Sequence record: OQ223306
Source: Shigella phage S2_02
Reading direction: 5' to 3' (one strand)
Length of the DNA: 50,597 nucleotides
In this document: positions 1-50,597 of the stretch, piece after piece
Layout: each line of letters opens with the position of its first letter
Numbering within the stretch: position 1 is the first letter of the stretch
The notes under the pieces: generated by a model
What the model was told of the DNA's origin: nothing
Databases searched by the model: none
What the model saw: only the letters and a program-made list of their open reading frames with translations
Translations under genes and position numbers: made by a program

Positions 1-127
1 GGGGGGGGAATTGGTGTTACCCAGTTCACCTGGTAGTCATCTCCATTTTTAGCAAAAAGTGCTATCCATTACGATTACGCTTGATTGTGTGTTAATCCAT
101 GTATATGATTTGCCTAAATCGCAATCG
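1..127. repeat. Terminal direct repeat copy 1 (identical to 50471-50597); probable circular-assembly overlap
   Basis: Bases 1-127 (starting with a G8 run) are repeated exactly at the window end; 127 bp is a typical assembler k-mer overlap. Confidence 0.9.
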
Positions 128-342
128 TAGACAAAATTACACCAAATTACGACTTATAATATACATATAGATATATGTATATATATAATATATAAGTGTT
201 TTTTTTATTTATATATATAGATACTATTATTTGTAATATGGCTGTATAGCGTGTCTACTATGTTAATCGTTGGATGCTCTGGTTATGATATTCATGTTTA
301 TATATACAGTAGTTTTATCGGCTCATATTTATATGGGAAAAG

Positions 343-369
343 CGATTAACACGATTAACACGATTAACC
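343..369. repeat. 3 x 9-bp tandem repeat CGATTAACA in early control region
   Basis: cgattaaca cgattaaca cgattaacc read directly; upstream of first rightward gene. Confidence 0.8.
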
Positions 370-413
370 ACACTTAAAATAGGCTCGCAAGCCTTGACGC
401 AAGAGGGTCGCCG

Positions 414-445
414 TGTAACACTATGATTAGAGACATAGTGTTACA
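414..445. promoter_or_regulatory. Perfect 12-bp inverted repeat TGTAACACTATG-N8-CATAGTGTTACA abutting first early gene; candidate operator
   Basis: Palindrome read directly; shares GTGTAACA core with motifs in 30596-30950; a TTGACG -35-like hexamer lies at 394-399. Confidence 0.45.
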
Positions 446-483
446 TGTTAATCATGGTGTATATTGAAAATGAGGAGAAAGAT

Positions 484-1059
484 ATGAGTTCTTACCAATC
501 AGACGCAGTACAGGCAGCAATTCAGGCGGCTTACGAGAAATCTGGCGTGACCGTTGAGAAGCGCCAGGAGGCAAAAGTGACCGATGTTATCCGTGCCGCT
601 TGCGATCAGCTTTATGGTGATGGCGAGAGTGTCGAGTTCTCATTCGACGCTACTCAGATGGCTGAGGCAGCAGTGAGAAAGTCAGTCCCTGACGCTGATG
701 ATGATGCTGTTAGCGGATATGCCGAGTCCTGGTTGCTCGGGAAGACGGAAGAGATTAACGAGAAGTTTAAATCATCATTCATCACCCCGATCGTATCGCG
801 ACACTTCTCCAAAATCGGCAAGTCGGTCAAGGTGAGCGTAACCATGAACGATGAGAAGTTGCGAGTCGTTACTATCTCAGTGAGCGACGAAGAAGTTCCA
901 GTGAAGAAGCGCCGCAGTCGGAAAAAAGTTAGCCTGGCTGATTGCCTGGATTCGTTTGTGGTTGATGTGGGTAAACTGGCTGATAGCGAATTGATGACTC
1001 GCGATGTAAATGAGATCGTGCGCCAGATGAAAGCGCATATCGAAAAATGTGGATTATAA
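484..1059 (+). CDS. hypothetical early protein (191 aa)
   Basis: ORF-track frame 445..1059; ATG 484 preceded by GAGGAG SD at 472-477; first gene of rightward early region. Confidence 0.6.
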   Translation: MSSYQSDAVQAAIQAAYEKSGVTVEKRQEAKVTDVIRAACDQLYGDGESVEFSFDATQMAEAAVRKSVPDADDDAVSGYAESWLLGKTEEINEKFKSSFITPIVSRHFSKIGKSVKVSVTMNDEKLRVVTISVSDEEVPVKKRRSRKKVSLADCLDSFVVDVGKLADSELMTRDVNEIVRQMKAHIEKCGL

Positions 1060-1065
1060 GGAGAG

Positions 1066-1401
1066 GTGACTATGTTTACTAATATGTTTGATCCGAAGGT
1101 GATGGAAAGACGAAAACTGGAAAGCGAGAAGCAGGAAGAGAACATCAAGAAGATAGCTGATGCCGTGACTGGTAAAAAATTAATCAAAGTAAACCTTAAT
1201 ACCATTGGCCCAGCTTACGACTTAAGAGGTCTTGGCAAGAAAGAGGCGTCAGTGAAGGTTCTTAGACTTATTCACGAAATCAAGAATCAGTACAAGATAG
1301 CCCTCAAGATGAAGAGCCTTAATGTTCCGCATTGCGAGCTTGAGAACATTACTGAGCCGGACTGGTGGGAAATCACCGACGTCGAGTTTACCGTAGAATA
1401 G
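1066..1401 (+). CDS. hypothetical protein (111 aa)
   Basis: ORF track; SD AAGGAGAGG before ATG; stop TAG lies inside conserved box 1397-1417. Confidence 0.6.
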   Translation: MTMFTNMFDPKVMERRKLESEKQEENIKKIADAVTGKKLIKVNLNTIGPAYDLRGLGKKEASVKVLRLIHEIKNQYKIALKMKSLNVPHCELENITEPDWWEITDVEFTVE

Positions 1402-1441
1402 CACTTTTTGTTAAAACCGGATCGGGATAACGCGGTATAGT
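1397..1441 (+). promoter_or_regulatory. Early promoter module: 21-bp box (AATAGCACTTTTTGTTAAAAC) + 18 bp + TATAGT
   Basis: Box 1397-1417, -10-like TATAGT 1436-1441 embedded in hairpin GGGATAAC/GTTATCCC; CATCGA start-like motif follows; gene ATG at 1473. Confidence 0.5.
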
Positions 1442-1472
1442 TATCCCATCGACAACGAATGAGGAAACGAAG

Positions 1473-1667
1473 ATGGAAACGAAAATTGACGTAGTGGTTG
1501 TTCAGCGCGATTCAACTCACGAGAAGGGTCTGTTCAAGAAAGGAACCGAAATCACGATCGACCTTGAGGATATGGTTTCGTATCACTCTAGCCTTACCTG
1601 GAATGTTGTGCGCGTAGGTAGCGACTACAAACTCAAAGGCTTTAACACTTACTTTGCGGAGGCTTAA
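1473..1667 (+). CDS. hypothetical protein (64 aa)
   Basis: ORF track; SD GAGGAAACG; about 25 nt downstream of predicted start of module 1397-1441. Confidence 0.55.
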   Translation: METKIDVVVVQRDSTHEKGLFKKGTEITIDLEDMVSYHSSLTWNVVRVGSDYKLKGFNTYFAEA

Positions 1668-1669
1668 TC

Positions 1670-2140
1670 ATGGCGACAATTACCGTATTCCTGGCTAAAG
1701 ATGAGATTGATGGCGAAATGTCATTCTTCGCGTTTGAGCACAAAACCGGATCGCACTGGCACACTTACAGCCATTACACGGTTATCTCAATCGAAGCGTA
1801 CGACGGCGAACTGCTCACTGATAAACTGAGTAATTTCATTGAAGCCGTTAAAGCTAGCGGCGGCTGCGAGTGGAAGGAAGATCACGAAGTTATGCGAATG
1901 TTTGAGATGGTCAATCCGGTTCGCCTTGAGTCGTTCGAGCTTGATGCTAATGTGACTATCAAGGTGAGAAAGTCGGGTGAGTTATTGCCAGGGATGCGTG
2001 TGCTGACTGGTTACTCTGGCCGTAAGGTGTGGCGCACTGTATCCAAGATTCGCCAGCGCTCGGCAACATGCTATAGCGTATTCTTTGATGATGGTTGGAA
2101 TATGATGTCCGGTAGTGAGGTAAAGTATCTCACCAAATAG
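1670..2140 (+). CDS. hypothetical protein (156 aa)
   Basis: ORF track; GAGG SD; stop TAG inside box 2136-2156. Confidence 0.6.
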   Translation: MATITVFLAKDEIDGEMSFFAFEHKTGSHWHTYSHYTVISIEAYDGELLTDKLSNFIEAVKASGGCEWKEDHEVMRMFEMVNPVRLESFELDANVTIKVRKSGELLPGMRVLTGYSGRKVWRTVSKIRQRSATCYSVFFDDGWNMMSGSEVKYLTK

Positions 2141-2180
2141 CACGAATTGCTAAAACCGGATCGGGGTATCTTGCTATAGT
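2136..2180 (+). promoter_or_regulatory. Early promoter module: box AATAGCACGAATTGCTAAAAC + 18 bp + TATAGT
   Basis: Box 2136-2156; TATAGT 2175-2180 in hairpin GGGGTA/TACCCC; CATCGA follows; gene at 2219. Confidence 0.5.
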
Positions 2181-2218
2181 TACCCCATCGAGACGAGATA
2201 CCAATCAGAGGATTCACC

Positions 2219-2449
2219 ATGTCAATCGTAAAAAACCAGCAAGCCATCGATTCAACCAATAACAACCGCTTTGCTATTTTCATCACTCGCGACAACAAGC
2301 GTTTTGCGGTCAAGGTAGTACCGGGTGGATACAATACATACATGGAAGATAACGGAAAATGGGTTCGGTGTGACAACCTCTCAAACTTCCTGGTCTGGAA
2401 TGCAGAACTCCAGGGATTTGATGATATCAGCACTTTAATTGAGGAGTAA
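2219..2449 (+). CDS. hypothetical protein (76 aa)
   Basis: ORF track; SD CAGAGGA in conserved CCAATCAGAGGA context. Confidence 0.55.
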   Translation: MSIVKNQQAIDSTNNNRFAIFITRDNKRFAVKVVPGGYNTYMEDNGKWVRCDNLSNFLVWNAELQGFDDISTLIEE

Positions 2450-2454
2450 TAATC

Positions 2455-2682
2455 ATGCCACGTTACAGCAACCTAACTCAACTGACCCGCGTTAACGGGC
2501 ACATGATTCCAGCAAAATCCACTCACTACGCTATTGGCGCAAAACACGGAGTCTATTTCAAGTGGCGCGGTCAATGGAACTTCACGGCGGTGAGTAATTT
2601 CTACATGCGCGTTCCAGGTGACGACCCGCAATCGGTAGTCGAGAACTCAATCGGCGACCACAAGATCGAGGTACTGAAATGA
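2455..2682 (+). CDS. hypothetical protein (75 aa)
   Basis: ORF track; SD GAGGAG. Confidence 0.55.
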   Translation: MPRYSNLTQLTRVNGHMIPAKSTHYAIGAKHGVYFKWRGQWNFTAVSNFYMRVPGDDPQSVVENSIGDHKIEVLK

Positions 2683-2789
2683 ACTTCAACACGATTGCAT
2701 TATGGTCTGCCGTCTGGTTCTTCTGCATGGGTCACGCCATTGTTGGGATCGTAATCATGTTACTACTGTGTGCCGGAGCGTTTGAATGA
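2679..2789 (+). CDS. small hydrophobic peptide (36 aa), putative membrane micro-protein
   Basis: ATGA overlap with upstream stop; hydrophobic translation MNFNTIALWSAVWFFCMGHAIVGIVIMLLLCAGAFE; below ORF-track size cutoff. Confidence 0.3.
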   Translation: MNFNTIALWSAVWFFCMGHAIVGIVIMLLLCAGAFE

Positions 2790-2959
2790 TGCGCATTCTA
2801 ATTTGCATGATGGCGGCAGTCGCCATAACTATCCTGGTAGTGTCCGGCTGCGGAGAGGTCAAAGAGAGATGCCATGAAACCGGAAACCAGGTTACTACTT
2901 TCGTGATGGTTGGAAACGTATTGCTACCAATCACATCAAATGAAATCACTTGCGAATAA
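2786..2959 (+). CDS. putative small lipoprotein (57 aa)
   Basis: ATGA overlap with previous micro-ORF; N-terminal signal-like segment with lipobox-like VVSGC; stop TAA falls inside box variant 2955-2975. Confidence 0.4.
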   Translation: MMRILICMMAAVAITILVVSGCGEVKERCHETGNQVTTFVMVGNVLLPITSNEITCE

Positions 2960-2999
2960 CACTTTTTGTTAAAACTCAATTCCGGGGTTGCGATATAGT
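2955..2999 (+). promoter_or_regulatory. Early promoter module (variant box AATAACACTTTTTGTTAAAAC + 18 bp + TATAGT) with no sizeable ORF downstream
   Basis: Box shows symmetric half-site change TAACA/TGTTA; TATAGT 2994-2999; only a 24-codon ORF (3069-3143) before next module. Confidence 0.45.
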
Positions 3000-3139
3000 T
3001 ACCCCATCGACAACAACCTGGTCTGCGTCAGCAATGAGCATCTCAAGGCTGTAGGATTCACTGGCGGTATGCATAAAGAGGATTTGTGCTTCGTTCTCGA
3101 AGAAATGCACGGTTACTATCCTGAGTGCGAGTTAGTTTA

Positions 3140-3184
3140 CTAAGCACGAATTGTTAAAAGGGGATTTGTCCTGACTGGTATAAT
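3140..3184 (+). promoter_or_regulatory. Early promoter module: box CTAAGCACGAATTGTTAAAAG + 18 bp + TATAAT
   Basis: TATAAT 3179-3184 in hairpin GGGGATT/AATCCCC; box contains stop TAA of 24-codon ORF; gene at 3215. Confidence 0.5.
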
Positions 3185-3214
3185 CCCCACATCAACCACT
3201 AAGAGGAAATCATT

Positions 3215-3700
3215 ATGTTGAAATTAAACGAGATTAAATTCCCTGTAGTTTTTAACACTATTAGCTGCGGAAAAATAACCTGCCATAGCAAAGATCGCGC
3301 AACTGACTCATCACTTAATGAGTGTCACCCGTCTATTATTTGCAACTTGATTGATTTACACAATAAGCATAATCCTGACAATATCTCATCACTCCCTTAT
3401 TACGTTGAGTATTTTGGTTCTGGCTGGAAAACTGGTCGAGCCATCTTTCATAGCGCAAAGCCAGAAATCAAGCCAATGCTACAGTGTACTCAGATCGAGA
3501 ACATGCCATTGAGCGCCACGATAAAAGGCGTTCAGATTAGCGATGAATCATGGATCGAGATTACCGCCACGCCTAAAACTATTGAGGTACATGATGATGT
3601 GGTGATTCTCCTGTTGCATTACGGCAGCTTTAAGCACAAGACTGTATCAGGAGAAATCAGCATTAAGCGCGGAACGCTTGTACGCTACGAGGTGAAATAA
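3215..3700 (+). CDS. hypothetical protein (161 aa)
   Basis: ORF track; SD AAGAGGAAA. Confidence 0.6.
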   Translation: MLKLNEIKFPVVFNTISCGKITCHSKDRATDSSLNECHPSIICNLIDLHNKHNPDNISSLPYYVEYFGSGWKTGRAIFHSAKPEIKPMLQCTQIENMPLSATIKGVQISDESWIEITATPKTIEVHDDVVILLLHYGSFKHKTVSGEISIKRGTLVRYEVK

Positions 3701-3762
3701 TGAGCAACTGGTATAACGAACATGTAATGCAGTTTTACCGCAATCGCATCAAGAAAGTTTTA

Positions 3763-3807
3763 AATAGCACGAATTGCTAAACCTTCCGCAAGGCCATTTG
3801 ATATAGT
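3763..3807 (+). promoter_or_regulatory. Early promoter module: box AATAGCACGAATTGCTAAACC + 18 bp + TATAGT
   Basis: TATAGT 3802-3807 in hairpin AAGGCCA/TGGCCTT; predicted start about 3814 supports ATG 3848 as gene start. Confidence 0.5.
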
Positions 3808-3847
3808 GGCCTTATTGAAGCATGGCAACCAATCAGAGGAATCAGCT

Positions 3848-4147
3848 ATGAAAATCAGATTAACCAGCAACTACTTTAACCGTGAATCTTTCAAACAATA
3901 CATAATCACAGACGGAATGAATCCTGGCATCATCCTTGATGTGTCCTACAACATTGGCGACGTTATGTTTGTATCAGCAACTGAGCTTGCAAAGTACGCA
4001 AAGCCAGAACATTGTCACCTGGCAGAGCCTCACTTGATCGATGGAAAGGTTACAGATTACGCATTCACCAAAGGTGAGTATGAAATCGTGAGATCTGGAC
4101 CTTTCAGCTTCTGGAACAAACTTAAATCAGGGGAGTTATTCAAATGA
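3848..4147 (+). CDS. hypothetical protein (99 aa)
   Basis: ORF-track frame (track start is GTG 3806); ATG 3848 has SD CAGAGGA and lies downstream of predicted start of module 3763-3807. Confidence 0.55.
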   Translation: MKIRLTSNYFNRESFKQYIITDGMNPGIILDVSYNIGDVMFVSATELAKYAKPEHCHLAEPHLIDGKVTDYAFTKGEYEIVRSGPFSFWNKLKSGELFK

Positions 4148-4431
4148 GCAAAACTCATAAGTTAAAAATTGCCCCGATACATTTCATTGGTGTAATGAAC
4201 GGAGCCAAAACGGCAGAGTTCCGCATCAATGACCGCAACTTCCAGGTTGGTGATATCCTTGAGCTACGCGAGTTCGATCGTGACGAGTTTACCGGGTGGG
4301 AAGTTCACGCCAGGGTGTCCGATGTTACAGACGTGACGCCATACATCAATCGCGGTTATGACGAGCAAGAATGCGACTTCACGCAATACGTGATGTTATC
4401 AATCAAGCCTTACAGGAAGGTTAGACCATGA
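4144..4431 (+). CDS. putative ASCH/PUA-like (DUF3850-like) domain protein (95 aa)
   Basis: ORF track; N-terminal pattern KLKIAPIHF...GAKTAEFRINDRNFQVGDILELRE recalls ASCH-type small phage proteins (from memory, unverified). Confidence 0.4.
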   Translation: MSKTHKLKIAPIHFIGVMNGAKTAEFRINDRNFQVGDILELREFDRDEFTGWEVHARVSDVTDVTPYINRGYDEQECDFTQYVMLSIKPYRKVRP

Positions 4432-5066
4432 AATTTGAGTGCGTATCAAGTAGCGGATCTGGTTTTAAGTGGGGAAAAACTTACAAAGGTGTTCGCGTAA
4501 ATGATGACAGCTTCATCATTACTGATGAGAACGATTGCAACGTGAACGTTGTACGGCGTCACGAATATCAGGAAATTTTCCTGCCTTATGGCGGTAGCTC
4601 AAAATATATCTTCCATCGAATCGTGGATGGTGTTAAATTTAAAGACGTAATCGAAGCAATCAACCAACTGCATAATAAAGAGGTCAAATTTATGAAATTC
4701 GAATGTATCAGTGATAACACCAAAAAATTTACCGTTGGCAAAATCTACGACGTGCCTACTGAGCACGCAAAGCACACTGTAGCACTGACCGACGACACGG
4801 GTCGCCACCGCATTGCAACCGTAACGCACAACTGTGAAGGTCTTCGCTGGAATAGCGGCGGAACTAAGTTCGCAACGTTCGGCAAGAAGCGCAAGCGTAC
4901 TTTCTGCGTTAATGGAAAGGTTACAGCGAACAAGATCCACAACGTCAAGCCGTCAGAAGTTGACCGTAAGCCAGCGACGAAGTTTGAAGAAAAGGCAGAT
5001 TTGTCTGGTCTGGCTATCGCTCTTGTTCTCCTGGTTGCTTCGATTTCGCTGCTATTCATCATGTAA
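4428..5066 (+). CDS. membrane-anchored protein with internally duplicated N-terminal domain (212 aa)
   Basis: ORF track; two segments each starting MKFEC(V/I)S; C-terminal hydrophobic helix LSGLAIALVLLVASISLLFIM. Confidence 0.6.
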   Translation: MKFECVSSSGSGFKWGKTYKGVRVNDDSFIITDENDCNVNVVRRHEYQEIFLPYGGSSKYIFHRIVDGVKFKDVIEAINQLHNKEVKFMKFECISDNTKKFTVGKIYDVPTEHAKHTVALTDDTGRHRIATVTHNCEGLRWNSGGTKFATFGKKRKRTFCVNGKVTANKIHNVKPSEVDRKPATKFEEKADLSGLAIALVLLVASISLLFIM

Positions 5067-5073
5067 TGCTAAT

Positions 5074-5107
5074 GGGGAATCGGCTCTGAACGGTTCCCCT
5101 TTCTTTT
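5074..5107 (+). terminator. Rho-independent terminator
   Basis: GGGGAA...TTCCCC hairpin followed by TTTCTTTT directly after stop of 4428..5066. Confidence 0.6.
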
Positions 5108-5214
5108 GGAGAAAACACTATGCCAGACTTTTCTAATTGGAATAACGAGCCGCCATCATTTCAGGAGTTGCTATTTTGCCTCCTGATCCTGACACTATCT
5201 CTTAAGGGTGTTTT

Positions 5215-5433
5215 ATGGCTACTATCATGACAGCAGAAGATGCAGCACGCGAAGCAGTGGAAGGAATGCGCCCAAATAGCTCCAGAATCGCCCACTACTA
5301 CAAATTTGAGGTGTCGGCAGTGCAATTGGTCCATGAAATTTTAAGGCTCCCACAAGTCGATTCAGCGCGCGTGGTGACGTGCTTAAAAAATTATTTTTGC
5401 ATCACTATTAAAACGAATAGCACGAATTGCTAA
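5215..5433 (+). CDS. hypothetical protein (72 aa)
   Basis: ORF track; weak SD; C-terminus NSTNC and stop are encoded by box 5416-5436; an alternative 36-codon hydrophobic ORF 5120-5230 has a better SD. Confidence 0.4.
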   Translation: MATIMTAEDAAREAVEGMRPNSSRIAHYYKFEVSAVQLVHEILRLPQVDSARVVTCLKNYFCITIKTNSTNC

Positions 5434-5460
5434 AACTTGCTCAAGGGCATTTGTTAGAAT
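5416..5460 (+). promoter_or_regulatory. Early promoter module: box AATAGCACGAATTGCTAAAAC + 18 bp + TGtTAGAAT
   Basis: -10-like TAGAAT 5455-5460 in hairpin AAGGGCAT/ATGCCCTT; gene at 5501. Confidence 0.5.
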
Positions 5461-5500
5461 GCCCTTCGTTGAGTTAAGCAACTAATCAGAGGAATAAATC

Positions 5501-6034
5501 ATGGATAAAATCACAATTTGGGGCCAGACAATCAACCTGTTTCTCGGCACTCGCCGCGTGGCAATCTTTGACTTCGACGGAACACTGAGTGACGGCTCAA
5601 AACGTCTTCACCTGCTACCGACGAAAGATTTGCACTTAACGGAAAGCTGGTCTGAGTTCAACCGCGCGGCAATATTTGACAATCCTATACGTAGTACGAT
5701 TGATGTGATGAACTCCATGTTTGCAGCTGGGTATCATGTGATCATTTTAACCGGGCGAAGCGATGAGGTGCGTTACGCATCTGAGTTATGGCTTAAGCAT
5801 CACGGCGCGCGATATGATTACTTAATCATGAGGCCGCATACCGACAACCGCAAAGACACGGTAATGAAAGAAGAGGCAGTGCGCGCTATCGGCATTGAGA
5901 ACATCCTGGCGGCTTGGGAAGACTCACCGCAAATTATTCCATTATTCCGGTCGCTTGGGATAACCACTTACGCTGTAGTTGACTATGGCGATAAAGTCCA
6001 CGATCATTTAAAATCTCACGGGGTAGAGAAATGA
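5501..6034 (+). CDS. HAD-superfamily phosphatase-like protein (177 aa)
   Basis: ORF track; N-terminal IFDFDGTLSD (DxDGT) motif and downstream ILTGR motif typical of HAD phosphatases. Confidence 0.65.
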   Translation: MDKITIWGQTINLFLGTRRVAIFDFDGTLSDGSKRLHLLPTKDLHLTESWSEFNRAAIFDNPIRSTIDVMNSMFAAGYHVIILTGRSDEVRYASELWLKHHGARYDYLIMRPHTDNRKDTVMKEEAVRAIGIENILAAWEDSPQIIPLFRSLGITTYAVVDYGDKVHDHLKSHGVEK

Positions 6035-6141
6035 ACCTATACGAATTTATTGCAGAACATCCGGTATTGACGGTTATCATCCTGCTAATCATCAATCACA
6101 CTATCATCAATGTAGCAAAATTATTTTTAGGGAGATACTGA
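6031..6141 (+). CDS. small hydrophobic peptide (36 aa)
   Basis: ATGA overlap with phosphatase stop; translation MNLYEFIAEHPVLTVIILLIINHTIINVAKLFLGRY; ends 1 nt before kinase ATG. Confidence 0.3.
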   Translation: MNLYEFIAEHPVLTVIILLIINHTIINVAKLFLGRY

Positions 6142-6142
6142 C

Positions 6143-6715
6143 ATGAAAACAGCTATCGTTTTAAACGGCGCGCCTGGAGCGGGAAAAGACACTATCGGAT
6201 GCATCCTGGCTGACACTTACGATCACGTAGCCTTGCGCAGCTTCAAAGCGCCAATGTTTGAGATTGCCCGGGCAATCCTGGGTGAAGCTAACTACGAGTA
6301 TTTCATGTTCTTGTATGAGGACCGTCGATATAAAGAAGAGCCAGCATCCATCCTGAACGGTAAAAGCCCACGCCAGTTTATGATCTGGATTAGCGAAGAA
6401 GTCATCAAGCCGCAGTTCGGAAATCGCTTCTTCGGTATGCGAGCGGAAAGCAAGGTGAAAGAGTCGCACTCCCTTTCGGTATTTACTGACGGTGGATTCA
6501 AAGATGAGATCTTGCAAATGATTGAAGGCGATATCCAAGTCAAGCTATGCCGCATACATCGCAACGGCTGCAACTTCGATAACGACAGTCGAGATTATAT
6601 CTACCTGGATAATATGATCGGTGTCAACGGTTATCAGGAATGTGACTTCTTCTCTGTCGAAGGTCATCCAGAAATTACCGCTCAGCACATAGCCGCCACG
6701 TTCATCAATAAATAG
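6143..6715 (+). CDS. P-loop nucleotide/nucleoside kinase-like protein (190 aa)
   Basis: ORF track; Walker A GAPGAGKDT at N-terminus; stop TAG inside box 6711-6731. Confidence 0.65.
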   Translation: MKTAIVLNGAPGAGKDTIGCILADTYDHVALRSFKAPMFEIARAILGEANYEYFMFLYEDRRYKEEPASILNGKSPRQFMIWISEEVIKPQFGNRFFGMRAESKVKESHSLSVFTDGGFKDEILQMIEGDIQVKLCRIHRNGCNFDNDSRDYIYLDNMIGVNGYQECDFFSVEGHPEITAQHIAATFINK

Positions 6716-6755
6716 CACGAATTGCTAAAACGTCGATGGGGTGATTTGATATAGT
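6711..6755 (+). promoter_or_regulatory. Early promoter module: box AATAGCACGAATTGCTAAAAC + 18 bp + TATAGT
   Basis: TATAGT 6750-6755; flanking 9-bp stem CGATGGGGT/ACCTCATCG has one G-T (G.U) pair; gene at 6788. Confidence 0.5.
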
Positions 6756-6787
6756 TACCTCATCGACAACGAAGAGAGAAAATCGAA

Positions 6788-6997
6788 ATGATGGTATCAA
6801 CTGATAAGTTTTTCACTTGCACTAAAACCTCTGAAGTATTCGAACTCGTTCATACTGATAACGGTGATTTCATGCATGACGGTTGCGACGTTTTTATCGA
6901 AGTGAAAGAAAGCGACTATGATGACGGAGTTTATTATAACCCGGCAGTGAACACTCAGTTCTTTACACCGATCGAAGAAGAAGGAGAAGAGGCATGA
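6788..6997 (+). CDS. small acidic protein (69 aa)
   Basis: ORF track; strongly acidic C-terminus (ESDYDDGVYY...EEEGEEA). Confidence 0.5.
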   Translation: MMVSTDKFFTCTKTSEVFELVHTDNGDFMHDGCDVFIEVKESDYDDGVYYNPAVNTQFFTPIEEEGEEA

Positions 6998-7338
6998 TTA
7001 CGATTAACTTGTCAGATAAACAAGCGCGCGAACTCCTGGGCACGATTGGTGAACAGCTTCACGTAAAAGGTGCTACGGCTGAATTGCTTAACCAGATCGA
7101 CAGGAAGCTTACACCAGTGTCGACGAATCAAGCTGAGTTTGCAGCATGGAAAAGCGAACGCATTACGCCAAACATTATCAGGGCGTGGAAGAGTAAGCAC
7201 AAAAAAGAAATCAATGTTGAGGATTTATTTACCGATGAATTAAGCCCTTCAAAGGTTGCTCAATATCAGTTGCGATACATGGAGTCGGTTTGCAATCAGG
7301 TTTTAGATGTTAACTTCTCATTTGGTGGAGGTAAATAA
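6994..7338 (+). CDS. hypothetical protein (114 aa)
   Basis: ORF track; ATGA overlap with upstream gene. Confidence 0.55.
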   Translation: MITINLSDKQARELLGTIGEQLHVKGATAELLNQIDRKLTPVSTNQAEFAAWKSERITPNIIRAWKSKHKKEINVEDLFTDELSPSKVAQYQLRYMESVCNQVLDVNFSFGGGK

Positions 7339-7568
7339 TGTTCGGTTTAAGTGAAGTGGAATGGAACGTAGTAAAGCGCGCGGCGAAGGAATTAAATAAA
7401 TTCGTTAGCGGCATGAAGAAGGAAGATCGTAAAAACGACAAGATTATGATTGACGTAATCTCAACTCACCACAAAAAGGTCGAGCCACTCATCGACCGCT
7501 ACAAATTTGTCTGGACTGCCGGGTATATTGCCGGTCGCGTAGGTAACAAAGAATGGGATTACGAATAA
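7338..7568 (+). CDS. hypothetical protein (76 aa)
   Basis: ORF track; TAATG overlap with upstream stop. Confidence 0.5.
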   Translation: MFGLSEVEWNVVKRAAKELNKFVSGMKKEDRKNDKIMIDVISTHHKKVEPLIDRYKFVWTAGYIAGRVGNKEWDYE

Positions 7569-7771
7569 TGGCTAATTTACCGAAGAAAGGCGATCAGGTT
7601 CGATGCATCACGTCACGCAATAGCGATGCTTTCTCGGCGGGATGCGCGTACGACGTTGAAAAAGTCAGTAAATCAAAGAAAATTGTATTCGTGTACGGGG
7701 ATGATGGAAATCTGCATGAGATTGACTACCCGCAGGATGTGACTAATGGTCAATTCGAAATTAATGATTGA
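7568..7771 (+). CDS. hypothetical protein (67 aa)
   Basis: ORF-track frame 7553..7771; ATG 7568 overlaps upstream TAA (TAATG) so preferred over 7553. Confidence 0.45.
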   Translation: MANLPKKGDQVRCITSRNSDAFSAGCAYDVEKVSKSKKIVFVYGDDGNLHEIDYPQDVTNGQFEIND

Positions 7772-7935
7772 CCTACGCCACTGAGCGGTGATAGCATTAA
7801 TCCCGTAGACAGACTAGGCGCAATTAAGCGCAACGCGTGAGACGACTCTCACACTCCCAGCTAACAAGCTCGGTTGCATAGTGGTTAAGCAACGCCGCAG
7901 ACCCGTAAGCGGCAATAATTCAAGAGGATTGCATA

Positions 7936-8097
7936 ATGCAAAACACTAAAGATGAATCAGTCAAAATTGAAATTAAAGTAACTCGCAACGGTGAAACCAC
8001 TAGTTATAAAAAACGATTAAATCCTGGCGAGGCTGTTATTGGTCGAATTGCTGGCGTTATGATTAAGGCGCAGGAAGATGAAGCGATTCAAAGTTAA
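7936..8097 (+). CDS. hypothetical small protein (53 aa)
   Basis: ATG with SD AAGAGGA; below ORF-track cutoff; follows a 164-bp non-coding gap. Confidence 0.35.
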   Translation: MQNTKDESVKIEIKVTRNGETTSYKKRLNPGEAVIGRIAGVMIKAQEDEAIQS

Positions 8098-8264
8098 ATT
8101 AATCATTCGAAAGATGGGAATGTTTTGCCAGTCGTGCAAGCAATCTTTCGAAACTGAATTATCAGCAACCAGTCAGGCAGAAGCCATCACGAAAGCAAAA
8201 AAACTTTCCGGCGCTAATCTTGACACTCACAAAATAAACATTGAATTAATCAAGGAGATTTAAC

Positions 8265-8492
8265 ATGACCATTTTTTTATTGATTCTTGCTGGTATCGTT
8301 ATTTTTGGTGCTGGTTTGTTTGCTGGATTCGCACTTGTGGCGGCAGCAATTGCGATGGACGCGAAGAATAAAACTGGTGTATGGCTGACCTACTCGCCTA
8401 AGAAGGACCAATGGGAAATGACTGGCGACCTTGCTCACTGCTACTCTAAAGCACAGACCCACCCAAAAGGCATTAAACGACGATTATCGTGA
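8265..8492 (+). CDS. small membrane protein (75 aa)
   Basis: ORF track; SD AAGGAG; N-terminal hydrophobic segment IFLLILAGIVIFGAGLFAGFALVAAAIA. Confidence 0.55.
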   Translation: MTIFLLILAGIVIFGAGLFAGFALVAAAIAMDAKNKTGVWLTYSPKKDQWEMTGDLAHCYSKAQTHPKGIKRRLS

Positions 8493-8501
8493 TAAATACT
8501 A

Positions 8502-8524
8502 ACCCGCTTCGGCGGGTTTTTTTA
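8502..8524 (+). terminator. Rho-independent terminator closing the rightward early region
   Basis: CCCGC-TTCG-GCGGG hairpin followed by T7. Confidence 0.7.
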
Positions 8525-8535
8525 TGCCTGCAATA

Positions 8536-8561
8536 TGGTAAAATAACACTAAATGTTAAAC
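8536..8561 (+). promoter_or_regulatory. Putative late promoter (extended -10 TGgTAAAAT) overlapped by box copy AATAACACTAAATGTTAAAC
   Basis: TGGTAAAAT 8536-8544; box 8542-8561 spans predicted start and abuts TerS SD. Confidence 0.4.
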
Positions 8562-8576
8562 AAAGAGGATGGATTT

Positions 8577-9101
8577 ATGAGTGAACCTAAGAACGTTCCC
8601 GTTGTTCAGGGGGGTAATTTCAAAGAGCTATACAAGAAAAAGTTCGGCACTGTTCTTGCGAAGAACCGGGCAATGACACCAGAGCAACTATTCGATCTGT
8701 CAGTGAAGTATTTCGAATGGGCCGAGGACAACGCAATCAAGGCGTCAGAATCAGCCAGCTTTCAGGGTGGCGTTTATGAATCGCTTGTCCATAAGCCGCG
8801 CGTCTTCACCTGGACCGGATACCGACTATTTATCGGTGCAAGCGAGGCTGCAATCATTAAGTGGAAGCGAGAGGAAGAGTACAGTGAGGTTATGGAGTTT
8901 GTGGAATCGGTAATCAACGAGCAAAAATTCCAGCTTGCCGCCAACGGTGTTATTAATGCCTCCTTTATCGGTAAGGATCTCGGAATCGATAAGCCAACCT
9001 CAATAAATATCGAAAACTCGTCAGCCTCCGCATCGACAGTAGTCGCCACTACTGAGGATGCAATGAAGGACGCGGTAGACAAGGTTATTGGATTGCTGTA
9101 G
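8577..9101 (+). CDS. terS: terminase small subunit (174 aa)
   Basis: ORF-track frame 8553..9101; ATG 8577 has SD AGAGGA; position immediately upstream of TerL in packaging module. Confidence 0.55.
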   Translation: MSEPKNVPVVQGGNFKELYKKKFGTVLAKNRAMTPEQLFDLSVKYFEWAEDNAIKASESASFQGGVYESLVHKPRVFTWTGYRLFIGASEAAIIKWKREEEYSEVMEFVESVINEQKFQLAANGVINASFIGKDLGIDKPTSINIENSSASASTVVATTEDAMKDAVDKVIGLL

Positions 9102-9129
9102 TATCTTACCCACGGATGGGTAACATTTT

Positions 9130-9705
9130 ATGGGTTTGACTATGAACACAGGATTAGCAAGAGAAGTAAGTTCAGATGATGAGGCGTGGTTGTTGGAGCA
9201 CGTATATTACGACGAATCATCACCTACATCGTTGAGATTTAAGAACATGTTTCATAGGAATAAGGAAAACTCCGCCGCATTCAGGGAGGTTACTAAAGAC
9301 GGTTATTTTAGAGGTCAGCGCGGTAGTAGGGGTAGGAGGTTTTTTGCTCATCGCGTGGTGTGGTTCCTTCATTATGGGGTATGGCCTGAAAAAATAGATC
9401 ACATTGATGGTGACAGACAAAACAATGCAGTAAAAAACCTGCAAGAAACTGACGCGATGAGGAATCAGCAGAATAGAGATTGCAATGATATTGCTGGTGG
9501 ATATTTTGAGAAAAGGGTTGGTCGATGGCATTGCAGGATTAAGAGGAAAGGCAAGGTAACATTCATTGGTTATTTTGACACTCCGGAAGAATGTAGAGCA
9601 GCATACGCGAAAGCGAAATTAGAAATTCATGAAAACTTGTGTGAAAGGTCATTTAATGAAGGGGAGTTGAAAAATGTTGCAATGGGAAGAGTTAAACAAT
9701 CTTGA
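9130..9705 (+). CDS. HNH endonuclease with AP2-like domain (191 aa)
   Basis: ORF track; HNH motif region HRVVWFLHYG...IDHIDGDRQNN; paralog of 38762..39241 and 49475..50002; overlaps TerL start by 32 nt. Confidence 0.75.
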   Translation: MGLTMNTGLAREVSSDDEAWLLEHVYYDESSPTSLRFKNMFHRNKENSAAFREVTKDGYFRGQRGSRGRRFFAHRVVWFLHYGVWPEKIDHIDGDRQNNAVKNLQETDAMRNQQNRDCNDIAGGYFEKRVGRWHCRIKRKGKVTFIGYFDTPEECRAAYAKAKLEIHENLCERSFNEGELKNVAMGRVKQS

Positions 9706-11242
9706 GAAGCTGGCTATAAAGAAAATATCTGAGGCAAGCTTCTCTGGAATGATTAGGGCATGGTTCCAGATTATGCAGGCGCAAAAATACTCAATGAACT
9801 GGCATCACATTTACTTGTGTCATGAGGCTGAAGAGATTGTTGCGGGTCGTCGCGGTAACACCATCTTTAACGTAACGCCAGGATCATCAAAAACTGAGAT
9901 ATTCTCAATCCACCTCCCGGTGTACGCAATGCTTAAGTGTAAAAAGATTCGTAACCTTAACGTGTCGTTTGCCGACAGCCTGGTGAAGCGTAACAGTAAG
10001 CGAGTTCGTGAGATTATCAGCAGCAACGAATTCCAGGAGCTATGGCCCTGCAAGTTCGGCACATCTAAAGACGAAGAGATTCAGGTTCTGAATAGTGACG
10101 GAAAGGTTTGGTTTGAGCTAATCTCCGCAGCGGCTGGCGGTCGTATTACAGGTTCTCGTGGTGGCTACATGATGCCGGGATTCTCAGGGATGGTAATGCT
10201 CGACGACATCGACAAGCCTGATGATATGTTCTCAAAGGTTAAGCGTGAGCGTACGCACATGCTATTGAAAAACACCATCCGTTCCCGTCGTATGCATAAC
10301 GAGACTCCTATTATTGCAATTCAGCAACGACTACATGCTCAGGATTCAACATGGTTCATGATGAATGGCGGGATGGGTATTGAGTTTGACCAAATATCAA
10401 TACCGGCACTGGTGACGGAAGAATACGGAAAGACACTTCCTGATTGGTTGCAGCCTTACTTTGAGCGTGATGTTTTATCGTCTGAGTATGTAGAATTGGA
10501 TGGCGTTAAGCATTACTCTTTTTGGCCCAGCAAGGAAAGCGTTCACGACCTGTTAGCGTTACGAGAAGCAGATCAGTATACCTTTGATTCTCAGTATCAG
10601 CAGAAACCGATCGCGCTGGGTGGCTCCGTGTTTAACTCAGAGTGGTGGACTTATTACGGCAGCAGCCTTGACGCTGATGAGCCAGATCCGGGTAAATATG
10701 ATTACAGATTCATCACTGCCGATACCGCTCAGAAGACAGGTGAGCTAAACGACTACACAGTCTTTTGCTTGTGGGGTAAGAAGAACGATAAGGTTTACTT
10801 TATTGACGGCATTCGCGGTAAGTGGGAAGCGCCGGATATGGAGAAACAATTTACCGCTTTCGTTAATCAGGCATGGAGACACAATAAATCAATGGGCGTG
10901 CTTCGAAAAATCTACGTGGAAGATAAAGCGAGCGGTACGGGCCTTATCCAGAACCTCAGGAAAAAGACTCCGATCTCTATCACTCCGTTGCAGCGTAACA
11001 AAGACAAAGTTACCCGCGCTATGGATGCTCAGCCAGTTATTAAAGCCGGGCGTGTGGTTCTGCCAGAAGAGCACCCTATGCTTGCTGAAATTATCACTGA
11101 ACACAGCGCCTTCACTTACGATGACACCCATCCGCATGATGATATCGTCGATAACTTCATGGATGCGGCGAACATCGAATTGCTGACCATTGATGATCCT
11201 ATCGAGAGAATGAAGCGGCTCGCCGGGATGGTTAAGCGGTAA
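9674..11242 (+). CDS. terL: terminase large subunit (522 aa)
   Basis: ORF track; ATPase Walker-A-like PGSSKT and Walker-B-like VMLDDID; size and position typical of TerL. Confidence 0.9.
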   Translation: MLQWEELNNLEKLAIKKISEASFSGMIRAWFQIMQAQKYSMNWHHIYLCHEAEEIVAGRRGNTIFNVTPGSSKTEIFSIHLPVYAMLKCKKIRNLNVSFADSLVKRNSKRVREIISSNEFQELWPCKFGTSKDEEIQVLNSDGKVWFELISAAAGGRITGSRGGYMMPGFSGMVMLDDIDKPDDMFSKVKRERTHMLLKNTIRSRRMHNETPIIAIQQRLHAQDSTWFMMNGGMGIEFDQISIPALVTEEYGKTLPDWLQPYFERDVLSSEYVELDGVKHYSFWPSKESVHDLLALREADQYTFDSQYQQKPIALGGSVFNSEWWTYYGSSLDADEPDPGKYDYRFITADTAQKTGELNDYTVFCLWGKKNDKVYFIDGIRGKWEAPDMEKQFTAFVNQAWRHNKSMGVLRKIYVEDKASGTGLIQNLRKKTPISITPLQRNKDKVTRAMDAQPVIKAGRVVLPEEHPMLAEIITEHSAFTYDDTHPHDDIVDNFMDAANIELLTIDDPIERMKRLAGMVKR

Positions 11243-11260
11243 TAAATGAGATATAATCAA

Positions 11261-11287
11261 GGCTGTCAATTGACGGCCTTTTTTATT
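11261..11287 (+). terminator. Hairpin + T-run between TerL and portal (attenuator-like)
   Basis: GGCTGTCAATTGACGGCC palindrome followed by TTTTTTATT, then SD GGAGGA of portal. Confidence 0.45.
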
Positions 11288-11296
11288 GGAGGAAAC

Positions 11297-12580
11297 ATGA
11301 AAATTGTTAAGCATGATGGATATAACGATATCTTTAACGGCGGTGCAGACGGATCGCCTAAGCCATTCTTTATGTCTGATGCATCATATCACGTAGGATC
11401 TTTCTACAACGACAACGCAACCGCGAAGCGAATTGTGGATGTTATCCCGGAAGAGATGGTGACGGCTGGATTTAAAATGTCAGGCGTCAAGGATGAAAAA
11501 GAGTTCAAGTCTCTGTGGGATAGTTACAAAATTGATTCTAGCTTGGTTGACGTTCTTTGCTGGGCGAGACTATACGGTGGGGCTGCTATTGTGGCAATCA
11601 TCAAAGACAACAGAATGCTAACCAGCCCCGTTAAACCTGGCGCTAAACTTGAGGGCGTGCGTGTTTACGATCGATTTGCAATCACCGTTGAAAAGAGAGT
11701 AACCAATGCTCGATCGCCTCGCTATGGTGAGCCTGAGATATACAAGGTATCTCCTGGCGATAATCTTCAACCTTACTTAATCCACCACACAAGAATTTTT
11801 ATTGCTGATGGTGAGCGAGTAACCCCTCAGATTCGCAAGCAGAATCAGGGGTGGGGTGCTTCAGTTTTGAATAAGTCACTGATTGATGCAATCTGCGACT
11901 ACGACTATTGCGAATCACTTGCGACTCAGATCCTGCGGCGTAAGCAACAGGCGGTATGGAAGGTCAAAGGTCTTGCCGAAATGTGCGATGATGACGATGC
12001 TCAGTATGCTGCGCGCCTGCGACTTGCTCAGGTTGATGACAACTCCGGAGTAGGCCGTGCGATCGGTATCGATGCTGAGACGGAAGAATACGATGTTCTA
12101 AACTCTGATATCAGCGGAGTGCCTGAGTTCTTATCGAGCAAGATGGATCGTATTGTTTCCCTTTCAGGGATTCATGAGATTATCATCAAAAATAAGAACG
12201 TAGGCGGCGTATCAGCGAGCCAAAACACAGCGCTTGAGACTTTCTATAAGCTGGTAGATCGTAAGCGTGAGGAAGATTACAGGCCTCTTCTTGAGTTCTT
12301 GCTGCCGTTCATTGTTGACGAGCAAGAGTGGTCGATCGAGTTTGAGCCTTTGTCTGTTCCGAGTAAGAAAGAGGAATCAGAGATCACGAAGAATAACGTT
12401 GAGTCAGTCACGAAAGCTATCACTGAGCAAATCATCGATCTGGAAGAAGCTCGAGACACGTTGCGATCCATTGCCCCTGAGTTCAAACTCAAGGATGGTA
12501 ATAACATCAACATTCGCGAACAGGAAGAAACAACCGAACCGGAACCGGGATTAGGGGAGAAGTTAGAAGATGAAAATTAA
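11297..12580 (+). CDS. portal protein (427 aa)
   Basis: ORF-track frame 11246..12580; ATG 11297 has SD GGAGGA; size and position after TerL. Confidence 0.85.
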   Translation: MKIVKHDGYNDIFNGGADGSPKPFFMSDASYHVGSFYNDNATAKRIVDVIPEEMVTAGFKMSGVKDEKEFKSLWDSYKIDSSLVDVLCWARLYGGAAIVAIIKDNRMLTSPVKPGAKLEGVRVYDRFAITVEKRVTNARSPRYGEPEIYKVSPGDNLQPYLIHHTRIFIADGERVTPQIRKQNQGWGASVLNKSLIDAICDYDYCESLATQILRRKQQAVWKVKGLAEMCDDDDAQYAARLRLAQVDDNSGVGRAIGIDAETEEYDVLNSDISGVPEFLSSKMDRIVSLSGIHEIIIKNKNVGGVSASQNTALETFYKLVDRKREEDYRPLLEFLLPFIVDEQEWSIEFEPLSVPSKKEESEITKNNVESVTKAITEQIIDLEEARDTLRSIAPEFKLKDGNNINIREQEETTEPEPGLGEKLEDEN

Positions 12581-13331
12581 TGGCGTTGCAACACAGTGGC
12601 GCTATCCTGAAATGAGCGAGCGCGCAATGTCGCGCTCCCTACAGGATGTTGCAGCCAAACTAACTGAAAAAATGCGTGACGAATTAAAGCCGATGAAATT
12701 TGATGCTACCGACGAAGAGATAGATCAGACAGAAAGGTCATTGCTTGATTACGTTGAATCACTCATCGCTCCGATTATTGGTTCTCTATCATCCGTTGCG
12801 CTCACGATCTATAAATTCAACTCTAAGCAGTGGCTGCGTATCGCTCGCAATGCTGGAGGTAAGAAGAATCAAGCCGTGATGCTACTTGCCCTGATTGGTC
12901 CTGCCGCTGCCGAAAGCTGGTACTCAGGACAATATAATCTGTGGCGATCGCAGGTGACTACTTCTATCAGGAAATTTGCTGCCAACATGGTTACTGATTT
13001 CACTGATAAACTTCGTGCGGCATCCGGTCAGGGTAAAAGCAAGGATTTTGTTGTTGAACTTGCTAATGAGCGATTTGGTGTTTACCGGAATTGGGCCAAA
13101 AATAGAGCATCGGGAATTGTTGGAACCTGGAACAGTAGACTAATGCGTCAGCGCATAAAAGACGCTGGAGTCTCTTACTATTTCTGGCGTGGGGTGATGG
13201 ATTTACGTGAACGTGAAAAACATGTAAGATGGGAAGGAAAACGCATAGCGGTAGATTCCGATCACGTATTCCCAGGTGAAGAATACAACTGCCGTTGTTG
13301 GGCTGTTCCAGACTTTTCTACAGGAGATTAA
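12570..13331 (+). CDS. head morphogenesis protein (Mu F / SPP1 gp7-like) (253 aa)
   Basis: ORF track; position after portal; assignment by synteny and composition. Confidence 0.55.
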   Translation: MKINGVATQWRYPEMSERAMSRSLQDVAAKLTEKMRDELKPMKFDATDEEIDQTERSLLDYVESLIAPIIGSLSSVALTIYKFNSKQWLRIARNAGGKKNQAVMLLALIGPAAAESWYSGQYNLWRSQVTTSIRKFAANMVTDFTDKLRAASGQGKSKDFVVELANERFGVYRNWAKNRASGIVGTWNSRLMRQRIKDAGVSYYFWRGVMDLREREKHVRWEGKRIAVDSDHVFPGEEYNCRCWAVPDFSTGD

Positions 13332-13333
13332 AA

Positions 13334-14446
13334 ATGAAGGCAAAGCAAAGATTCGATTCAGTAAAAATCAAGGCTCACTTTGATGATAACGGTTTTTTAG
13401 TTGACCGCCCAATCGTGGCGCGAATCGGCGCTCAGGTTTACAAAACGCCGCACGGCGATCGAGTTGAGTTCCGTCCGGCGTCCGAAGTTTTCAAGCAAGA
13501 TTCCTTGCAAAGTTTTGCAGGCAAGCCGATCACAGTCGGTCACGTAACGGTGACACCCCAAAATGCTAAGGATGTTGTTGTCGGATCGTGTGCTGGCGCT
13601 GGTATTGCTTCAGGGGTTGGCGTTGAAGTTCCTTTAAGTATTTACAGCGACTACGCGATCAGTAAAGCTAAAGCGAAGGAGGCCGGGGAATTATCTGTAG
13701 GGTATACGTCGGTAGATATTGATAAGCCAGGCTGGGGTTCAAATGAGACTGGAGAATATATCTTCGAAGAGGATATGAAACAGGACGAAGCGCCGCCTGA
13801 AGGTTGGGTGAAATTCGACGCGGTACAAACTAATATCAAGGTCAACCATATCGCCCTAGTTTTTAAAGGTCGTGCTGGAATTGCTAAATTAAACCTTGAT
13901 GCCGAACAGGAGTTCCCGTATGATAATAACGTTCAATTAACTAACGAGGACAAGCAAATGAAAAAAATTAAGATCGACTCAGTTGATGTGGAAGTAACCG
14001 AAGACGTTGCGAACCATATCGAAAAATTAACCGCGCAGATTGCCACCATTCAGGGGAAAGCTGATGGCTTTGAAGCTGAGCGCGATGCGCTGAAGGTTAA
14101 GGTTGACTCTCTGCCGGAACTTGTGAAGGCCGAGGTAGAGAAGCAAAAAGCCGATGCCGCCGCACGCGCAGAAGTTACCGCAGTAGCAGAAACCGCAGGC
14201 GTCAAACATGATGGTCTTGATATCAAAGACGTCAAGATTGCCGTAGTTAAAGCCATGCTTGATAAAGATGTTAGTGAAAAATCAGACGCATATATCGACG
14301 CTATGTTTGATGTTGCTAAAGATTCTGATATCATGGCTATTCAGCGTAAAGCAGTAAAAGGCGACTCTATCGAAGGCGGTAAGCCGGAAGAGAAAAACGA
14401 CGCCGCGCCTGTTACGCCAAATTCACGTTTAAGCAAAGTAATGTAA
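13334..14446 (+). CDS. putative capsid scaffolding / prohead-protease-like protein (370 aa)
   Basis: ORF-track frame 13295..14446; ATG 13334 has SD AGGAGA; C-terminal half is Ala/Glu/Lys-rich coiled-coil-like. Confidence 0.45.
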   Translation: MKAKQRFDSVKIKAHFDDNGFLVDRPIVARIGAQVYKTPHGDRVEFRPASEVFKQDSLQSFAGKPITVGHVTVTPQNAKDVVVGSCAGAGIASGVGVEVPLSIYSDYAISKAKAKEAGELSVGYTSVDIDKPGWGSNETGEYIFEEDMKQDEAPPEGWVKFDAVQTNIKVNHIALVFKGRAGIAKLNLDAEQEFPYDNNVQLTNEDKQMKKIKIDSVDVEVTEDVANHIEKLTAQIATIQGKADGFEAERDALKVKVDSLPELVKAEVEKQKADAAARAEVTAVAETAGVKHDGLDIKDVKIAVVKAMLDKDVSEKSDAYIDAMFDVAKDSDIMAIQRKAVKGDSIEGGKPEEKNDAAPVTPNSRLSKVM

Positions 14447-14457
14447 GGGGAAATATC

Positions 14458-14934
14458 ATGGCACAAATTAATGCATCTTATCAGCGAGATATGGCGATTG
14501 CGCTTCCGGGTATGGTTGCGGATACTTCAAAGTACAATATTGACGGCGCTTGTGTCGTTAATGAAGGTGATGTTCTTGTTGGCGCTGCCGTACAGGTCGT
14601 TCAAGCTCAGGCGGTTGATGGTCATAAGTTGGTTAAGGCTCTTACTACCGGAGCAACTCCTTACGGCGTGGCAATCCGATCTCACTGGCAGACTGTTAAC
14701 GCTCAAAATCAGATGATTTACGAAGATGGCGGCGCTATCAACGTGATGACTTCAGGTCGAGTATGGATGCTTTCCAAATCCACCGAAGCACCAACTTTCG
14801 GCTCTGCCGTTAAACTTGATGTTGATGGTCAGGAAAAATCTGATGGCACGATCGAAACAACCTGGACCTACGCTGGCGGTTGGACTAAATACAAAGATAT
14901 TCAGCTTGTTGAGGTTCAGTTGCATCAACTGTAA
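14458..14934 (+). CDS. capsid-associated protein, paralog A (158 aa)
   Basis: ORF track; shares N-terminal motif TSKYNIDGACV...GAAVQVV...TPYG with 14996..15763. Confidence 0.5.
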   Translation: MAQINASYQRDMAIALPGMVADTSKYNIDGACVVNEGDVLVGAAVQVVQAQAVDGHKLVKALTTGATPYGVAIRSHWQTVNAQNQMIYEDGGAINVMTSGRVWMLSKSTEAPTFGSAVKLDVDGQEKSDGTIETTWTYAGGWTKYKDIQLVEVQLHQL

Positions 14935-14948
14935 TTAGCGTTTAATAT

Positions 14949-14982
14949 GGGGACTATCCTTTTTTGGATAGTCCTTTTTTTA
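14949..14982 (+). terminator. Rho-independent terminator between capsid paralogs
   Basis: 9-bp stem GGACTATCC/GGATAGTCC, T6 loop, T7 tail. Confidence 0.65.
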
Positions 14983-14995
14983 TGGAGAAATCATT

Positions 14996-15763
14996 ATGGC
15001 TTACGAAAATTTAATGTTGCGCCCAGCGTGTCCGGGAAATCTTTCTGATACTTCAACCTACAATATTGATGGCGCTTGCGTGGCTCAAGGTGACATTGAG
15101 TTCGGCGCGGCGGTTCAGGTTGTCGGCATCGTTGATGGTGTAAAAGTCGTCAAAGTACTTTCTGATGGCGGGACTCCTTACGGTATCGCTTTCCGTTCTC
15201 AATATGAACACCTGAGCGGTAAAATTCTCGACGGCGAAGTTTGCAACGTCGTTTCTCACGGTCGCATGTGGGCGCTTACTTCTCTTGATGAGGCTCCCGG
15301 CTTGTTCTCAAAGTTGCAGTTTGGATCTGGTGGAGTTGTTACTGGTGGGTCTGGTTCCGCAGGATGGACCTTTGCTGGCGGCTTTGTTAAGCATGAAGAT
15401 GGCTACATTATTGAGGTTCAGGTGAAACAAAATGCTTTCATTGTTCCACCGCCGCCGCCCCCTGTCGTTCTTGTTGAATCCGCTACAATCACCACTGACA
15501 AGGAAAGCCCTCAGCCAAACAACGTTACGATCCAGTGTGTAGCTAATGTTATTCCAGCTAATGCAACTGATAAGACTGGCAAGTGGTCAATAGACGCTAC
15601 CAATATCGCTACTATCGATCCTGACTCAGGTCTTGTAACTCCTGCTGGTGGAGAATCGGTCGGTGATTTCAATATCACATGGACGGCTAACGATGCCAGC
15701 AAGACGACGGCAACCATTGCTTATCGCGTAGAAGCAGTGCCAGAGCCAGAGGTTGATGCATAA
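14996..15763 (+). CDS. capsid-associated protein, paralog B, with poly-Pro linker and Ig-like C-terminal domain (255 aa)
   Basis: ORF track; N-terminus paralogous to 14458..14934; PPPPPP linker; C-terminal beta-rich segment resembling Big_2-type Ig domain. Confidence 0.5.
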   Translation: MAYENLMLRPACPGNLSDTSTYNIDGACVAQGDIEFGAAVQVVGIVDGVKVVKVLSDGGTPYGIAFRSQYEHLSGKILDGEVCNVVSHGRMWALTSLDEAPGLFSKLQFGSGGVVTGGSGSAGWTFAGGFVKHEDGYIIEVQVKQNAFIVPPPPPPVVLVESATITTDKESPQPNNVTIQCVANVIPANATDKTGKWSIDATNIATIDPDSGLVTPAGGESVGDFNITWTANDASKTTATIAYRVEAVPEPEVDA

Positions 15764-15775
15764 CATAAAAACACT

Positions 15776-15803
15776 TTGACGCTTTAACAAAAAGTGCTAT
15801 TAT
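15776..15803 (+). promoter_or_regulatory. Putative sigma70-type promoter for major capsid gene (TTGACG-16-TATTAT) with box copy in the spacer
   Basis: TTGACG 15776-15781, TATTAT 15798-15803; reverse-orientation box 15781-15801 fills the spacer. Confidence 0.45.
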
Positions 15804-15806
15804 TGA

Positions 15807-15836
15807 AGCCGTGAACATAATCACGGCTTTTTTATT
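15807..15836 (+). terminator. Hairpin + T-run upstream of major capsid gene
   Basis: GCCGTGA-acataa-TCACGGC followed by T6. Confidence 0.5.
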
Positions 15837-15854
15837 AACTACGGAGAAGTAATC

Positions 15855-16814
15855 ATGACTACTAAAAAATTTGATGAAGCAGATAAAAGCAATGTTGAAA
15901 TGTATCTGATCCAGGCTGGCGTAAAACAGGATGCAGCCGCAACAATGGGTATCTGGACCGCTCAGGAACTACACCGCATCAAAAGCCAATCTTACGAAGA
16001 AGACTATCCGGTAGGGTCAGCACTACGAGTATTCCCGGTTACAACCGAACTCTCTCCTACCGACAAGACGTTTGAGTACATGACCTTTGATAAGGTTGGT
16101 ACTGCTCAGATTATCGCTGACTATACCGATGACCTGCCTCTGGTTGATGCACTTGGTACTTCTGAATTTGGTAAGGTGTTCCGTTTGGGTAACGCGTATC
16201 TGATCTCAATTGATGAAATCAAAGCAGGTCAGGCAACTGGTCGCCCACTGTCAACTCGCAAGGCAAGCGCTTGTCAGTTAGCACACGACCAACTGGTTAA
16301 CCGCCTGGTGTTCAAAGGTTCTGCTCCGCACAAGATCGTGTCTGTGTTCAATCATCCGAACATCACCAAAATCACCTCGGGTAAGTGGATGAATGCAGCA
16401 ACTCCGAAGCCGGAAACTGCTGAAGCGGAATTGACTCAGGCGATCGAAACCATCGAGACGATTACACGCGGCCAGCATCGTGCAACCAACATCCTGATCC
16501 CTCCGTCCATGCGTAAGGTTCTGGCGATCCGTATGCCTGAAACTACCATGTCTTACCTGGACTATTTCAAGTCTCAGAATGCGGGTATCGAAATCGACTC
16601 CATCGCAGAGCTTGAAGATATCGACGGTGCGGGTACTAAAGGCGTGCTGGTGTACGAAAAAAATCCGATGAACATGTCCATCGAGATCCCGGAAGCATTT
16701 AACATGCTGCCAGCGCAGCCGAAAGACTTGCACTTCAAAGTGCCTTGCACCTCTAAGTGTACTGGTCTTACAATTTATCGCCCGATGACTATTGTCTTAA
16801 TTACTGGCGTGTAA
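15855..16814 (+). CDS. major capsid protein (319 aa)
   Basis: ORF track; size, position in head module, own promoter and terminator; not verified by homology. Confidence 0.65.
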   Translation: MTTKKFDEADKSNVEMYLIQAGVKQDAAATMGIWTAQELHRIKSQSYEEDYPVGSALRVFPVTTELSPTDKTFEYMTFDKVGTAQIIADYTDDLPLVDALGTSEFGKVFRLGNAYLISIDEIKAGQATGRPLSTRKASACQLAHDQLVNRLVFKGSAPHKIVSVFNHPNITKITSGKWMNAATPKPETAEAELTQAIETIETITRGQHRATNILIPPSMRKVLAIRMPETTMSYLDYFKSQNAGIEIDSIAELEDIDGAGTKGVLVYEKNPMNMSIEIPEAFNMLPAQPKDLHFKVPCTSKCTGLTIYRPMTIVLITGV

Positions 16815-16821
16815 TATTATA

Positions 16822-16848
16822 GGGGCTAACTTAGTTAGTCCCTTTTTT
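16822..16848 (+). terminator. Rho-independent terminator after major capsid gene
   Basis: GGGGCTAA/TTAGTCCC stem (one G-T) followed by T6. Confidence 0.6.
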
Positions 16849-16863
16849 ATTGGAGAAATCAAA

Positions 16864-17151
16864 ATGGCTAAAGAAAAAACTGTTGTTATCGTAAACGTTG
16901 GTGTAGCTCTTCAGATGTTCCGTCTTGAAGATGGCTCCTTTGCTAAAGTTCTTCCAGATGAAGAGGTCACGCTTCCGGCGTCCGTTCTTGATTTACCTGG
17001 CCTGCGTTGCTTAATTGCTCGCGAAGAAATCGAAGTTAAAGACGACAGTGCAACCAACCGCGAAATCCGCGATGAAATGGCAAAGATCACGAAACCAGAT
17101 CCGTGGGATAGCAAAAGCGTTAAAGAGCTTGAGGACGGCGGCGAATATTAA
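16864..17151 (+). CDS. hypothetical head-associated protein (95 aa)
   Basis: ORF track; SD GGAGAAA in recurrent TTTTTTATTGGAGAAATCA context. Confidence 0.5.
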   Translation: MAKEKTVVIVNVGVALQMFRLEDGSFAKVLPDEEVTLPASVLDLPGLRCLIAREEIEVKDDSATNREIRDEMAKITKPDPWDSKSVKELEDGGEY

Positions 17152-17156
17152 TCATC

Positions 17157-17183
17157 AAGGCGCTCACGTAGCGCCTTTTTTTA
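17157..17183 (+). terminator. Rho-independent terminator
   Basis: AAGGCGC-tcacgta-GCGCCTT followed by T7. Confidence 0.6.
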
Positions 17184-17195
17184 TGGGGGTAAATT

Positions 17196-17606
17196 ATGAA
17201 TCAAGAAACTTTAATTGCAGTTATCGAGCAAATGAGAAAGCTGGTTCCGGCACTTCGCAAGGTTCCAGACGAAACGCTTTATTCTTGGGTAGAAATGGCT
17301 GAGCTATTTGTATGCCAGAAGACCTTTAAAGATGCATACATCAAGGCGCTTGCTCTTTATGCATTACACCTTGCTTTCCTTGATGGGGCGCTAAAAGGTG
17401 AAGATGAGGATCTTGAATCTTACTCACGACGCGTTACGTCATTCTCCCTGAGCGGTGAATTTAGCCAGACTTTCGGAGAGGTGACGAAGAACCAGTCAGG
17501 AAACATGATGCTTTCGACGCCGTGGGGTAAGATGTTCGAACAGCTTAAAGCGAGACGCCGTGGTCGATTCGCATTAATGACAGGACTCCGTGGAGGATGC
17601 CACTAA
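17196..17606 (+). CDS. putative head-tail connector / head completion protein (136 aa)
   Basis: ORF track; synteny between capsid and tail genes. Confidence 0.4.
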   Translation: MNQETLIAVIEQMRKLVPALRKVPDETLYSWVEMAELFVCQKTFKDAYIKALALYALHLAFLDGALKGEDEDLESYSRRVTSFSLSGEFSQTFGEVTKNQSGNMMLSTPWGKMFEQLKARRRGRFALMTGLRGGCH

Positions 17607-17977
17607 TGAACTACTCACAGATTGAAAGGATGGCTCGCAAAGGCGTGGCTTTCTTCACCGATCCGTCAAGACCTATGAACCTGATAAAACAAGGTGAATA
17701 CGGATATGATGAAAACGGATTCGAGATCCCACCAATGGAAAAGGTTATTCCAATATCCGGCGCGACGCGAAGACCGAACGCGCGTGAGGTTGACGGTGAA
17801 ACTATCCGCGCCTCAGATATTTTGGGGATCTTCAATAATGATCATGAAATAAACGAAGGTGACTATATAGAGATTGATGGCATTCGTCATGTTGTCGTTG
17901 ATGCTCGCCCGGTTCAGGCGTCACTGGAACCAATCGCCTATCGTCCAGTATTGCGGAGGGTATCAGTCGGTGGCTAA
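17597..17977 (+). CDS. putative head-tail joining protein (126 aa)
   Basis: ORF track; synteny. Confidence 0.4.
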   Translation: MPLMNYSQIERMARKGVAFFTDPSRPMNLIKQGEYGYDENGFEIPPMEKVIPISGATRRPNAREVDGETIRASDILGIFNNDHEINEGDYIEIDGIRHVVVDARPVQASLEPIAYRPVLRRVSVGG

Positions 17978-18413
17978 TTATCAAATTCGTAGATTTCAAG
18001 GTGAGATTGATGCGTGGATTAAGGCCGCAGAAAGCACGTTAGAACATGCTATTGAGATATTCGTAAGGGATGTTCACAACGCTCTTGTTAGTCGCTCTCC
18101 GGTCGATACAGGTCGTTTCAAGGGCAACTGGCAGATAACCTTTAACGAGATACCTAACCACGCATTAAACCGATACGATAAAACTGGCGGTGTCGTCAGA
18201 GGTGAGGAGCAAGCCAAAACTTATGGCATGTTCAGCCGTGGCGGCGCGATAACATCAGTTCACTTTTCAAACATGTTGATTTATGCAAACGCTCTTGAGT
18301 ACGGTCATTCACAGCAAGCACCGAGCGGCGTTGTCGGTCTTGTGGCATTAAGGCTGAGATCATATATGGCTGACGCAATCAAGCAGGCAAGGAGACAGCA
18401 AAATGCACTATGA
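17970..18413 (+). CDS. putative neck / tail-completion protein (147 aa)
   Basis: ORF-track frame 17874..18413; GTG 17970 preferred (SD GGAGGG 9 nt upstream, 8-nt overlap with upstream gene). Confidence 0.4.
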   Translation: MANYQIRRFQGEIDAWIKAAESTLEHAIEIFVRDVHNALVSRSPVDTGRFKGNWQITFNEIPNHALNRYDKTGGVVRGEEQAKTYGMFSRGGAITSVHFSNMLIYANALEYGHSQQAPSGVVGLVALRLRSYMADAIKQARRQQNAL

Positions 18414-18801
18414 GTTATCAGCGGCGGCGCGAGCCGCTTTTCTATCAAAGTACAGGGACTTTCCTCACTACATGGAAAACAGAAATTTCACACCGCCTAA
18501 GGATGGCGGTATGTGGCTGAGGTTCAACTACATTGAAGGGGATACGCTTTATCTATCCATTGACAGAAAGTGTAAATCTTACATCGCAATCGTTCAGATC
18601 GGCGTAGTGTTCCCGCCAGGATCAGGAGTTGATGAAGCAAGATTGAAAGCAAAAGAGATTGCTGATTTTTTCAAAGATGGTAAAATGCTTAACGTTGGTT
18701 ATATTTTCGAGGGTGCAATTGTGCATCAAATTGTTAAACACGAAAGCGGATGGATGATTCCGGTTCGCTTTACAGTACGAGTAGATACAAAGGAGACTTA
18801 A
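18403..18801 (+). CDS. putative tail terminator protein (132 aa)
   Basis: ORF track; synteny immediately before major tail protein. Confidence 0.4.
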   Translation: MHYELSAAARAAFLSKYRDFPHYMENRNFTPPKDGGMWLRFNYIEGDTLYLSIDRKCKSYIAIVQIGVVFPPGSGVDEARLKAKEIADFFKDGKMLNVGYIFEGAIVHQIVKHESGWMIPVRFTVRVDTKET

Positions 18802-18803
18802 TT

Positions 18804-19472
18804 ATGCACTTACCAAATGGCGCACAAATTTTCGTGGAAACCTCTCGCGGAGAAGAGATTGAGGCAACCGCTATTACTAACGCAGCAAATCCTGTTGCTA
18901 CAGTTGCATCTAAGGGGGACTTAGTAAAAGGTGATTACGTTATTGTAACTCAGTCAACCTGGGCAAAGATGGTTAGTCGAGTGCTAATTGTTACTGACGC
19001 TAAGGAAACAAGCATCACTCTTGCTGGGATTGACACCTCTGATACTCTTGTTTTCCCGGCTGGCGGTACGATGAGCTTTGCAAAAATTACTGGCTGGACT
19101 GAGATTCCTTGCGTACAGGAGATTGGTCAGGACGGCGGCGAGCAGCAGTATTATACTTATCAGTGCTTGTCCGACGATAAAGAACAGCAGATCCCAACGT
19201 TTAAATCTGCAGTCTCGCTAACGTACACTTTCGCGCACGAATTTGATAACCCGATCTACCCGATTCTGCGTAAGCTTGATTCGTCTGGTCAGGTGACAGC
19301 GGTTCGAATGTACGTTCCGAAAGCGAGCGAAATGCGTATGTGGGCTGGCATCTTGTCGTTTAACGATATCCCATCCACGCAGGTTAACGAAATGGAAACG
19401 GTGGAACTCGACGTATCCCTGAAAGGTGACTTTACTTTCATTTCCTCCACTCTGGCATCTCCTGGTGCTTAA
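18804..19472 (+). CDS. major tail protein (222 aa)
   Basis: ORF-track frame 18750..19472; ATG 18804 has SD AAGGAGA; position before chaperone and tape measure. Confidence 0.6.
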   Translation: MHLPNGAQIFVETSRGEEIEATAITNAANPVATVASKGDLVKGDYVIVTQSTWAKMVSRVLIVTDAKETSITLAGIDTSDTLVFPAGGTMSFAKITGWTEIPCVQEIGQDGGEQQYYTYQCLSDDKEQQIPTFKSAVSLTYTFAHEFDNPIYPILRKLDSSGQVTAVRMYVPKASEMRMWAGILSFNDIPSTQVNEMETVELDVSLKGDFTFISSTLASPGA

Positions 19473-19484
19473 ATCATATCCATA

Positions 19485-19510
19485 GGGGGCTTGCGCCCCC
19501 TTGTTCATTT
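19485..19510 (+). terminator. Hairpin after major tail gene (weak U tract)
   Basis: GGGGGC-ttgc-GCCCCC followed by TTGTTCATTT. Confidence 0.45.
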
Positions 19511-19565
19511 CTGTAAAATCATCCTATCAACTTTATTCAATTAACTTTTAACAAAAAGTGCTATC
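19491..19565 (+). promoter_or_regulatory. Putative promoter for tail chaperone (TTGCGC-17-TAAAAT) with box copy in 5' UTR
   Basis: -35 TTGCGC 19491-19496 inside hairpin, -10 TAAAAT 19514-19519, reverse-orientation box 19545-19565 just before SD. Confidence 0.4.
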
Positions 19566-19585
19566 AACCAATCAGGAGAAACATC

Positions 19586-19903
19586 ATGGCTAAATTCAAT
19601 TTCGTGTTGGGCCAGCTTCCAGACTTCAAACTTCCGGTGACGTTCACCATGCCAAACGGCGAGGATGCGACTATTATTTTTACAGTACGCCACCTTTCCA
19701 GTAAAGAAGTGCAAGATATGTATGCAAAGCAGGGCGAAATGAATGATAGCGATTTCATCACTAAGATCGCGTCAGGCTGGAATCTGGAAGAAGAATTTAA
19801 CGAAGAGAATGCGCGTAAACTGGTGCAGTATTATCCTTCCGCAGCATACAATCTGACGGCAACTTACATCAAGGCGCTCGCCGGACACCGCGCAAAAAAC
19901 TAA
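19586..19903 (+). CDS. tail assembly chaperone (G-like) (105 aa)
   Basis: ORF track; position before tape measure; ends at TAA directly after slippery heptamer. Confidence 0.7.
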   Translation: MAKFNFVLGQLPDFKLPVTFTMPNGEDATIIFTVRHLSSKEVQDMYAKQGEMNDSDFITKIASGWNLEEEFNEENARKLVQYYPSAAYNLTATYIKALAGHRAKN

Positions 19904-20220
19904 AAAGGGCGGTTTATCTGTTATATCAGAAACCGCCAACAGAAGAGCAATTAAGATCGGTTGGCCTCAGTCTTTCTGACTATGAAGACGAGGAACCGGA
20001 AACGATAATCGGCGATGCTGAAATGGTGAAGGCGTGGAATGTTTTTACGTCAATGCTCACTCAGTGGAGAAGTTCAGGCGCTGGAGCTTATGGTCTTGAC
20101 TATAATGTTTTGCCTATGTTGTTCAAAATCTATAAAATAGAAGATGAAGAACTGGCATTGCAGGACGTTAGGATCATGGAAGCGAAAGCGCTTGAAATGA
20201 TTGCTAAGCAAAACAACTAA
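19586..20220 (+). CDS. tail assembly chaperone frameshift fusion product (G-T-like)
   Basis: -1 shift at 19894-19900 joins 19586 frame to frame of ORF 20023..20220 with no intervening stop. Confidence 0.6.
19894..19900 (+). other. -1 programmed ribosomal frameshift slippery heptamer A_AAA_AAC
   Basis: X_XXY_YYZ heptamer in chaperone frame immediately before its stop; -1 frame is open to 20220. Confidence 0.65.
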
Positions 20221-20242
20221 GCCGCCGTTTGGCGGTTTTTTC
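20221..20242 (+). terminator. Hairpin + T-run between chaperone and tape measure genes
   Basis: CCGCC-gttt-GGCGG followed by T6. Confidence 0.45.
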
Positions 20243-20258
20243 GTATATAGGGGGTTAT

Positions 20259-23225
20259 ATGGTTGATAAGGTAGCAGGTCTATCTCTTGACGTTGACGTG
20301 TCAACAGTTCAGCGCGCGGTCAAGTCACTGAAAGAGTTTTCAAGGGCCAACGACCAGGCCGCTGATTCTATGGGTTCTTTAATCAATGAGGCCGAGGTTG
20401 CAAAACAGAAGGCTAAAGAACACGCAGAGCAACTCAAGCGACAGAGAAAAGAGTACGAAGCGGTAGAGAAAGCAATCGATCCTACAGTTGCAAAAATGGA
20501 GAGGTTAAAAGTTACTTCCCAGCAGCTTGATAAACTCTGGCAGCAAGGCGTTATTCCAGATGACACGTTTTTCCGTTTAGGTGAAATGCTTGAGACGCAG
20601 AATAACGCGCTCATCAAGTCACGCTCTATGTTGACAGTGGAGGGGCGTGCTGCGGCGGAGAATGCCAAGCAGAAAGCCAGGGCCAAAGTTGATGCTGATA
20701 ACTTCATTCGAAGCCTTGAGCGTCAAGCTCAAGCGGCTACGATGACGAAGCAAGAAATGCTTGAGCTTAGGGCGGCTGAGTTGGGCGTATCGGACAAAGC
20801 GTCTCCTTTGATTTCTAAGTTAAATCAGCAAACGGAAGCATTCAAACTCAGCGGAATCTCAGCGGGTCAATACCGAAACGCAATGAAGATGCTACCTGCG
20901 CAGATTACTGATGTTGTAACATCAATGGCGACTGGGATGCCGATATGGATGGTTGCCATCCAGCAGGGCGGACAGATCAGCGATTCATTCGGCGGAATTG
21001 GTAACGCGATGCAGTTAGCGAAGGATGGCGTGATTGATTATATATCATCTATTACAGAGCTTAAATCAGCATTCGCAGATGTAAGAACCTTGGGTCAAGA
21101 TGCGATTGCCAGATTCGGACGTGCGGCAACGATTTTCGGCGGCGGCATTTTCACAGCGGTTGCTGCTATTGGTTATGCGGCTTACTCCTCATACTCTGAG
21201 CTGAGTGAGCTTCAAAGAGCTATCGTTCTGAGCGGTGGATATGCGGTTCAATCAGCGGCTGAAATGGATACATTGACCGATTCGATCACCAAAAACAGCA
21301 AGGGAAGCGGAGGAGCGGTTAAGGATATCGCTGCATCCATGGCTAAGTCTGGCAAGTACACATCCGATCAAATCAAAATCATCACCGCATCCACTGCGGA
21401 TTGGGCGACAGTAACAGGAACAAGCGCAGATAAGATCATTGCGGAGTTCGATAAGATTGCAAAAGATCCGGTTAGCGGACTGGCGGAGTTAAACAAGACA
21501 TATAACTTCCTAGAGAAAGGCCAGTTAACATACATCAACAATCTTAAGAAAACGGAAGGTCAAACTGCGGCGGTTACTGCTGCGACGAAAATTTTCGCCG
21601 ATGTAATGGATGATCGAATTGAAAAGCTTGCGGAATCAGCAAACCCACTAGAGAAAATGTGGTGGAATATCAAGAAATGGTCTAGCGACGCGTGGGATTC
21701 CGTTTCCGACAGGACGCTAGGGGCGCTAAATCTGATCACCGATGTAGTTGCTGGCACGCTTGAGCAGGTCAAGGTTATCCTCAACTATGGCGATCAGTAC
21801 ATTGGGGAGTTCGTCATTTCAGCTACAAAGGCGATGCAAGGGATTCCTGGTATGGGAACTTTCGGTCAATCGGTGATCGACGAGCAGCAGAAAATTGTTG
21901 ACGCAGCCAAAAAACAAAACGATGAGTTGTCAAAATCCATCGCAGAGCGAGACGCTAGGATCAGAAAGGGGGAAATGGGCTACTCGGAAGCGAGCAAGAA
22001 TGAGAAGGTAGGAGACGGTTATTCGTCAAAAACAAAAGACGCTGTAGACAAAGAGGCCGAGGCTCTAAAAAAAGTAAACAAGGAAAAGAAATATTCAGTA
22101 GATCAGGGGAATAAAATCACCGATCAGTACGAAATGGATATTGTCGCCTTGCAGTCTCAGCTAAAAGTACTGCAGGAGCATAAGACCATCAACGACAGCA
22201 TCAGCCATCAGCGCAAAACGCAATGGAACGAGCAAGCGCGGATACTGATTCTGGAGGGTATCGCGGCGGATCAGAAAAGTAGAGCGCTGACGCAGGAAGA
22301 GAAATCAATCCTTTTAAACAAGGCCAAGATTCTAGACCTTGCGGAACAGAAAGCGGTGTTGGGGGATCAGATTGTTAAGCAGCAGCAGTTGAACGATCTT
22401 ACCGATAAATCACTGAAATTTGTTAATGATTTTACGGCAGCTACAGAGCGGCTAAACGCGTCTCGCGGGATGAGCACCCGAGAAATGGAACGGCAAGCTG
22501 AGTTGGCTAAGATCACCACTGATTATATTAATGCAGGTGGCAGCGAAGGAGACGAGAAACTTCAGAACATGATTAAGGCGCAAAATGATTACTACGCTGC
22601 GGAAGATGCCAAGCGAGCTGACTGGTTGGCAGGTGCTGAAAGTGCTTTTGCTGATTACGGTGATGCAGCAATGGATATGTACGGCAATGTTAACGAGATC
22701 GCGTCAAGTGCCCTTAACGGAATGTCAGATATGATGGTTCAATTTCTAACCACAGGAAAAGCGAACTTTGAGGACTTTGCGAAAAATATCATCGGCATGA
22801 TTATAAAGATGATTGCTCAGATGGTAATCTTCAATACGATCTCAGGCATGATGGGCGGTAAGACGTGGAGCTTTGCTGGAGGGGCGTCGTCTGGTGCTTC
22901 TGCGGCATCACAGGCAACCCCTACGCCTGCTGCTTCTGTTTTTAGATCTGTATCTTCCGGCGGGGCCGCTGTATCACTTGCTGCCGCAGCGGGTAGCGTG
23001 GCAACCTCTGGATTCAACGCATCAAACTCGGCGCCAAAGGTGGTAAACCATTCAGGAGGTGGAACAGTCGTTGATGTAAGTGGCATGGAGGTGAGAGTTG
23101 ACAACGGTTCAGATCCGAGGGGGATTTCTCAGGGTGTAGAAATGATGTTCAAAAAAATGATTCGTGAGTCTTGTTCGCAGGGCGGCGAGGTTTATAATTA
23201 CATTCAGGAAAAAACAGGAGGTTAA
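20259..23225 (+). CDS. tail tape measure protein (988 aa)
   Basis: ORF-track frame 20229..23225; ATG 20259; long Ala/Gln/Lys-rich protein with C-terminal Gly/Ala/Ser-rich hydrophobic region, downstream of G/GT. Confidence 0.85.
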
Positions 23226-23227
23226 TA

Positions 23228-23581
23228 ATGGCGACACTTGACACTTTCGGTTGGTGTACGCAGGTTCAAGGGGGCGGTGGCTCCCTTACCACTACCAATA
23301 ATGACCGCTCAATCCAGTTTGGTAACGGCTACATGCAGCTTGCATCGTCTGGATTTAACACCACTCGACGAGAGTATTCAGTTGTCTATGCTGGGGAAGA
23401 TTTCATGTCTGTTTACGACTTCTGTGACTCTCACCGCATTAAGCCGTTCGCATGGACGCCGCCGGACGGTAAGGTCGGGATATGGGTAGTAAAGCCTAAC
23501 AGTTTGGGAGCGAAGCCAGTATCACGCGACGTGATGGAGATTAACGTCACGTTTATGGAGCAGTTTACATCTATGGATTAA
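23228..23581 (+). CDS. minor tail protein (lambda M-like) (117 aa)
   Basis: ORF track; size and position after tape measure. Confidence 0.6.
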   Translation: MATLDTFGWCTQVQGGGGSLTTTNNDRSIQFGNGYMQLASSGFNTTRREYSVVYAGEDFMSVYDFCDSHRIKPFAWTPPDGKVGIWVVKPNSLGAKPVSRDVMEINVTFMEQFTSMD

Positions 23582-23596
23582 CGCTACATAACAAAA

Positions 23597-23619
23597 GCCC
23601 GCCTTGCGCGGGTTTTTTT
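23597..23619 (+). terminator. Rho-independent terminator (hairpin CCCGCCTTGCGCGGG + T7), copy 1
   Basis: Same 15-nt hairpin recurs at 25777-25791. Confidence 0.65.
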
Positions 23620-23632
23620 GTAGCTGTAGAAT
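23604..23632 (+). promoter_or_regulatory. Putative promoter TTGCGC-17-TAGAAT overlapping terminator
   Basis: -35-like hexamer lies inside the terminator hairpin; -10 at 23627-23632. Confidence 0.35.
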
Positions 23633-23660
23633 GGTTGCAGGTAAACAAGAGGAAAAATCA

Positions 23661-24443
23661 ATGAGCGAAAACAAAAAACTTTATGATGAAGAAAGCGGAA
23701 GAAGCCTGTTTCACAACTGCCTTCAATCACTGTATCCTGGAGAGATAATCACTCTGATCGAAGTGGATGGCAGCAAGTTCGGCGCTCAGGTGTACCGATT
23801 CCACGGTGAGAATATCCAGTACACTCCAGAAGAAATCATGCAGGCCCAGCAAACTGGAACGCTACCGCCGAAAGAAATTACATTCCGTGGCGAGAAATAC
23901 GGGGCGCGACCGTTCGGTATATCCGGGATCTCGTTTGACAGTTCCGGGAAGGCAACAAAACCACAATTAACGGTGGCAAACATTGATAGTCGCGTATCTG
24001 CGATGATTCGTGCATATAACGGACTAATGCAAGCTAAGGTGACTATCTGGATAACTCAGCGTGATCTTATTAACTCCGATGGCTCAATCGCTGATGGAGC
24101 TTACCGTAAACTGGTATACTATATCGAGCGCCCTAACTATGTTGATAAAAGCGTTGCGCGGTTCGATCTCACATCACCTTACGATATGGACGGCATCATG
24201 ATCCCATCTCGACTCACGCAAAGCGCTTGCTATTGGGCACAGAGGGGATGGTATAAAACCGGAAAAGGGTGCGGATACAACGGGCAAAATGGTTACTTCG
24301 ATAAAGACAATAATCCTGTAGACGATCCATCGCTGGATTTTTGCCCAGGAACGGTAACGGCCTGCCGCCTGAGATTCGGCGCAAACAATGAATTGGATTT
24401 TGGCGGTTGCGCTGTCGCTTCACTACAGAGGAAAAATCAATGA
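23661..24443 (+). CDS. minor tail protein (lambda L-like) (260 aa)
   Basis: ORF-track frame 23604..24443; ATG 23661 has SD GAGGAAAAA; Cys-rich C-terminus. Confidence 0.7.
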   Translation: MSENKKLYDEESGRSLFHNCLQSLYPGEIITLIEVDGSKFGAQVYRFHGENIQYTPEEIMQAQQTGTLPPKEITFRGEKYGARPFGISGISFDSSGKATKPQLTVANIDSRVSAMIRAYNGLMQAKVTIWITQRDLINSDGSIADGAYRKLVYYIERPNYVDKSVARFDLTSPYDMDGIMIPSRLTQSACYWAQRGWYKTGKGCGYNGQNGYFDKDNNPVDDPSLDFCPGTVTACRLRFGANNELDFGGCAVASLQRKNQ

Positions 24444-25174
24444 TTAGTGCAAAAATTAAACTTGAAATTATGACTCACGCTCAGGAAGAATACCCCCGCG
24501 AATGCTGCGGGGTAGTCACCCAAAAGGGCCGCGTGCAAAAATACCATCGCATTGATAATGTGCATCGTGATCCCGAGAATCATTTCATGATGGATGCTGT
24601 ACAATACGCTTGCATTGAGGACGATGCGGAATCAACAACAATAGCAATTGTTCACAGCCACACAGGAGACGGGGCTACAACCCTACCAAGCGCTCACGAT
24701 ACGTGCATGTGCAACGAGATGGAAGTTACCTGGATTATTGTTAGCGTGCCGGAAGGGGATATGCGATTTGTGAAGCCGGAGAAATTGCCTCTGATTGGTC
24801 GTCCGTGGTCATTAGGATCATTCGACTGTTACGGTCTTGTTATGGCGTGGCACAAAGAGCACGGCGTAGAATTGCGCGATCGCCGATTGAATTTTGAATG
24901 GTGGAAACCTGAGTACGGAATTAATCTCTATCAGGATTATTACAAGCAGGATGGCTTCGTTGAGATTCCAGATCAGAATAATCCGTCATTCGGTGATATG
25001 GTAATCATGCAGATAGGGCAAAACGTTCCGGTATGGAACCATGCAGGGATTTACCTGGGAGATAATCAGATCTTGCATCATGCCTTCGGTAAGTTATCGC
25101 GACGTGATATTTATTCAGGCTGGTATCAGGATCACACCGTTTTGATTGTTCGCCATAAGGATCTCAAATTATGA
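24440..25174 (+). CDS. tail assembly protein (lambda K-like; JAMM/MPN + NlpC/P60-like) (244 aa)
   Basis: ORF-track frame 24407..25174; ATGA overlap; HSHTGDG...SAHD metal-binding motif and Cys-containing second domain. Confidence 0.8.
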   Translation: MISAKIKLEIMTHAQEEYPRECCGVVTQKGRVQKYHRIDNVHRDPENHFMMDAVQYACIEDDAESTTIAIVHSHTGDGATTLPSAHDTCMCNEMEVTWIIVSVPEGDMRFVKPEKLPLIGRPWSLGSFDCYGLVMAWHKEHGVELRDRRLNFEWWKPEYGINLYQDYYKQDGFVEIPDQNNPSFGDMVIMQIGQNVPVWNHAGIYLGDNQILHHAFGKLSRRDIYSGWYQDHTVLIVRHKDLKL

Positions 25175-25770
25175 ACGATGTAAAAGTAATCAAATTATCC
25201 GGTTCACTTGGGAGACGCTTCGGCGTCTTTCACCGATTTGCTGTTGACTCTTACCCGGAAGCTATCCGGGCGCTATCCAGTCAGGTGGACGGATTTAAAG
25301 AATACATGCAAAGCGAGGTAGGATCTCGTAGCAAGTTTGCAATATTTGTGGATGGCGTTAACGTGGGCCACCATGAAGAGGAAAAATTCAAGTGCGCGAA
25401 AGAGATAAGAATCGTACCTATCCCTACTGGCTCTAAGACAGGAGGTCTATTCCAGGTTGTATTGGGCGCGGCAATAATGGTTGCAGCATTCTATACTGGC
25501 GGCGCGTCTCTAGCTTTAATGGGAACAATGTCCTCGTCTCTGTTTATGATGGGCGGCGCTATGGTGCTTGGCGGTGTGATGCAGATGATTTCACCTCAGC
25601 CTGGTGGCGCAAACTTTGAAGTTCAATCAAGCAAGAATAAACCTTCGTACGCGTTCGGCGGTGCTGTCAATACGACGGCGGCGGGATACCCTCTCCCGGT
25701 CCCGTATGGATATCGCGCCGGAGGTGGCGCAACTTTCTCAGCAGGTTCTTATGCCGAGGATATGAGTTAA
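25171..25770 (+). CDS. tail assembly protein (lambda I-like) (199 aa)
   Basis: ORF track; hydrophobic Gly/Ala-rich central segment; position between K-like and J-like genes. Confidence 0.7.
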   Translation: MNDVKVIKLSGSLGRRFGVFHRFAVDSYPEAIRALSSQVDGFKEYMQSEVGSRSKFAIFVDGVNVGHHEEEKFKCAKEIRIVPIPTGSKTGGLFQVVLGAAIMVAAFYTGGASLALMGTMSSSLFMMGGAMVLGGVMQMISPQPGGANFEVQSSKNKPSYAFGGAVNTTAAGYPLPVPYGYRAGGGATFSAGSYAEDMS

Positions 25771-25775
25771 AATTA

Positions 25776-25799
25776 ACCCGCCTTGCGCGGGTTTTTTTT
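25776..25799 (+). terminator. Rho-independent terminator (hairpin CCCGCCTTGCGCGGG + T8), copy 2
   Basis: Hairpin sequence identical to 23598-23612. Confidence 0.65.
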
Positions 25800-25839
25800 C
25801 GCCTGTATAATGGGTTCACCGATAAATAGCACAAAAAGG
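25783..25839 (+). promoter_or_regulatory. Putative promoter for J (TTGCGC-17-TATAAT) with box-like AATAGCACAAAAAGG in 5' UTR
   Basis: -35 inside terminator hairpin, TATAAT 25806-25811, box-like sequence 25825-25839 adjoining SD. Confidence 0.4.
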
Positions 25840-25847
25840 TAAACATC

Positions 25848-28800
25848 ATGATTCAAAAAGTGATAAGCGGATCTAAAGGTGGGTCACAGAAGCCTCATAA
25901 CCCAGTTGAGATGGAAGACAATCTAATCTCAATCAACAAAATCAAGATCCTGTTAGCTGTGTCTGATGGTGAAATTGACGAAACATTCAGCCTAAAGCAG
26001 TTGATGTTTAACTCAGTTCCGGTGCAAAACGAGGATGGATCGTTCAACTTCGAAGGGGTAAAGGCTGAGTTCAGACCGGGAACTCAGACGCAGGAATACA
26101 TCAAGGGCATGGAAGATAGCTCCAGTGAGGTAACTGTAAATCGTGAGGTTACTACCGATAACCCATACACGATCTCAGTAACCAACAAAACGCTGTCGGC
26201 AATCCGTATCAAAATGTTCATGCCTCGCGGCGTACGAATTGAAAGTAACGGAGATAAAAACGGCGTTCGCGTTGAGTACGAAGTGCAACAAGCGGTTGAT
26301 GGCGGTTCGTTTGAGACTGTTCTTACTGACGTAATCGAAGGCAAAACAATGTCAGGTTATGATCGAAGCCGTCGCGTAAACCTTCCTAACTTCAACAATC
26401 AGGTAATATTCAGAGTTGTTCGAAAGACTCCTGACTCCAGTGATTCGAATGTCGTTGATGCAATTCAGGTGAAAAGCTATGCCGAGGTGATTGATGCCAA
26501 ATTCCGTTATCCTCTGACTGGTCTTCTTTTCGTGGAGTTCGATTCGAAGATGTTCCCCAACCAGTTACCTACGATTTCAATTCGTAAGCGCTGGAAGATT
26601 GTAAACGTTCCGTCGAACTACGATCCAGAATCGCGAACATACAACGGCAATTGGGATGGCACTTTCAAAAAAGCATGGACGAATAATCCGGCGTGGGTTC
26701 TTTATGACCTGATGATTAATCAGCGTTACGGCTTGGATCAGAAAGAGCTTGGTATCGCTGTCGATAAATGGGCGCTCTACGAGGCTGCGCAATATTGCGA
26801 TCAGATGGTTCCTGATGGGAAGGGCGGGACGGAACCTCGATACCTTTGCGATGTGATAATCCAGTCTCAAACTGACGCTTACAAGGTTATTCGAGATATT
26901 TGCTCAATCTTTCGAGGTATGAGCTTTTGGAATGGCGAAAGCATTTCGGTAATCATCGACAGGCCGCGTGAGCCTGCGTACATCTTCACTAACGACAACG
27001 TGGTTAATGGTGACTTCTCCTACACGTTTGCAAGCGAAAAGAGCATGTACACGACGTGTAATGTGATGTTTGACGACGAGCAAAACATGTATCAGCAGGA
27101 CGTTGAGCCAGTATTCGATCGTGAGGCTACTCTACGGTTCGGGAACAACGTAACGAGCATTACAGCGATCGGCTGCACACGTCGAAGTGAGGCCAACCGA
27201 CGCGGGAGATGGATTCTGAAAACTAACCTCCGCAGCACTACGGTAAACTTCGCTACCGGGCTTGAAGGTATGATCCCGACAATCGGAGATGTTGTGGCAA
27301 TAGCTGATAACTTCTGGTCAAGCAACTTGACTATGAACCTGTCAGGGCGCTTGCTTGAAGTGTCTGGAAGCCAGATTTTCTTACCGTTCCGAGTGGATGC
27401 GCGCGCAGGTGACTTTATTATCGTAAATAAGCCCGATGGCAAGCCCGTGAAGCGCACAATCTCAAGTGTTAGTGCGGATGGTAAGACTATAGAGATTAAC
27501 ATCGGCTTTGGCTTTCCTGTGAAGCCTAACACGGTATTCGCTATCGACCGCACCGACATTGCGTTACAACAGTACGTCGTGACAAAAATCGACAAGGGAG
27601 ATGATGATGATGAATTTACCTACAAAATCACGGCGGTGGAGTACGATCCTAACAAGTACGATGAGATTGATTACGGAGTTAACATCGACGACAGGCCGAC
27701 GAGCATCGTTGAACCAGATCAGATCCCTAGACCGGAAAACGTGCAAGTGTCCTCAGAGTCACGAATCGTCCAGGGTATGAGCGTAGAAACGATGATCGTT
27801 AGCTGGGATAAAGTGCCGTACGCAGTTTTCTATGATGTCCAGTGGCGAAAGGATAACGGCAACTGGCAAAATGTACCGCAGACGGCAAATAAAGAGGTAT
27901 ACGTTGAAGGTATTTACGCTGGCAACTATCAGGTTCGTGTTCGCTCCGTCGCTGGTTCCGGTACGACTTCAGGATGGTCAAATATCGTAGCTGCGACGCT
28001 GACGGGTAAACAAGGTGAGCCGGGTCGACCGATTAACCTTGCAGCTACGGATGATGTTGTTTTTGGTATCCGTACAAAATGGGGGTTCTCTGATGGTTCT
28101 GGAGATACAGCCTATACGGAGTTGCAACAGTCACCGGATGGAACAGTGGATAACGCAAGTTTGCTTTCTTTGATTCCGTATCCGCAGCATGAGTATTATC
28201 ACTCACCGATGCCTGGAGGGAATATTGTGTGGTATAGGGTAAGGACGGTTGACAGGATCGGTAACGTATCTCAGTGGACTGATTTTGTCAGAGGCATGGC
28301 ATCAACAAACGTTGACGATATCATCGGAGAGATTTCTGTCGATATCGAAAACTCGCCGGGTTACGAGTGGCTTGTTGATAACGCAACCGACAACGCGGCG
28401 CAGAACTCAGCGAACGCAGAGGCAGCAATTGAGAACGCTCTAGCTAATGACAAAGACGCGATCTACATGAAGAAGGAGAACGGAAAACGAAAAGCAGAGT
28501 ACACCAAATCACTGCAACTTATTGCTGATGAGACTCAGGCGAGAGTAACAGCAGTTGAGCAGTTAAGGGCAAGTTTTGGTGATCAGATTAGTGCAAGCAA
28601 TAGCGAATTGCGTGAGGTTATCGCAACCGAGACTGGAGCACTATCGCGTGAGATTGACCAGCTTAAGGCTCAGATTGGTGACGACATTCAGGCAAGTCTG
28701 ACTGATATTCGGGAGGCTATCGCGAACGAGACTGAGGCGAGAACGCAAGCTGACTTGTCGTTAAGCGCGAGGCTTGGAGATAACGAGGCAGCGCTTGCTC

Positions 28801-29297
28801 AAAAATTAGACTCCTGGAGTAATGCTAGTTCGACCGGGGCAATGTACGGCGTCAAGCTGGGTCTGAAATATAACGGTCAGGAATACAGTGCAGGCATGGC
28901 TATGTCTCTGATTGGTTCCGGCGCAGCGGTTAAGGCGCAAATTCTATTCGAAGCGTCACGATTTGCAATCATGACAGGGATGAAAGGCCAGACTCAGTAT
29001 CCTTTCGTGGTTGAGAATGGTCAAGTTATCCTGAGTAGCGCGATCATTAAGGATGGCTTTATTACTAATGCCATGATTGGAAACTGGATTCAATCTAACA
29101 ATTGGGATGGGAATAATGGATGGGCCATAAACAAGAATGGCGACGCTTCATTCATGAATGCAACAGTGAGGGGTAGAATTTACGCAAATAACGGAGAGTT
29201 TGCATTTAACGGAACAAATAACACGGTTCAGATAAACAATAACGGTATCACGGTCAACCTACCTAACGGGGGCCGAGTGGTTGTTGGTGTCTGGTAA
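25848..29297 (+). CDS. central tail fibre / host specificity protein (lambda J-like) (1149 aa)
   Basis: ORF track; size and position at end of tail module. Confidence 0.85.
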   Translation: MIQKVISGSKGGSQKPHNPVEMEDNLISINKIKILLAVSDGEIDETFSLKQLMFNSVPVQNEDGSFNFEGVKAEFRPGTQTQEYIKGMEDSSSEVTVNREVTTDNPYTISVTNKTLSAIRIKMFMPRGVRIESNGDKNGVRVEYEVQQAVDGGSFETVLTDVIEGKTMSGYDRSRRVNLPNFNNQVIFRVVRKTPDSSDSNVVDAIQVKSYAEVIDAKFRYPLTGLLFVEFDSKMFPNQLPTISIRKRWKIVNVPSNYDPESRTYNGNWDGTFKKAWTNNPAWVLYDLMINQRYGLDQKELGIAVDKWALYEAAQYCDQMVPDGKGGTEPRYLCDVIIQSQTDAYKVIRDICSIFRGMSFWNGESISVIIDRPREPAYIFTNDNVVNGDFSYTFASEKSMYTTCNVMFDDEQNMYQQDVEPVFDREATLRFGNNVTSITAIGCTRRSEANRRGRWILKTNLRSTTVNFATGLEGMIPTIGDVVAIADNFWSSNLTMNLSGRLLEVSGSQIFLPFRVDARAGDFIIVNKPDGKPVKRTISSVSADGKTIEINIGFGFPVKPNTVFAIDRTDIALQQYVVTKIDKGDDDDEFTYKITAVEYDPNKYDEIDYGVNIDDRPTSIVEPDQIPRPENVQVSSESRIVQGMSVETMIVSWDKVPYAVFYDVQWRKDNGNWQNVPQTANKEVYVEGIYAGNYQVRVRSVAGSGTTSGWSNIVAATLTGKQGEPGRPINLAATDDVVFGIRTKWGFSDGSGDTAYTELQQSPDGTVDNASLLSLIPYPQHEYYHSPMPGGNIVWYRVRTVDRIGNVSQWTDFVRGMASTNVDDIIGEISVDIENSPGYEWLVDNATDNAAQNSANAEAAIENALANDKDAIYMKKENGKRKAEYTKSLQLIADETQARVTAVEQLRASFGDQISASNSELREVIATETGALSREIDQLKAQIGDDIQASLTDIREAIANETEARTQADLSLSARLGDNEAALAQKLDSWSNASSTGAMYGVKLGLKYNGQEYSAGMAMSLIGSGAAVKAQILFEASRFAIMTGMKGQTQYPFVVENGQVILSSAIIKDGFITNAMIGNWIQSNNWDGNNGWAINKNGDASFMNATVRGRIYANNGEFAFNGTNNTVQINNNGITVNLPNGGRVVVGVW

Positions 29298-29300
29298 CAG

Positions 29301-29330
29301 AAAGGGGCCGATTGGCCCCCTTTTTTTTAA
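29301..29330. terminator. Bidirectional Rho-independent terminator
   Basis: GGGGCC-gatt-GGCCCC flanked by A3 upstream and T8 downstream; sits between convergent genes. Confidence 0.7.
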
Positions 29331-30292
29331 TACATGTTCGGAGTGAAAGGAATTGGCATTGAAATGTTTATATTGAAGGGGAATCGCGCTCCGCTTTGGG
29401 TGGAATAATTACCTACTCTTGTTCCTGGGGCGCTTCTAACGTTACCGCCGCTCATGCAAACGCCCTTGTATCGAATGTTATTATATCCACCTGTAACTCT
29501 GCATATCGTACCTGTTCTCAGTATTGGGAAAAATCCACCGCACCACTGCCAACCATCATTTATCGCCATAGTCCCGCCAAGAACGAAGGGGCGTCTAACG
29601 CTTGAGAAAACGATCTGGCCAGCAGGGTTACTCATAGTTATTCCCGGCCCAGGAGGTGGTGGGGTGTTATTAAATATTACGAGTTGAACGTATACGCTCG
29701 CGCCAACGTCATCAATCCCGTTATAGTTTGCATCCCTGCACCATATTGTATTGCCGTCAGATTCAAGTGTTACGTTTGGATTATCCCACATACCGAAAGG
29801 AACGCCCTGTACTGGCAACTGAGCCTGACCGTTAACCTGAATCCCCCCAACAAATGCAGCGCTCATCAATCTGGCGTTATTCGGTATCGCTGCGAAGTTC
29901 GTTGAATCGTTAACAAGTACCCCCTGATTTCCAGCTTGAGCGGGGAGGATTTCGTAGCAGTTTCCATAAAATCTCATCCTCCTTCCACCGTGCCCGTTAA
30001 AATTACCTACCGTTATTCGTCCGGTTGAATCATTGACCTTCTGAAAACTAGTCAAATAATACACCTCCGGGATGTAATCCATATCGTCTATGTAGATAGC
30101 CTGAGATGGAAGGCAAAAAGCGGTAGATCCTGGACTCATTTGCAGACCAAAATCAAAAACCGATCCAGATGAATCAACTCCGTCAGCCTGTATAGGTCCA
30201 CACCATGACGGGGCGCGAAGCCCTGAAGTTATCTCCATTGCCGGGCGACCGTCGTTTAGGTTTATATATATTCCTTGCCCCATAATTACCAC
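29327..30292 (-). CDS. hypothetical protein co-transcribed with cor-like gene; possible receptor-recognition / tail-fibre-associated protein (321 aa)
   Basis: ORF track; Gly/Asn/Ser-rich with PPPPGPG linker; start overlaps stop of cor-like gene; product assignment speculative. Confidence 0.45.
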   Translation of the reverse strand: MVIMGQGIYINLNDGRPAMEITSGLRAPSWCGPIQADGVDSSGSVFDFGLQMSPGSTAFCLPSQAIYIDDMDYIPEVYYLTSFQKVNDSTGRITVGNFNGHGGRRMRFYGNCYEILPAQAGNQGVLVNDSTNFAAIPNNARLMSAAFVGGIQVNGQAQLPVQGVPFGMWDNPNVTLESDGNTIWCRDANYNGIDDVGASVYVQLVIFNNTPPPPGPGITMSNPAGQIVFSSVRRPFVLGGTMAINDGWQWCGGFFPILRTGTICRVTGGYNNIRYKGVCMSGGNVRSAPGTRVGNYSTQSGARFPFNINISMPIPFTPNMY

Positions 30293-30516
30293 TCTTTAGT
30301 TTTGATTGACACTTTGCCGCTAAAGTTGCCCTGATCGTCGTCGGATGACAGACCTTTGAATCGCATATCAATTTCGCCAGCAGGAACCTTTTGACCATCA
30401 ACGAATCGCATCATGCAAGAACCGTATGCGTAAGTAACGCAGTCGCCATTTTTAAGATTCTGAGCACAACCAGTCAGGATGAATGCCGCAGCAATAATGG
30501 TGATTAACTTTTTCAT
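30286..30516 (-). CDS. cor: Cor-like outer-membrane lipoprotein (superinfection exclusion candidate) (76 aa)
   Basis: ORF track; signal peptide with lipobox LTGC; size and position next to tail-fibre genes as in T1/phi80-type phages (from memory). Confidence 0.55.
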   Translation of the reverse strand: MKKLITIIAAAFILTGCAQNLKNGDCVTYAYGSCMMRFVDGQKVPAGEIDMRFKGLSSDDDQGNFSGKVSIKTKEW

Positions 30517-30545
30517 TCGTGTGTCCTCGTCGTTAGTGTGATTGC

Positions 30546-30574
30546 ATTGTATGTCGCATTTACTTTTATTGCAA
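30546..30574 (-). promoter_or_regulatory. Putative sigma70 promoter for cor operon (TTGCAA-17-TACAAT on minus strand)
   Basis: Minus-strand -35 at 30569-30574 and -10 at 30546-30551, 17-bp spacer; SD GAGGA before cor ATG. Confidence 0.5.
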
Positions 30575-30595
30575 TAGCACGATTACAATTTTTTA

Positions 30596-30950
30596 GTGTA
30601 ACAGGTGTCTATTTTTGTAACCGGAACGGGTGTTACAAAATCCACCACATCCGATCGCAGAGGGATATGATAAAAACTCTATATAATATATATAGATAGA
30701 TAATATTTAATTTTAGCTTTATATATATAATTATTGCTGTGTAACAGTTGTCTATCGTGTAACAGGTGATTTTATTGATTCGTCAAATTTCTATCATATA
30801 TGTTCAAAATTTAATCAATATTGATTCTATTCATGGATATCTGTGTATTTCTAAGAAAATGCTGTTACAAGTATTACACAATAGACACCACATAAAAACA
30901 GCTCTAAGCTATTGATTACGTTGACACTGGTTGTAACTTGAGCGATATAG
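30596..30950. repeat. Array of GTGTAACAG / GTGTCTAT motifs (direct and inverted) with AT-rich tracts in divergent control region
   Basis: Copies read at about 30596-30613, 30616-30637 (palindrome TGTAACC...GTGTTACA), 30736-30768, 30861-30889 (inverted), 30930-30950. Confidence 0.6.
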
Positions 30951-30983
30951 ACACGCAATTACACACCAATTACATGTATTCGA

Positions 30984-31011
30984 TTGACTAAACTCTGTTA
31001 ATGGCTATAAT
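30984..31011 (+). promoter_or_regulatory. Putative strong sigma70 promoter for exonuclease operon (TTGACT-16-TATAAT)
   Basis: TTGACT 30984-30989, TATAAT 31006-31011; about 30 nt upstream of ATG 31043. Confidence 0.6.
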
Positions 31012-31042
31012 GGATTCATCGTAAACGAGGGAGATAAACGAA

Positions 31043-32107
31043 ATGTTCCAGGTATTCACATCAAGTCAGCTTTCTAATGACGAGTATCATAGCAACGAAG
31101 GTTGGGCGGCAGAGTATGTAAGCGGTTCGAGCCTTGCAGAAATTTATCAGACTTGCCCGGCTAACTGGCGATTCAAGAAGAACGAGACTACTAAAGCGCT
31201 GGAGTTCGGCACTCAGTCGCACACTAACTTTGAGAGTCGAGATCTGTTTACTGCAACGTATGCGCGTTGTCCTGCTCCGTCAGAGTTTAAAGATCTTATT
31301 ACTTCGCAAACGGCACTGGCAGCAAAATTAAAATCTTTTGGCCTGAAAGGTACATCCGGTAAGCAGTACCCTGACCTCATCAAAATGATGGTTGATTGCG
31401 GTGAAGATCTCAATGTTCAATATCTTATTGAACTGATTGCTGAAGCTGAGGCGCGCGCTGAAGGAAAGCAACTGGTTGACGCTGATAAATATGATGCCTG
31501 CATGAAGATGAGGGCCATTCTTGAGCAAAACCCAGATCATGAATCGTGCATCAATAGCGAAACTGCGCAGCGTGAGATCTCAATTTTCGGTGAGATATCC
31601 GGCGTCAAGGTTAAGGTTCGACTTGACCATTTGGACTACAAAGAGAATGTACCAGGTCGTGTACTGACTGGTTATGATGAGAATGGTGATCCGGTATTTG
31701 AAGACGTAATTTTCCCGGAAGCACTGATTATCACAGATTTCAAAACTACGATGAGCGCCAACCCGTTAGAGTTCCCGAGACTGGCATACAATCACGGCTA
31801 TTACCTGAAGATGGCATTGCAGCATGACCTGCTACGTCGCGCAATCCAGGCTGGCGCTTTTGAAGGAAACTTCCCGGAAGATATTCCGATCGTAGTTCGA
31901 TTGCTTGCGCAGGAGAAAAAAGAGCCTTATATCGCACTGGCTTACCGTATGACTATGGAGCAAATCAGGATCGGTCGTAACCAGTACATTAGCGTAGTCC
32001 ACACTTACAAGGCTTGCTCTGAAATGGATGTTTGGCCTGGGTACGCTGGCGACGCAAGCGAGATCGAACTTGAAACGCCATCATGGGTGCGTTACCAAAA
32101 TAAGTAA
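31043..32107 (+). CDS. putative recombination exonuclease (PD-(D/E)XK-type) (354 aa)
   Basis: ORF track; motif region IITDFKTT...YNHGYYLKMALQ resembles D..E.K nuclease core; adjacent to Erf and SSB. Confidence 0.55.
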   Translation: MFQVFTSSQLSNDEYHSNEGWAAEYVSGSSLAEIYQTCPANWRFKKNETTKALEFGTQSHTNFESRDLFTATYARCPAPSEFKDLITSQTALAAKLKSFGLKGTSGKQYPDLIKMMVDCGEDLNVQYLIELIAEAEARAEGKQLVDADKYDACMKMRAILEQNPDHESCINSETAQREISIFGEISGVKVKVRLDHLDYKENVPGRVLTGYDENGDPVFEDVIFPEALIITDFKTTMSANPLEFPRLAYNHGYYLKMALQHDLLRRAIQAGAFEGNFPEDIPIVVRLLAQEKKEPYIALAYRMTMEQIRIGRNQYISVVHTYKACSEMDVWPGYAGDASEIELETPSWVRYQNK

Positions 32108-32115
32108 ACGGCACA

Positions 32116-32150
32116 AATAGCTAAACAAATAATTAATGAGGTGTTATAAT
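32116..32150 (+). promoter_or_regulatory. Degenerate box + hairpin carrying TATAAT upstream of erf
   Basis: AATAGCTAAAC at 32116-32126; hairpin ATGAGGTG-ttataatg-CACCTCAT with TATAAT 32145-32150. Confidence 0.4.
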
Positions 32151-32181
32151 GCACCTCATACACCAATCAGGAGAAGTTAAG

Positions 32182-32829
32182 ATGCAATTATCACCAGAAA
32201 CAAACGAAATCCTTCCTGCACTGTTCAATGCTCGCAACAAATTCGCGAAAGCAAAGAAGGACGCTAAAAACAATCACCTGAAAAATTCATACGCAACTCT
32301 TGATGCAATGATGGCGGCAGTAAGCCCGGCGCTAACCGACAACGATATTATGATCCTGCAATCAATGCTGGACACCAGCACGGAAACAACCTTCCATCTT
32401 GAAACGATGCTGATTCACAAATCCGGGCAGTGGGCCAAATTCTTCATGATGATGCCTATTGCAAAGCGCGATCCTCAAGGTGTAGGATCCGCAATGACTT
32501 ACGCTCGGCGCTACTCACTCGCTGCGGCGCTGGGGATTAGTCAGAGTGATGACGATGCTCAGCTTGCAGTGAAATCTGTCAAGGACTGGAAAAAAGAACT
32601 TGATGCGTGTGAAGATATCGAATCACTGAAAGAGGTATGGGCCAGCGCATATCGTCAGACTGACACGGCGAGCAAATCAATCATTCAGGATCATTACAAC
32701 GCACTTAAGGCGAAGTTTGAGGTCGGAAAGGCTCGCGGCATTCGCCCGGCGCAACCGGAACAGAAAAAACAGGTTGAAGCAACGAGCGCGAAACCTGTAC
32801 AATCACAATCAATAACCAACTTTGAATAA
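32182..32829 (+). CDS. Erf-like single-strand annealing protein (215 aa)
   Basis: ORF-track frame 32149..32829; ATG 32182 has SD CAGGAGAAG; central region typical of Erf-family recombinases; followed by SSB. Confidence 0.65.
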   Translation: MQLSPETNEILPALFNARNKFAKAKKDAKNNHLKNSYATLDAMMAAVSPALTDNDIMILQSMLDTSTETTFHLETMLIHKSGQWAKFFMMMPIAKRDPQGVGSAMTYARRYSLAAALGISQSDDDAQLAVKSVKDWKKELDACEDIESLKEVWASAYRQTDTASKSIIQDHYNALKAKFEVGKARGIRPAQPEQKKQVEATSAKPVQSQSITNFE

Positions 32830-32875
32830 CAACTCGGGCGGCTTCGGTCGCCCATAAATTTTAGGAGAGAAAATC

Positions 32876-33289
32876 ATGCATATTATCACTGGCGAGATCC
32901 GAAAAGAACCTAAGATTCTTGAACGTAATGGCGGGAATACTTATATAATCGAACTGGCAGAAAGCTACAAGCCTCGTGATGGCGATCGCGAATACACAAA
33001 CTACACATTCTTTTTTAGCGATGGTGGAAAGCCTGGTCTTGCTGACTGGTATCGTGAGGCATTCCAGGTTGGTCGCGTAGTGTCAGTATCGTGCGAGACG
33101 TTGAAGATCTCATCCCGTGAGCACAACGGAAATGTTTACAATTCATTGCAGGCTGCTGATTTTCCGAAACTGGTATTCAGTCAACGAGGTCAAGGTAATC
33201 AACAACGAGCACCGCAGCAACAACAACGAACGCAATCACAGCCACAGCCAAATCCTCAATCAACTTTCGATGATGATATCCCGTTCTAA
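32876..33289 (+). CDS. ssb: single-stranded DNA-binding protein (137 aa)
   Basis: ORF track; Gln/Pro-rich linker and acidic C-terminal tail DDDIPF typical of SSB. Confidence 0.8.
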   Translation: MHIITGEIRKEPKILERNGGNTYIIELAESYKPRDGDREYTNYTFFFSDGGKPGLADWYREAFQVGRVVSVSCETLKISSREHNGNVYNSLQAADFPKLVFSQRGQGNQQRAPQQQQRTQSQPQPNPQSTFDDDIPF

Positions 33290-33317
33290 CAAAAATCCCC
33301 GCAATGCGGGGATTTTA
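33290..33317. terminator. Bidirectional Rho-independent terminator
   Basis: AAAAATCCCCGC-aat-GCGGGGATTTT between convergent ssb and tail-fibre genes. Confidence 0.7.
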
Positions 33318-35102
33318 TCATTTGGACTTCAACATTTTTATCTCTTCTTGTAACTCTTCAACTTTCTTTATTGTATCCTGCAAAGCTCTCATAGTGTCAA
33401 GCAATAAAGGAGTTGTATCAAGCTCAAGCCTTTCAACTTTTGGCCCGTTTAGCTCGTGGCTCTCATACATCCTTCTCTTAACATATAGATTGTCGATCTC
33501 TTCTATCTCCTGAGCTATAACACCTCGCCTTACCCTTTCTTGCTCATCATCGTTAAATATAAAGTTCCTAAATCTCATTGATTTTATATTGTTGTATGCA
33601 ATGCTTGATTCATCATCCTTTATGCTGTGCTTTATATTTCTGTCAGATGCCGGAACTTGTTGGAAACTTCCAGTCTCTTGTGGTCCAGCGTAAGATATTT
33701 GCCCTGAAGCCATAAACCTGAAATGCATTTGCAGACCAATATTGCCTGCTCCATCCCTATCTTGAGTGCCTACTGATATTTGTGCTCTGGGCCATTCAGC
33801 ATTACCCGTAGTCATCATGCCAAATGCTACGCCGCCAACATACCCTTGCCCCCTTGTATCACACGATCCAGCAACAAGTGATTGATAGTTTTCAGCGCCA
33901 CTATCGGCGGTGTAAGAATTACCCTGGAAGCATGAAGCAGACCACATCTGGTTGTAACCCATAGATGTTTTCTGGCATAAAAACTGATTGGCTCTAAATC
34001 TATTGTTAGTCTCGAAGTAGTTTGCCCCTTCAGAAAATAATAAAGTCCCAGCATAACCATTATCGCTACGTTCTTTTCTGACGTAAATACCTGGCGTAGA
34101 CATTCCATCAGGTGACATAATCATCAATGATGACAATATGGACTTACTACCCCAGCTAGAACCGTCCCATGAATTCCTTCCTGCACCTATAGCGCCAGTG
34201 GTGTTAATAGTAAGAAAGTTAACAGCATCATTTTCACCTAACCCAATATTTTTTCTTGACTCTTTTTTATCCTCAAGACCAGCTAGATTGCCATCCTTAG
34301 TTAAAAGATTTTCAGCATTGATGCTGTTAGCTGCGTCTTTTGCTTCTTGAGCACTTACCGCAGCCGCATCTTTTGAGCTTACCGCATCGTCACGCGCTGC
34401 CTGAGCGTCGTTTTTTGCAGAGGTCGCTGTTTGTGCCGCTGTTTGAGCGTCATTAACGTAACCTGACAGATCGCCTTTTGCGTCATTAATTGCCTGAATC
34501 GCCGCCGCTTCTTCTGAGTCAATGTGAGTGATGGATGAATTTTCTTTTTGCTGCACATCGGTTATAGCCTGATCCTTCGCCGCATTGATGCTACCGACAG
34601 CACCGTCAACAATCTGTTGCGTCTGATTCTTGATTGAGTTAGTTTCATCGCGTGCAGCGTTGGCTGCGTCACGCGCTAATTCAGCCTGATTTTGCGCAGC
34701 TTGAGAATCAGATTTCGCCTGATTCACATCAGCAACTATTTGCTCAAGTTTATTCATATCAAGCTGATTTATCAGATCTATAGCTGCCGCGATCTCAGTC
34801 TCTTTGCTTTGATAGTATCGAAGCGTCTCAGCAACGTTTTGAGCTAATCCGTTAACAGTCAACGAATCGTTAAGCAGGATCACATACTTACCGTCAGCGG
34901 CAGTCTGACCATCCGTAGAGATAGCCTTTAACTCTGTGTCGCTAACGATATCGCTAATCACCGCCAGCTTAATTGGTTGCTCCAGGAATACGATAGTTGC
35001 ACCGACTCGAATCAGAGCAAGTTGATCTTTCCATTTTGTATCGGTTCCGTGAACCGTGCCGTCTGCATCCATTGATGCAGTGCCGCGTCTATATAAAGCC
35101 AT
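33318..35102 (-). CDS. tail fibre protein with C-terminal intramolecular-chaperone (peptidase S74-like) domain (594 aa)
   Basis: ORF track; Ala/Gln/Asp-rich repeats in N-terminal half; C-terminal segment ...SDRNIKHSIKDDESSIAYNNIKSMRFRNFIF... followed by coiled-coil tail, as in auto-cleaving fibre chaperone domains. Confidence 0.7.
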   Translation of the reverse strand: MALYRRGTASMDADGTVHGTDTKWKDQLALIRVGATIVFLEQPIKLAVISDIVSDTELKAISTDGQTAADGKYVILLNDSLTVNGLAQNVAETLRYYQSKETEIAAAIDLINQLDMNKLEQIVADVNQAKSDSQAAQNQAELARDAANAARDETNSIKNQTQQIVDGAVGSINAAKDQAITDVQQKENSSITHIDSEEAAAIQAINDAKGDLSGYVNDAQTAAQTATSAKNDAQAARDDAVSSKDAAAVSAQEAKDAANSINAENLLTKDGNLAGLEDKKESRKNIGLGENDAVNFLTINTTGAIGAGRNSWDGSSWGSKSILSSLMIMSPDGMSTPGIYVRKERSDNGYAGTLLFSEGANYFETNNRFRANQFLCQKTSMGYNQMWSASCFQGNSYTADSGAENYQSLVAGSCDTRGQGYVGGVAFGMMTTGNAEWPRAQISVGTQDRDGAGNIGLQMHFRFMASGQISYAGPQETGSFQQVPASDRNIKHSIKDDESSIAYNNIKSMRFRNFIFNDDEQERVRRGVIAQEIEEIDNLYVKRRMYESHELNGPKVERLELDTTPLLLDTMRALQDTIKKVEELQEEIKMLKSK

Positions 35103-35121
35103 AGTATAAACTCCTTAAGTA

Positions 35122-35174
35122 AATAGCACGAATTGCTAAGCACAGATTTTATCATTGTGCCACCTGCCTTGCAA
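35122..35174 (-). promoter_or_regulatory. Putative sigma70 promoter for tail-fibre gene (TTGCAA-17-TAAAAT, minus strand) with box copy at the start site
   Basis: Minus-strand -35 at 35169-35174, -10 at 35146-35151; box AATAGCACGAATTGCTAAG 35122-35140 between start site and SD AAGGAG. Confidence 0.45.
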
Positions 35175-35182
35175 TGGGCAAT

Positions 35183-35204
35183 AAAAAACCGCCCGAAGGC
35201 GGTT
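35183..35204 (-). terminator. Rho-independent terminator after primase gene (minus strand)
   Basis: AACCGCC-cgaa-GGCGGTT preceded on plus strand by A6 (U-run on minus transcript). Confidence 0.6.
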
Positions 35205-36138
35205 AGAGTAGGTCACTTGCTGAGAATAATTTGGCTTGCATTCCTGAGCGGTATCCTCCAGGATTCGGGATGATTATTTTTAATTGTCTGTCGTCTGCCA
35301 TGTATAAAGTTTCTTTATCAGATGGTTCGCACGCAACCCTTACCTCCCGCTCTCCCTTGTATCTGTACGCAACCATTTCTAGGTTTTCAGGAGTGAAGCA
35401 GGCCCACACTTCCTGTTTTGTGTGAAAGGCTATGTGCTGAGCGTCAATCCAGTTTAGACACAAGTAGATCGCCTTCTCAGTTTTACCAGTCACGGCAACC
35501 GAGCAACTTGTGTATTTCTTAGCGTAAAATGACTCCCTTCCTTCCTCGTCAATAATCAAAATATTGCAAAACTCGTCATCAAGCCCGTCCTCATGCACAA
35601 GTTGACACGGGATAGTGTGAAATACGCTCTCCCCGCCATCGTCGCGACGTTTTACGCCAACGTCGAATGATTCAGTAGGTAGCGACTCAAACATGCTTAG
35701 TGGTGTGTTTACGCGCTTCTCTGTGCGCTCCATGACTTTCATCACCGCTTCATGATCTGCCATCATGACATTGACGCCAGCTACCGGAGTCCGGCGCGCT
35801 TTCTTGTTCGCCTTGACGATATATTCCTGCGGAACTTTTCCGAGAAATCTCCCCAGGATGTTTATACATTCACTGTACGGCATACCAGTTAATTTCATTA
35901 GCCACCCGATCCCGGAGTCGTTCCCGCATGAGTTGCAGATCGCGCCGCCGTCGCCCGGAGTGTTTAAGTTATCGGTCCATCGAAAGCGGTCTTTACCGCC
36001 GCAGTTTGGGCAAGGTTGGTGCTTCTTATTAAACACCTCATTCTGCAACCCGCAGATTGATTGGAAAGCCTCGCGCCATAACCCCTTCATGTACGGCAAA
36101 ACGTCCTCTTTCTGAAACATCATAAATTCTTCGTTCAC
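35203..36138 (-). CDS. putative DNA primase (N-terminal zinc-binding domain) (311 aa)
   Basis: ORF track (GTG start with SD GGAGAT); CPNCGG...CNSCG zinc-finger-like motifs typical of phage primases. Confidence 0.6.
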   Translation of the reverse strand: MNEEFMMFQKEDVLPYMKGLWREAFQSICGLQNEVFNKKHQPCPNCGGKDRFRWTDNLNTPGDGGAICNSCGNDSGIGWLMKLTGMPYSECINILGRFLGKVPQEYIVKANKKARRTPVAGVNVMMADHEAVMKVMERTEKRVNTPLSMFESLPTESFDVGVKRRDDGGESVFHTIPCQLVHEDGLDDEFCNILIIDEEGRESFYAKKYTSCSVAVTGKTEKAIYLCLNWIDAQHIAFHTKQEVWACFTPENLEMVAYRYKGEREVRVACEPSDKETLYMADDRQLKIIIPNPGGYRSGMQAKLFSASDLL

Positions 36139-36150
36139 TTCCAGATCTCC

Positions 36151-36217
36151 AAAATAAAAAACGCGTAGAAGGATGTTAACCCGCTACGCGTCGTTTGTTT
36201 TAACTAAAAATGCTATT
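36151..36217 (-). promoter_or_regulatory. Minus-strand module: box + 18 bp + TAACAT overlapping hairpin/T-run terminator, upstream of primase
   Basis: Box (revcomp AATAGCATTTTTAGTTAAAAC) 36197-36217 contains stop of upstream gene; -10-like at 36173-36178; hairpin ACGCGTAG/CTACGCGT 36161-36191 then U-run. Confidence 0.45.
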
Positions 36218-36652
36218 GGTCGTTCCGATATCTTCCTTCTTCACGACGCGCATAAATTTCTTGTTCTTGCATCTCTTCTCTAGGCACTTGCCGTTACCGT
36301 CAAACTTGAGGTCGAATCGCAACCATGCGGCGCGGAATCCTTTACAACCCTGACGACGGTAAGCACGATGTGCAGCTTCAGCACCTTGCCACGAAATCAT
36401 GTTGCGCTCCTTCCATCCCTGCACGGTCTGATTGCTAACTTTCAGAGCCTTTGCGCAAGCCGCCGGACCACCATAATATTCAATAAGAGCATCCAATCGC
36501 GCTCTCAGTCCTGCGCGCGTTTCTTCTTTATGGATATAAAATCCGCAGCGCTGGCGAGGCTTTTTATCTTTACCGCGTCGTGTTCCGTTGTTACCATTGA
36601 TGTGACGTTTATCGATTTCACCAGTAGACTCTGCGATACGTTTCATATTCAT
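36200..36652 (-). CDS. putative helix-turn-helix DNA-binding protein (150 aa); candidate regulator
   Basis: ORF-track frame 36200..36724; ATG 36652 has SD AGGAG; basic N-terminus and HTH-like segment PAACAKALKVSNQTVQGWKER; function unverified. Confidence 0.5.
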   Translation of the reverse strand: MNMKRIAESTGEIDKRHINGNNGTRRGKDKKPRQRCGFYIHKEETRAGLRARLDALIEYYGGPAACAKALKVSNQTVQGWKERNMISWQGAEAAHRAYRRQGCKGFRAAWLRFDLKFDGNGKCLEKRCKNKKFMRVVKKEDIGTTNSIFS

Positions 36653-36663
36653 CTTAATTCTCC

Positions 36664-36732
36664 TGTAGCACTTTTTGCTAAAAACGTTTACTGTATGCCG
36701 TGTATTATATCGTAAACGATACAACGATTCAA
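36664..36732. promoter_or_regulatory. Overlapping divergent promoters: box + 18 bp + TATTAT (plus, helicase) and TTGAAT-17-TATAAT (minus, HTH gene)
   Basis: Box 36664-36684; plus -10 at 36703-36708; minus -35 at 36727-36732 and -10 at 36704-36709; box lies in 5' UTR of the minus transcript. Confidence 0.45.
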
Positions 36733-36746
36733 AGGATTAAATAGCC

Positions 36747-38765
36747 GTGACAATTAACATCAAAAAGCAAATCGCATTACTTGGCGAGGACTATATAAAA
36801 CGCACTCAAGAACGATTCACTGTCGGTGAGGTCGTTCCTTATCCGTATCAGGTTGTTGCTTATGCCGAGATCGCAAAACGCCTTTCAAATTACGAGCATC
36901 CATTCTTTGTTAAAGCGTCAGTATCTGCTGGTAAAACAATCATATTCGCTATGGTGGCAAAGCAGTGTCAAAAAATGGGATTGAAAATGCTTGTGCTTGC
37001 GAGGCAGGGTGAGATTGTCGATCAGGATAGTGAGGAGATCGATAACTTCGGGGTAACGAACTCCATCTTCTCAGCGTCGCTTGGAATCAAGTCCTGCTAC
37101 TTCCCGATCGTGGTTGGCTCTGAGGGTACTGTTGCAAATGGCCTAAACAATGAGTTGGCTGATTTTGTCCCGCATGTAATTGGGATCGACGAATGTCACC
37201 AGGTGGATTGGGAAGACCTTGCTCAAGCCATTGAAGGAAAGGAAACGATGGAGCAGATGAAGGGGGAGAAAGGGAAAGTTATTATGGACGGGGAGATTCC
37301 TCTGATTGGTAATGATGGGAAACCTTTACTTGGAACTAAGCGAAGCCAGTACACTATCGTAATCATGGAGATGATGCGTCGCTGTAAAGAGATTCACGGG
37401 CATGACCTCAGAATATTTGGCATGACAGGATCTGAATTTAGGGGCGTTGTTCCGATTCTGGTGGAGAATACAAAGGCGTTAGGATTCTGGCGTGAGCGCG
37501 TAACTGATATCGATACAAACTATCTGATTGAGTTCGGCTCTGTTGTGCCGACGATATTCGGTTCAACTGACGGAGTACACTACGATCTGGATAAGTTCAA
37601 GGCGTCAAGCGAGGACGGCGTACAGGACTTTACAGAGAAAGATATGAAGGCTATGGAAGATGAGATCCTTCATGATAAATCCCTGACTCAGCGAATCATG
37701 CAAATGGTCGCCAAAAAGGCAGAAGAACGCAATGCGGTCCTGATTACATGTGCCGGGGTGCGTCACTGTAAAGAGGCGGCGGCGGCACTTCCACCTGGAA
37801 GTACCTATGCAATTATCACTGGCGAAACAGACACCAAAACGCGCAAGAAGATTCTTGATGATGTGAGGGCCGGGAAAATTAAATACACCTTTCAGGTAAT
37901 GGCGCTCACTACTGGCGTTAACGTTCCAAATTGGGATTTCAGTGTCATACTCCGCAAGATAGGGTCGCTCACACTGTTGATTCAACTTTTGGGTAGGGGT
38001 ATGCGTCTGCTTAAACCCTGGCAGGTTGCTGAGGGAATGGTTAAGCAGGACCATCTGGTATGGGATTTCGCAGGTACGATGGATGAATTGGGTCAGCTTT
38101 ATTTCGATCCGATACTTGAGCAGGCACAATTCCAAAAGCGTTTTGAAAACGGCAAAGATCCGAAAACATGTCCGAAATGCGGTTGCGTAAATAGCTTCTA
38201 TGCTCGACGATGCGTTAACGTTATCGACGGCGAGCGCTGCGATCACTTCTGGACTTCTCAGATTTGCGAGGACCAGGTTGATGAACGTACCGGGAAAATT
38301 CTTGTTAAAGGGTGTGGTGCTGAGAATGACGTTGTGGCACGAGTCTGTCGTTGCTGTGATGTTTCTCTCGTCGATCCGAACCTGAAGTTGTCCGGTAAGG
38401 CGTACACTAAGAATGACTGGTACGAGGTCAAGAATTTTGAGGTTACGCTAACCAAAAACCAAAAGGGCGTGATATACAAATATACGCTGATTAATGATGA
38501 CGGCGATGAGTTCAAGGCGTATGAAAAATTCTTCCCTGAGTCCGACTCTAAGATTTGCGGTACGCTATGGAAAACGAAAGGTGTATTACCTCATGTGTCA
38601 GATCCTAAAATGCGTCGCTACTTTATTGGAATGAAGAACGCTATCAAGATCGTGCAATACTCGCATCATATAGCGCATCCGGTGCGCGTAACTCATCGCC
38701 GCAACCAGAAGAAAGAAGATATTATCTCACGCAAAGACTTCGGTATGGAGGATATCCCGGAATGA
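36747..38765 (+). CDS. superfamily-2 DNA helicase (DEAH-type) with C-terminal zinc-finger region (672 aa)
   Basis: ORF track (GTG start); Walker A SAGKT and motif II DECH; C-terminal Cys clusters. Confidence 0.8.
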   Translation: MTINIKKQIALLGEDYIKRTQERFTVGEVVPYPYQVVAYAEIAKRLSNYEHPFFVKASVSAGKTIIFAMVAKQCQKMGLKMLVLARQGEIVDQDSEEIDNFGVTNSIFSASLGIKSCYFPIVVGSEGTVANGLNNELADFVPHVIGIDECHQVDWEDLAQAIEGKETMEQMKGEKGKVIMDGEIPLIGNDGKPLLGTKRSQYTIVIMEMMRRCKEIHGHDLRIFGMTGSEFRGVVPILVENTKALGFWRERVTDIDTNYLIEFGSVVPTIFGSTDGVHYDLDKFKASSEDGVQDFTEKDMKAMEDEILHDKSLTQRIMQMVAKKAEERNAVLITCAGVRHCKEAAAALPPGSTYAIITGETDTKTRKKILDDVRAGKIKYTFQVMALTTGVNVPNWDFSVILRKIGSLTLLIQLLGRGMRLLKPWQVAEGMVKQDHLVWDFAGTMDELGQLYFDPILEQAQFQKRFENGKDPKTCPKCGCVNSFYARRCVNVIDGERCDHFWTSQICEDQVDERTGKILVKGCGAENDVVARVCRCCDVSLVDPNLKLSGKAYTKNDWYEVKNFEVTLTKNQKGVIYKYTLINDDGDEFKAYEKFFPESDSKICGTLWKTKGVLPHVSDPKMRRYFIGMKNAIKIVQYSHHIAHPVRVTHRRNQKKEDIISRKDFGMEDIPE

Positions 38766-39241
38766 TTGAATGGTCAAAATACCTTAAGTACAACTACGGT
38801 AATCTTTACTGGCTCGTCACTAGAAATAATAGAGTTCAAGCTGGAACGCTTGCTGGAACTATAAGTGATGAGGGTTACGTGAAAGTCATGATGCGCAAGA
38901 AGGCGTATCATGCTCATAGAATAATATGGGAGATGCACTACGGAAAAATACCCGAAGGGATGGAAGTAGACCATATAAATCACGACAGGACTGACAACAG
39001 AATAGAAAACCTTCGTCTTGTCACTAAGCAAGTTAACATGAAAAATAAATCATCATATTCAAATAACAAATCTGGCGTTACTGGAGTAAGCTGGCACTCA
39101 AAGAAAAAGAAATGGGTAGCTCAGATACAAAGCAACAAGAGGAAAAAGATGTTATATGAAGGGGATAGCTTTGATGATGCAGTGAAGGCGAGAAAGTCAG
39201 CAGAGATAGAGCTTGATTTTCATAAAAATCACGGGGTGTAA
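38762..39241 (+). CDS. HNH endonuclease with AP2-like domain (159 aa)
   Basis: ORF track; HRIIWEMHYGKIPEGMEVDHINHDRTDNRIENL HNH core; paralog of 9130 and 49475 genes. Confidence 0.8.
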   Translation: MIEWSKYLKYNYGNLYWLVTRNNRVQAGTLAGTISDEGYVKVMMRKKAYHAHRIIWEMHYGKIPEGMEVDHINHDRTDNRIENLRLVTKQVNMKNKSSYSNNKSGVTGVSWHSKKKKWVAQIQSNKRKKMLYEGDSFDDAVKARKSAEIELDFHKNHGV

Positions 39242-39242
39242 A

Positions 39243-39662
39243 ATGGCTGTACTAGATAAGGGTGATTATTTAGAATATTATGAACGAGATCCCAGCGATA
39301 CTCGAAAGGAGGTTGCTCATCAGATTGATAGCTTCCAGTGGCTAAAGCACAATCATCCGGAATTGCTTGCTTGGCATAGCGTTAATGAAAATAAGAAGAC
39401 AAAAGTTACCGCGATGATTGACCAGCAGTCAGGATTACTTAAGGGCGTATCAGACTTCGTTATCCTGATTGGTGTAAACTCACGTTACCCGTTCGCAGCT
39501 ATCGAACTCAAACGGGTTAATAAGTCCGGCAAAGGAAAAGCGTCACCAGTCAGCGATAAGCAAATTGAGTTTCTCAAAAAGGTTCGTGAACGCGGTGGAT
39601 TCTCTGCCGTTGCATACGGATTTGAGCAATTCAAGCTGGCAATATGCGATTTAACTAAATAG
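39243..39662 (+). CDS. putative VRR-NUC / PD-(D/E)XK nuclease (139 aa)
   Basis: ORF-track frame 39213..39662; ATG 39243 follows upstream stop; GVSDFVIL ... AIELKRVN resembles D...E.K nuclease motif. Confidence 0.5.
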   Translation: MAVLDKGDYLEYYERDPSDTRKEVAHQIDSFQWLKHNHPELLAWHSVNENKKTKVTAMIDQQSGLLKGVSDFVILIGVNSRYPFAAIELKRVNKSGKGKASPVSDKQIEFLKKVRERGGFSAVAYGFEQFKLAICDLTK

Positions 39663-39702
39663 CACTTTTTGCCAAACACGCCGGAATGGAATCTGGCATT
39701 AT
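39658..39702 (+). promoter_or_regulatory. Early-type promoter module upstream of dam (box + 18 bp + CATTAT)
   Basis: Box AATAGCACTTTTTGCCAAACA 39658-39678 includes upstream stop TAG; weak -10-like at 39697-39702. Confidence 0.4.
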
Positions 39703-39729
39703 TACCTCACCAAAACGAGAGGAATAAAA

Positions 39730-40443
39730 ATGAAAGACTTTAATGATATCTAAACCATAGACTTTGCAGATACTGGGTGCTCATTCACTCGTGAAGCAAT
39801 AGCATCAGGCGGTTATTATCAGGCATTGAAAACGCCAACCTGCAAAGAGATTTCAGGCCGTCGATACAAGGGAACCAATACACCTGACGCCGTTCGTGAT
39901 TTATGGTCAACTCCACGCGAGGTTATTGCATACCTTGAGGGGCGTTATGGGAAATATGATCTCGACGCTGCTGCAAGCGAGGAAAATAAAGTTTGCGAGA
40001 AGTTTTACTCCCAGGAAACAAACTGCTTAAAGCGTTGGTGGGGAAAGAATAAGCACGTTTGGTTAAATCCTCCTTATAGCCGACCTGATATATTCGTCAA
40101 GAAAGCGATTGAGCAAATGGAGCACAACAACCAGATCGATATGCTTTTACCTGCTGATAATTCTACAGCTTGGTTTACTGAGGCGCGACAGCACGCGGCT
40201 GAGATTATCTGGATTGAAGCGGATTTGACTGAGGATATCGACGGGAACGAGTACGCACGATCAGGTCGACTGGCGTTCATATCCGGTGAAACCGGAAAGG
40301 CCGTAGATGGTAATAACAAAGGTTCGGTAATTTTTATCATGCGCGAACTTAAAGAGGGTGAGACACAGCAAACTCACTATATCCCAATCACAAGCATTTG
40401 CCCTTCGGTGAAAAACAAGCGAGCAAAAGTGAGGAAAGTATAA
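39730..40443 (+). pseudogene. dam: dam-like gene in its full-length frame, interrupted by in-frame TAA at 39751-39753
   Basis: ATG 39730 with SD GAGAGGAA is in frame with the methyltransferase ORF but separated by TAA after 7 codons; could be nonsense mutation, sequencing error or recoding. Confidence 0.4.
39826..40443 (+). CDS. dam: DNA N6-adenine methyltransferase (phage Dam family) (205 aa from TTG start)
   Basis: ORF track; catalytic NPPYS motif and DLDAAAS region; only TTG start available downstream of the in-frame stop. Confidence 0.6.
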   Translation: MKTPTCKEISGRRYKGTNTPDAVRDLWSTPREVIAYLEGRYGKYDLDAAASEENKVCEKFYSQETNCLKRWWGKNKHVWLNPPYSRPDIFVKKAIEQMEHNNQIDMLLPADNSTAWFTEARQHAAEIIWIEADLTEDIDGNEYARSGRLAFISGETGKAVDGNNKGSVIFIMRELKEGETQQTHYIPITSICPSVKNKRAKVRKV

Positions 40444-40691
40444 TGAACGAGAAAATGACTCCGGTTAAGTTAACTGATCAAGGTTTATGGCTACTTTATC
40501 GAGCTACATGCTGCGAAATTATGGAGCAAAACGGATTGACTCAGGATGTTATTGGTTGCGATCTGTGGGAGTTCACTAGTTCTCTTGATATGTCTTTTGA
40601 TGAGATAAAAAATGAATACATTGAGAATTGGCCCTCAATCATCCAAAAAGACGTAGAAGAACTTTCTTCTGAGATAATTACGCAGCACTAA
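40443..40691 (+). CDS. hypothetical protein (82 aa)
   Basis: ORF-track frame 40398..40691; ATG 40443 overlaps dam stop (TAATG) with SD GAGGAAAG. Confidence 0.5.
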   Translation: MNEKMTPVKLTDQGLWLLYRATCCEIMEQNGLTQDVIGCDLWEFTSSLDMSFDEIKNEYIENWPSIIQKDVEELSSEIITQH

Positions 40692-40725
40692 TTGCTAAAA
40701 CTACCCGGCGAAAGTCGGGTATAGT
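40681..40725 (+). promoter_or_regulatory. Early-type promoter module: box CGCAGCACTAATTGCTAAAAC + 18 bp + TATAGT
   Basis: TATAGT 40720-40725 after hairpin ACCCG/CGGGT; CATCGA follows; box contains upstream stop TAA. Confidence 0.5.
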
Positions 40726-40757
40726 TATTTCATCGAAACGAAATGAGGAATCAGAGG

Positions 40758-40967
40758 ATGGCACGCATTAACGCAAACTTTTTCAATATCGCTCAACAGT
40801 CAGCAAAAATGGCTGTTCATATCACTGACAAGAAAGGCGGCAACTTCGATTGGGATATTGCTATGAACTTCCTTAAAATGTCTTATTACCGTTGCTCGGT
40901 TGAAGAAGTCGAAGGCCTCATCTCTGACGTGGAGAAATTAACTAATGATGATAAAAAAACAAGGTAA
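40758..40967 (+). CDS. hypothetical protein (69 aa)
   Basis: ORF-track frame 40743..40967; ATG 40758 has SD AATCAGAGG and lies downstream of predicted start. Confidence 0.5.
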   Translation: MARINANFFNIAQQSAKMAVHITDKKGGNFDWDIAMNFLKMSYYRCSVEEVEGLISDVEKLTNDDKKTR

Positions 40968-41217
40968 ACGAGAGGTTTGGGAGCACGCGAAGGAATGCGG
41001 AATCTCAGAAGATATAGCACTAATAGCGAAATATTTCGATATAAAGGATGTTAGCATTATCTCAAATGGCAAGATTTCATTTATGGAAGATATGCCGAGA
41101 AAAATGCATAGAGTTCCAGCAACTCCATCACTTGAGTTTTATCGTGAAGAAGGAAAGAGAATTGAGCGAGAACGAAAAAACGCAAAGAACAACAAGACTT
41201 CCAGGCTTAAATATTAA
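40945..41217 (+). CDS. hypothetical protein (90 aa), overlaps next ORF
   Basis: ORF track; SD GGAGA; overlaps 41048..41449 by 170 nt in another frame. Confidence 0.35.
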   Translation: MMIKKQGKREVWEHAKECGISEDIALIAKYFDIKDVSIISNGKISFMEDMPRKMHRVPATPSLEFYREEGKRIERERKNAKNNKTSRLKY

Positions 41218-41449
41218 CGAAGAAGATTACCAGACTATATGGATCGGAAATAAGCAGGTTAAGCAAATCCCTTTCTCTAACTGGTTGCCACCTGACTTTG
41301 TTAATGTGCTTTGCACTATCGGTATTGAGCAGGAGTTGCATATAGGTTACTACTCACCAGGCCGAAACAGTATGATGCTTGAGGTTGACGGAAAACTGGT
41401 TGAGTTTAAATCTTCAGATCTAGGATTCTGGTTAAAGGCTGTGGCATGA
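41048..41449 (+). CDS. hypothetical protein (133 aa as drawn); true start unclear
   Basis: ORF track; region 41218-41449 is open only in this frame; no good start after 41217. Confidence 0.35.
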   Translation: MLALSQMARFHLWKICREKCIEFQQLHHLSFIVKKERELSENEKTQRTTRLPGLNINEEDYQTIWIGNKQVKQIPFSNWLPPDFVNVLCTIGIEQELHIGYYSPGRNSMMLEVDGKLVEFKSSDLGFWLKAVA

Positions 41450-41527
41450 AACTTTATTTTGCTGTAGTATTAACACCGCTAATTTCATTTTCAGTAATGT
41501 ATTTCATTATCATGTAAGGATTAAAAT

Positions 41528-42679
41528 ATGTCACAAGCTAAAATCACCACCGAGCAACTTATTGAAGAGCGCATGAGCGGCCTAACACTTCGCGAAATCG
41601 CGGAAAAATACGGTATGCACATTCGCACTGTTGAAGCGCGACATGCCAAGCTGGCAAAAGAAGGTCATTTTCACGGTAACGAGCATGTTGCTAAAAACGT
41701 GCCCGAGGGATTCATGGTAAAAGGCACGTCGACGATGATTCGCGGCGATGGGACCGAGGTAGTGCGCTGGGTAAAAACCGATCAGGACCGTGAGAAGATT
41801 GCGGCAATGATGGAAGCAGCGCGTATTGCATTCTGTGAAGACCTGCCGAGAGCGAAGCCAACCGAGCTACTAACCTCGCAAGGGCTTACGACAGCGATGG
41901 GTAAGCTGGCACTCTATCCGGTATTCGATCTTCATATTGGCGCGCTTGCTCACAAGCATGAATGCGGAGAGAACTACTCTACCGACGTAGCTGAAAAAGT
42001 GCTTGGCGACTTCTTCAATTACGCGATCGATATTGCCCCGAACGCAGAGAAAGCTGTTCTGTTAATCGGCGGTGACTTCCTTCACTCGGACGGTCTTGAT
42101 GCTGTTACCCCGGCAAGCGGTCACGTTCTGGATCAGGATTCACGATATGCAAAATTGGTGCATGTGGCTATTCGATCGGTGCGTCGCGCTATCGACAAAA
42201 TGCTACTGAAGCACAAAGAAGTCGAAGTCCAGGTTATCGAAGGGAACCACGACCAGGCCGGGATGATTTGGCTACGCGCTGCAATGGCTGCATACTATGA
42301 AGACGAGCCGCGAGTATTCGTTGACGTCAGTCCTATGATTCTGCATAAGACTCGCTGGGGAAATACCTTACTGGGATACACTCACGGTCACACGATGAAA
42401 AAGGCAGACACGCGACTTGCAGCGATGGCGGCAGACTTCCGCGCAGACTTTGGAGAAAGCAAATACGTGTATACTCACAGTGGGCACTGGCATCATCAGA
42501 CAATCACTGAACACTCACTCGGTATTGATGAAGTTCACGGTCAGCTTGGGGCGAAAGACGCATATGCGGCGCGCGGCGGGTGGCGCTCATATCGCCAGGC
42601 GGCGGTAATCATTTACGATAAGCAGTTTGGTGAAATCGGTCGATTCATCTATCGTCCAGAAATGACAGGATCGCACTAA
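41528..42679 (+). CDS. calcineurin-like metallophosphoesterase with N-terminal HTH-like domain (383 aa)
   Basis: ORF track; motifs DLHIG, GGDFLHSDG, GNHD, GHTM, HSGHWHH; N-terminal LTLREIAEKYGMHIRTV HTH-like segment. Confidence 0.65.
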   Translation: MSQAKITTEQLIEERMSGLTLREIAEKYGMHIRTVEARHAKLAKEGHFHGNEHVAKNVPEGFMVKGTSTMIRGDGTEVVRWVKTDQDREKIAAMMEAARIAFCEDLPRAKPTELLTSQGLTTAMGKLALYPVFDLHIGALAHKHECGENYSTDVAEKVLGDFFNYAIDIAPNAEKAVLLIGGDFLHSDGLDAVTPASGHVLDQDSRYAKLVHVAIRSVRRAIDKMLLKHKEVEVQVIEGNHDQAGMIWLRAAMAAYYEDEPRVFVDVSPMILHKTRWGNTLLGYTHGHTMKKADTRLAAMAADFRADFGESKYVYTHSGHWHHQTITEHSLGIDEVHGQLGAKDAYAARGGWRSYRQAAVIIYDKQFGEIGRFIYRPEMTGSH

Positions 42680-42713
42680 TTACTAAAAATACCCGAAGGG
42701 ATTCGGGTATAGT
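42669..42713 (+). promoter_or_regulatory. Early-type promoter module: degenerate box + 18 bp + TATAGT
   Basis: Box GATCGCACTAATTACTAAAAA contains upstream stop; TATAGT 42708-42713 after hairpin ACCCGAA/TTCGGGT. Confidence 0.45.
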
Positions 42714-42742
42714 AACCACATCGAAAACAAAGAGGATATATC

Positions 42743-42919
42743 ATGAAGCGAGTTAAGTGCATCCGAAATGACTCCAAAACACTTCCATTCCGCGTAAATC
42801 AGATCTATAGTGTTGGTTATGATTTCGGTGGTGGATTATTTGAGATTTACGACGGGCGAGATTCAGCAATCCAATCTCCCCTGAATGGTCATTATCTGGA
42901 ATTTATTGAGATAGATTAA
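42743..42919 (+). CDS. hypothetical small protein (58 aa)
   Basis: ATG with SD AAAGAGGA downstream of module 42669-42713; below ORF-track cutoff; followed by terminator. Confidence 0.45.
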   Translation: MKRVKCIRNDSKTLPFRVNQIYSVGYDFGGGLFEIYDGRDSAIQSPLNGHYLEFIEID

Positions 42920-42940
42920 CAATATCATTCATCACCTTAC

Positions 42941-42971
42941 GGGCTGGCATGATTTACATGCTGGCCTTTTT
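42941..42971 (+). terminator. Rho-independent terminator upstream of lysis cassette
   Basis: 10-bp stem GGCTGGCATG/CATGCTGGCC (two G-T pairs) followed by T5. Confidence 0.55.
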
Positions 42972-43037
42972 GCGTTGTATCGAGTAAATTTGAAGGTTAA
43001 AATCGACTCACTTGTTCAAAAAATATATGGTGAGATT

Positions 43038-43253
43038 ATGAAAGAATTTTTAACAGCGGCTACGTCCAGCACGGGCGGTGCTTCATTGGTGGGGGCGGCG
43101 ACCGGGCAGCTTTATATTGCTGGCGCTACATTCATTTGCTTTCTTCTTTTTGGTGTATGGGGCGCGTACTGGAAGTATCGCGATAGCAAGGCAATCCATG
43201 AGGCGCTGAACGATGGAGATCTCAATAAGGCACTTAAGATTAGGGGGCGGTAA
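43038..43253 (+). CDS. putative holin (71 aa)
   Basis: ORF-track frame 42975..43253; ATG 43038 has SD GGTGAG; hydrophobic core and charged C-terminus; directly upstream of endolysin. Confidence 0.55.
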
Positions 43254-43741
43254 TGGGATTAAAAAATAACGTTATAGGCGCATCGATCGGGGCAGCTTTG
43301 ACGTTGACACCAACGCTACTGGAGCGAATCGAAGGGATAGAATACGAAGTGTATTACGATATAGCCGGAGTCCCTACAGTATGCAGCGGAATAACCGGGA
43401 CGGACGTCATACCTGGAAAGAAATACACTAAGCGAGAGTGCGATGCGTTGCTGATAAAACATATCGGCGTCGCTCAGCGATACGTTGACAAAAAGGTTAA
43501 GGTTGACATTCCGGTAACGATGCGAGCCTCACTCTACAGCTTCACATTCAACGTTGGTACTGGCGCGTTCGGATCTTCTACAATGCTTAAGCTAATAAAT
43601 CAGAGTAAGCACAAGGAAGCGTGCAATCAGTTATGGCGATGGGTATACTACTACAACCCAAAAACCAAAAAGCGCGAAGTGTCTAGAGGACTCAAGAACC
43701 GACGCGCTGAAGAATACGCGTATTGCGTTAAGGAATTATGA
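43253..43741 (+). CDS. endolysin (T4-lysozyme-like) (162 aa)
   Basis: ORF track; N-terminal catalytic pattern E...D...T in [26 protein letters not shown]. Confidence 0.8.
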
Positions 43742-44142
43742 TGAGACTTAAGAAAACGTGCATTGCGATTGCAGTGGCTGTTGGTGTTATTTCTCTATCC
43801 GGTTGCTCGACAGCATCTGCCCTGAGCGGTTTAATCGGATCTAAACCGGAAGTTACAGCACAAATCGGAGAGGAGAATACAAAGCAATTAGCAGGAGTAA
43901 CCGCAAAATCCGAAGATAAGCGAGATGTTAAAGTTGAGAAGTCCAATGTAGGAAAGATTGACTCTTCCTTGAAGAAGTCAATTGAAGTGTCAACCATTAA
44001 GGCCAACACAGTTAACGCTGAAAGCATCACAGTAACAAAACCGGAAAACTGGTACGACGCTATCGTTGGCTGGATTCTCGTTTTTATTGGTCTATTGCTG
44101 GTTTATTTTTCACTTCGTAAGGACGAAAAAAAGGAGGCTTAG
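43738..44142 (+). CDS. unimolecular spanin (134 aa)
   Basis: ORF track; N-terminal lipoprotein signal with lipobox LSGC plus C-terminal transmembrane helix in one polypeptide, as in T1-type u-spanin. Confidence 0.7.
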
Positions 44143-44153
44143 CCTCCTTTGTT
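44125..44153. terminator. Bidirectional Rho-independent terminator
   Basis: AAGGAGGC-tta-GCCTCCTT with A-run upstream and T-rich downstream; between convergent gene ends. Confidence 0.6.
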
Positions 44154-44355
44154 ATTTGTACCTTTTGACATGGAGAAGCAACTCCACATCCTGATCGCAA
44201 AGATTATGCTCGCTGTCATTGTTGGCCCTCATTGAAGTAAGTAACAGGCTGAGTAACCCCTGTTCAAATTCTTCCTTTGTAAGCTGGAGTCTTGCGCACA
44301 ATTCGACGTTCCGATCTATCAATGTTTCTACGTTCGCCAAACAAATCCTCATCAC
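44152..44355 (-). CDS. hypothetical protein (67 aa), overlaps end of upstream gene
   Basis: ORF track; SD GGAGAG before ATGATG; overlaps 44264..44671 by 92 nt. Confidence 0.3.
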   Translation of the reverse strand: MMRICLANVETLIDRNVELCARLQLTKEEFEQGLLSLLLTSMRANNDSEHNLCDQDVELLLHVKRYK

Positions 44356-44671
44356 TCATCTCTCCAATATGCATCATTTCCCATGTATACCGATTGTTGT
44401 AACCATCAATACACATCAGCTTCATCATTACCGGGCGCTTAATCTTTCCCTTGCACCAGTAAACACCATCCTTGCGATCCAAGTAACCCTCAGTCACACA
44501 ACGAGCGCAAAACTCCTTAGATAGCGAGCTTGTAAATTCACGGTGAGTCATTCCAGCAGCCTTAGCAAATCGCTCACTTTCCTTGTGGGCGTATATAAAT
44601 TTCGCTATGTGCTGTCGGGTGTATTTGTCGTAACCTTCGCAGAACCTGAACAGATCTAAAAGAAGCAGCAT
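44264..44671 (-). CDS. hypothetical protein (135 aa)
   Basis: ORF track; Cys/His-containing, basic C-terminus. Confidence 0.45.
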   Translation of the reverse strand: MLLLLDLFRFCEGYDKYTRQHIAKFIYAHKESERFAKAAGMTHREFTSSLSKEFCARCVTEGYLDRKDGVYWCKGKIKRPVMMKLMCIDGYNNRYTWEMMHIGEMSDEDLFGERRNIDRSERRIVRKTPAYKGRI

Positions 44672-44675
44672 ATCA

Positions 44676-46244
44676 TTAACCCATCAGTCTAGGATTGATG
44701 AAAACAATATCATCAATGCGGCAAGTGTAGTTCATCTCTTCGAGCGTGATCAGCAGGCTATCGATTCGCTCAGATACTTTCTGTTGACCGCTGAACGGCG
44801 TAACGTTCCGGCACTTTGCAACAATGCTATGAATAGGTGCGCGGCCTTTGTTCTTCTTCGCGATCTCAGTGATAACATCAATCAGCTTACGAGATTCAGC
44901 CTCATCACCAGCATACCCGGCAGCGCTGGCAGACGACAGATAAGTCCTGGAAAGCTCATTGAAAATCATGATCGCTTCCTGCATTGTTTCAAGGTCAATC
45001 TCACGGTTGGCCCGGTTCGGTGATTCACCCTCCCAATTCTTGATCGTGTGGAGAACTGAAGCAATACGCAGGGCGTGCTTATCGAACTTACCGAGATGAC
45101 CGCGTAGCATTGAGTGAGAGTATTTTCCCCCTGCGGCGAAATCCGGTTCCATCGCCTGACGCGCAAGGTTTAATTCACGCATAGCATTACGGCTCACAGA
45201 TAGAACAACGTTATCCTCTTTCATGATGTTGTGGACGAGTCGATAGTATTTGCTAACCAATCCGCGATCGACTTCCTTATACAGTGCATCACCATTTTCA
45301 TCGCAAAGAATACGAGTACCTAAAAGCGGTTCCTCGCGAACCAATAGGAAACGCTCAGATACACCGATACCGCGCTGGCCTGCGTCCATGATACCCTTGA
45401 TTGTTTCATCCTGCGCAATGACGCAGATCGAACCGACCGGGCAAAGAGATAAGTTGTTGTCCTGATTTGAACGCGCGACCTCCATATGGTTTTTATCCCA
45501 CGCCTTAAGGATAAGCTCGCTGTTTGATTTCTTATCAGAACCGCCATAGGTCAGTCCCAGCAATGTATTTATTGCTGTTGCCTCATCAGAGATTACGGAG
45601 AAGTGACCTTGAACAGCCGCCACCTTCGCAAGACCTTCAGGTGTAGGATCTGATACCGCGAAAACAATATCAGCCATCTTCTTGATCTTCTCTTCCAGTT
45701 TTTCTTTGTCCTCGTACAGAGCAGCCGTCGTGTTGCCTTTAGGATCGTTTTTTATTTCCTTCTCGACCTGACGTAGCTGACTGGTTAAACGGATACGTTC
45801 CTTTTTACGCTCTTCATTCAGTCGCTGAATCTCCGCACGCATAGGTGTAATCGCCGCTGAGTTAATCGCTGATTTACCTGTTGACGGTGGCTGGCTAATC
45901 ACCATATAAAGAGCGGTCGGTTGTTCTTCTCCGTGATATTGCACCCAAAACTTCCCGAGCATCGCGGCTGAGATGCACCCAATGAAATGAGCGTACGCAG
46001 ACGAAACAGGAAACTGTACAGACTCAGCCTTTGCCTTTGCATATTCGAATACCAGGTTATCGCCACCTAACGAAATCAGAGGGAACTTATCGTTTCCACT
46101 GTTGATATCGATCGGATCTTGCCAAAACGAAACTGAATCCCCATAGCTGTTTTCACGAATTGCGATCGCCACCGGATTAACTCCAGTGCTATTTGCGATC
46201 TCAATAATCTGTTGGTAATTCAGTTTTGGCTTAATATTAAACAT
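44676..46244 (-). CDS. putative P-loop ATPase, replication/recombination-associated (522 aa)
   Basis: ORF-track frame 44676..46307; ATG 46244 has SD AAGGAG; Walker-A-like PPSTGKSA. Confidence 0.6.
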   Translation of the reverse strand: MFNIKPKLNYQQIIEIANSTGVNPVAIAIRENSYGDSVSFWQDPIDINSGNDKFPLISLGGDNLVFEYAKAKAESVQFPVSSAYAHFIGCISAAMLGKFWVQYHGEEQPTALYMVISQPPSTGKSAINSAAITPMRAEIQRLNEERKKERIRLTSQLRQVEKEIKNDPKGNTTAALYEDKEKLEEKIKKMADIVFAVSDPTPEGLAKVAAVQGHFSVISDEATAINTLLGLTYGGSDKKSNSELILKAWDKNHMEVARSNQDNNLSLCPVGSICVIAQDETIKGIMDAGQRGIGVSERFLLVREEPLLGTRILCDENGDALYKEVDRGLVSKYYRLVHNIMKEDNVVLSVSRNAMRELNLARQAMEPDFAAGGKYSHSMLRGHLGKFDKHALRIASVLHTIKNWEGESPNRANREIDLETMQEAIMIFNELSRTYLSSASAAGYAGDEAESRKLIDVITEIAKKNKGRAPIHSIVAKCRNVTPFSGQQKVSERIDSLLITLEEMNYTCRIDDIVFINPRLMG

Positions 46245-46273
46245 CACAATAAACTCCTTAGTTGACGGTGTGA

Positions 46274-46318
46274 ATGATACACCGCCAATGGTACACGCGT
46301 TTTGCAAAAAGTGCTATT
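46274..46318 (-). promoter_or_regulatory. Leftward early promoter module (box + 18 bp + TATCAT on minus strand)
   Basis: Box (revcomp AATAGCACTTTTTGCAAAACG) 46298-46318; minus-strand -10 at 46274-46279. Confidence 0.45.
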
Positions 46319-46320
46319 GG

Positions 46321-46737
46321 TTATAAGTATTTGGCCTCAAAGGTTGTGCCGTCTGCAATGATGAATCCGACATCCGCACGAAATAAGGTCCAGCGGCAAC
46401 CGTCCTCATCAAAGATGTAACCAGCCACAGCACCGAGAGCGCGACCGCTTTCTACCTGGTAACGCTTTCCAACCTTGAATGATTTTTTCATCGGGTTGCG
46501 ATGGTCAAGTCCGGTGCACTTGAGCGTCTTTGTTTTCAACTCAGTGAACTTCGCGAAGAAGATTTCATCAGATCCGTGAATATGTAATTCATCATGCTTT
46601 TCAAGTTTTAAATACTTCCCGCATTTTAACTTGATTTCACGAGTGCCATCATATCGCTCACGACCTTTGTATAGGTTGTTTACTTCAAATCCTGTGATTT
46701 TATCTGCGTGAGTACATTTCAGTTTGATGGATTTCAT
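46321..46737 (-). CDS. hypothetical protein (138 aa)
   Basis: ORF track; SD AATCAGGAG. Confidence 0.55.
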   Translation of the reverse strand: MKSIKLKCTHADKITGFEVNNLYKGRERYDGTREIKLKCGKYLKLEKHDELHIHGSDEIFFAKFTELKTKTLKCTGLDHRNPMKKSFKVGKRYQVESGRALGAVAGYIFDEDGCRWTLFRADVGFIIADGTTFEAKYL

Positions 46738-46773
46738 TTCGTTAACTCCTGATTGGTTATCTTGAATAAGGTC

Positions 46774-46818
46774 ACTTTATCAAATGACCTTACGGCAACA
46801 TTAACAAATCGTGCTATT
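46774..46818 (-). promoter_or_regulatory. Leftward early promoter module (box + 18 bp + TAAAGT)
   Basis: Box 46798-46818; -10 inside hairpin AAGGTCA/TGACCTT (46768-46792), which differs from the 3791-3817 hairpin by compensatory changes. Confidence 0.5.
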
Positions 46819-47027
46819 TACCAGGGAATATAATCGTCGTCGTCTTCATTAATATCATCACTATGTAATTCAAAGTTAGGATCGTATTCGCTTTCAGCAT
46901 CCATATCCATATCGCCAAGAGCCTCATCAAGTGTTATTTCTTTATATGCAACCTTGACGCACCATTCGGCACTAAGTCCAGCATCAAGCGCTGCGAAATA
47001 ACGGGTCCAAAAATTATCCTGCTCCAT
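46818..47027 (-). CDS. small highly acidic protein (69 aa)
   Basis: ORF track; Asp/Glu-rich (DMDMDAESEYDPNFELHSDDINEDDDDYIPW). Confidence 0.5.
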   Translation of the reverse strand: MEQDNFWTRYFAALDAGLSAEWCVKVAYKEITLDEALGDMDMDAESEYDPNFELHSDDINEDDDDYIPW

Positions 47028-47030
47028 TAA

Positions 47031-47255
47031 TTAACTCCATGAATTAATATAAATTGAGTTTGCTTCAAGCGTAGCACGAACATCGGCATCTGTTGCATTT
47101 ACTAAGCGCGAGCATGGCGTGCTTCCGATAACGTTATTACCGTTACGAGTCTTAGTTACCGTCATTGAAATAAAGCCGGAAGACTTATCCATTTTGATAA
47201 CTACACGGCCTTTCGCGTTCAGGTGCTTGATGATATTCTCAACTTTAATGCTCAT
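47031..47255 (-). CDS. hypothetical protein (74 aa)
   Basis: ORF track; SD AAGGAA. Confidence 0.5.
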   Translation of the reverse strand: MSIKVENIIKHLNAKGRVVIKMDKSSGFISMTVTKTRNGNNVIGSTPCSRLVNATDADVRATLEANSIYINSWS

Positions 47256-47287
47256 TTTTAATTCCTTTGTTTGTTTGGTGTGGGAGT

Positions 47288-47333
47288 AATATACCTTACT
47301 CCCTGCTGATTGTCTTTAGCTATTCGTGCTATC
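47288..47333 (-). promoter_or_regulatory. Leftward early promoter module (box + 19 bp + TATATT)
   Basis: Box 47313-47333; -10 within hairpin GGGAGTAA/TTACTCCC (47282-47303). Confidence 0.45.
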
Positions 47334-47475
47334 AGTACTCAGAAATTACTTTGCACTCTTTGATTGTGCCGCCTAGAACTACTTTCTGCATCATTGCTTT
47401 TTGGTGGCTATCGTAGACGCGAACATTTTTTACGCTGTTAAATTTGCCAGTATAGAAAGTGTGAATATAAATCAT
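47332..47475 (-). CDS. hypothetical small protein (47 aa)
   Basis: ATGA overlap with upstream gene stop; stop TGA adjoins box; below ORF-track cutoff. Confidence 0.3.
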   Translation of the reverse strand: MIYIHTFYTGKFNSVKNVRVYDSHQKAMMQKVVLGGTIKECKVISEY

Positions 47476-47858
47476 TTTTTACCGTCCCATGTTTGATATG
47501 CCGTAACCAGGTTAATGCTATGGTCGAACTCGTCAACGCTAAGCGATCCAATTCGAACAATCTCCTTGTTGTGCTTAATGTCAATCATCCGGCTGCATGG
47601 ATGACCTGGAACGTATTTAAATAGACGCTTGCTGTCGGCAATGTCTGCGTTAATTCCGTAGAATCGGCCTACTGCCGCCTTAACGCGCTCCATGATGTTT
47701 TTTTCGTGGATTGCTGCCGCGTTATTTAGTGCCGCAACCGTGCTTCCGTTAATCTTCGGTGACTTCGTTGTGATTTTGTAAGTGTGGTTCATTATTCCCC
47801 CTAACCAGTCAGGATAGCTTCCGCGCTTCATCAATGATAACAGGTTCGAGACGCTCAA
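47472..47858 (-). CDS. hypothetical protein (128 aa)
   Basis: ORF track. Confidence 0.55.
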   Translation of the reverse strand: MSVSNLLSLMKRGSYPDWLGGIMNHTYKITTKSPKINGSTVAALNNAAAIHEKNIMERVKAAVGRFYGINADIADSKRLFKYVPGHPCSRMIDIKHNKEIVRIGSLSVDEFDHSINLVTAYQTWDGKK

Positions 47859-48009
47859 GTCGAACGCGGAACGTGTTCATAAATCCCTCGTTATTCTTCA
47901 ATAACTCGAAGGCGTCCGTAGCTTCAATGGCGCTACTACCCATGTAAGCGATTACTTTTTTCTTAGTCTTGCGTGAGATCGCCACCACGCGGTAAATATT
48001 ATCACTCAT
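47809..48009 (-). CDS. hypothetical protein (66 aa)
   Basis: ORF-track frame 47809..48027; ATG 48009 preferred (SD AAGGAGG 7 nt upstream). Confidence 0.5.
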   Translation of the reverse strand: MSDNIYRVVAISRKTKKKVIAYMGSSAIEATDAFELLKNNEGFMNTFRVRLERLEPVIIDEARKLS

Positions 48010-48202
48010 ACAATGCCTCCTTAACACGATCCGCTACACATGAGTTAACGGTGATTGAATAGTTTGTCACGCCCCATAATGCAATATTGCCAAGCTCGGT
48101 ACGCATAGATGGATTGTTTAGCTGGATGATTGTCTCGCCAGTATCGTCATCGAAGAAACGAGACGCGCCAGAACGGTCCACCACGCGCGTTACGCGGTTC
48201 AC
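48002..48202 (-). CDS. hypothetical protein (66 aa)
   Basis: ORF track (GTG start); weak SD. Confidence 0.4.
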   Translation of the reverse strand: MNRVTRVVDRSGASRFFDDDTGETIIQLNNPSMRTELGNIALWGVTNYSITVNSCVADRVKEALYE

Positions 48203-48205
48203 GCA

Positions 48206-48373
48206 CTACATTACATCACTTACGCCGTAATAAGCGCTCAGAGCGGATCTCAAGGCCTTCTCTTGCTTGTTGTAAATATTGCGCGCGATGTTCTCGATCG
48301 CCACGCTTTCTTTCTCGTCAGTCTGGATTGCAGTGCTGGCTGAGAAGTCCAGATCTGTGAACTGATTAAACAT
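48206..48373 (-). CDS. hypothetical protein (55 aa)
   Basis: ORF-track frame 48206..48418; ATG 48373 (SD GAGGAAAG) is the first start downstream of predicted start of module 48405-48449. Confidence 0.45.
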   Translation of the reverse strand: MFNQFTDLDFSASTAIQTDEKESVAIENIARNIYNKQEKALRSALSAYYGVSDVM

Positions 48374-48404
48374 GATTCTTTCCTCGTTCTCTGTTGGTGG
48401 GATG

Positions 48405-48449
48405 ACTATACCAGCCATCCCGGATGCGCGTTTAGCAAAAAGTGCTATT
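48405..48449 (-). promoter_or_regulatory. Leftward early promoter module (box + 18 bp + TATAGT)
   Basis: Box 48429-48449; minus-strand TATAGT at 48405-48410; CATCC start-like motif. Confidence 0.5.
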
Positions 48450-48609
48450 CGATAACTTCCTTTGGAACGACCTTGATCTCATCAAAGAAGTTAGTCCTGT
48501 CATTCTCAGTGAGATTCTTGATCTCGTTAGCTTTGCTCTCGGTCGAGCATATCTCGATCAGTTCGTCACCTTCATAGTAGATGGTTCCAACCACGCAATA
48601 TACGATCAT
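48445..48609 (-). CDS. hypothetical small protein (54 aa)
   Basis: ATGA overlap with stop of 48606..48986; stop TAG inside box 48429-48449; below ORF-track cutoff. Confidence 0.35.
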   Translation of the reverse strand: MIVYCVVGTIYYEGDELIEICSTESKANEIKNLTENDRTNFFDEIKVVPKEVIE

Positions 48610-48986
48610 AATTTTTCCTCCAGCACTTCACGGATGCGGTTGATTGCATCCAACTTGTCGCAATCCCAACGAGTCGTTCCGTTATCCGGTCGCCCTTCAA
48701 ACGCGAGACTCACCTCTTCGAGAAGGTTGTCAATGATAGCCTCCTTCTCGTCGCCGTCCATCTTTCCGAACTCAACCGATCCGACGTAGCGATTGATATA
48801 AGCAATCATGCTTTTATGCTCTTCAATGGTAAAGATATCCGTGATACTGATCCCGGTATCGCGTTGAGTGATAATTACTCGATTGCTCGGGCGAATGATG
48901 CCGCCCACCAGGCGATTGCAAATCTCAACGGTAAAACCTTTCTCATTTGCGCGGTCAATTGCTGCCTGAAGTTTTGAATCTGTCAT
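48606..48986 (-). CDS. hypothetical protein (126 aa)
   Basis: ORF track; SD AATCAGGAGAA. Confidence 0.55.
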   Translation of the reverse strand: MTDSKLQAAIDRANEKGFTVEICNRLVGGIIRPSNRVIITQRDTGISITDIFTIEEHKSMIAYINRYVGSVEFGKMDGDEKEAIIDNLLEEVSLAFEGRPDNGTTRWDCDKLDAINRIREVLEEKL

Positions 48987-49016
48987 CTGGTGATTCTCCT
49001 GATTGGTTTATGTGTT

Positions 49017-49062
49017 CAATATACCCCGATTACCTTCGGGGCGTTTAGCAATTCGTGCTGTT
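49017..49062 (-). promoter_or_regulatory. Leftward box copy with hairpin; -10 weak
   Basis: Box (revcomp AACAGCACGAATTGCTAAACG) 49042-49062 with hairpin CCCCGA/TCGGGG; no good -10 at the expected spacing. Confidence 0.35.
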
Positions 49063-49396
49063 AATCAATATCGAACTCAGCGGCATACGCTTTCTTGAAG
49101 CCAGCTTCACGCATGGTACGCTTACTGATTTTTCGCGGGAACTTGTACTGGCTGTTAGGCTTAACCCACCAGAAGCAGGCAGTTTCGCGAACGATTTCAT
49201 ATTTACCATAGCGGGTGAAGGTGTCACGTTCAGCGTCCGGCTGGTTAACACAGGTCAGGAATTTAGCAGCTTTGTCTTCAGTTTTGATTTCTTCCCATAC
49301 GAAGGAATCCATACCGTTAACTTTGCAAGCTACCATGATGTACTCAACGCCGTTTTCGATTTTGATGATTTCGTTACCGCGATTTTCGTATTTCAT
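49061..49396 (-). CDS. hypothetical protein (111 aa)
   Basis: ORF track. Confidence 0.55.
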   Translation of the reverse strand: MKYENRGNEIIKIENGVEYIMVACKVNGMDSFVWEEIKTEDKAAKFLTCVNQPDAERDTFTRYGKYEIVRETACFWWVKPNSQYKFPRKISKRTMREAGFKKAYAAEFDID

Positions 49397-49434
49397 TTTC
49401 CTGCCCCTGATGTGTATCTCGTTTCGATGAAGTA

Positions 49435-49479
49435 ATTATGCCAAATCACACCGATCGAGTTTTAACAAAAAGTGCTATT
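49435..49479 (-). promoter_or_regulatory. Leftward early promoter module (box + 18 bp + CATAAT)
   Basis: Box 49459-49479 contains stop of HNH gene; minus-strand -10 at 49435-49440. Confidence 0.45.
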
Positions 49480-50002
49480 TGCCGTGGTTTTCATGGTATC
49501 CGTGTTCATATTCAGCGGCTTTCTTTGCGGAAATCGCATCATCAAAACTTGAGAAGCACCCTATGTAAATTCTCCTTCCTCGCTTTCCCCCTCCAATCCT
49601 TACAACCCATTTGCCATGTTTATTTTTATGCACACCTGGTATGCCACTTGTATTGTTTTTCTGTTTTGATGTGTTTCGCATATTTCCTTTGTGATCTTTT
49701 AGCTCAAAGTTTATTGCTCTGTTATCAGTCGTAATGTGATTTACGTGATCAACCTCCTTTCCTTCAGGTATAGTCCCATAGTGCATTTCATAGCATATTC
49801 TATGAACTTTTAGGTTATAACGTTTTCCGTTTATAGTAAGTGCGGTTTCTAAATATCTGCCACCACTACCCAAAGAGCCAACCTCATTACCAGCATTGCA
49901 AGCATTCCATTGTTTAACTCTTGATTTGTGGATATCTTTTCTTTCTTTCCAGAACAGCTTTCCAGTTTTCGGATTGTATGTAAAGTAATCATGCCAATTC
50001 AT
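49475..50002 (-). CDS. HNH endonuclease with AP2-like domain (175 aa)
   Basis: ORF track; HRICYEMHYGTIPEGKEVDHVNHITTDNR HNH core; paralog of 9130 and 38762 genes. Confidence 0.8.
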   Translation of the reverse strand: MNWHDYFTYNPKTGKLFWKERKDIHKSRVKQWNACNAGNEVGSLGSGGRYLETALTINGKRYNLKVHRICYEMHYGTIPEGKEVDHVNHITTDNRAINFELKDHKGNMRNTSKQKNNTSGIPGVHKNKHGKWVVRIGGGKRGRRIYIGCFSSFDDAISAKKAAEYEHGYHENHGK

Positions 50003-50114
50003 TCATCACCTCAAAACGGAAGATATCGCGCAAAGTTAAGTTCATGACCAGCAAGGCCGGAACCGTCAAATAGTGACCAGATTAATTTCACTTGTTGCAT
50101 TCTCCTGATTAACC

Positions 50115-50249
50115 TTATCGCTTACCCTGACCGTTGCAGGCCGGACACGTAATTCTCTGCATCATCCAGACTCCAGAGACTTCAGTGAATAACGGAACCA
50201 TAGTAAATCCACGACCAGCACACTGACTACAAATCTGTTTAACTCTCAT
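50115..50249 (-). CDS. small zinc-ribbon-like protein (44 aa)
   Basis: ATG with SD AGAGGAAG; two CxxC pairs (CSQC ... CPAC); below ORF-track cutoff. Confidence 0.4.
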   Translation of the reverse strand: MRVKQICSQCAGRGFTMVPLFTEVSGVWMMQRITCPACNGQGKR

Positions 50250-50283
50250 TTTTGCTTCCTCTTCTGATTGGTTGATGTGATGA

Positions 50284-50329
50284 ATCATACCCTGCCAACA
50301 TAGCTAAGTCGTTAGCAAAAAATGCTATT
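50284..50329 (-). promoter_or_regulatory. Leftward early promoter module (box + 19 bp + TATGAT), first of leftward early region
   Basis: Box (revcomp AATAGCATTTTTTGCTAACGA) 50309-50329; minus-strand -10 at 50284-50289; CATCA start-like motif. Confidence 0.45.
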
Positions 50330-50470
50330 CCAATAATTGCTCATTATTCCATCAATAGTGGAATATGTGGAATAATTTTGATTGTGATTGATTGCGAATG
50401 ATGAAACGTGATTATTGCATGGTGCGCAACAGTTGGTTGATTTGTTGCTGAGAATGCAATGATTGTGAGA
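50330..50470. repeat. Repeat-rich non-coding control region (TGGAAT/ATTCCA and GATTG repeats) ending in G8
   Basis: Short direct and inverted repeats read directly; continues across the assembly junction into 1-445. Confidence 0.5.
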
Positions 50471-50597
50471 GGGGGGGGAATTGGTGTTACCCAGTTCACC
50501 TGGTAGTCATCTCCATTTTTAGCAAAAAGTGCTATCCATTACGATTACGCTTGATTGTGTGTTAATCCATGTATATGATTTGCCTAAATCGCAATCG
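50471..50597. repeat. Terminal direct repeat copy 2 (identical to 1-127)
   Basis: Exact match to window start; repeat may continue beyond window end. Confidence 0.9.

Follow-up and report, generated by a model that had tools for sequence, protein, structure and literature searches.

The 127-bp end overlap of Shigella phage S2_02 as the probable product of a circle-closing assembly of a T1-type genome opened at a G8 run

The window analyzed here is the whole 50,597-nucleotide stretch of Shigella phage S2_02 (OQ223306), and all positions refer to it. The window is that of a Tunavirus (T1-like, Drexlerviridae). Collinearity with T1 extends along the entire window, in the same orientation, with 40.7 kb aligned in order at 84–97% identity. 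The closest phage records were approximately 93–97% identical and the taxonomy of the nearest relatives was Tunavirus. IMG/VR held no match to the junction, and three proteins of the window had no entry in a large protein-to-contig index. The ends of the window matched ULIM2, Lg3, ISF002, ADB-2, T1, and Shfl1 at 82–96% nucleotide identity. The small and large terminase subunits shared 165 of 174 and 496 of 522 amino acids with those of T1 and also matched PHROG terminase families. In the T1 record, TerS is annotated with similarity to P22 gp3. The major capsid protein was 98% identical to that of T1 at the amino acid level.

An HNH_3-type (homing-like) endonuclease ORF was found at 9130–9705 (+), between TerS and TerL. 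Among the matches listed this insertion was common only to phage Lg3; similarity at the nucleotide level returned at window 9680–9748 in T1 and the remaining listed relatives, the TerL gene becoming similar to that of T1 from 9748. The first 60 or so amino acids of TerL, beside the HNH ORF, were the part most diverged from T1. A terminator-like hairpin (CCCGC...GCGGG with a T run) was present three times, at 8493–8543, 23589–23639, and 25768–25818, each copy followed by a conserved CTGTAnAATGG motif. The combination agrees with the "transcripton" modules of terminator and promoter that have been described in the late region of T1.

The two ends of the window meet inside a non-coding stretch of approximately 665 bp, made up of 50289–50470 and 1–483, as judged from ORF maps and PHROG hits. 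This stretch separates the leftward right-arm genes, the last of which lies at 50115–50288 (-), from the rightward left-arm genes, the first of which starts at approximately 484 (+). The switch in strand and GC skew falls within the same divergent region. Short repeats, both direct and inverted, were numerous, an AT-rich tract was present, and a preliminary description that placed the junction in repeat-rich non-coding DNA with a G8 run was borne out. The unit CGATTAACA occurs three times in tandem at 343–369, 5' of a perfect 12-bp inverted repeat at 414–445 (TGTAACACTATG / CATAGTGTTACA, 8-nt loop), which sits approximately 40 nt upstream of the first left-arm gene. The inverted repeat and the CGATTAACA units may be operator or regulatory sites. 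Sigma-70 promoter-like matches in the junction region showed no excess over shuffled controls. Two overlapping terminator-like matches on the minus strand at 381–403 were slightly above the shuffled mean. TTGC/GCAA motifs 5' of the junction were considered as a distinctive array (a possible TerS site) and rejected; their density was 5 per 100 bp compared to a genome mean of 1.3, but 5–6 was reached elsewhere. The coordinates of the features are given in Table 1.

On the right-arm side, the gene at 50115–50288 is the first of the leftward operon and encodes a 57-amino-acid Cys-rich protein (CSQC...CPAC) that is zinc-finger-like. A second HNH endonuclease ORF (phrog_99) adjoins the junction region at 49475–50002 (-). 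Many relatives annotate a DNA (cytosine) methyltransferase in this place, which suggests gene replacement at the right genome end.

Table 1. Features of the S2_02 window and left ends of related phages. The anchor is the intergenic repeat copy at 50311–50328, and distances are nucleotides downstream of it.
Feature	Position	Strand	Basis or remark
G8 homopolymer at overlap start	1..8 (second copy 50471-50478)	+	End of conserved purine-rich tract GTGAGAGGG...
Left overlap copy, real single-copy genomic sequence	1..127	.	Single-copy and internal in related phage records
Intergenic repeat copy inside overlap	48..65 (duplicate 50518-50535)	-	ATAGCAC-N4-TGCTAAA match
Left half of non-coding region beyond overlap	128..483	.	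AT-rich tract 150-240
Terminase small subunit	8553..9101	+	95% amino acid identity to T1 TerS
Terminase large subunit	9674..11242	+	95% amino acid identity to T1 TerL; start codon uncertain
Right half of divergent non-coding region	50289..50470	.	ORF maps, PHROG hits, strand and GC-skew switch
Intergenic repeat copy just upstream of first leftward gene (anchor)	50311..50328	-	Kept in Tunavirinae, Braunvirinae, and Tempevirinae
Other intergenic repeat copies	1398-1415, 2137-2154, 3764-3781, 5417-5434, 6712-6729, 48431-48448(-), and 16 more
Probable pac-end zone, upstream part	50414..50470, continuing to ~50	.	Comparison with relatives
Right overlap copy, very probably a redundant assembler duplicate, to be trimmed	50471..50597	.	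Length 127 equals the SPAdes k-mer overlap artefact
T1 left end	+101 from anchor, window 50414		Record position 1, which rests on the record's repeat_region annotation and secondary papers
TLS left end	+136 from anchor		Record position 1, at which AGATTT begins, the pac sequence assigned after restriction mapping
S2_02 window position 1	+158 from anchor
MSK left end	+165 from anchor, ~window 28-33		PhageTerm terminus 36,862, mapped by equal spacing between flanking anchors (151 vs 154 nt)
SU57 left end	+183 from anchor		Record position 1 from PhageTerm and coverage step; 18 bp from MSK terminus

Positions 1–127 and 50471–50597 are 100% identical with no mismatch, as determined by comparison of prefixes and suffixes over the whole window. 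The longest prefix equal to a suffix is exactly 127 nucleotides and both copies lie at the extreme ends. No third copy and no reverse-complement copy of the segment was found on either strand of the whole window. Every 127-mer of the circularized genome is unique. Chance cannot account for an exact match of 127 nucleotides within 50 kb (approximately 1e9 position pairs x 4^-127). Subtracting one copy leaves a unique length of 50,470 bp (50,597 - 127). Both the exact recurrence of the first 127 bases and a unique genome of approximately 50,470 bp had been put forward in the preliminary description, and the computed identity and prefix-suffix length agree with them. The overlap starts exactly at the first G of the G8 run, the preceding base being the A at 50470, and nothing distinguishes its right boundary at 127|128. 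No unusual secondary structure was predicted in the 127 nucleotides of the overlap (z = -0.66). No Rfam families or tRNAs were found.

The motif ATAGCAC-N4-TGCTAAA gave 25 matches in the whole window, 24 of them distinct, compared to 0.28 expected. The copies are mostly intergenic and run along the direction of transcription; those at 15783–15800 and 19547–19564 oppose the local gene direction. They often stand within a longer repeat of approximately 60 nt ending in TATAGTTACCCCATCGA. The motif matches aaATAGCACnnnTTGnTAAAA, the consensus of the 21-nt intergenic repeat of TLS, which has no known function and is reported to be present in T1 and Rtp as well (PMC11447400). The overlap holds one of the 24 copies in the window. 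As in TLS, these repeats are dispersed and of a regulatory type, and they are unrelated to the terminal overlap itself. The palindrome TAGCA-N5-TGCTA was tried as a pac-specific element and rejected, being a copy of this family repeat; it was kept as a positional anchor only.

The T1-like phages SH6, TLS, SU57, Sfin-1, and MSK have been described as packaging by headfuls from pac, with terminally redundant DNA of limited permutation, and headful pac packaging has been reported for T1. For T1 and TLS, a submolar pac fragment, limited permutation, and a redundancy of kilobases in virion DNA are known from publications and record annotation. The T1 record (NC_005833, MK213796) annotates a repeat_region at 1..2800, not a short direct terminal repeat, and this region is read as terminal redundancy. 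By homology of terminase, gene order, and capsid, S2_02 would also follow T1-type pac-initiated headful packaging. An earlier expectation that T1-type headful packaging would give permuted ends was upheld as to the T1 type (TerL and TerS 95%, major capsid protein 98%, collinear genome). The permutation itself is probably only limited, with one end fairly defined, because T1-type packaging starts at pac and runs for only a few headfuls. Since the capsid protein is so close to that of T1, the headful should be similar to that of T1, which is approximately 51.6 kb by the record annotation (48,836 + 2,800). On a unit of 50,470 bp this would leave approximately 1.2 kb (approximately 2%) of redundancy. 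S2_02 shares genus, gene order, and terminase with T1 and its window opens within 56 bp of the T1 left end. The real redundancy of T1, however, amounts to kilobases, differs between successive headfuls and is invisible in an assembled unit genome, whereas the S2_02 overlap is a fixed 127 bp.

In the default SPAdes series for long reads the largest k is 127, and a graph cycle is output with an overlap of k bases. The overlap length in S2_02 matches this maximum k, and a SPAdes-type assembler is presumed for this record. Artificial end overlaps of 127 bp have been documented for SPAdes contigs (Philipson et al., 2018, PMC5923482). The T1-like phage U136B showed the same 127-bp terminal repeats on assembly and these were removed by its authors (PMC8104045). 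The overlap in those cases and in S2_02 is exact, 127 bp long and placed at the extreme ends of a single phage contig, and U136B is likewise a T1-like headful phage. S2_02 differs in that the overlap was left in the sequence and in that its opening node is traceable to the G8 run; nothing material separates them otherwise. With one copy removed, the junction sequence was also found unbroken in the interior of more than 25 records of related phages and of a metagenome contig of 49.8 kb. The contiguous records include LHE71, ISF002, ADB-2, ULIM2, Lg3, SA30RD, UP30, the Sfin phages, and OLFX01000699.1. A metagenome scan for independent k = 127 assemblies opening at the same spot gave three contigs, too few to compare.

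The overlap could be thought a genuine short direct terminal repeat of the virion DNA, with exact ends of the T7/SP6 type. It is exact and terminal and lies in non-coding DNA, much as the repeats of T7, T3, and SP6, of approximately 100–250 bp, stand in non-coding DNA at both ends of a linear sequence. Assemblers can also render true terminal repeats as end overlaps. They can collapse such repeats too, so the single-copy contiguity seen in relatives is by itself compatible with a true short repeat. Phages of the T7/T3/SP6 type differ, however, in terminase type and family, and in them specific cut sites delimit the repeats, over which read coverage is doubled. The S2_02 terminase pair is 95% identical to that of T1, a classic pac-headful phage, and is of the T1 type rather than the exact-repeat type. 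The right boundary of the overlap is featureless. The restriction data of relatives fit permuted, headful DNA, and the T1 record gives a redundancy of 2.8 kb. Each of the related records listed matches the segment at one location only, either internal or at one end. A true short repeat is very unlikely indeed, because the length equals k, the terminase is of the T1 type, the redundancy of T1 is on the scale of kilobases and no homologous end repeat appears among the matches to the related records listed.

The 127-bp overlap is not a biological feature. It is very probably the k-mer overlap of a SPAdes-type circle-closing assembly (k = 127) of a terminally redundant T1-type headful genome, opened at the G8 node. 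Packaging would begin at pac on the concatemer and proceed by headfuls. With terminally redundant and partly permuted virion DNA, reads would bridge every unit-length junction, and the junction-bridging reads would close the de Bruijn graph into a cycle, giving a contig with a k = 127 end overlap. The unit genome would then measure 50,470 bp and contain the 127 bp once. The view of the preliminary description that the sequence is a circular-type assembly and does not have mapped ends was thus supported by the match to the SPAdes k, the contiguous junction in relatives, and the kinship to T1.

The break point of the circle is not arbitrary, as it coincides with a unique G8 run. No other G or C run in the genome exceeds 6, and those that follow it in length are one G6 and one C6. 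The G run varies among relatives. It is G5 in JMPW2, G6 in T1 and ADB-2, G7 in JMPW1, and GGGAGG or GGGATG in most others, so that the G8 of the window is the longest among the relatives compared. Sets of 127-mers were computed for G9, G10, G7, and G6 variants of the circle. The G9 and G10 variants rejoin the reference path exactly at the 127-mer of window 1–127. The G7 and G6 variants would instead yield nodes at positions 2 and 3. The genome is proposed to have been opened exactly at G8 because reads in which the G run is longer would come back to the main path at that 127-mer. A small share of such reads, produced by slippage during sequencing or by a truly heterogeneous phage population, would put a branch node at the observed start. 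The loop would then presumably have been written out from its remaining (anchor) node, leaving the contig opened at G8.

Two observations speak against an opening by the homopolymer alone. The orientation of the window is the same as that of the T1 record and its start is within 56 bp of the T1 start. Such agreement with T1 is expected by chance approximately 0.1–0.2% of the time, and a random opening in the pac-end zone and in the T1 orientation approximately 0.1% of the time. The opening point may be fixed by more than the homopolymer, either by physical pac ends or by human choice.

The position of the pac end was approached by comparison, using as an anchor the repeat copy conserved in three subfamilies (Table 1). 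The measured or assigned left ends of relatives lie 100–185 nt downstream of it. The pac-derived end of S2_02 is expected, from these comparisons, between approximately 50414 and approximately 50. It had been stated earlier that the termini are unreadable from the sequence. This holds for the sequence alone, and comparison with T1, TLS, MSK, and SU57 adds a rough pac-end location. Other records open nearby. Position 1 of Shfl1 corresponds to window 50468, 3 bp from the S2_02 start. SH2 opens at window 14, and IME167 and Henu5_2 open at 33|34. The T1 start is shared to the base by JMPW1, JMPW2, FCWL1, phi2457T, and Chapo.

The purine-rich tracts that correspond to each other beside the presumed pac cut are GTGAGAGGG in Tunavirus, GGTGAGTGAGTGAATG in MSK and GAGTAGTGAGTGAGTAG in TLS. 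The simplest account of the opening point is that the sole slippage-prone G tract of the genome belongs to this conserved purine-rich tract beside the pac cut. A nucleotide-level description of a T1-type pac cleavage signal was not found in the literature searched. It is possible, though doubtful, that window position 1 is at, or a few tens of bases from, the true pac-cut end of first-headful chromosomes and that the G5–G8 tract GTGAGAGGG... is part of the pac cleavage signal.

Similarity among relatives falls sharply just to the right of the pac-end zone, at approximately 70–130. Shfl1 and SA30RD diverge from the window past approximately 72, and two metagenome contigs (Ga0079226; loci L025 and L026) both break at approximately window 109. 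MSK (record 36,880) and SU57 are approximately 95% identical until exactly SU57 position 1 and unrelated past there. The pattern in these alignments resembles a mosaic or recombination boundary located where packaging starts.

The overlap could be artefactual and the opening still fixed by real pac-cut ends at or near position 1, which would then approximate the true terminus. The start of the window does lie within a zone of approximately 110 bp that holds the T1 record start (50414), the TLS pac, the MSK terminus and the SU57 start. Shfl1 (-3), SH2 (+13), and IME167 and Henu5_2 (33|34) open close by, and any sequence joined before position 1 yields the same 127-mer node. The mapped ends of relatives, however, mostly miss position 1, by 14–50 bp on its right or by 56 bp on its left. 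The alignment of Tunavirus with Braunvirinae is weak here and anchored by spacing only, and PhageTerm gave no clear termini for some T1-like phages. The exact match with the first base of the unique G8 is more simply explained by homopolymer variants. An opening at real pac-cut ends is on this evidence unlikely, though not negligible. In the route proposed for it, numerous fragments ending at the same base, together with leftover adapter or chimeric k-mers, would have made the graph node.

Human choice would mean that the authors rotated the record to the T1/Shfl1 convention, the overlap having no bearing on where the contig opens. Records are commonly reoriented to T1, the five records named above share the T1 base, and the S2_02 record has the T1 orientation, with its first base no more than 56 bp from that of T1 and 3 bp from that of Shfl1. 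A rotated contig that still carried a k-mer overlap would, however, show an internal tandem duplicate and not a terminal one. The start is also exactly at the G-run node and not at the T1 or Shfl1 base. Rotation by the authors is accordingly quite improbable, and the opening of an assembly cycle at the G8 node is retained as the preferred explanation.

Curators of this record should remove the last 127 bases, give the genome length as 50,470 bp, and avoid labeling the ends as direct terminal repeats. Automated calls of the type "DTR = complete genome" would otherwise enter a false packaging feature. If position 1 does lie at or near the pac-cut end, leftover assembler overlaps in T1-like contigs could be mined for pac ends. 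By comparison, the pac-end zone of Drexlerviridae would lie in the divergent early-promoter region, approximately 100–185 nt from a conserved repeat and beside a purine tract. This zone offers a concrete target for the mapping of T1 pac.

Follow-up and report, generated by a model that had tools for sequence, protein, structure and literature searches.

The genome of Shigella phage S2_02 (sequence record OQ223306), analysed over its full 50,597 nucleotides and called the window here, is a complete T1-like (Drexlerviridae) genome that carries many copies of a module of about 77 bp. This module is probably (at about 60%) a composite cassette with two separable parts, the Drexlerviridae counterpart of the T4-type PeSL: most likely, an RNA hairpin in it terminates the transcript of one gene, and a promoter that lacks a -35 element starts transcription anew for the next. 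The first part would be a host sigma-70 promoter, with a TAnnnT -10 hexamer, a TGn extension in about 40% of copies and a C-A start 7 nt downstream, in which the -35 would be replaced by an invariant, asymmetric box of 21 bp that spans -51 to -31 and is fixed at 18 bp from the hexamer. The second part would be a variable hairpin in the spacer and discriminator, acting on read-through RNA of the upstream gene as an attenuator, a terminator or a 3′-end stabiliser; transcripts begun at +1 would not contain the complete hairpin. The box repeat is already in print (TLS in 2024, PMC11447400; also T1 and Rtp), its function being given there as an open question, which the anatomy described here makes directly testable; the fixed box-to-(-10) spacing is not in the published accounts. 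The initial annotation included neither this prior publication nor the sense-strand hairpin, the recombination junctions or the PeSL analogue.

The Box and Its Promoter Geometry

The box, AATAGCAC-NNN-TTGYTAAAAC, is present in about 27 copies in the window (about 25 had been claimed); there are 19 matches at up to three mismatches, against 0.16 expected, and a PWM scan gives 28 matches of at least 15 bits, one of them counted twice because the window has a 127-bp terminal overlap. When the set was enlarged to 411 unique boxes drawn from about 30 relatives, 283 had their best -10-like hexamer exactly 18 bp 3′ of the box; in the window the spacing is mostly 18 bp with a few of 17 or 19, much as first described (18, sometimes 19). 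Among 101 boxes from five genomes, 82 have their best hexamer at 17-19 bp, compared with 7.5% of random positions. Both the enrichment of the box and its fixed 18-bp spacing to a TAnnnT hexamer are seen in six lineages, a Vibrio phage among them. The hexamer bears the signature of a -10, with A2 and T6 nearly invariant and TGn enriched. An extended -10 is found in 133 of 313 modules (42%), which accounts for the ability of those copies to work in the absence of a -35; modules that lack both a -35 and TGn (about 58%) would be expected to work very poorly with sigma-70 holoenzyme by itself, which counts against the preferred reading. The asserted lack of a -35 was borne out, as the best TTGACA match at 16-18 bp reaches only 2-3 of 6 positions in 273 of the 313 modules.

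Seven nucleotides after the hexamer there is a C-A at the predicted -1/+1, typically within CATCGA (the form noted initially) or CATCAA, and ATCGA, ATCAA or ATTGA occurs in the start region of 166 of the 313 modules. The distance from the start of the box to the start codon is 77 nt (IQR 75-79). The leader CCAATCAGAGGA, which had been called conserved, does occur, but in a subset only (10-28%, depending on box type), an AACGA-type leader being commoner. The stop codon of the upstream ORF, as had been claimed, tends to fall in the box, being TAG at position 3 in 26 of 60 cases and TAA at position 16 in 10 of 60, and the remaining stops are within a few nucleotides. With this fixed box-to-(-10) geometry, no -35 and a box centre near -41 from the inferred start, the modules look like promoters, and the data support separate transcription units, gene by gene (cassette by cassette), in the early, replication and lysis regions; the gene-by-gene pattern had been proposed initially. 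In T1, the Pdam and Porf65 fragments drive GFP (PMC6737242), and a check of their box content made here shows that they carry full modules. Since the literature on T1-like phages yielded no mapped transcript 5′ or 3′ ends for any of them, both the promoter role during infection and the start site rest on inference.

An alternative holoenzyme or a phage polymerase, using sigma-54-like (-24/-12) or N4-like hairpin promoters, is very improbable and already disfavoured. Read directly, the GCAC-N3-TTGCT of the box recalls TGGCAC-N5-TTGCW, and hairpins lie near the start sites; however, the spacing from G to C measures 10 bp instead of 12, AG takes the place of the essential GG, neither an RNA polymerase nor a sigma gene has been reported for TLS, and the hairpins have loops of 8-10 nt and variable position and are absent at operon-first modules.

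Modules of the Window

All eleven rightward positions of the initial annotation are real. In the early region, these are 1397..1472 (+), with box 1397-1417, hairpin 1424-1447 (GGGATAAC/GTTATCCC), TATAGT 1436-1441, predicted +1 at A1448 and start codon 1473; 2136..2218 (+), with box 2136-2156, hairpin 2163-2186, TGc-TATAGT 2175-2180, predicted +1 2187, the CCAATCAGAGGA leader and start codon 2219; 2955..3006 (+), with box 2955-2975 (a TAACA..TGTTA variant), hairpin 2984-3005, TATAGT 2994-2999 and predicted +1 3006; 3140..3214 (+), with degenerate box 3140-3160, hairpin 3161-3187, TGg-TATAAT 3179-3184, predicted +1 3191 and start codon 3215; 3763..3847 (+), with box 3763-3783, hairpin 3790-3813 (AAGGCCA/TGGCCTT), TGa-TATAGT 3802-3807, predicted +1 3814 and start codon 3848; 5416..5500 (+), before polynucleotide kinase, with box 5416-5436, hairpin 5443-5466, TGt-TAGAAT 5455-5460 and start codon 5501; and 6711..6787 (+), with box 6711-6731, hairpin 6736-6763 (two G.T pairs), TGa-TATAGT 6750-6755, predicted +1 6762 and start codon 6788. 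The module at 2955..3006 has no clear ORF downstream and is a deletion remnant relative to T1 ST71.

In the replication region, the helicase module, 36664..36746 (+), has box 36664-36684 (TTT type in all six lineages), TATTAT 36703-36708 and GTG 36747, and is without a hairpin, there being no co-directional gene upstream. The module before the dam operon, 39658..39729 (+), is the ortholog of T1 Pdam, with box 39658-39678, hairpin 39680-39697, TGg-CATTAT 39697-39702 and ATG 39730. Two modules are of geometry B: 40681..40757 (+), with box 40681-40701, hairpin 40702-40721 (TACCCGGC-GAAA-GTCGGGTA) ending at TATAGT 40720-40725, predicted +1 40732 and ATG 40758, the T1 ortholog of this hairpin carrying a terminator annotation; and 42669..42742 (+), with box 42669-42689, hairpin 42690-42709, TATAGT 42708-42713, predicted +1 42720 and ATG 42743. 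A further module, absent from the initial annotation, precedes the Erf-like recombinase at 32107..32181 (+), with a weak box (AAA type), a 17-bp spacer, TGt-TATAAT 32145-32150, hairpin 32137-32158 and start codon 32182.

The eight leftward modules were likewise confirmed. The first, 50250..50329 (-), has box 50329-50309, a 19-bp spacer, TATGAT 50289-50284 and ATG 50249; its hairpin is absent because there is no gene upstream. It is followed by 49397..49479 (-), with box 49479-49459, TGg-CATAAT 49440-49435, predicted +1 49428 and ATG 49396; the geometry-B module 48987..49062 (-), with box 49062-49042, hairpin 49041-49024, TATATT 49023-49018 and ATG 48986; 48374..48449 (-), with box 48449-48429, hairpin 48421-48399, TGg-TATAGT 48410-48405 and ATG 48373; 47256..47333 (-), with box 47333-47313, a 19-bp spacer, hairpin 47303-47282, TATATT 47293-47288 and ATG 47255; 46738..46818 (-), with box 46818-46798, hairpin 46793-46766, TGa-TAAAGT 46779-46774 and ATG 46737; 46250..46318 (-), before a DNA helicase gene, with box 46318-46298, TATCAT 46279-46274 and hairpin 46284-46266; and 36139..36217 (-), between pir and primase, with box 36217-36197, TAACAT 36178-36173 and GTG 36138. 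This last hexamer falls within the loop of a hairpin, ACGCGTAG...CTACGCGT, that is a true terminator with a T-run after it (compare T57 of TLS).

Boxes Outside the Common Architecture

The shared architecture described initially holds for most modules, but no hexamer was found beside the boxes at 8542, 25825, 35122 and 50536. The box at 8542..8562 (+) abuts the terS Shine-Dalgarno just 3′ of a terminator (8501-8518), at the early/late boundary, and is conserved in T1; that at 35122..35142 (+) lies between two minus-strand genes and is conserved in T1 and Rtp; and that at 50516..50536 (-), in the non-coding stretch that separates the divergent early arms, is the same copy as box 46-66 because of the terminal overlap. 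Thus, the box can occur outside a promoter, which counts against the cassette reading. Two antisense boxes of the late region, not reported initially, each have a hexamer at 18 bp: 19514..19565 (-), after the major tail protein gene, with TGa-TAGGAT and conserved in T1; and 15750..15801 (-), before the major capsid gene, with a weak TATGCA and conserved in T1 and TLS.

The hexamer-less boxes, one of them directly before terS, would suit the stoperator-like sites suggested by the TLS authors, at which a phage repressor (Pir or other) on the box would block elongating polymerase, the hexamer being incidental. The boxes are also intergenic and co-oriented with transcription; Ppir, where the box is downstream of the promoter, is repressed by Pir and Orf65; and T1 has been claimed to have a carrier or lysogen-like state (PMC6737242). 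This explanation is nevertheless improbable, since roadblocks would not be expected to show an 18-bp lock to a TAnnnT hexamer, as about 70-80% of boxes do, or a constant distance to the start codon, Pdam is activated rather than repressed by Pir, and the box is kept at operon starts, where there is nothing upstream to stop.

The Hairpin

Between the box and the start site there is a covarying RNA hairpin of variable sequence. The region has an MFE of -9.2 kcal/mol, versus -4.2 for shuffles; the sense strand is the stabler in 255 modules versus 49 for the antisense (p about 1e-35), and internal pairs include 12 G.T versus 0 A.C. Selection for the hairpin acts on the sense strand. Where a co-directional upstream ORF ends in the box, the hairpin region has -10.1 kcal/mol (n=253), whereas modules without such an ORF have -4.8 kcal/mol (n=38) and no hairpin (p about 1e-10); all of about 12 operon-first modules lack it. 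In about 30% of modules the hairpin is in one locked register, -24 pairing with -1, with covariation seen. Geometry-A hairpins are unlikely to be efficient intrinsic terminators because they have no U-tract (at least 5 T in 9 nt in 4%), and geometry-B hairpins, followed by the hexamer, are terminator-like and are annotated as terminators in T1 and TLS.

Sense-strand selection of the hairpin, its need for an upstream gene, these terminator annotations and the tolerance of G.U at box positions 5 and 15 would also be expected of purely RNA-level intercistronic elements, in which a box hairpin and the variable hairpin would signal processing, termination or stability in polycistronic early RNA and the T/A-rich hexamer would be a terminator U-tract or RNase site rather than a -10. 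It is quite improbable that this is the whole explanation: modules without an upstream transcript lose just the hairpin and keep box and hexamer, the hexamer has its -10 signature and its distance from the box is constant whatever the hairpin geometry, module fragments act as promoters (PMC6737242), the box stem shows little true covariation, and no Rfam family matches. The closest analogue of the composite cassette is the T4-type PeSL, a promoter/terminator (stem-loop) cassette whose description matches point by point (PMC2839356).

What Reads the Box

In the cassette reading, the box would be an upstream recognition element that lets host RNA polymerase use promoters without a -35, giving basal activity without phage proteins. 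At some copies it may also be an operator for the Cro-like protein Pir, which would activate where the box is at -41 and repress where the box is downstream of, or competing with, a canonical promoter, as at pir. The gene (T1 orf23 homolog, 97% identical; 36203..36652 (-)) encodes a Cro-fold HTH regulator with an invariant basic N-terminal arm, and Pir is the leading candidate for a phage-encoded box-binding protein. Its canonical sigma-70 promoter, 36704..36732 (-), has TTGAAT 36732-36727, a 17-bp spacer and TATAAT 36709-36704 (compare TLS P57 and the Vc1 layout); its -10 and the hexamer of the helicase module overlap face to face, with the box placed between this promoter and the pir SD. The pir/box/helicase arrangement is conserved.

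The initial annotation had gone further, making these promoters dependent on a box-binding factor or modified polymerase. This strict dependence is not supported, as T1 Pdam is active in a phage-free E. coli cell-free system and Porf65 is unaffected by Pir (PMC6737242), the only conserved phage regulator. A tentative variant would have the box as the Pir operator of class II promoters, essentially silent until Pir at -41 recruits RNA polymerase; Pir would be made first from its own promoter, and the box promoters would form a delayed-early or middle class. Apart from its fold, Pir is restricted to Drexlerviridae, as is the box; one helical turn separates the two half-sites of the box core, TAGCA-N5-TGCTA; the pir promoter is among only three canonical sigma-70 promoters in TLS; and the box is in the pir leader in all lineages. 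Pir activates Pdam and represses Ppir (PMC6737242), and the only motif common to the four Pir-responsive fragments is ATAGCA(C/T)T, which corresponds to the left half of a box of the TTT type. Yet Porf65 is Pir-independent despite its perfect box module of the GAA type; the box does not vary, whereas the predicted recognition helix of Pir diverges strongly (45-58% identity); the box is asymmetric (G5 invariant, its partner position 15 being C in 58% and T in 38%); and, with the regulator encoded in mid-genome, expression of the earliest genes, which lie at both genome ends, would be delayed until it was made. The mixed link to Pir, with Porf65 independent and Phol and PrecE responsive without a full box, counts against the cassette reading too, as does the size of the reporter fragments (165 bp), which could hold other promoters.

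Comparably possible, and well short of probable, is a host-only role, in which the box would be an unusual upstream or -35-substituting element (for alpha-CTD or sigma region 4) or a site for a host protein such as Lrp, with phage regulators acting elsewhere. Box modules are active without phage proteins (PMC6737242); the box is identical across phages of Escherichia, Klebsiella and Vibrio, in four subfamilies; and, as with a core promoter element, its orientation matters and its position is locked to the -10. The TTT-type box has TTTTT-N3-AAAA, like an UP-element core (an idea raised by the TLS authors), and the box core fits 11-13 of 15 positions, counted by hand, of the Lrp consensus YAGHAWATTWTDCTR (PMC5554404). 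However, the invariant G/C positions, GCAC and TG, are not UP-like, a difficulty shared by the cassette reading, and the tracts are about 8 bp nearer the promoter than UP subsites are; at a distance of 22 bp, TTGYTA is too remote from the hexamer for a -35; single isolated sites at -41 are unusual for Lrp; the literature search found no host-factor dependence of T1-like phages; and there are orphan boxes without a promoter.

Cassette Exchange

Because box, start region and leader recur through the early, replication and lysis regions, the modules probably also act as homology patches where gene cassettes come and go. Between the window phage and T1, cassette indels and synteny breakpoints have their junctions inside modules: the module at 48374..48449 (-) is a synteny breakpoint, T1 has an orf65 cassette inserted between two boxes at the 5416 module, and an HNH endonuclease gene is inserted in T1 at the 46318 box.

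The Box Repeat and Its Published Family

Among coliphages and Klebsiella phages, the T1-like group is one of those isolated most frequently. The window is the complete genome of a T1-like siphophage (Drexlerviridae, Tunavirus-like), with an early region that shares about 92% identity with Escherichia phage vB_EcoS_SH2 and Shigella phage Shfl1. Positions 1–127 are identical to positions 50471–50597 (127 bp, 0 mismatches), and this end repeat is an overlap from the assembly of a genome that is circularly permuted and terminally redundant. Because the first 127 bases recur exactly at the window end, the unit length is 50,470 bp, and the boxes at 46–66 and 50516–50536 are therefore a single copy.

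The 21-bp box that the initial annotation had described as a repeat is real: the pattern AATAGCAC-N4-TGCTAAAAC has 19 matches at up to 3 mismatches in the window, against 0.16 expected, and a weight-matrix scan of the window yields 28 hits at 15 bits or more. Each box is mostly part of a module, i.e., a stretch of about 77 bp between the stop codon of one gene and the start codon of the next, comprising the box, a -10-like hexamer and, in most cases, a hairpin. All module positions named in the initial annotation exist in the window; beyond the rightward and replication positions named there, modules lie at 32107 and, leftward, at 50329, 49479, 49062, 48449, 47333, 46818, 46318, and 36217. The upstream reading frame does end inside the box, as had been noticed, mostly through a TAG (box position 3) or a TAA (position 16). 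Of 80 modules, 60 have the upstream stop in the box or within a few nucleotides of it, and the Shine-Dalgarno sequence and ATG follow at a fixed distance on the 3′ side. The distance from box start to start codon has a median of 77 nt (interquartile range 75–79), the exceptions being orphan and antisense copies.

The box motif is common to phages T1, TLS, Rtp, KLPN1 (Klebsiella) and Vc1 (Vibrio), and the addition of IMG/VR contigs gives an enlarged set of 411 unique boxes, 313 of which qualify as modules. Box positions G5, C6, A7, C8, and G14 are invariant. The box is asymmetric, in that G5 never varies, and C (58%) or T (38%) mostly stands at its partner, position 15. In all genomes, position 15 is coupled to the central triplet (box positions 9–11), with T15 in 68% of TTT-type and C15 in 81% of GAA-type boxes, and a TGn motif precedes the hexamer more frequently with GAA-type boxes (56% versus 36%, p=0.002). 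This coupling could reflect box lineages or functional subclasses; at orthologous modules, the triplet type is kept only for the helicase module, a weak signal.

The repeat itself is already known. The 2024 re-annotation of TLS by Kropinski, Misra and colleagues described a 21-nt repeat, aaATAGCACnnnTTGnTAAAA, in 18 intergenic copies (DR1–DR18), co-oriented with transcription, about 76 nt from start codons and present also in T1, Rtp, and Rogue1; its function was listed as an open question, with a stoperator, an enhancer site or a UP element as ideas, and only three canonical sigma-70 promoters were found in TLS (PMC11447400). The window matches the TLS consensus in many copies, and the element is the same in its orientation rule, its distance of 76–77 nt to start codons and its A/T/G central-triplet subtypes. 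The window is one more member genome of this published family. Absent from the TLS paper are the fixed 18-bp spacing to a -10 hexamer, the lack of a -35 and the start-site motif, as well as the sense-strand hairpin, its dependence on the upstream gene and the cassette junctions. What is new, then, is a locked promoter geometry lacking a -35, a separable hairpin in a fixed register on the sense strand, and a putative cassette role. This anatomy turns the published question of function into a few direct experiments, explains some 25 transcription units with almost no canonical promoters, and corrects several start-codon and terminator annotations.

Geometry of the Probable Promoters

In the window, T1, TLS, Rtp, and KLPN1, the best -10-like hexamer lies 17–19 bp from the box in 82 of 101 cases, and exactly 18 bp away in 69, compared with 7.5% at 17–19 bp for random positions. 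The fixed spacing reported in the initial annotation is borne out by this comparison, and also by the enlarged set, in which a -10 is present at 17–19 bp in 313 of 411 boxes and the best hexamer is exactly 18 bp away in 283. Hexamers include TATAGT, TATAAT, TATTAT, TATGAT, CATAAT, and similar sequences. The absence of a -35 holds equally, as the best match to TTGACA at 16–18 bp has only 2–3 of 6 positions in 273 of 313 modules. An extended -10 accounts for only part of the module class, TG at -15/-14 being found in 133 of 313 modules (42%). Seven nucleotides past the hexamer there is C-A at -1/+1, usually within CATCGA or CATCAA, and simple arithmetic from the 18-bp spacer and this predicted start places the box at -51 to -31, i.e., centred near -41 as had been proposed. 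Thus, the anatomy first described was accurate, save that the CCAATCAGAGGA leader, taken as a general feature, is one of two leader types, and the box statistics are stronger than the initial annotation could have known. The probability that the modules are promoters is put at about three in four. A search of the literature on T1-like phages found no mapped transcription start sites or transcript ends.

Several other readings of the module sequence were considered. TTGCTA inside the box was rejected as a -35: it lies 22 bp from the hexamer, with no -10-like sequence 17 bp from it. CCCCAT in the discriminator was rejected as the -10 of a sigma-32 promoter; no TTGAAA stands upstream, and the sequence is accounted for by the 3′ arm of the hairpin followed by CAT. 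A sigma-54 promoter was also rejected: its GG and GC elements (TGGCAC-N5-TTGCW) must be separated by exactly 12 bp, and in the box AG stands in place of GG and the separation from GC is 10 bp, 2 bp short. A UP element is an A/T-only sequence at -59 to -38 contacted by the alpha-CTD, and the box, at -51 to -31, carries the invariant G5, C6, A7, C8, and G14. The reading as a UP element fails a tested feature, as do those as an N4-type hairpin or as a pure RNA element. The box offers, by eye, no convincing match to the CRP site TGTGA-N6-TCACA; cAMP-CRP inhibits three T1 promoters in vitro (PMC6737242).

Three known systems invite comparison with the promoter reading. The stoperators of mycobacteriophage L5 are likewise short asymmetric intergenic sites, present in many copies in one genome and oriented with transcription; however, they are placed without relation to promoters and act as a repressor roadblock in lysogens, whereas the box is locked to a -10 hexamer and the Drexlerviridae are essentially virulent. 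Some 70–80% of boxes keep a spacing of 18 ± 1 bp to a -10-like hexamer, which speaks against a stoperator. In the middle promoters of phage T4, a MotA box replaces the -35 and sigma is appropriated by MotA and AsiA, the MotA box being centred at -30, 11–13 bp from the -10. The likeness lies in a conserved, phage-specific motif with TGCT that substitutes for the -35 ahead of a TAnnnT -10 (in many cases accompanied by TGn) and that defines a promoter class of the phage; the difference is that TTGYTAAAA here ends 19 bp from the hexamer. Homologs of MotA or AsiA were not noted among the few early proteins covered by Pfam and PHROG scans. Class II activation (CRP/FNR type, -41.5) is matched by a 15-bp inverted-repeat core centred near -41 and by a poor or absent -35, and, together with extended -10 promoters, by TGn in many copies and by the activation of one T1 module promoter, Pdam, by a phage HTH protein. 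In contrast, the box, a putative activator site, is asymmetric and flanked by conserved A-tracts, modules are active without the phage protein, and another perfect-box promoter ignores that HTH protein.

The geometry also bears on gene starts. The annotated or longest-ORF start of the Erf-like recombinase lies inside the -10 hexamer of its module (T1 31484; window 32149); its true start is likely the ATG 75–77 nt from the box start, preceded by a Shine-Dalgarno sequence (window 32182). Starts are over-extended in a similar way at window 48418, 46307, and 40743.

A Separable Hairpin on the Sense Strand

Between the box and the start site lies an inverted repeat of variable sequence, with a minimum free energy of -9.2 kcal/mol compared with -4.2 kcal/mol for shuffled sequences. 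The initial annotation described the box and the hexamer of the module and overlooked this second component. The hairpin occurs in two placements relative to the hexamer. In geometry A, the hexamer is in the loop and the 3′ arm is in the discriminator, ending at -1; the register -24:-1, with at least 6 consecutive pairs, is found in 30.6% of unselected modules, against 1.3% for neighbouring registers and 3.9% for shuffles. The paired fraction is 0.586, compared with 0.503 ± 0.008 for shuffled partners and 0.40–0.455 for slid registers, and several types of base pair are seen at each position. In geometry B, the hairpin ends at the hexamer, often with a GAAA tetraloop, and some of these hairpins were called terminators by the annotators of T1 and TLS.

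Selection on the hairpin acts on the sense strand: when the two strands are folded, the sense strand is the stabler one in 255 modules against 49 (p about 1e-35), and there are 12 internal G.T but no A.C. Where a co-directional upstream gene ends in the box, the hairpin has -10.1 kcal/mol (n=253), compared with -4.8 kcal/mol otherwise (n=38; p about 1e-10). All of the approximately 12 operon-start modules, which in each of five genomes are the first leftward one and that of the helicase (divergent from pir), are essentially devoid of the hairpin, yet keep box and hexamer. Since the hairpin is tied to an upstream gene, and box and hexamer are kept where there is none, the two parts are separable: box and hexamer are a promoter unit at the level of DNA, whereas the hairpin belongs, as an RNA element, to the upstream transcript. 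A reading of the box itself as an RNA hairpin is not supported, with only a G-C/G-U change at one pair and mismatches elsewhere, and with the box kept where there is no upstream transcript.

At least 5 T in the 9 nt after the stem are found in 35% of geometry-B versus 4% of geometry-A hairpins, and the U-tract of an intrinsic terminator is present at only a few modules, e.g. 36217(-). Because a U-rich tail is confined to geometry B and a few such cases, geometry A is more likely to attenuate or to stabilise 3′ ends than to terminate efficiently. An Rfam scan of the window gave no hit.

Cassette Junctions and Their Cargo

T4-type myoviruses have small composite promoter/terminator cassettes known as promoter-early stem-loops (PeSLs) [Arbiol, Comeau and Krisch 2010, PMC2839356; Comeau et al. 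2014, PMC4122927]. These are up to about 100 bp long, with an upstream stop codon first and a Shine-Dalgarno sequence and ATG last, and combine a sigma-70-like early promoter with a G/C-rich stem-loop containing G-T pairs, situated between the promoter elements or over the -10; they mediate indels by recombination, and both terminator activity and mini-circles have been demonstrated (PMC2839356, PMC4122927). The modules resemble them as small intergenic cassettes with a stop codon on the 5′ side, a Shine-Dalgarno sequence and start codon on the 3′ side and a host-type early promoter; in a G/C-rich stem-loop with G-T pairs between promoter elements or over the -10 (here the two geometries); and in clustering among small variable genes, with indel junctions between close relatives inside the cassettes. 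However, there is no sequence homology between the two, and PeSLs have consensus -35 and -10 hexamers and an AT-rich upstream region, whereas here a -10 accompanies 313 of 411 boxes, the -35 reaches 2–3 of 6 positions at best, and a 21-bp box with invariant G/C positions takes its place. The hairpin here also has one sharply preferred register. By analogy, the modules are PeSL-like in layout, in their promoter and stem-loop and in their indel junctions, and a cassette role is putative. With this role, the idea of portable, self-insulated gene cassettes would be extended from T4-type myoviruses to an unrelated siphovirus family; such cassettes would be useful for phage engineering and for understanding swaps of accessory and anti-defence genes.

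In an alignment with T1, synteny breaks of the early region fall inside modules, with breakpoints at 1458/2136, 3013, 5447/5416, 46318, and 48450. The cassette at 1459–2135 is specific to the window and absent from T1; it includes, at 1473–1667 (+), a homolog of PF25180 ("phage antiviral trigger protein Gp54"; E-value 6e-33), and next to it encodes a protein of 156 aa with unknown function. Conversely, T1 has an orf65 cassette between its boxes at 4343 and 4863 and an HNH gene inserted at the window box 46298–46318. The block 48451–50270 is again specific to the window. Downstream of the 2955 module there is no convincing Shine-Dalgarno sequence with a start codon; compared with T1, 2955–3139 (+) is what a deletion has left of gene ST71, and the junction lies inside the module. 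The first leftward gene, 50115–50249 (-), encodes a tiny zinc-ribbon protein of the DnaJ CXXCXGXG-like kind (E-value 1e-6); in PHROG, it weakly matches the zinc domain of Q-like antiterminators. Its longest ORF starts at 50288, inside the module hexamer; a start at 50249, with a good Shine-Dalgarno sequence, is more likely.

Candidate Readers of the Box

In T1, fragments from -150 to +15 of start codons have been fused to GFP [Laganenka et al. 2019, PMC6737242]. Orf23, named Pir, a Cro-like regulator, activates two of the promoters, Pdam and Phol, and represses two others, Ppir and PrecE. Porf65 is Pir-independent; its activator is Orf65, a further repressor of Ppir. In a phage-free cell-free system, Pdam, Ppir, and PrecE are active (PMC6737242). 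When the fragment sequences were checked, those of Pdam and Porf65 proved to hold full forward modules. The Ppir fragment has a reversed box downstream of a canonical promoter, the Phol fragment only a left half-box, and the PrecE fragment a canonical promoter (TTGACT-16-TATAAT) with no box. Thus, with full modules in active fragments and activity in a phage-free system, box modules have promoter activity without phage proteins, and the strict need for a box-binding factor or modified polymerase that the initial annotation had deduced is not supported. As to a need for Pir as activator, Pdam is Pir-activated yet active without Pir, and Porf65, whose perfect box is of the GAA type, ignores Pir (PMC6737242). 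The Pir-responsive fragments carry ATAGCA(C/T)T and the Pir-independent one the GAA type. The effects of Pir agree with where the box lies at two promoters and are at odds with it at one, and two promoters that lack a full box also respond to Pir. In T1, Orf65 activates its own box promoter, but it cannot be the general box factor because it is missing from the window, Rtp, and KLPN1.

The window homolog of pir, 36203–36652 (-), encodes a protein 97% identical to T1 Pir. Its model has a Cro-type all-alpha HTH core (mean pLDDT 81), which Foldseek matches to Xfaso-1 Cro and N15 Cro (target TM-score about 0.7, probability 1.0, E-value 0.03); the N-terminal segment is basic and invariant, and the predicted recognition helix is variable. 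The pir promoter is near consensus (TTGAAT-17-TATAAT), and a box sits between it and the pir Shine-Dalgarno sequence. Within 36653–36746, the -10s of pir and helicase overlap face to face (TATAAT at 36709–36704 (-), TATTAT at 36703–36708 (+)), and polymerase at either promoter should exclude the other. Six lineages share this layout; one of them is Vibrio phage Vc1, in which Pir is only 45% identical and the boxes are unchanged. The pir-equivalent promoter is one of the three canonical promoters of TLS (PMC11447400). The layout of the locus supports a regulatory link between Pir and the box; an asymmetric box that stays invariant across divergent Pirs and host genera would equally suggest a very conserved reader, e.g. 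RNA polymerase or a host protein. The joint occurrence or variation of Pir and box is uninformative, because both are confined to the Drexlerviridae and the box is invariant. By hand count, the box core agrees with the Lrp consensus (as cited in PMC5554404) at 11–13 of 15 positions, and Lrp as reader would be only a lead.

The candidate readers of the box are host polymerase or a host factor, on the one hand, and Pir, on the other. A more elaborate model, speculative and on balance improbable, would make the box a new recognition element that replaces the -35 family-wide, read by host RNA polymerase non-canonically or via the invariant basic N-terminal arm of Pir (rather than its variable HTH); the triplet (TTT, GAA or TAA) would set the regulator or temporal class, and, with the register-locked hairpin ending at -1, the module would form a self-insulating "terminate-and-restart" cassette.

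Orphan and Antisense Boxes

Two boxes without a partner hexamer stand apart. In the region 8501–8562 (+), at the early/late boundary, an orphan box abuts the Shine-Dalgarno sequence of terS directly after a strong bidirectional terminator (8501–8518); the same box is conserved in T1, and entry into late transcription could be controlled there. At 35122–35142 (+), a near-perfect box lies beside a terminator between two minus-strand genes (tail fibre and primase), with no hexamer and no plausible gene downstream, and is conserved in T1 and Rtp.

The late structural region has two antisense boxes, both well conserved and each with a hexamer exactly 18 bp downstream, which may be antisense promoters against the tail and capsid genes. 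One, at 19514–19565 (-), has TGa-TAGGAT and is found in T1 at 18851 (-); the other, at 15750–15801 (-), has a weak TATGCA and is found in T1 at 15087 (-) and in TLS at 15043 (-).

Follow-up and report, generated by a model that had tools for sequence, protein, structure and literature searches.

Introduction

About half of the genes of phage T1 have no known role. In the T1 record, Orf73 (AAP49927) and Orf72 (AAP49928) are both entered as 'hypothetical protein'; a single transmembrane domain is noted for Orf73, and the lipobox and hairpin described below are unremarked. Both are direct orthologues of the gene pair studied here, with equal lengths (36 and 57 aa), order and ATGA overlaps and with 86-88% amino-acid identity, and in both genomes the pair follows homologues of Orf75 and Orf74 in equal order. 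Several better-characterized envelope proteins are also relevant. Colicin lysis (bacteriocin release) lipoproteins and entericidins are encoded by mobile elements, act on the envelope and have mature parts of about 25-35 residues; in contrast to the 57-aa protein, they have neither paired cysteines nor the core motif of its hairpin. T5 Llp is a lipidated periplasmic protein with a Cys11-Cys58 disulphide that ties its termini together, and its interface covers 1,640 Å2. The 57-aa protein resembles T5 Llp and Cor of T1 and phi80 in being a small phage lipoprotein with periplasmic action, both of which are predictions in its case. However, its predicted mature part is about half the size (36 versus about 60 residues), it has no sequence or fold similarity to them, it lies off the tail/receptor-binding locus and it has lipobox-less variants. 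T4 Imm is an early small membrane protein that confers superinfection immunity without regard to the receptor and at a step that follows adsorption. Spackle is described as an early, periplasmic superinfection-immunity protein that likewise acts post-adsorption and receptor-independently (PMC7677548). At 83 aa and 97 aa, Imm and Sp exceed the focal products in size, neither is a lipoprotein, and their likeness to the focal pair is a functional analogy without homology.

Here, we analysed a window of 50,597 nucleotides (record OQ223306), which by sequence comparison is the complete T1-like (Tunavirus) genome of Shigella phage S2_02. A sequence-only reading had listed eight micro-ORFs in it, described as unannotated and chained by ATGA overlaps, with the pair at 2679-2959 at their head. 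All eight are present as described and their coordinates hold. Our literature search (T1 Orf72/Orf73, the Shfl1 orthologue and the PHROG families) found no paper on the focal ORFs; the UniRef entry for the Shfl1 orthologue of the 57-aa protein is named 'Lipoprotein'.

Materials and Methods

For the focal pair, 24 related loci were compared, corresponding to 17 distinct sequences, and the neighbouring 75-aa gene (cistron 2 in Table 1) served as positive control for the coding tests. The genome-wide null consisted of 132 scorable ORFs of 25-60 aa from the same regions as the listed small ORFs, and an ORF passed the filter if no fewer than 90% of relatives kept it intact and its dN/dS was below 0.3. 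In the right arm, the 126-aa gene as anchor yielded 3 loci, and whole regions from annotated records were used instead. The evidence base is small for 48445-48609 (9 records) and for 50115-50249 (4 records). Lipoproteins were searched for by the PROSITE PS51257 rule, which asks for a basic residue in the first 7, an uncharged hydrophobic stretch and a Cys between residues 15 and 35, together with the lipobox pattern [LIVMFWSTAG]2-[LIVMFYSTAGCQ]-[AGS]-C.

Table 1. Positions of the features discussed, numbered along the window.
Feature	Position	Strand	Remarks
Intergenic box, upstream copy, TTGCTAAAAC-N19-TATAGT	2147..2180	+	Left edge of four-cistron module
Cistron 1, 76-aa T1 Orf75-like protein	2219..2449	+	Also kept in divergent relative L025
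Cistron 2, 75-aa T1 Orf74-like protein	2455..2682	+	Pfam DUF7274, 130 bits; dN/dS 0.134
Cistron 3, predicted 36-aa single-pass membrane peptide	2679..2789	+	T1 Orf73, phrog_25570
Cistron 4, predicted 57-aa lipoprotein precursor	2786..2959	+	T1 Orf72, phrog_8628
Predicted signal peptide, residues 1-21	2786-2848	+	57-aa protein
Lipobox Cys22	2849-2851	+	57-aa protein
Hairpin cysteine C29	2870-2872	+	57-aa protein
Turn G43-N44	2912-2917	+	57-aa protein
Hairpin cysteine C56	2951-2953	+	57-aa protein
Intergenic box, downstream copy	2966..2999	+	5' extension AATAACACTTTTTG holds lipoprotein TAA stop
36-aa membrane micro-ORF, T1 Orf67-like	5120..5230	+	Absent from the sequence-only list; 15 distinct sequences, 93% of them intact; dN/dS 0.225; membrane character by hydropathy
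36-aa membrane peptide between polynucleotide kinase and dNMP kinase genes	6031..6141	+	Intact 13/13, dN/dS 0.095
53-aa soluble protein, T1 Orf57, phrog_6666	7936..8097	+	Intact 14/14, dN/dS 0.097; PHROG E=1e-33; own AGAGGA Shine-Dalgarno
58-aa standalone SH3-like protein, T1 Orf14, DUF7244, phrog_4788	42743..42919	+	Intact 9/10, dN/dS 0.177; upstream of lysis cassette
47-aa protein, T1 Orf4, phrog_3955	47332..47475	-	Intact 14/14, dN/dS 0.064; PHROG E=2.7e-26
54-aa accessory protein	48445..48609	-	Subset of Tunavirus genomes only; intact 3/3, dN/dS 0.126
44-aa mini-protein with DnaJ-type zinc-finger motif, CSQCAGRG...CPACNGQG	50115..50249	-	Start at internal ATG at 50249, AGAGGA Shine-Dalgarno

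Results

The focal ORFs close a four-gene module (2219-2959) as its cistrons 3 and 4, and the module has a copy of an intergenic box at each end. The box is a repeated element, TTGyTAAAAC-N19-TATAGT, with 18 matches against 2.7 expected, and it is oriented like the genes. As the sequence-only reading had proposed for such boxes, a stop codon is carried within one: the TAA of the lipoprotein gene falls within the 5' portion of the 2966 copy. We call the module early, a timing suggested solely by its left-arm position in a T1-type genome. A canonical sigma-70 scan of positions 1-9000 returned 16 promoter-like sites compared to 18.1 in shuffled sequence, and thus promoters give no handle on expression timing.

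The TGA of cistron 2 overlaps the start of the 36-aa ORF as ATGA, with GAGG at 2668-2671, and the TGA of the 36-aa ORF overlaps the ATG of the 57-aa ORF in the same way, with GGAG at 2775-2778. Both junctions are invariant (17/17 distinct sequences) though flanking bases vary, which argues that the coupling itself is under selection. The proposed check in related genomes favoured both frames: each is intact in 17/17, the variable sites at codon positions 1/2/3 number 9/8/25 in the 36-aa ORF and 10/9/38 in the 57-aa ORF, and dN/dS is 0.075 and 0.117, respectively. Three other ORFs at the same place were rejected, namely an antisense 74-aa ORF at 2755-2979 (intact in just 1/17) and two plus-strand ORFs overlapping the pair at 2702-2785 (3/18) and 2770-2877 (9/17). 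Their dN/dS ranges from 0.5 to 3.2, with 1.4 and 3.2 in the alternative frames.

Conservation of this kind might reflect RNA, regulation or spacing instead of functional proteins, or the 36-aa ORF might be a coupling uORF that feeds the lipoprotein gene. The invariant ATGA junctions would agree with such a role, as would L025, the sole divergent relative, in which the 36-aa ORF is missing and the lipoprotein homologue comes directly after the upstream gene. However, a pure spacer uORF would leave the amino-acid sequence unconstrained, whereas the peptide is nearly constant at about 82% nucleotide identity, third positions make up 25 of its 42 variable sites and the alternative frames have dN/dS above 1. 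We therefore regard a non-protein explanation as highly improbable; the situation in L025 does imply that the two proteins need not act together. By frame conservation, codon-position bias and dN/dS, the focal pair are genuine coding genes under strong purifying selection, translationally coupled via the ATGA overlaps. Taken as a whole, the data are in our view best explained by real, coupled orthologues of T1 Orf73 and Orf72 that encode a membrane peptide and an exported hairpin lipoprotein, and we consider this reading likely.

The product of 2679-2789(+) is MNFNTIALWSAVWFFCMGHAIVGIVIMLLLCAGAFE. Its GRAVY is 1.62, it contains no Lys or Arg, its most hydrophobic 19-residue window scores 2.49, and it is predicted to be a single-pass membrane micro-protein. 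C16, H19 and C31 are conserved, and a profile search matched phrog_25570 over 1-36/36 (E=3.6e-27).

The 57-aa protein matched phrog_8628 over 6-65/66 (E=2e-28) in a profile search; Pfam gave no match at E<=10 and NCBIfam none at E<=1. Following the PS51257 rule, it has R3, hydrophobic residues 4-18 and the lipobox V-V-S-G-C22. Out-of-frame noise aside, the only other positive ORFs in the window were two internal positives, the u-spanin and the tail-locus lipoprotein. The lipobox is kept in 12 of the 14 distinct Tunavirus proteins, and DELF2 carries C22F, SH6 carries G21V and the +2 residue varies (G, V, S, D). Homologues beyond the genus are few. They reside in high-GC phage-like contigs, within runs of small overlapping genes, and their E-values before iteration are marginal (5e-4 to 9e-4); in four of them (P0024-26, P0030) the lipobox is present, the two cysteines are the usual distance apart and G43/P48/I49/E53 are unchanged, and across distant homologues G43, P48, I49, E53 and C56 are invariant. 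Two variants without lipobox (P0021, P0028) still keep the hairpin. The signal peptide would direct export of the product, and the Lgt/LspA pathway would lipidate Cys22 in most lineages; the existence of variants without the Cys (P0021, P0028 and DELF2 C22F) means that not all family members are lipidated. Frameshifted alleles (P0019, P0020, P0022, L014) and a deletion fusion (P0029) also exist, from which we read the gene as dispensable. The frameshifted alleles may reflect sequencing errors.

In the AlphaFold2 model the 57-aa protein consists of a signal helix (2-20) and one beta-hairpin (strands 31-42 and 45-56, pLDDT 88-93) between the two conserved cysteines. Accordingly modelled, the predicted mature protein has 36 residues, with a 6-residue tether and a 26-28-residue beta-hairpin. 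A C29-C56 disulfide, suggested by conservation and by proximity in the model, probably clamps the open end of the hairpin, with the qualification that in a simple register C56 lies opposite residue 31, not 29. The hairpin tip (TTFVMVGNVLLPIT) is hydrophobic on both faces in the model. Searches with the helix-plus-hairpin model gave a best E=2 against the PDB with Foldseek, with no Llp entry among the matches, and a best E=0.076 and nothing usable in BFVD. Periplasmic action appears favoured over a strict outer-membrane site, because lipobox-less variants keep the hairpin, DELF2 and SH6 have altered lipoboxes and the +2 residue varies.

Among the 132 scorable small ORFs, 9 pass the filter, and these include all 6 scorable ORFs of the sequence-only list; the remaining ones have a median dN/dS of 1.27 and a median intact fraction of 0.54. 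Two that pass, 44292-44402 and 46274-46420, are antisense to large genes and were judged artefacts of shared third positions. The reading of the listed ORFs as real small genes, whose products range from membrane peptides to one lipoprotein and one zinc-ribbon protein, is borne out by frame conservation, codon-position bias, dN/dS, the lipobox rule, hydropathy and the CxxCxGxG motif, and on these sequence criteria they are real conserved protein genes beyond chance. Two parts of the description hold only in part. ATGA chaining applies to five of the eight (2679, 2786, 6031, 47475(-), 48609(-)), whereas those at 7936, 42743 and 50249(-) are free-standing with AGAGGA-type Shine-Dalgarno sequences. 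'Unannotated' is correct relative to the ORF track that had been supplied, but not in general: T1 (AY216660) lists five of the eight as Orfs 73, 72, 57, 14 and 4, and the focal pair and 6031-6141 are annotated in ULIM2 and LeonhardEuler. The zinc-ribbon ORF alone is usually unannotated. For five of the eight the PHROG match is strong, and for a sixth it is weak.

We take the further ORF at 5120-5230 to be a real small gene as well; T1 Orf67, its counterpart, is annotated as single-TM. The ORF at 6031-6141 overlaps the kinase stop as ATGA and has no PHROG match; its position in T1 is taken by an HNH endonuclease gene. The 42743-42919 product matched the SH3-clan Pfam family DUF7244 over positions 1-57/57 (95.6 bits, cut-off 27), and its gene has the same place as in KanT1, with the exonuclease gene on one side and the holin on the other. 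This standalone SH3 protein of Drexlerviridae was described in 2026 (PMC13164509), and a lysis-assisting role has been proposed for it. On the minus strand, the starts of 47332-47475 and 48445-48609 overlap the stops of their upstream genes (128 aa and 126 aa, respectively) as ATGA. The 48445-48609 protein occurs in 9 phage records at 94-98% amino-acid identity and has weak matches to DUF7336 and phrog_3002. For 50115-50249, the proposed internal start (44 aa) is correct. A 57-aa form starting at 50288 was rejected, since that ATG lies inside an intergenic box and is ATA in SA30RD; LHE71 annotates the gene from the internal ATG. In an alignment of UP30, LHE71, SA30RD and Enterobacter phage Phc, the ORF has an in-frame 9-nt indel and both CxxC pairs are kept. 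It shares CxxCxGxG units with the DnaJ central domain, but it has two repeats, the motif for one zinc centre, and no J domain, whereas the DnaJ domain criterion is four repeats with two zinc centres. With PF00684 at 29.1 bits, under the cut-off of 32.7, the sequence has DnaJ motif resemblance only, not family membership.

Discussion

Neither focal protein was tied to a function by homology in the Pfam, NCBIfam and fold searches. A small phage lipoprotein with a conserved cysteine pair flanking its termini resembles T5 Llp, and T1-like phages depend on receptors of the FhuA/TonB-dependent type. The 57-aa lipoprotein might then be a miniature exclusion factor of the Llp/Cor type, which would attach to the phage's own outer-membrane receptor (FhuA or another TonB-dependent transporter) from the periplasmic side and shut its phage-binding loops allosterically. 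However, a receptor-linked lipoprotein is already encoded elsewhere in the genome, at the tail locus (30286-30516). The gene at this locus encodes Cor in T1 and a PF24052 protein here (87 bits, the positive control for that profile), and the mature parts of the two are about 20% identical, whereas the 57-aa protein remains 88% identical between T1 and the window and thus does not appear receptor-linked. Its gene, at 2786 in the left-arm small-gene block, is not beside tail-fibre or receptor-binding genes and does not vary along with the receptor module. No BLASTP alignment was obtained with T1 Cor or with the PF24052 protein of the window, neither NF047972 nor PF24052 matched, and no Llp emerged from the PDB fold search. 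Moreover, a 28-residue hairpin is far below the Llp interface, and lipobox-less variants occur. Membership of the Cor/Llp families (NF047972; PF24052) was ruled out, as sequence, profile and fold comparisons all failed to match and the gene is not linked to the receptor locus, and an Llp-like mechanism seems unlikely to us.

A 36-aa mature lipoprotein next to a 36-aa, extremely hydrophobic peptide without basic residues would also have the right size for a membrane-damaging or lysis-modulating module, similar to colicin lysis lipoproteins, entericidins or small hydrophobic toxins, that tunes envelope permeability or lysis timing; both faces of the hairpin tip being hydrophobic would suit this. 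Yet the Pfam families of colicin lysis proteins (Lysis_col) and entericidins gave no match at a threshold as loose as E<=10, and membership of both was ruled out. In addition, the pair belongs to the small genes of the left arm, and 40 kb separate it from the pinholin/SAR-endolysin/u-spanin cassette (42975-44142), which accounts for T1 lysis according to the T1 annotation. A role in lysis is therefore improbable. The focal pair is restricted to about 55 Tunavirus records, and an accessory, genus-restricted and sometimes lost pair among early small genes has the typical profile of counter-defence genes. The proteins could counter defence or stress responses that the host mounts at its membranes (anti-defence, host takeover) and not be directed at other phages, but no likeness to a known anti-defence protein was seen, and we find this explanation rather doubtful.

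As our best guess, which is tentative and for which we claim only a minor share of the probability, the 57-aa protein is a dispensable early periplasmic factor, probably for receptor-independent superinfection immunity. On this view, the hairpin would act in the periplasm as an effector that the phage makes early and can do without; it would bind a component of the host envelope through beta-strand or hydrophobic-tip interaction and alter the envelope to the benefit of the phage. The most plausible benefit would be receptor-independent superinfection immunity, in which entry of a second phage is blocked post-adsorption, like by T4 Imm/Spackle, and the 36-aa membrane peptide may be a lineage-specific helper. 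It is tempting to speculate further that the mature lipoprotein is the prototype of an unrecognised class of minimal phage effectors, tethered and disulfide-clamped hairpins of T1-like coliphages and unrelated high-GC phages, that act by beta-strand augmentation onto a periplasmic host machine, for example as a TonB-box mimic. T1 is a TonB-dependent phage, the TonB box reads [DE]-T-[ILM]-[VT]-V, and the strand TTFVMV is loosely similar to it. Such a mimic might sequester TonB or jam TonB-dependent transporters generally and so provide T1 with receptor-independent superinfection immunity. This would explain both the lack of co-variation with the Cor-type lipoprotein and the retention of the hairpin in differently anchored variants, but we see it as a long shot.

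Conclusions

The findings are largely ordinary. Most of these genes were already known to exist, as proteins of unknown function, via the T1 annotation, and since most are in T1's 2004 annotation, later re-annotations and PHROGs, the gene calls add little. In practice, about 9 real genes of this 50-kb genome, three of them for 36-aa membrane peptides, escape notice when a length cut-off is applied, and the same small genes are left out of some deposited Tunavirus records. Of the three predicted lipoproteins of the genome, two have envelope roles that are already defined (exclusion, spanin), and the 57-aa protein is the third. With a single hairpin, it would be near the smallest conceivable folded effector, and if it blocks an envelope machine, it may offer a compact, easily synthesised probe or inhibitor scaffold.

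Results

Genomic context and reading frames

In megablast searches with 2200-3300 and 1-12000 against 50,697 phage records, the sequence matched solely T1-like siphoviruses (Tunavirus, Drexlerviridae), the closest being ULIM2, Lg3, Shfl1 and T1 at about 92% identity. The 50,597 bases are a complete T1-type genome in which the genes are ordered as in T1: small rightward genes make up the left arm, terminase and structural genes come next, and the right arm has the lysis cassette together with small genes that run leftward. The focal pair belongs to a four-cistron module (Orf75-like, Orf74-like [DUF7274], 36-aa ORF, 57-aa ORF) between the copies at 2147 and 2966 of a repeated intergenic box. The ATGA start of the 36-aa ORF includes the stop of the upstream 75-aa gene and that of the 57-aa ORF includes the stop of the 36-aa ORF; the spacing of GAGG (2668-2671) and GGAG (2775-2778) upstream of the two starts suits a Shine-Dalgarno sequence. 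The sequence-only reading had listed eight micro-ORFs chained by such overlaps. All were found at their coordinates, and the chaining holds at 2679, 2786, 6031, 47475(-) and 48609(-), but not at 7936, 42743 and 50249(-), which have free-standing AGAGGA-type ribosome-binding sites.

The proposal that boxes carry stop codons was also borne out, since the lipoprotein TAA lies inside the 5' part of copy 2966, and several ORFs terminating within the box end in the peptide NSTNC. The consensus is roughly AATAnCACnnnTTGyTAAAAC-N19-TATAGT, with 18 matches at up to three mismatches versus 2.7 expected; in both arms, every copy runs in the direction of the genes. Its 19-nt spacer includes a short GC hairpin, and its hexamers are 22 nt apart, a wider spacing than a canonical sigma-70 promoter allows. 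Rho-independent terminators are annotated at equivalent sites in the SA30RD and SA32RD records. A 26-aa ORF (3700-3780, +), directly coupled to a 161-aa gene, also terminates within the box (LNSTNC); as T1 has the 49-aa Orf69 at the equivalent position, this ORF seems to be a form of Orf69 that is truncated or interrupted by the box.

Intergenic box copies and micro-ORFs with counterparts in the T1 record
Feature	Position	Strand	Source
Intergenic box copies	1408, 2147, 2966, 3151, 3774, 5427, 6722, 40692, 42680	+	Repeat scan
Intergenic box copies	48405, 49018, 49435	-	Repeat scan
T1 Orf73, "single transmembrane domain predicted"	2679-2789	+	AY216660
T1 Orf72	2786-2959	+	AY216660
T1 Orf57	7936-8097	+	AY216660
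T1 Orf14	42743-42919	+	AY216660
T1 Orf4	47332-47475	-	AY216660

Coding evidence

Conservation was assessed in 24 related loci, twelve anchored on the neighbouring 75-aa gene and the rest taken from annotated records; anchoring on this gene instead of on the micro-ORFs avoids ascertainment bias. Both focal reading frames, for which a conservation analysis had been suggested, are intact in each of the 17 distinct sequences. Variable sites at codon positions 1/2/3 number 9/8/25 in the 36-aa ORF (dN/dS 0.075) and 10/9/38 in the 57-aa ORF (dN/dS 0.117), and the control, the 75-aa gene, has a dN/dS of 0.134. The null set consisted of every ORF of 25-60 aa within 1-9000 and 42000-50597 (160 in total), and 132 of them had enough relatives for scoring. 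Nine were intact in at least 90% of relatives with dN/dS below 0.3, among them all six scorable ORFs of the sequence-only reading, and those that failed had a median dN/dS of 1.27. The three others are a 36-aa membrane ORF at 5120-5230 and two ORFs antisense to large leftward genes, 44292-44402(+) (dN/dS 0.22; opposite a 135-aa gene) and 46274-46420(+) (0.15; opposite 138-aa/543-aa genes). These two were rejected, their conservation probably being an artefact of shared third codon positions. Around the focal pair, an antisense 74-aa ORF (2755-2979; intact in 1/17) and two overlapping plus-strand ORFs (dN/dS 1.4 and 3.2) were ruled out as genes. Both focal ATGA junctions are unchanged in all 17 sequences and adjacent bases vary; that the stretch is non-coding or kept purely by a coupling constraint is highly improbable. 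We are confident that the focal ORFs are real, translationally coupled genes, one for a membrane micro-protein and the other for a small hairpin protein that is exported and usually lipidated.

In Shigella phage vB_SsoS_008 (MK335533; loci L014/L024), many otherwise conserved genes carry frameshifts or indels: the homologue of T1 Orf16 is fragmented, and the reading frames of the lipoprotein and several micro-ORFs are disrupted. These disruptions are probably sequencing errors.

Annotation and the other micro-ORFs

The description of the ORFs as unannotated does not hold in general, five being listed in the T1 record (which cites PMID 14972552); it fits the zinc-ribbon ORF (50115-50249, -), annotated solely in LHE71. 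The focal pair and the 6031-6141 ORF are annotated in ULIM2 and LeonhardEuler, and the 36-aa ORFs are left out of the Shfl1, SA30RD, SA32RD and XJA18 records. PHROG families of unknown function match five ORFs strongly and 48445-48609(-) weakly; 6031-6141 had no PHROG match. By tblastn, 48445-48609 is present in nine records (94-98% identity). The 42743-42919 product is Pfam DUF7244, described as a standalone SH3 domain tied to the Drexlerviridae lysis module (KanT1 paper, 2026; PMC13164509).

By tblastn, the zinc-ribbon ORF was found in UP30, LHE71 and SA30RD, with a more distant version in Enterobacter phage Phc. In the alignment, its upstream ATG is part of the intergenic box and reads ATA in SA30RD. 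The internal ATG is conserved together with its AGAGGA, a deletion of 9 nt in UP30 and LHE71 keeps the frame, and even Phc retains both CxxC pairs. The 44-aa call of the sequence-only reading is therefore correct.

The 5120-5230(+) ORF (MPDFSNWNNEPPSFQELLFCLLILTLSLKGVLWLLS), absent from the earlier list, is homologous to T1 Orf67; among 15 distinct sequences its frame is intact in 93% (dN/dS 0.225), and it overlaps the start of a 72-aa Orf66-like gene. Between its polynucleotide kinase and dNMP kinase genes, T1 has an HNH endonuclease gene (AY216660, 5465-5959); the same interval holds the 36-aa membrane ORF (6031-6141) in the window and most relatives. The T1 counterpart appears to have been displaced by homing-endonuclease insertion.

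Properties of the focal proteins

The 36-aa peptide is, as predicted from the sequence, extremely hydrophobic (GRAVY 1.62), without Lys or Arg and with invariant C16, H19, C31 and C-terminal GAFE, which fits a single-pass membrane micro-protein. It is missing from the one divergent relative (L025), in which the homologue of the lipoprotein comes immediately after the DUF7274 gene.

The 57-aa protein has the lipobox ascribed to it: R3, a hydrophobic core and VVSGC22 fit the PROSITE rule for lipoproteins. When all combinations of start and stop codons in the window were scanned, just two further matches were in frame and conserved, the u-spanin (43738-44142) and a lipoprotein at the tail-fibre ("cor") locus (30286-30516, -). 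AlphaFold2 predicts a signal helix (2-20) and one beta-hairpin (strands 31-42 and 45-56, turn G43-N44), with hairpin pLDDT of 71-85 using the Tunavirus-only alignment and 88-93 using a broadened one. In this model C29 and C56 flank the hairpin's open end and may form a disulfide. A reading of the protein as a TonB-box-like beta-strand mimic, jamming TonB-dependent entry, seems very doubtful.

Divergent homologues P0021 and P0028 lack the lipobox Cys; their N-terminus is still hydrophobic, and the hairpin is retained with its two cysteines. The lipobox is broken by C22F in DELF2 (L007) and G21V in SH6 (L004), orthologous to window 2846-2851, and the +2 residue varies (G, V, S, D), being Asp in IME18. 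Asp at +2 is the classical inner-membrane retention signal. Given these variants, strict outer-membrane sorting is unlikely to be essential, and the conserved element would be the hairpin in the periplasm.

Distribution and relation to known families

By tblastn, both focal proteins occur only in about 55 Escherichia/Shigella Tunavirus records, always together. A search of 5.8 billion proteins gave 22 clusters, and a profile search of 1.84 billion representatives three marginal additions (P0024-26; E 5e-4 to 9e-4); iteration added solely P0028 and P0030. P0024-26 have the whole architecture (lipobox, first Cys, core T-x-Y-V-M-x-G-x-x-x-x-P-I, then E-x-x-C), and G43, P48, I49, E53 and C56 are invariant throughout the combined alignment. 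P0026 lies on a 91-kb contig of 56-58% GC within a series of small, overlapping genes; PHROG families match two of the neighbouring genes. These hits indicate that the hairpin-lipoprotein family is small yet extends beyond T1-like phages.

P0029 (103 aa; contig of 49,985 bases) is a natural fusion of lipoprotein residues 1-37 to the C-terminal part of a 212-aa membrane protein (window 4428-5066), which implies a roughly 2-kb deletion of the intervening region in a near-full-length T1-like genome. Frameshifted alleles also exist, some of which may be sequencing errors (vB_SsoS_008 has many broken genes). Because of the fusion and these alleles, the 57-aa gene appears to be dispensable.

The 76-aa tail-locus lipoprotein (Pfam PF24052, 87 bits) occurs in 291 phage records across Dhillonvirus, Klebsiella Drexlerviridae, Kuravirus and others. 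The locus holds Cor in T1 and the PF24052 protein in the window, ISF002 and EF3-1; the 17-residue signal peptides are identical, but the mature parts only about 20% identical, which suggests a swapped receptor-linked exclusion allele. This lipoprotein differs between T1 and the window while the 57-aa protein is conserved (~88% identical), so the 57-aa gene does not follow the receptor module.

Discussion

What the focal pair does can be proposed only tentatively. The favoured possibility is an early accessory periplasmic effector that would confer receptor-independent superinfection immunity, resembling T4 Imm/Spackle in logic. An anti-defence factor is a less likely alternative. The 57-aa protein matched neither Cor nor Llp, which speaks against a miniature Llp/Cor receptor blocker, and neither colicin lysis proteins nor entericidins, which speaks against an envelope-permeabilising or lysis-timing module; we regard both as improbable, to the same degree. 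It matched no Pfam/NCBIfam model, and a search for a structural neighbour found none.

ORFs orthologous to these genes have stood in the T1 annotation since 2004, and PHROGs already cover most of them. This study adds quantitative proof of coding, a corrected start for the zinc-finger ORF and the extra micro-ORF at 5120-5230, and it recognises a small family of hairpin lipoproteins that has distant homologues in phages and is unrelated to Cor or Llp.

Follow-up and report, generated by a model that had tools for sequence, protein, structure and literature searches.

The Cassette at Positions 3763–3850

The DNA analysed here is the genome of Shigella phage S2_02 (OQ223306), a T1-like phage of the genus Tunavirus (Drexlerviridae, Tunavirinae); the whole T1-like genome, 50,597 nt long and carrying an exact terminal repeat of 127 bp, is referred to below as the window. 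The 4-kb stretch surrounding the hairpin described in this section matches 262 phage records, the best matches being the Escherichia/Shigella phages SA32RD, SH2 and Shfl1 (92–95% identity).

On the plus strand, a small ORF ends with a TAA stop codon at 3778–3780, inside a conserved box (AATAGCACGAATTGCTAAA, 3763–3781) that corresponds to the known 21-nt direct repeat of phages TLS and T1. The box is followed by a two-tier hairpin (3783–3820, plus strand; −16.0 kcal/mol, z −2.5) and by a conserved leader and ribosome-binding site (CCAATCAGAGGA, 3826–3850, plus strand), leading to the ATG (3848) of a 99-aa ORF, 85 nt from the start of the box. The core of the hairpin (3790–3813) reads AAGGCCA-tttgatatag-TGGCCTT, where AAGGCCA (3790–3796) pairs with TGGCCTT (3807–3813); as RNA, the inner helix is AAGGCCAUU/AGUGGCCUU (3790–3798/3805–3813), the outer helix is CUUC/GAAG (3783–3786/3817–3820) and the loop, UGAUAU, consists of a TG and of the start of a −10 element. 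The latter is TATAGT (3802–3807), within the extended −10 TGaTATAGT (3799–3807), and the putative +1 of the cassette is A3814. The AAGGCCA/TGGCCTT hairpin proposed by the initial annotation at 3791–3817 does exist, its limits being displaced by 1 to 4 nt.

A Layout Shared by the Promoter Cassettes

About 13 promoter cassettes of the window display one common layout. The box is a repeat of 19–21 nt, AATAGCACnnnnnTGyTAAA, which can also be written AATAGCAC(GAATT/TTTTT)TG(C/T)TAAA; the window contains around 20 copies, where chance alone would give 0.02 to 2, and every copy points in the direction of the neighbouring genes. The upstream gene terminates within the box, its stop codon being either a TAG at box positions 3–5 or a TAA at positions 16–18. 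A −10-like hexamer begins exactly 20 nt past the box, as part of an extended −10 of the (T/G)GnTATAGT type; among the 55 families of promoter cassettes collected from related phages (see below), a G is found at −14 in 47, preceded by T or G at −15, and the hexamer conforms to TAnnnT. Position 32 after the box (−1) is a pyrimidine in 53 of the 55 families and position 33 (+1) is an A in 49; a C-A start site is thus predicted 7 nt after the −10. Downstream of this start come an A-rich leader and a Shine-Dalgarno sequence, often within the same CCAATCAGAGGA motif, and the intergenic space of about 75 nt is completely filled by the elements of the cassette. The hairpin (−11 to −23 kcal/mol) occupies the interval between box and start, and its loop usually contains the −10.

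Before each small early gene the functional order would therefore run from the box (ATAGCAC-N5-TGyTAAA, containing the upstream stop) through 20 nt to the extended −10, the C-A start, the leader and the Shine-Dalgarno sequence, and the extended −10 would be read by the σ70 RNA polymerase of the host. No −35 element is found at 16–18 nt, and a standard promoter consensus scan misses the cassettes; the TTGCTA of the box was considered as a −35 and rejected, because the resulting spacer is 22 nt in all cassettes.

Several other cassettes are found on the plus strand of the window. The first (1397–1447) consists of a box (1397–1415) and of the hairpin GGGATAAC/GTTATCCC (1424–1447), with the −10 TATAGT at 1436–1441; the second (2136–2186) has its box at 2136–2154, the hairpin GGGGTA/TACCCC at 2163–2186 and the −10 at 2175–2180. 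The cassette at 5416–5466 (box 5416–5434, −10 TAGAAT at 5455–5460) carries the hairpin AAGGGCAT/ATGCCCTT (5443–5466) together with an outer helix (z −4.5). The longest stem belongs to the cassette at 6711–6767 (box 6711–6729, −10 at 6750–6755), whose 15-bp hairpin (6732–6767; −23 kcal/mol, z −6.5) includes two G·U pairs, confirming the G–T pair that had been pointed out within 6734–6765. Two further plus-strand hairpins are associated with less regular boxes: ATGAGGTGT/GCACCTCAT (32136–32159; z −5.1), with TATAAT in the loop, stands behind a partial box and is followed by CCAATCAGGAG, while TACCCGAA/TTCGGGTA overlaps a TATAGT (42708–42713) within 42690–42713 and has a degenerate box in front.

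The remaining cassettes are on the minus strand. That at 46818–46768 has a box (46818–46800), the hairpin AAGGTCA/TGACCTT (46791–46768; z −5.6) and the −10 TAAAGT (46779–46774). In the cassette at 47333–47282 (box 47333–47315), a TATATT overlaps both the loop and the 3′ arm of the hairpin GGGAGTAA/TTACTCCC (47303–47282); the cassette at 48449–48399 (box 48449–48431) has the hairpin GGGATGGCUG/UAGUCAUCCC (48421–48399), and that at 46318–46262 (box 46318–46300) a 10-bp hairpin (46288–46262) with TATCAT in loop and stem. At 49062–49024 (box 49062–49044), the −10 TATATT directly follows the hairpin CCCCGA/TCGGGG (49041–49024). A degenerate hairpin with G·U pairs and mismatches (stem at about 49458–49424) is found in the cassette at 49479–49424 (box 49479–49461). 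Finally, the cassette at 36217–36160 (box 36217–36199) has TAACAT in the loop of its hairpin (36192–36160), which is followed by TTTTTTATTTT and has the canonical shape of an intrinsic terminator.

Each of the 13 window cassettes folds into a single dominant stem-loop (z from −1.8 to −6.5, RNA fold against dinucleotide shuffles), with stems of 7–15 bp and loops of 3–8 nt, that is, within the stem and loop ranges of intrinsic terminators (at least 5 bp and 3–8 nt). Among the stem sequences listed by the initial annotation, GGGATAAC, GGGGTA and AAGGGCAT are found as described, while “ACCCGAA” (42690–42709) precedes its −10 instead of surrounding it; similarly, the statement that the loop holds a TATAGT-like hexamer is only partly correct, the last 1–3 nt of the hexamer being usually paired and the loop really corresponding to the TGnTA part.

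Selection on Pairing

The cassettes were compared with those of 45 T1-like loci from IMG/VR, anchored on a 543-aa replication-region protein and on the large terminase (37–99% identity), of two GenBank genomes representing other Drexlerviridae genera and of one close relative. In 47 related sequences, 296 unique cassettes with a strict box were obtained, falling into 90 sequence families; genomes of Braunvirinae and Hicfunavirus show the same architecture, as do loci with a terminase identity of only 64%. When IMG/VR was scanned with a degenerate 14-base box pattern, just single chance matches in unrelated contigs were obtained; the entire window gave no match in Rfam at the gathering score, and a search of the literature for T1-like transcript maps, the box sequence and T1 RNA-seq found nothing relevant.

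The family of the hairpin at 3791 comprises 25 distinct sequences, which align without gaps (alignment A1). Its inner helix is paired in 99.1% of the cells and four of its nine pairs vary on both sides; the pair C3794–G3809, for instance, occurs as CG in 9 sequences, GC in 8, UA in 3, UG in 3 and GU in 2. None of 500 shuffles matches the observed pairing, covariation score or double changes, and sliding the partner by 1–3 columns lowers pairing to 34–52%. The minus-strand stem AAGGTCA/TGACCTT (46791–46768) differs from AAGGCCA/TGGCCTT by exactly the paired C-to-T and G-to-A change noticed earlier, and the wobble intermediate is found in relatives: at the orthologous site before the gene encoding MKSIKLKCT, these carry either AAGGTCA/TGGCCTT (U·G) or AAGGTCA/TGACCTT (U–A), so that the CG > UG > UA pathway is observed at one and the same orthologous site.

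Across the 55 promoter-cassette families, the folding z of the slot averages −2.47 and is below −2 in 60% of them. When all 203 unique cassettes whose −10 is in the fixed position were taken without regard to pairing, 64% of the cells were paired in the register i+j=41, compared with 31–50% in other registers and 55 ± 0.9% with permuted partners; this enrichment disappears when one representative per family is taken, since the two largest families carry the signal, and for this reason the best-register and per-family tests were relied upon. Runs of at least 7 consecutive pairs spanning the −10 are present in 17 of the 55 families, against 4.8 expected with shuffled partners (maximum 11 in 500 shuffles), and within close families the number of variant letters per column is 0.18 in stems versus 0.26 at unpaired positions. 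Pairing is therefore under selection, and the proposal that structure rather than sequence is kept, through compensatory changes and G·U pairs, is borne out by covariation across the window and 46 loci of related phages, where the stem pairing of homologous elements is retained. The hairpin is not universal: the 90 families include about 21 with the −10 in the loop (type A), 17 with the −10 just after the stem (type B), 12 with other arrangements and some 40 without a clear hairpin, many of which are boxes lacking a −10.

Strand Asymmetry

A transition in a Watson-Crick pair yields either G·U or A·C with equal opportunity, and G·U is tolerated only if the strand on which it occurs folds on itself. 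In stems anchored by Watson-Crick pairs, G·U outnumbers A·C by 54 to 31 (p=0.017, the sequences being non-independent); the least biased count, on family-consensus stems with G·U disallowed, is 20 to 9 (p=0.06), the excess being only about 2:1, and a count of 30 to 2 on RNAalifold structures was discounted as inflated, because RNAalifold counts G·U as a pair. Folding favours the sense strand over the antisense strand in 35 families, the reverse being true in 19 (Wilcoxon p=0.003); the sense fold is also the more stable one in 10 of 12 window cassettes, for example −23.0 versus −12.7 kcal/mol at 6711 and −15.3 versus −8.0 kcal/mol at 46818. On the transcribed strand, in both arms of the genome, the 5′ arm of the hairpin is invariably the G-rich one. 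Although the effect is moderate, these observations are suggestive of a single-stranded structure of the sense strand, most simply RNA, in preference to a cruciform or a protein-bound palindrome.

Two alternative readings are directly affected by this asymmetry. The inverted repeat flanking the −10 might be an operator at which a dimeric repressor of phage or host origin shuts off early transcription, as its dyad symmetry overlaps the −10 and early genes need to be shut off; the stems, however, differ completely in sequence between cassettes while pairing is kept, and one protein could therefore not read them all, besides which G·U pairs and a difference between sense and antisense would be meaningless for the recognition of a duplex. 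This reading is accordingly given a very small probability; the box, conserved and partly palindromic (TAGCA-N7-TGCTA), is a better candidate for a protein site than the stems. Equally improbable is a terminator of antisense transcription, formed on the opposite strand by the hairpin and by the complement of the box (UUUUAGCAAUU) acting as a U-rich tail: the TAAAA end of the box is indeed 1–8 nt from the base of the extended stems, but the antisense folds are systematically weaker, as in the two cassettes just quoted, the U run is 8 nt from the inner stem in most cassettes and no antisense promoters are evident. Taken together, the sense/antisense asymmetry and the diversity of the stems led us to reject both readings.

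As to a possible protein partner of an RNA hairpin, a phage RNA-binding protein was sought by NCBIfam searches of the other early ORFs, which gave no match; the product annotated in RefSeq as “RNA-binding protein” (4144–4431) is merely a DUF3850/ASCH domain protein, and no link with the hairpins was made.

Two Architectures and the Upstream Gene

Type A accounts for 115 unique cassettes, in most of which the −10 is TATAGT. Its 5′ arm extends from about −24 to −16, the loop contains the TG and the first bases of the −10, and the 3′ arm coincides with the discriminator, from −9 to −1. Given that the inner stem ends at −1 relative to the predicted start, it would be absent from the mRNA of the cassette itself, and only transcripts reading through from the upstream gene would contain it. 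The tails of these hairpins are A/C-rich (ATTGAAGCA, ATCGACAAC, ACACCAAAC), the first 9 nt past the stem containing 1.1 T on average and fewer than 5 in every case; efficient intrinsic termination by the E. coli polymerase is therefore not expected, and a consensus terminator scan does not call type A hairpins. Homologous hairpins were called terminators by WebGeSTer and TransTermHP in the SA32RD record (GenBank OL960578), and were so annotated by its depositors.

Type B includes 44 cassettes of the 17 families mentioned above, with a GC stem, often with a short loop, located just before a T-rich −10 (TATTAT, CATTAT, CATAAT) that is followed by a T-rich discriminator, as in CCCGGTCgagcgGATCGGG-TATTATCTTTTC and ACCCGCgaaaGCGGG-TATTATTGTTTT; in the window, the hairpins at 49041–49024 and 42690–42713 belong to this type. 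At least 5 T are found within 9 nt after the stem in 52% of these cassettes, and judging from its sequence type B has the canonical shape of an intrinsic terminator in which the −10 serves as U tract. The 36217(−) cassette combines the two features, having the −10 in the loop and a T run past the stem. Thus, the U tract of an intrinsic terminator is lacking in type A, the 3790–3813 hairpin included, and is present in the above fraction of type B and in 36217(−); the absence of U tracts originally described applies to the −10-in-loop type, and fails for 36217(−) and for the second architecture.

The presence of a hairpin appears to be related to the upstream gene. Where the box closes an open frame of 40 or more codons, 176 of 217 cassettes (81%) have a hairpin with an MFE of −9 or lower, compared with 20 of the 79 others (25%); when only cassettes with a −10 are considered, the contrast is weak, with 155 of 184 versus 12 of 19 (p=0.05, on related and non-independent sequences). 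The cassettes 19565(−) and 15801(−) have no co-oriented upstream gene, facing a divergent gene or a bidirectional terminator; in both, the box is retained together with a −10-like hexamer at the usual distance (TAGGAT and TATGCA, respectively), but the slot contains no hairpin, and the promoter therefore seems not to need the hairpin.

An RNA hairpin in this position could also act on the downstream gene. According to this rather unlikely alternative, the read-through RNA would be cut in the A/U-rich box (AAUAGCACUUUUUGUUAAAA, resembling an RNase E site), and the hairpin, now near a new 5′ end, would protect the downstream message or prevent the upstream coding sequence from pairing with the RBS. 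The box is indeed A/U-rich, single-stranded and directly 5′ of the hairpin, which lies 15–35 nt upstream of a conserved RBS, and the sense-strand bias would suit any RNA role; on the other hand, each gene has its own predicted promoter, whose mRNA would be devoid of the hairpin, and the presence of terminator-shaped hairpins with U tracts in the same slot of sister cassettes is left unexplained.

Mosaicism of the Early Region

Within window positions 1–9000, the cassette at 3762–3836 is the only part with matches in distant genera (Klebsiella Webervirus, TLS, Salmonella and Citrobacter phages; 89–98% identity), and the identical AAGGCCA/TGGCCTT cassette is found in different phages before at least 8 ORFs that are unrelated to one another. 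Of 56 points at which homology between the window and its relatives breaks off, 19 are located in cassettes, compared with an expected 10% (p ~1e-6). Breakpoints and shared cassettes would fit a shuffling mediated by the cassettes, bearing in mind that surviving breakpoints are expected in intergenic DNA anyway.

These data are among the arguments for a role of the hairpin at the DNA level, in which a cruciform or a single-strand hairpin would tune promoter melting or the response to supercoiling, or would act as a recombination hot spot shuffling the cassettes, as in the mini-circles described for the PeSL elements discussed in the next section. The position of the hairpin is moreover locked to the promoter, its 3′ arm being the discriminator from −9 to −1. 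Against this reading, the cassettes devoid of a hairpin keep the box and the −10-like hexamer at the fixed spacing; a G·U pair on one strand is an A·C mismatch on the other, and this, with the weaker antisense folds, makes a symmetric cruciform improbable; any mechanism would be expected to leave surviving breakpoints between genes, and recombination would need just the conserved box, −10 and RBS. A DNA-level role is thus regarded as unlikely.

Relationship to Known Elements

The box itself was previously published: the 21-nt direct repeat aaATAGCACnnnTTGnTAAAA has been reported in TLS and noted in T1, Rtp and Rogue1, and it was suggested to be a stoperator, an enhancer site or an UP element (PMC11447400). 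The repeat and the box are the same element, co-oriented with the genes, about 76 nt upstream of start codons and divided into GAA, TTT and AAA subtypes; that paper deals with the repeat alone, and three features are added here: the constant spacing of 20 nt between the box and an extended −10, the intervening hairpin and its covariation.

The closest counterparts of the whole cassette are the promoter-early stem-loops (PeSLs) of the T4-like phages RB49/phi1, PST and nt-1 (Arbiol et al. 2010, PMC2839356; Comeau et al. 2014, PMC4122927), which combine an A/T-rich upstream region with a σ70 early promoter and flank ORFans in hyperplastic regions. Their promoter and terminator activities (by reporter assays, for RB49/phi1 only) and recombination between copies, as well as the formation of mini-circles, have been demonstrated experimentally (PMC2839356, PMC4122927), and in RB49/phi1 the stem-loop cut the expression of a reporter like a strong terminator (PMC2839356). 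As in PeSLs, the T1-like cassette is a repeated intergenic unit of about 100 bp placed before small, mostly unknown and co-oriented early genes; an A/T-rich upstream element and a σ70-type promoter (here predicted) are followed by a Shine-Dalgarno sequence and a start codon, a stem-loop of variable sequence lies between the upstream element (the −35 in PeSLs) and the −10 or overlaps the −10, and the cassettes coincide with mosaic junctions between related phages, with the possible intergenic bias mentioned above.

The two kinds of cassettes are probably unrelated in sequence, and are set apart by their descriptions, an A/T-rich region and a −35 in PeSLs versus the ATAGCAC box in T1-like phages; in the latter, the box is specific and partly palindromic, the extended −10 is separated from it by 22 nt without a recognisable −35, and many stems lack poly-G/poly-C and a U tract. 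Furthermore, the activities and mini-circles of PeSLs are experimental findings, and the T1-like cassettes are described here from their sequence. On the features that can be tested in this way, the T1-like cassettes look like PeSLs, and they would not be new in kind. In summary, the box is already in the literature, the hairpins are already labelled terminators in some GenBank records, and the cassettes are PeSL-like elements occurring in Drexlerviridae. Neither the resemblance to PeSLs nor the earlier terminator labels figured in the initial annotation.

Simpler RNA elements provide partial analogies. Like intrinsic terminators, the hairpins have a GC-rich stem and a short loop and come directly after a stop codon, with a U-rich tail added in type B and in 36217(−); unlike them, type A stems are followed by 9 nt with about one T, and the consensus scan does not call them. 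REP/BIME-type 3′ stabilisers of E. coli operons are stable stem-loops without U tracts located between co-transcribed genes and thought to block 3′ exonucleases; REP is a sequence family, whereas the hairpins of the cassettes have just their pairing in common and are joined to a promoter. Two other candidates were rejected: the inner stems (7–10 bp, with 15 bp for the longest) are too short for an RNase III site of the T7 R-site type, which involves some 20 bp or more of double-stranded RNA, and the loops carry a σ70 −10, unlike the hairpin promoters of the N4-type virion RNA polymerase (5–7 bp stem, 3-nt loop of conserved sequence), which depend on a phage-encoded enzyme; published work on T1-like phages mentions no gene for an RNA polymerase or a sigma factor.

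Proposed Function of the Hairpins

The elements described above can be viewed as composite promoter/stem-loop cassettes, in which the hairpin would be a 3′-end or insulator element of the upstream transcripts, an interpretation to which we assign about an even chance of being correct. The hairpin would be made solely when the polymerase reads through from the upstream gene, and in the read-through RNA it would form right after the upstream stop codon, where it could act as the 3′-end element of the upstream message, by attenuating transcription, by blocking 3′ exonucleases or by insulating adjacent cassettes from each other. In type B, the RNA would be released just ahead of the next start, the T-rich −10 (TATTAT/CATAAT) and the discriminator providing the U tract. 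The location of the −10 in the loop of type A would simply reflect the fact that the whole intergenic space of about 75 nt is used twice.

An RNA role tied to the upstream gene is suggested by the excess of G·U over A·C, by the greater stability of the sense strand, by the position of the inner stem upstream of the predicted +1, by the stop codons within the box and by the canonical terminator shapes found in the same slot of sister cassettes. To this extent the initial annotation, which had considered the hairpins as possible 3′-end stabilisers or processing signals of the upstream gene, is partly supported; the choice among stabilisation, attenuation and processing is not separable by sequence. 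Our best reading is that type A hairpins would also be 3′-end/insulator elements of upstream transcripts, in the same functional class as type B, mainly because a terminator-shaped element occupies the same slot in sister cassettes.

A more speculative proposal is that the −10-in-loop hairpins lacking a U tract are a distinct device coupling upstream read-through to the downstream promoter: a nascent hairpin closing at −1 might displace or stall the incoming polymerase, relieving promoter occlusion, or a DNA hairpin of the sense strand might present a single-stranded −10; the same structure could also be the crossover point for the shuffling of cassettes across Drexlerviridae genera. We consider this proposal quite unlikely, and the 3′-end/insulator interpretation is preferred.

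Significance for the Drexlerviridae

The present analysis places the ATAGCAC repeat at a fixed distance from an extended −10, with the gap filled by a hairpin under selection, and in so doing converts about 20 repeats per genome into defined promoter/hairpin cassettes that are directly testable. As far as annotation is concerned, type A hairpins are labelled “rho-independent terminator” in GenBank and, having no U tract, may not terminate. The cassettes are compact, and might also be useful as parts for phage engineering. If they are PeSL-like in function, the same solution, namely insulated gene cassettes recombining at conserved linkers, would have evolved independently in siphoviruses and in T4-like myoviruses, and this would help to explain the mosaic early regions of the Drexlerviridae.

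The Conserved Box as a Gene End and a Partly Symmetrical Element

The conserved box that opens each promoter cassette overlaps the end of the preceding gene at several positions of the window: the stop codon of the upstream gene lies inside it as TAG at 1399-1401, 2138-2140 and 6713-6715 and as TAA at 3778-3780 and 5431-5433, these stops falling in two of the three box frames. Since these codons are placed within a conserved element, the box also closes the gene before it. The box contains, moreover, a partial palindrome (TAGCA-N7-TGCTA, e.g., at 3763-3781) centred near -43 from the inferred start, the typical position of a class II activator site; no factor is known to bind it. Among the early proteins, the 95-residue product of 4144-4431 (plus strand) carries a DUF3850/ASCH (PUA-like) domain (E 3e-16), and its homologue in the related phage Shfl1 is named "RNA-binding protein" in RefSeq; a connection between this protein and the cassette hairpins was sought, and none was established.

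Unusual Box Sites

At 19565-19480 on the minus strand, a box cassette with an extended -10 (TTGATAGGAT), devoid of the hairpin between box and inferred start, is directed antisense into the plus-strand late region, and is conserved in relatives (cluster 9, one of the sequence families of cassettes). A hairpin, GGGGGCgcaaGCCCCC, follows about 20 nt past its inferred start; the cassette could give rise to a short antisense RNA, or the hairpin could simply be a bidirectional terminator of the plus-strand gene. At 35122-35160 (plus strand) and in the related loci of cluster 4, the box is followed at once by a short hairpin (CAATGATtttATCATTG in phage T1), the -10 is absent from its usual place behind the box, and some 50 nt beyond there is a canonical terminator.

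Genome Ends and a Possible First Early Promoter

Both ends of the window carry an exact 127-bp direct repeat (1-127 = 50471-50597), which reflects either terminal redundancy or, if the genome is circularly permuted, an overlap left by its assembly, and through which one minus-strand box is present twice (66/50536). Downstream of this box, in the minus-strand reading, there is a run of eight C (ccaattcccccccctctcac; window 50450-50470 and 80-100), whose length and flanks differ among relatives (cluster 3). Upstream of the first plus-strand gene, a (TA)n-rich stretch (about 130-230), in which the box is absent, includes canonical sigma-70-like hexamers (TATACA-18-TATAAT, 160-189); the first of the early promoters may lie in this stretch and would differ in type from the box cassettes.

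Distribution of the Cassette among Distant Genera

The cassette at 3762-3836 is the sole segment of the first 9 kb of the window that matches distant genera of Drexlerviridae (89-98% identity), its carriers being phages of Klebsiella, Salmonella and Citrobacter, and TLS; the genes found behind it differ in these distant phages, as exemplified by dmk in TLS.

Follow-up and report, generated by a model that had tools for sequence, protein, structure and literature searches.

Gp54 of phage Bas11 (Pfam PF25180, PDB 9AXB) triggers the CapRel^SJ46 defence protein, its own function being unknown; its fold is a barrel of six strands in which the β1-β2 loop is prominent, a topology called very rare by the authors who described it, and CapRel activation fails even with close Gp54 homologues (PMC11578894). 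Few phage triggers of bacterial immune proteins are structurally defined, and Gp54 is one of them. Another small barrel, DUF7244, is a standalone SH3 protein of the Drexlerviridae lysis module (PMC13164509). Two kinds of membrane protein also serve for comparison: (i) C-tail-anchored proteins, in which the functional domain lies in the cytoplasm, the N-terminus lacks a signal sequence, and a single hydrophobic helix sits at the very end of the chain, and whose insertion in E. coli is established (PMC6794478, PMC3426401); and (ii) the phage superinfection-exclusion proteins Cor/Llp (lipoproteins), T4 Imm, and Spackle, which are small, non-essential, and associated with membranes, work on the periplasmic or outer-membrane side, and have signal peptides, lipoboxes, or multiple membrane spans.

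The window (the whole stretch of DNA analysed here: 50,597 nucleotides of Shigella phage S2_02, accession number OQ223306) harbored, at 4428..5066 on the plus strand, a gene homologous to T1 gp68 (ST68) with an N-terminal extension; all parts of this gene given below lie on the same strand. Compared to Gp54, a free 64-aa cytoplasmic protein, the barrel of the encoded 212-aa protein was duplicated, predicted to be membrane-tethered, and unrelated in sequence. Compared to known C-tail-anchored proteins, it displayed the same arrangement of terminal helix, absent signal sequence, and predicted cytoplasmic domain, but it was phage-encoded and its barrels were unrelated to their soluble domains. 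Compared to Cor/Llp, Imm, and Spackle, it was likewise small, apparently non-essential, and predicted to be membrane-associated, but it contained none of their export or multi-span features, its bulk was predicted to be cytoplasmic, and it had no sequence or fold relation to any of them.

The architecture read from this protein, namely two barrels, a linker, and a tail anchor, is considered very probable; the fuller explanation, in which a tail-anchored barrel protein with an add-on barrel and two starts acts as a tethered binder, is given about an even chance of being right as a whole. As far as the searchable literature goes, the following would be new: (i) the predicted fold link, (ii) the one-barrel tail-anchored unit as the conserved core of the family, and (iii) the origin of the two-barrel form by leader read-through, with the internal start preserved. 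We regard the gene as an uncharacterised accessory gene of interest rather than a new kind of system, and the practical value of the analysis lies in annotation and in a pointer to experiments.

Genomic setting and distribution

The window was approximately the complete genome of a T1-like phage (Tunavirus, Drexlerviridae), with a gene order matching those of T1 and its relatives. The gene was located in the left arm amid many small rightward genes, which included those for a DUF3850/ASCH-like protein, a PNKP-type phosphatase, and several unknowns. This left-arm position was conserved in T1-like phages: the gene came after either the DUF3850 gene or a leader, and it was followed by a terminator and then by gp66-like, gp65-like, and PNKP genes. 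Its upstream partner (4144..4431, plus strand) encoded a 95-aa DUF3850/ASCH-like protein (PF12961 at E = 2.9e-16), and a DUF3850 gene was found immediately 5′ of the tail-anchored barrel gene in most T1-like phages, including L006, L023, and L026. The start ATG shared bases with the TGA of the DUF3850 gene (ATGA, 4428-4431) and was served by a GGAAGG Shine-Dalgarno (SD) site at 4415-4420, with an SD duplex of -6.1 kcal/mol; in the mechanical ORF list, 4428..5066 comprised 212 aa plus the stop codon, with exactly the ends given in the initial annotation. That annotation had also placed a strong terminator after the gene, and an intrinsic terminator was indeed present at 5074..5108 (plus strand): it was composed of a G+C-rich hairpin (5074..5099; nine pairs, six of them G-C) followed by the T-run TTTCTTTT, the U-tract of the transcript, its RNA fold had an energy of -17.1 kcal/mol (z = -2.35), and the equivalent site is annotated as a rho-independent terminator in T1 and is annotated in Chapo too. 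The 'early' expression ascribed to the gene is presumed from its genome position, and no timing data for these phages emerged from a literature search on early transcription in the T1-like group.

The phrog_10580 HMM, a family model built on the 212-aa form, matched the protein over its full length (residues 1-212 against profile positions 1-212 of 212, E = 4.5e-134). A total of 44 homologues of the 212-aa protein were recovered, and its relatives were all labelled 'hypothetical'. The 1.3 kb around the gene was found in 65 phage records at 80-99 % DNA identity, all of them Escherichia/Shigella T1-like phages, and an exhaustive HMM search of 1.84 billion representatives gave just eight proteins, none of them annotated. 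No copy of the gene was detected in E. coli genomes (5,426 complete) or plasmids (72,556), by which a prophage or plasmid moron was ruled out; the gene is restricted to virulent T1-like phages. Sequence searches of Pfam, PADLOC, and PDB gave nothing above threshold for the 212-aa protein, Foldseek against BFVD matched uncharacterised phage proteins only, and a literature search by locus tags and accessions gave nothing on this gene. On its sequence matches, the protein is assigned to the uncharacterised T1 gp68 family (phrog_10580) and to neither the Gp54 nor the DUF7244 family.

Repeat structure and predicted fold of the two barrels

Two segments starting MKFEC(V/I)S had been reported in the initial annotation, and both were present: MKFECVS at residue 1 and MKFECIS at residue 89. 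The sequence comparison was applied to the two halves at two levels: (i) as single sequences, residues 1-88 and 89-212 were aligned by BLASTP over the first 19 residues only (10/19 identical, E = 7e-5), the Smith-Waterman score was 53 against 25 +/- 4.3 in shuffles, with 53 reached in one of 5,000 shuffles, and removal of the first eight residues left no similarity signal in the single-sequence pair; and (ii) as profiles, the N profile matched a C profile enriched with distant homologues (hhalign) across 49 columns at 27 % identity (probability 96.7 %, E = 4.5e-10), the in-register match persisted without the first eight columns (E = 3e-4), and the register was kept with residues 21-66 alone (E = 0.01). 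A four-repeat metagenomic protein, P0050, was additionally matched by both halves (E = 1.3e-5 and 2.3e-9). The self-alignment that had been put forward as a check was hence significant over the first 19 residues by single sequence and domain-sized only with profiles, and the homology of the two barrels over a domain-sized stretch is beyond chance. The later motifs said to be shared corresponded to F13/F101, G16-K17/G104-K105, Y19/Y107, and h-x-T-D-(E/D)-x-G at 31-36/119-125; they are real by family profiles but weak, giving no single-sequence signal past the first eight residues. As for the proposed internal tandem duplication, the presence of two homologous domains stood, but a recent or simple duplication did not: the two copies, with ~27 % identity over 49 positions, are old and diverged. 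The N copy was missing in T1 and the outgroups and moved with a cassette flanked by repeated leader sequence (see below), and it may have originated either by an ancient local duplication or as a captured paralogue.

Structure prediction, the other check put forward, gave a concordant picture: AlphaFold2 (AF2) displayed a like six-strand layout in residues 2-66 and 89-153, with a helix at 71-83 between them. The N barrel (residues 1-66, 4428..4625) was predicted to be a β-barrel of six strands in which the β1-β2 loop is long (strands 2-8, 18-25, 28-32, 38-45, 50-53, and 60-66), and the C barrel (residues 89-154, 4692..4889), the conserved core of the family, was predicted as a six-stranded β-barrel too. 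These models were built from shallow alignments of 32 and 12 sequences and had a mean pLDDT of 74-75; pLDDT ranged from 44 to 75 among the five full-length models, and all five models of the C half alone, built independently with an alignment that included homologues at 28-44 % identity, had a pLDDT of 71-74.

A β-barrel of six strands and a prominent loop between β1 and β2, the features of Gp54 seen in 9AXB, were both displayed by the predicted models, and we infer that the barrels share the rare Gp54-like fold in the SH3 neighbourhood; the modelled likeness to Gp54 could also reflect convergence on a small barrel. PF25180 had no match at E <= 1 in the 212-aa protein, and hhalign of the Gp54 alignment against the N and C profiles gave a probability below 1 %, by which a sequence link between the Gp54 family and the barrels was rejected. 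The true Gp54 orthologue of the window was the ORF at 1473..1667 (PF25180, E = 5.9e-33). The links to SH3-clan DUF7244, DUF6501, and phrog_4927 were weak, all of them being sub-threshold for the 212-aa protein: DUF7244 (PF23896) matched residues 90-110 only, at 14.5 bits and E = 0.038 (the Pfam gathering threshold being 27 bits), and the window's own DUF7244 protein reached only P = 0.005 against the C profile in hhalign. The four-repeat protein P0050 bridged phrog_10580, DUF7244, DUF6501, and phrog_4927, and the last three shared with the window protein the N-terminal pattern h-K-C-(I/V)-x5-7-h-x-x-G-x-x-Y and a small barrel, but DUF7244 differed in its genome location and in having no anchor. 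Small 'K-C-I' ORFs of the window (42743, 7553, 46321, 6788, and 48445) gave links that were marginal at best (P = 0.003-0.02), and no relationship is claimed for them.

If these predictions hold, a rare fold would be present in a second, sequence-unrelated family of the same phages, in duplicated and membrane-tethered form, and T1-like phages would be using it repeatedly as a scaffold for accessory proteins. For further study the tethered form should be the more convenient one, since its localisation, partners, and natural one- and two-barrel variants can be followed.

Modular history and the internal start site

T1 gp68 (YP_003876.1) corresponded to the C half alone: it had 124 aa, was 87 % identical to residues 89-212, and was preceded by an 80-nt leader with its own SD site. 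T1 and the window shared the barrel, linker, tail anchor, terminator, and downstream genes (gp67/gp66-like and PNKP), but they displayed modular variations upstream: the window contained two barrels, while T1 contained one and lacked orf100 (3848..4147, plus strand), the DUF3850 gene, and the N barrel. Badaguanvirus IME347 and four distant metagenomic T1-like phages likewise contained the C half alone. The distant homologues (28-44 % identity) all consisted of a single barrel joined by a linker to a hydrophobic C-terminal tail, with synteny preserved, and three of the four metagenomic ones directly followed a DUF3850 gene. Since a single barrel is what these distant relatives all have at this genome position, the tail-anchored one-barrel form is ancestral; the second barrel of the window protein, together with its linker and anchor, is thus the ancestral unit, the N barrel is an add-on of the Tunavirus lineage, fused in frame along with a short helix in most Tunavirus phages, S2_02 among them, and the one-barrel state of T1 is best read, from these comparisons, as a secondary loss of a cassette.

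The leader block GAAGCA-N3-CAACCAA...GAGG...ATG was present twice in the window (3817-3850 and 4653-4694) and once in T1. The first copy (3817..3850, plus strand), composed of GAAGCA-N3-CAACCAA, an SD site, and an ATG, preceded orf100, and the second lay across the connector between the two barrels (residues 67-88, 4626..4691, with the predicted helix at 71-83), with GAAGCA-N3-CAACCAA at 4653-4667 and the SD sequence AAAGAGG at 4677-4683. A cassette of orf100, the DUF3850 gene, and the N barrel was thereby flanked by direct repeats of the leader, and T1 was without this cassette. Two copies in the window and one in T1 show that the last ~14 codons of the N half are the former untranslated gp68 leader, and alignment with the T1 leader likewise placed the 3′ part of the connector in it; the N barrel was fused by reading through this old leader. 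The locus is a clean example of a phage gene that gains a domain through its own leader with the old start site kept.

The window holds a complete internal initiation site (SD plus ATG, 4677-4694). Its in-frame ATG (Met89, 4692..4694) is the only start in T1 and is likely the real start in Chapo and in frameshifted variants. AAAGAGG-N8-ATG was invariant in 14/14 fused genes, the Met89 SD duplex (-6.5 kcal/mol) was the strongest of the gene and at least as strong as those of most neighbouring genuine starts, and the local structure was weak. The selection figures, which were derived from 14 fused genes, gave a pS of 0.073 for codons 67-88, just 5′ of Met89, against 0.30-0.37 elsewhere (~4.5-fold lower; Fisher p = 9e-4); recombination at the module boundary, instead of a translation signal, could account for this dip. 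Dual initiation (212 aa plus 124 aa) is considered likely because of the invariant and strongest SD, the dip in pS, the weak structure, and the phages that have Met89 only, and Met89 is probably a second initiation site giving a 124-aa one-barrel protein. A promoter scan gave none within the gene; the sole good -10-like hexamer before Met89, CATAAT (4671-4676, identified by eye), was dropped as part of an internal sigma-70 promoter, since transcription from it would begin inside the SD.

The selection figures also bear on whether the 212-aa form matters at all. It was conceivable that the fusion is incidental, with the 124-aa Met89 product as the functional protein and the N half as a decaying remnant of an upstream gene that had lost its stop codon; in line with this are the one-barrel genes of T1, IME347, and distant phages, the intact internal SD and ATG, and the frequent disruptions of the N half in natural variants. 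The N barrel was absent from T1 and IME347 and truncated in Chapo, which had lost N-barrel codons 1-58 and kept the last 29 codons and the C half intact; in the natural variants P0036, P0045, P0047, and Chapo, the N barrel was deleted, truncated, or frameshifted and the C half was intact. However, pN/pS was 0.05 for the C barrel and 0.19 for the N barrel (at a pS of 0.375), compared to 0.37 for the linker and 0.39 for the helix, which indicates purifying selection on the N barrel as well. The in-frame fusion was moreover intact in 59/61 phage records carrying it, the two-barrel architecture was kept in the divergent P0037 at 58 % identity, and neither the homologues nor the matches of the exhaustive HMM search included an N-barrel gene standing alone with a stop of its own. 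An incidental fusion is therefore judged rather improbable; both barrels are functional by these selection estimates, with the C barrel very tightly constrained.

Membrane anchor and putative function

The C barrel was followed by a linker (residues 155-191, 4890..5000) that was basic (12 K+R against 5 D+E, net charge +7), variable, with indels among homologues, and predicted to be disordered (pLDDT <50 over residues 158-190). The C-terminal transmembrane helix of the initial annotation was recovered as a hydrophobic tail anchor at residues 192-212 (5001..5063), called by hydropathy: the Kyte-Doolittle 19-residue maximum was 2.78 at 194-212, against 0.54 for the best segment elsewhere, AF2 placed a helix at 192-211, and the last residue of the protein lay within the helix, with zero residues after it. 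Every full-length homologue, even at 28-44 % identity, retained a hydrophobic tail, the sequence of which diverged. Hydropathy and sequence revealed no signal peptide, lipobox, or other hydrophobic segment, and the N-terminus MKFECVSSSGSGFKWGK was polar; the lone hydrophobic stretch, ~20 residues long and located in the last ~30, matches the pattern of a C-tail anchor. The absence of a signal peptide, the charge of +7 before the helix, and the lack of residues after it, together with the established biology of tail-anchored proteins in bacteria, argue for an N-in tail-anchored topology, in which the barrels would be cytoplasmic and tethered to the inner face of the inner membrane, not periplasmic.

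The working model built on this topology is as follows: (i) the 4428 start would give a 212-aa two-barrel protein, and the 4692 start would probably give a 124-aa one-barrel protein; (ii) the product would be a C-tail-anchored inner-membrane protein in which a flexible K/R-rich linker of ~37 residues joins the barrel to the terminal helix; (iii) the barrels would act as ligand-binding modules at the cytoplasmic membrane face, capturing a conserved host or phage macromolecule and holding it at the membrane in the pre-replicative phase; and (iv) the role would be accessory takeover or counter-defence, the protein being neither an enzyme nor a channel. The tethered binding module is suggested by the SH3/Gp54-like barrels and by selection on the barrel rather than on the helix, and this mechanism is put forward tentatively, as possible at about one chance in three by our own estimate.

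The initial annotation had pointed to an envelope-associated exclusion or takeover function. In the exclusion version, an inner-membrane protein would stop a second T1-like genome at superinfection or DNA entry, e.g., by occupying a DNA-translocation component, and several features agree with it: a membrane protein is encoded in the presumed early arm, the gene is counted as non-essential given that T1 has lost the N barrel and several phages carry it truncated, and it is limited to one phage group, as self-exclusion genes often are. However, the helix alone would be in the membrane, the prediction puts no residue in the periplasm, and signal peptide and lipobox are absent; conservation lay in the cytoplasmic barrel (pN/pS 0.05) and the helix was free to change (0.39), the opposite of what a helix-mediated block predicts; and the window contained a separate cor-type cassette at 29330..30516 (see also the KanT1 paper), with a Cor-like lipoprotein gene at 30289..30516. 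The predicted cytoplasmic orientation, the divergence of the helix, and the separate cor cassette weaken the exclusion idea, which is considered unlikely, and a tethered cytoplasmic binder appears to fit better than a periplasmic or envelope exclusion factor.

Basic linkers and small barrels are as compatible with nucleic-acid binding as with the binding of proteins. The phi29 protein p16.7, a membrane-anchored replication organiser, would be a functional analogue of a nucleic-acid membrane tether, in which the barrels and the basic linker hold phage DNA or RNA, perhaps together with the upstream ASCH-like protein. The linker was, however, the least conserved part in sequence and length, so its charge may serve the positive-inside rule only; T1 keeps gp68 without the ASCH gene, and the PHROG labels are unverified annotations. 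A tether for nucleic acid is accordingly considered unlikely. A further reading takes the two starts as a device that makes one- and two-barrel isoforms of the Gp54 fold, which would serve as membrane sinks or decoys for a host immune sensor or another factor that recognises the fold; this is very unlikely, but if it were true, Drexlerviridae would have in the Gp54 fold a general and diversifying scaffold for interactions, serving phage counter-defence and host sensing alike.

The single hydrophobic helix and the location of a distantly similar SH3-clan gene (DUF7244) next to the holin could also suggest a lysis-related, holin- or antiholin-like membrane factor. Such a role was rejected as highly improbable: the protein had a large cytoplasmic domain and no periplasmic or charged C-terminal tail, its gene was located in the opposite arm among nucleotide-metabolism and small accessory genes, and a complete lysis cassette composed of holin, endolysin, and spanin genes was present 38 kb away at 43038..44142.

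Duplicated gp68 leader and the cassette between its copies

The leader of gp68 (the T1 homologue, which corresponds to the C half only of the studied protein), consisting of GAAGCA-N3-CAACCAA, SD, and ATG, was present in two copies (3817..3850 and 4653..4694), and these flanked on both sides a cassette composed of orf100 (3848..4147), the DUF3850 gene (4144..4431), and the N barrel. T1 had a single leader copy and no cassette, while the window had two copies plus the cassette; orf100–DUF3850–N barrel cleanly exemplifies how a cassette is acquired or deleted between short direct repeats. Across 14 related phages, the 22 codons that precede the internal ATG (4626..4691) displayed a pS of 0.073 versus 0.30–0.37 (a drop of about 4.5-fold), and this low synonymous divergence indicates nucleotide-level constraint or else a recombination boundary.

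Neighbours of the studied gene

The DUF3850/ASCH-like gene followed by a tail-anchored barrel gene was a pair kept in three metagenomic T1-like contigs (L006, L023, and L026), whose barrel proteins shared only 32–44% identity with that of the window. T1 had lost the DUF3850 gene. Located 3′ of the terminator was a 36-aa hydrophobic ORF (5120..5230, plus strand), the counterpart of T1 ST67. The gp68-like gene of phage SH2 (L001 3329..4132) had its stop codon replaced by Q, and the annotated 267-aa SH2 ORF read through the terminator into the small ST67-like ORF.

Other small-barrel or repeat proteins

Other ORFs in the window were (i) a standalone SH3-clan protein, DUF7244 (42743..42919, plus strand; E 1.8e-27), encoded directly 5′ of the genes for holin, endolysin, and spanin, which is the same placement as recently described in phage KanT1 (PMC13164509); (ii) a 138-aa phrog_2684 ORF (46321..46737, minus strand) harboring internal repeats that started with IKLKC and TLKC and were reminiscent of the MKFEC motif, with only marginal profile similarity to the C barrel (P = 0.003), and which may be another multi-barrel protein; and (iii) a 72-aa phrog_4927 member (7553..7771, plus strand). 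P0050, a 270-aa metagenomic protein (L007 239..1051) with four tandem repeats and without an anchor, displayed a strong match of its repeats to phrog_4927 (E 2.8e-28) and also matched both barrels of the studied protein; P0050 is a bridge among several small-barrel families.

Further elements of the window

The cor-type cassette (29330..30516, minus strand) encoded a lipoprotein of 76 aa, which carried an LTGC lipobox and matched Cor weakly (E 5.5e-6), as well as a membrane protein of 321 aa (phrog_1265); this cassette likely accounts for the FhuA-directed exclusion function of the phage. The 64-aa ORF at 1473..1667 (plus strand) matched Pfam PF25180 (E 5.9e-33) and PDB 9axb_A (phmmer, E 1.2e-9), and it is a clear orthologue of phage Bas11 Gp54. 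Gp54 of Bas11 is a trigger of the defence protein CapRel^SJ46. A 17-mer that includes an inverted repeat (TAGCA-N5-TGCTA), ATAGCACGAATTGCTAA, occurred eight times versus 0.02 expected, with plus-strand copies at 2137, 3764, 5417, 6712, and 35123 and minus-strand copies at 46801, 47316, and 49045. The sites, where checked, lay in intergenic gaps or at ends of genes, and a TGnTATAGT-like -10 element was found 3′ of the copy at 3764; ATAGCACGAATTGCTAA probably represents a promoter or operator element of the phage.
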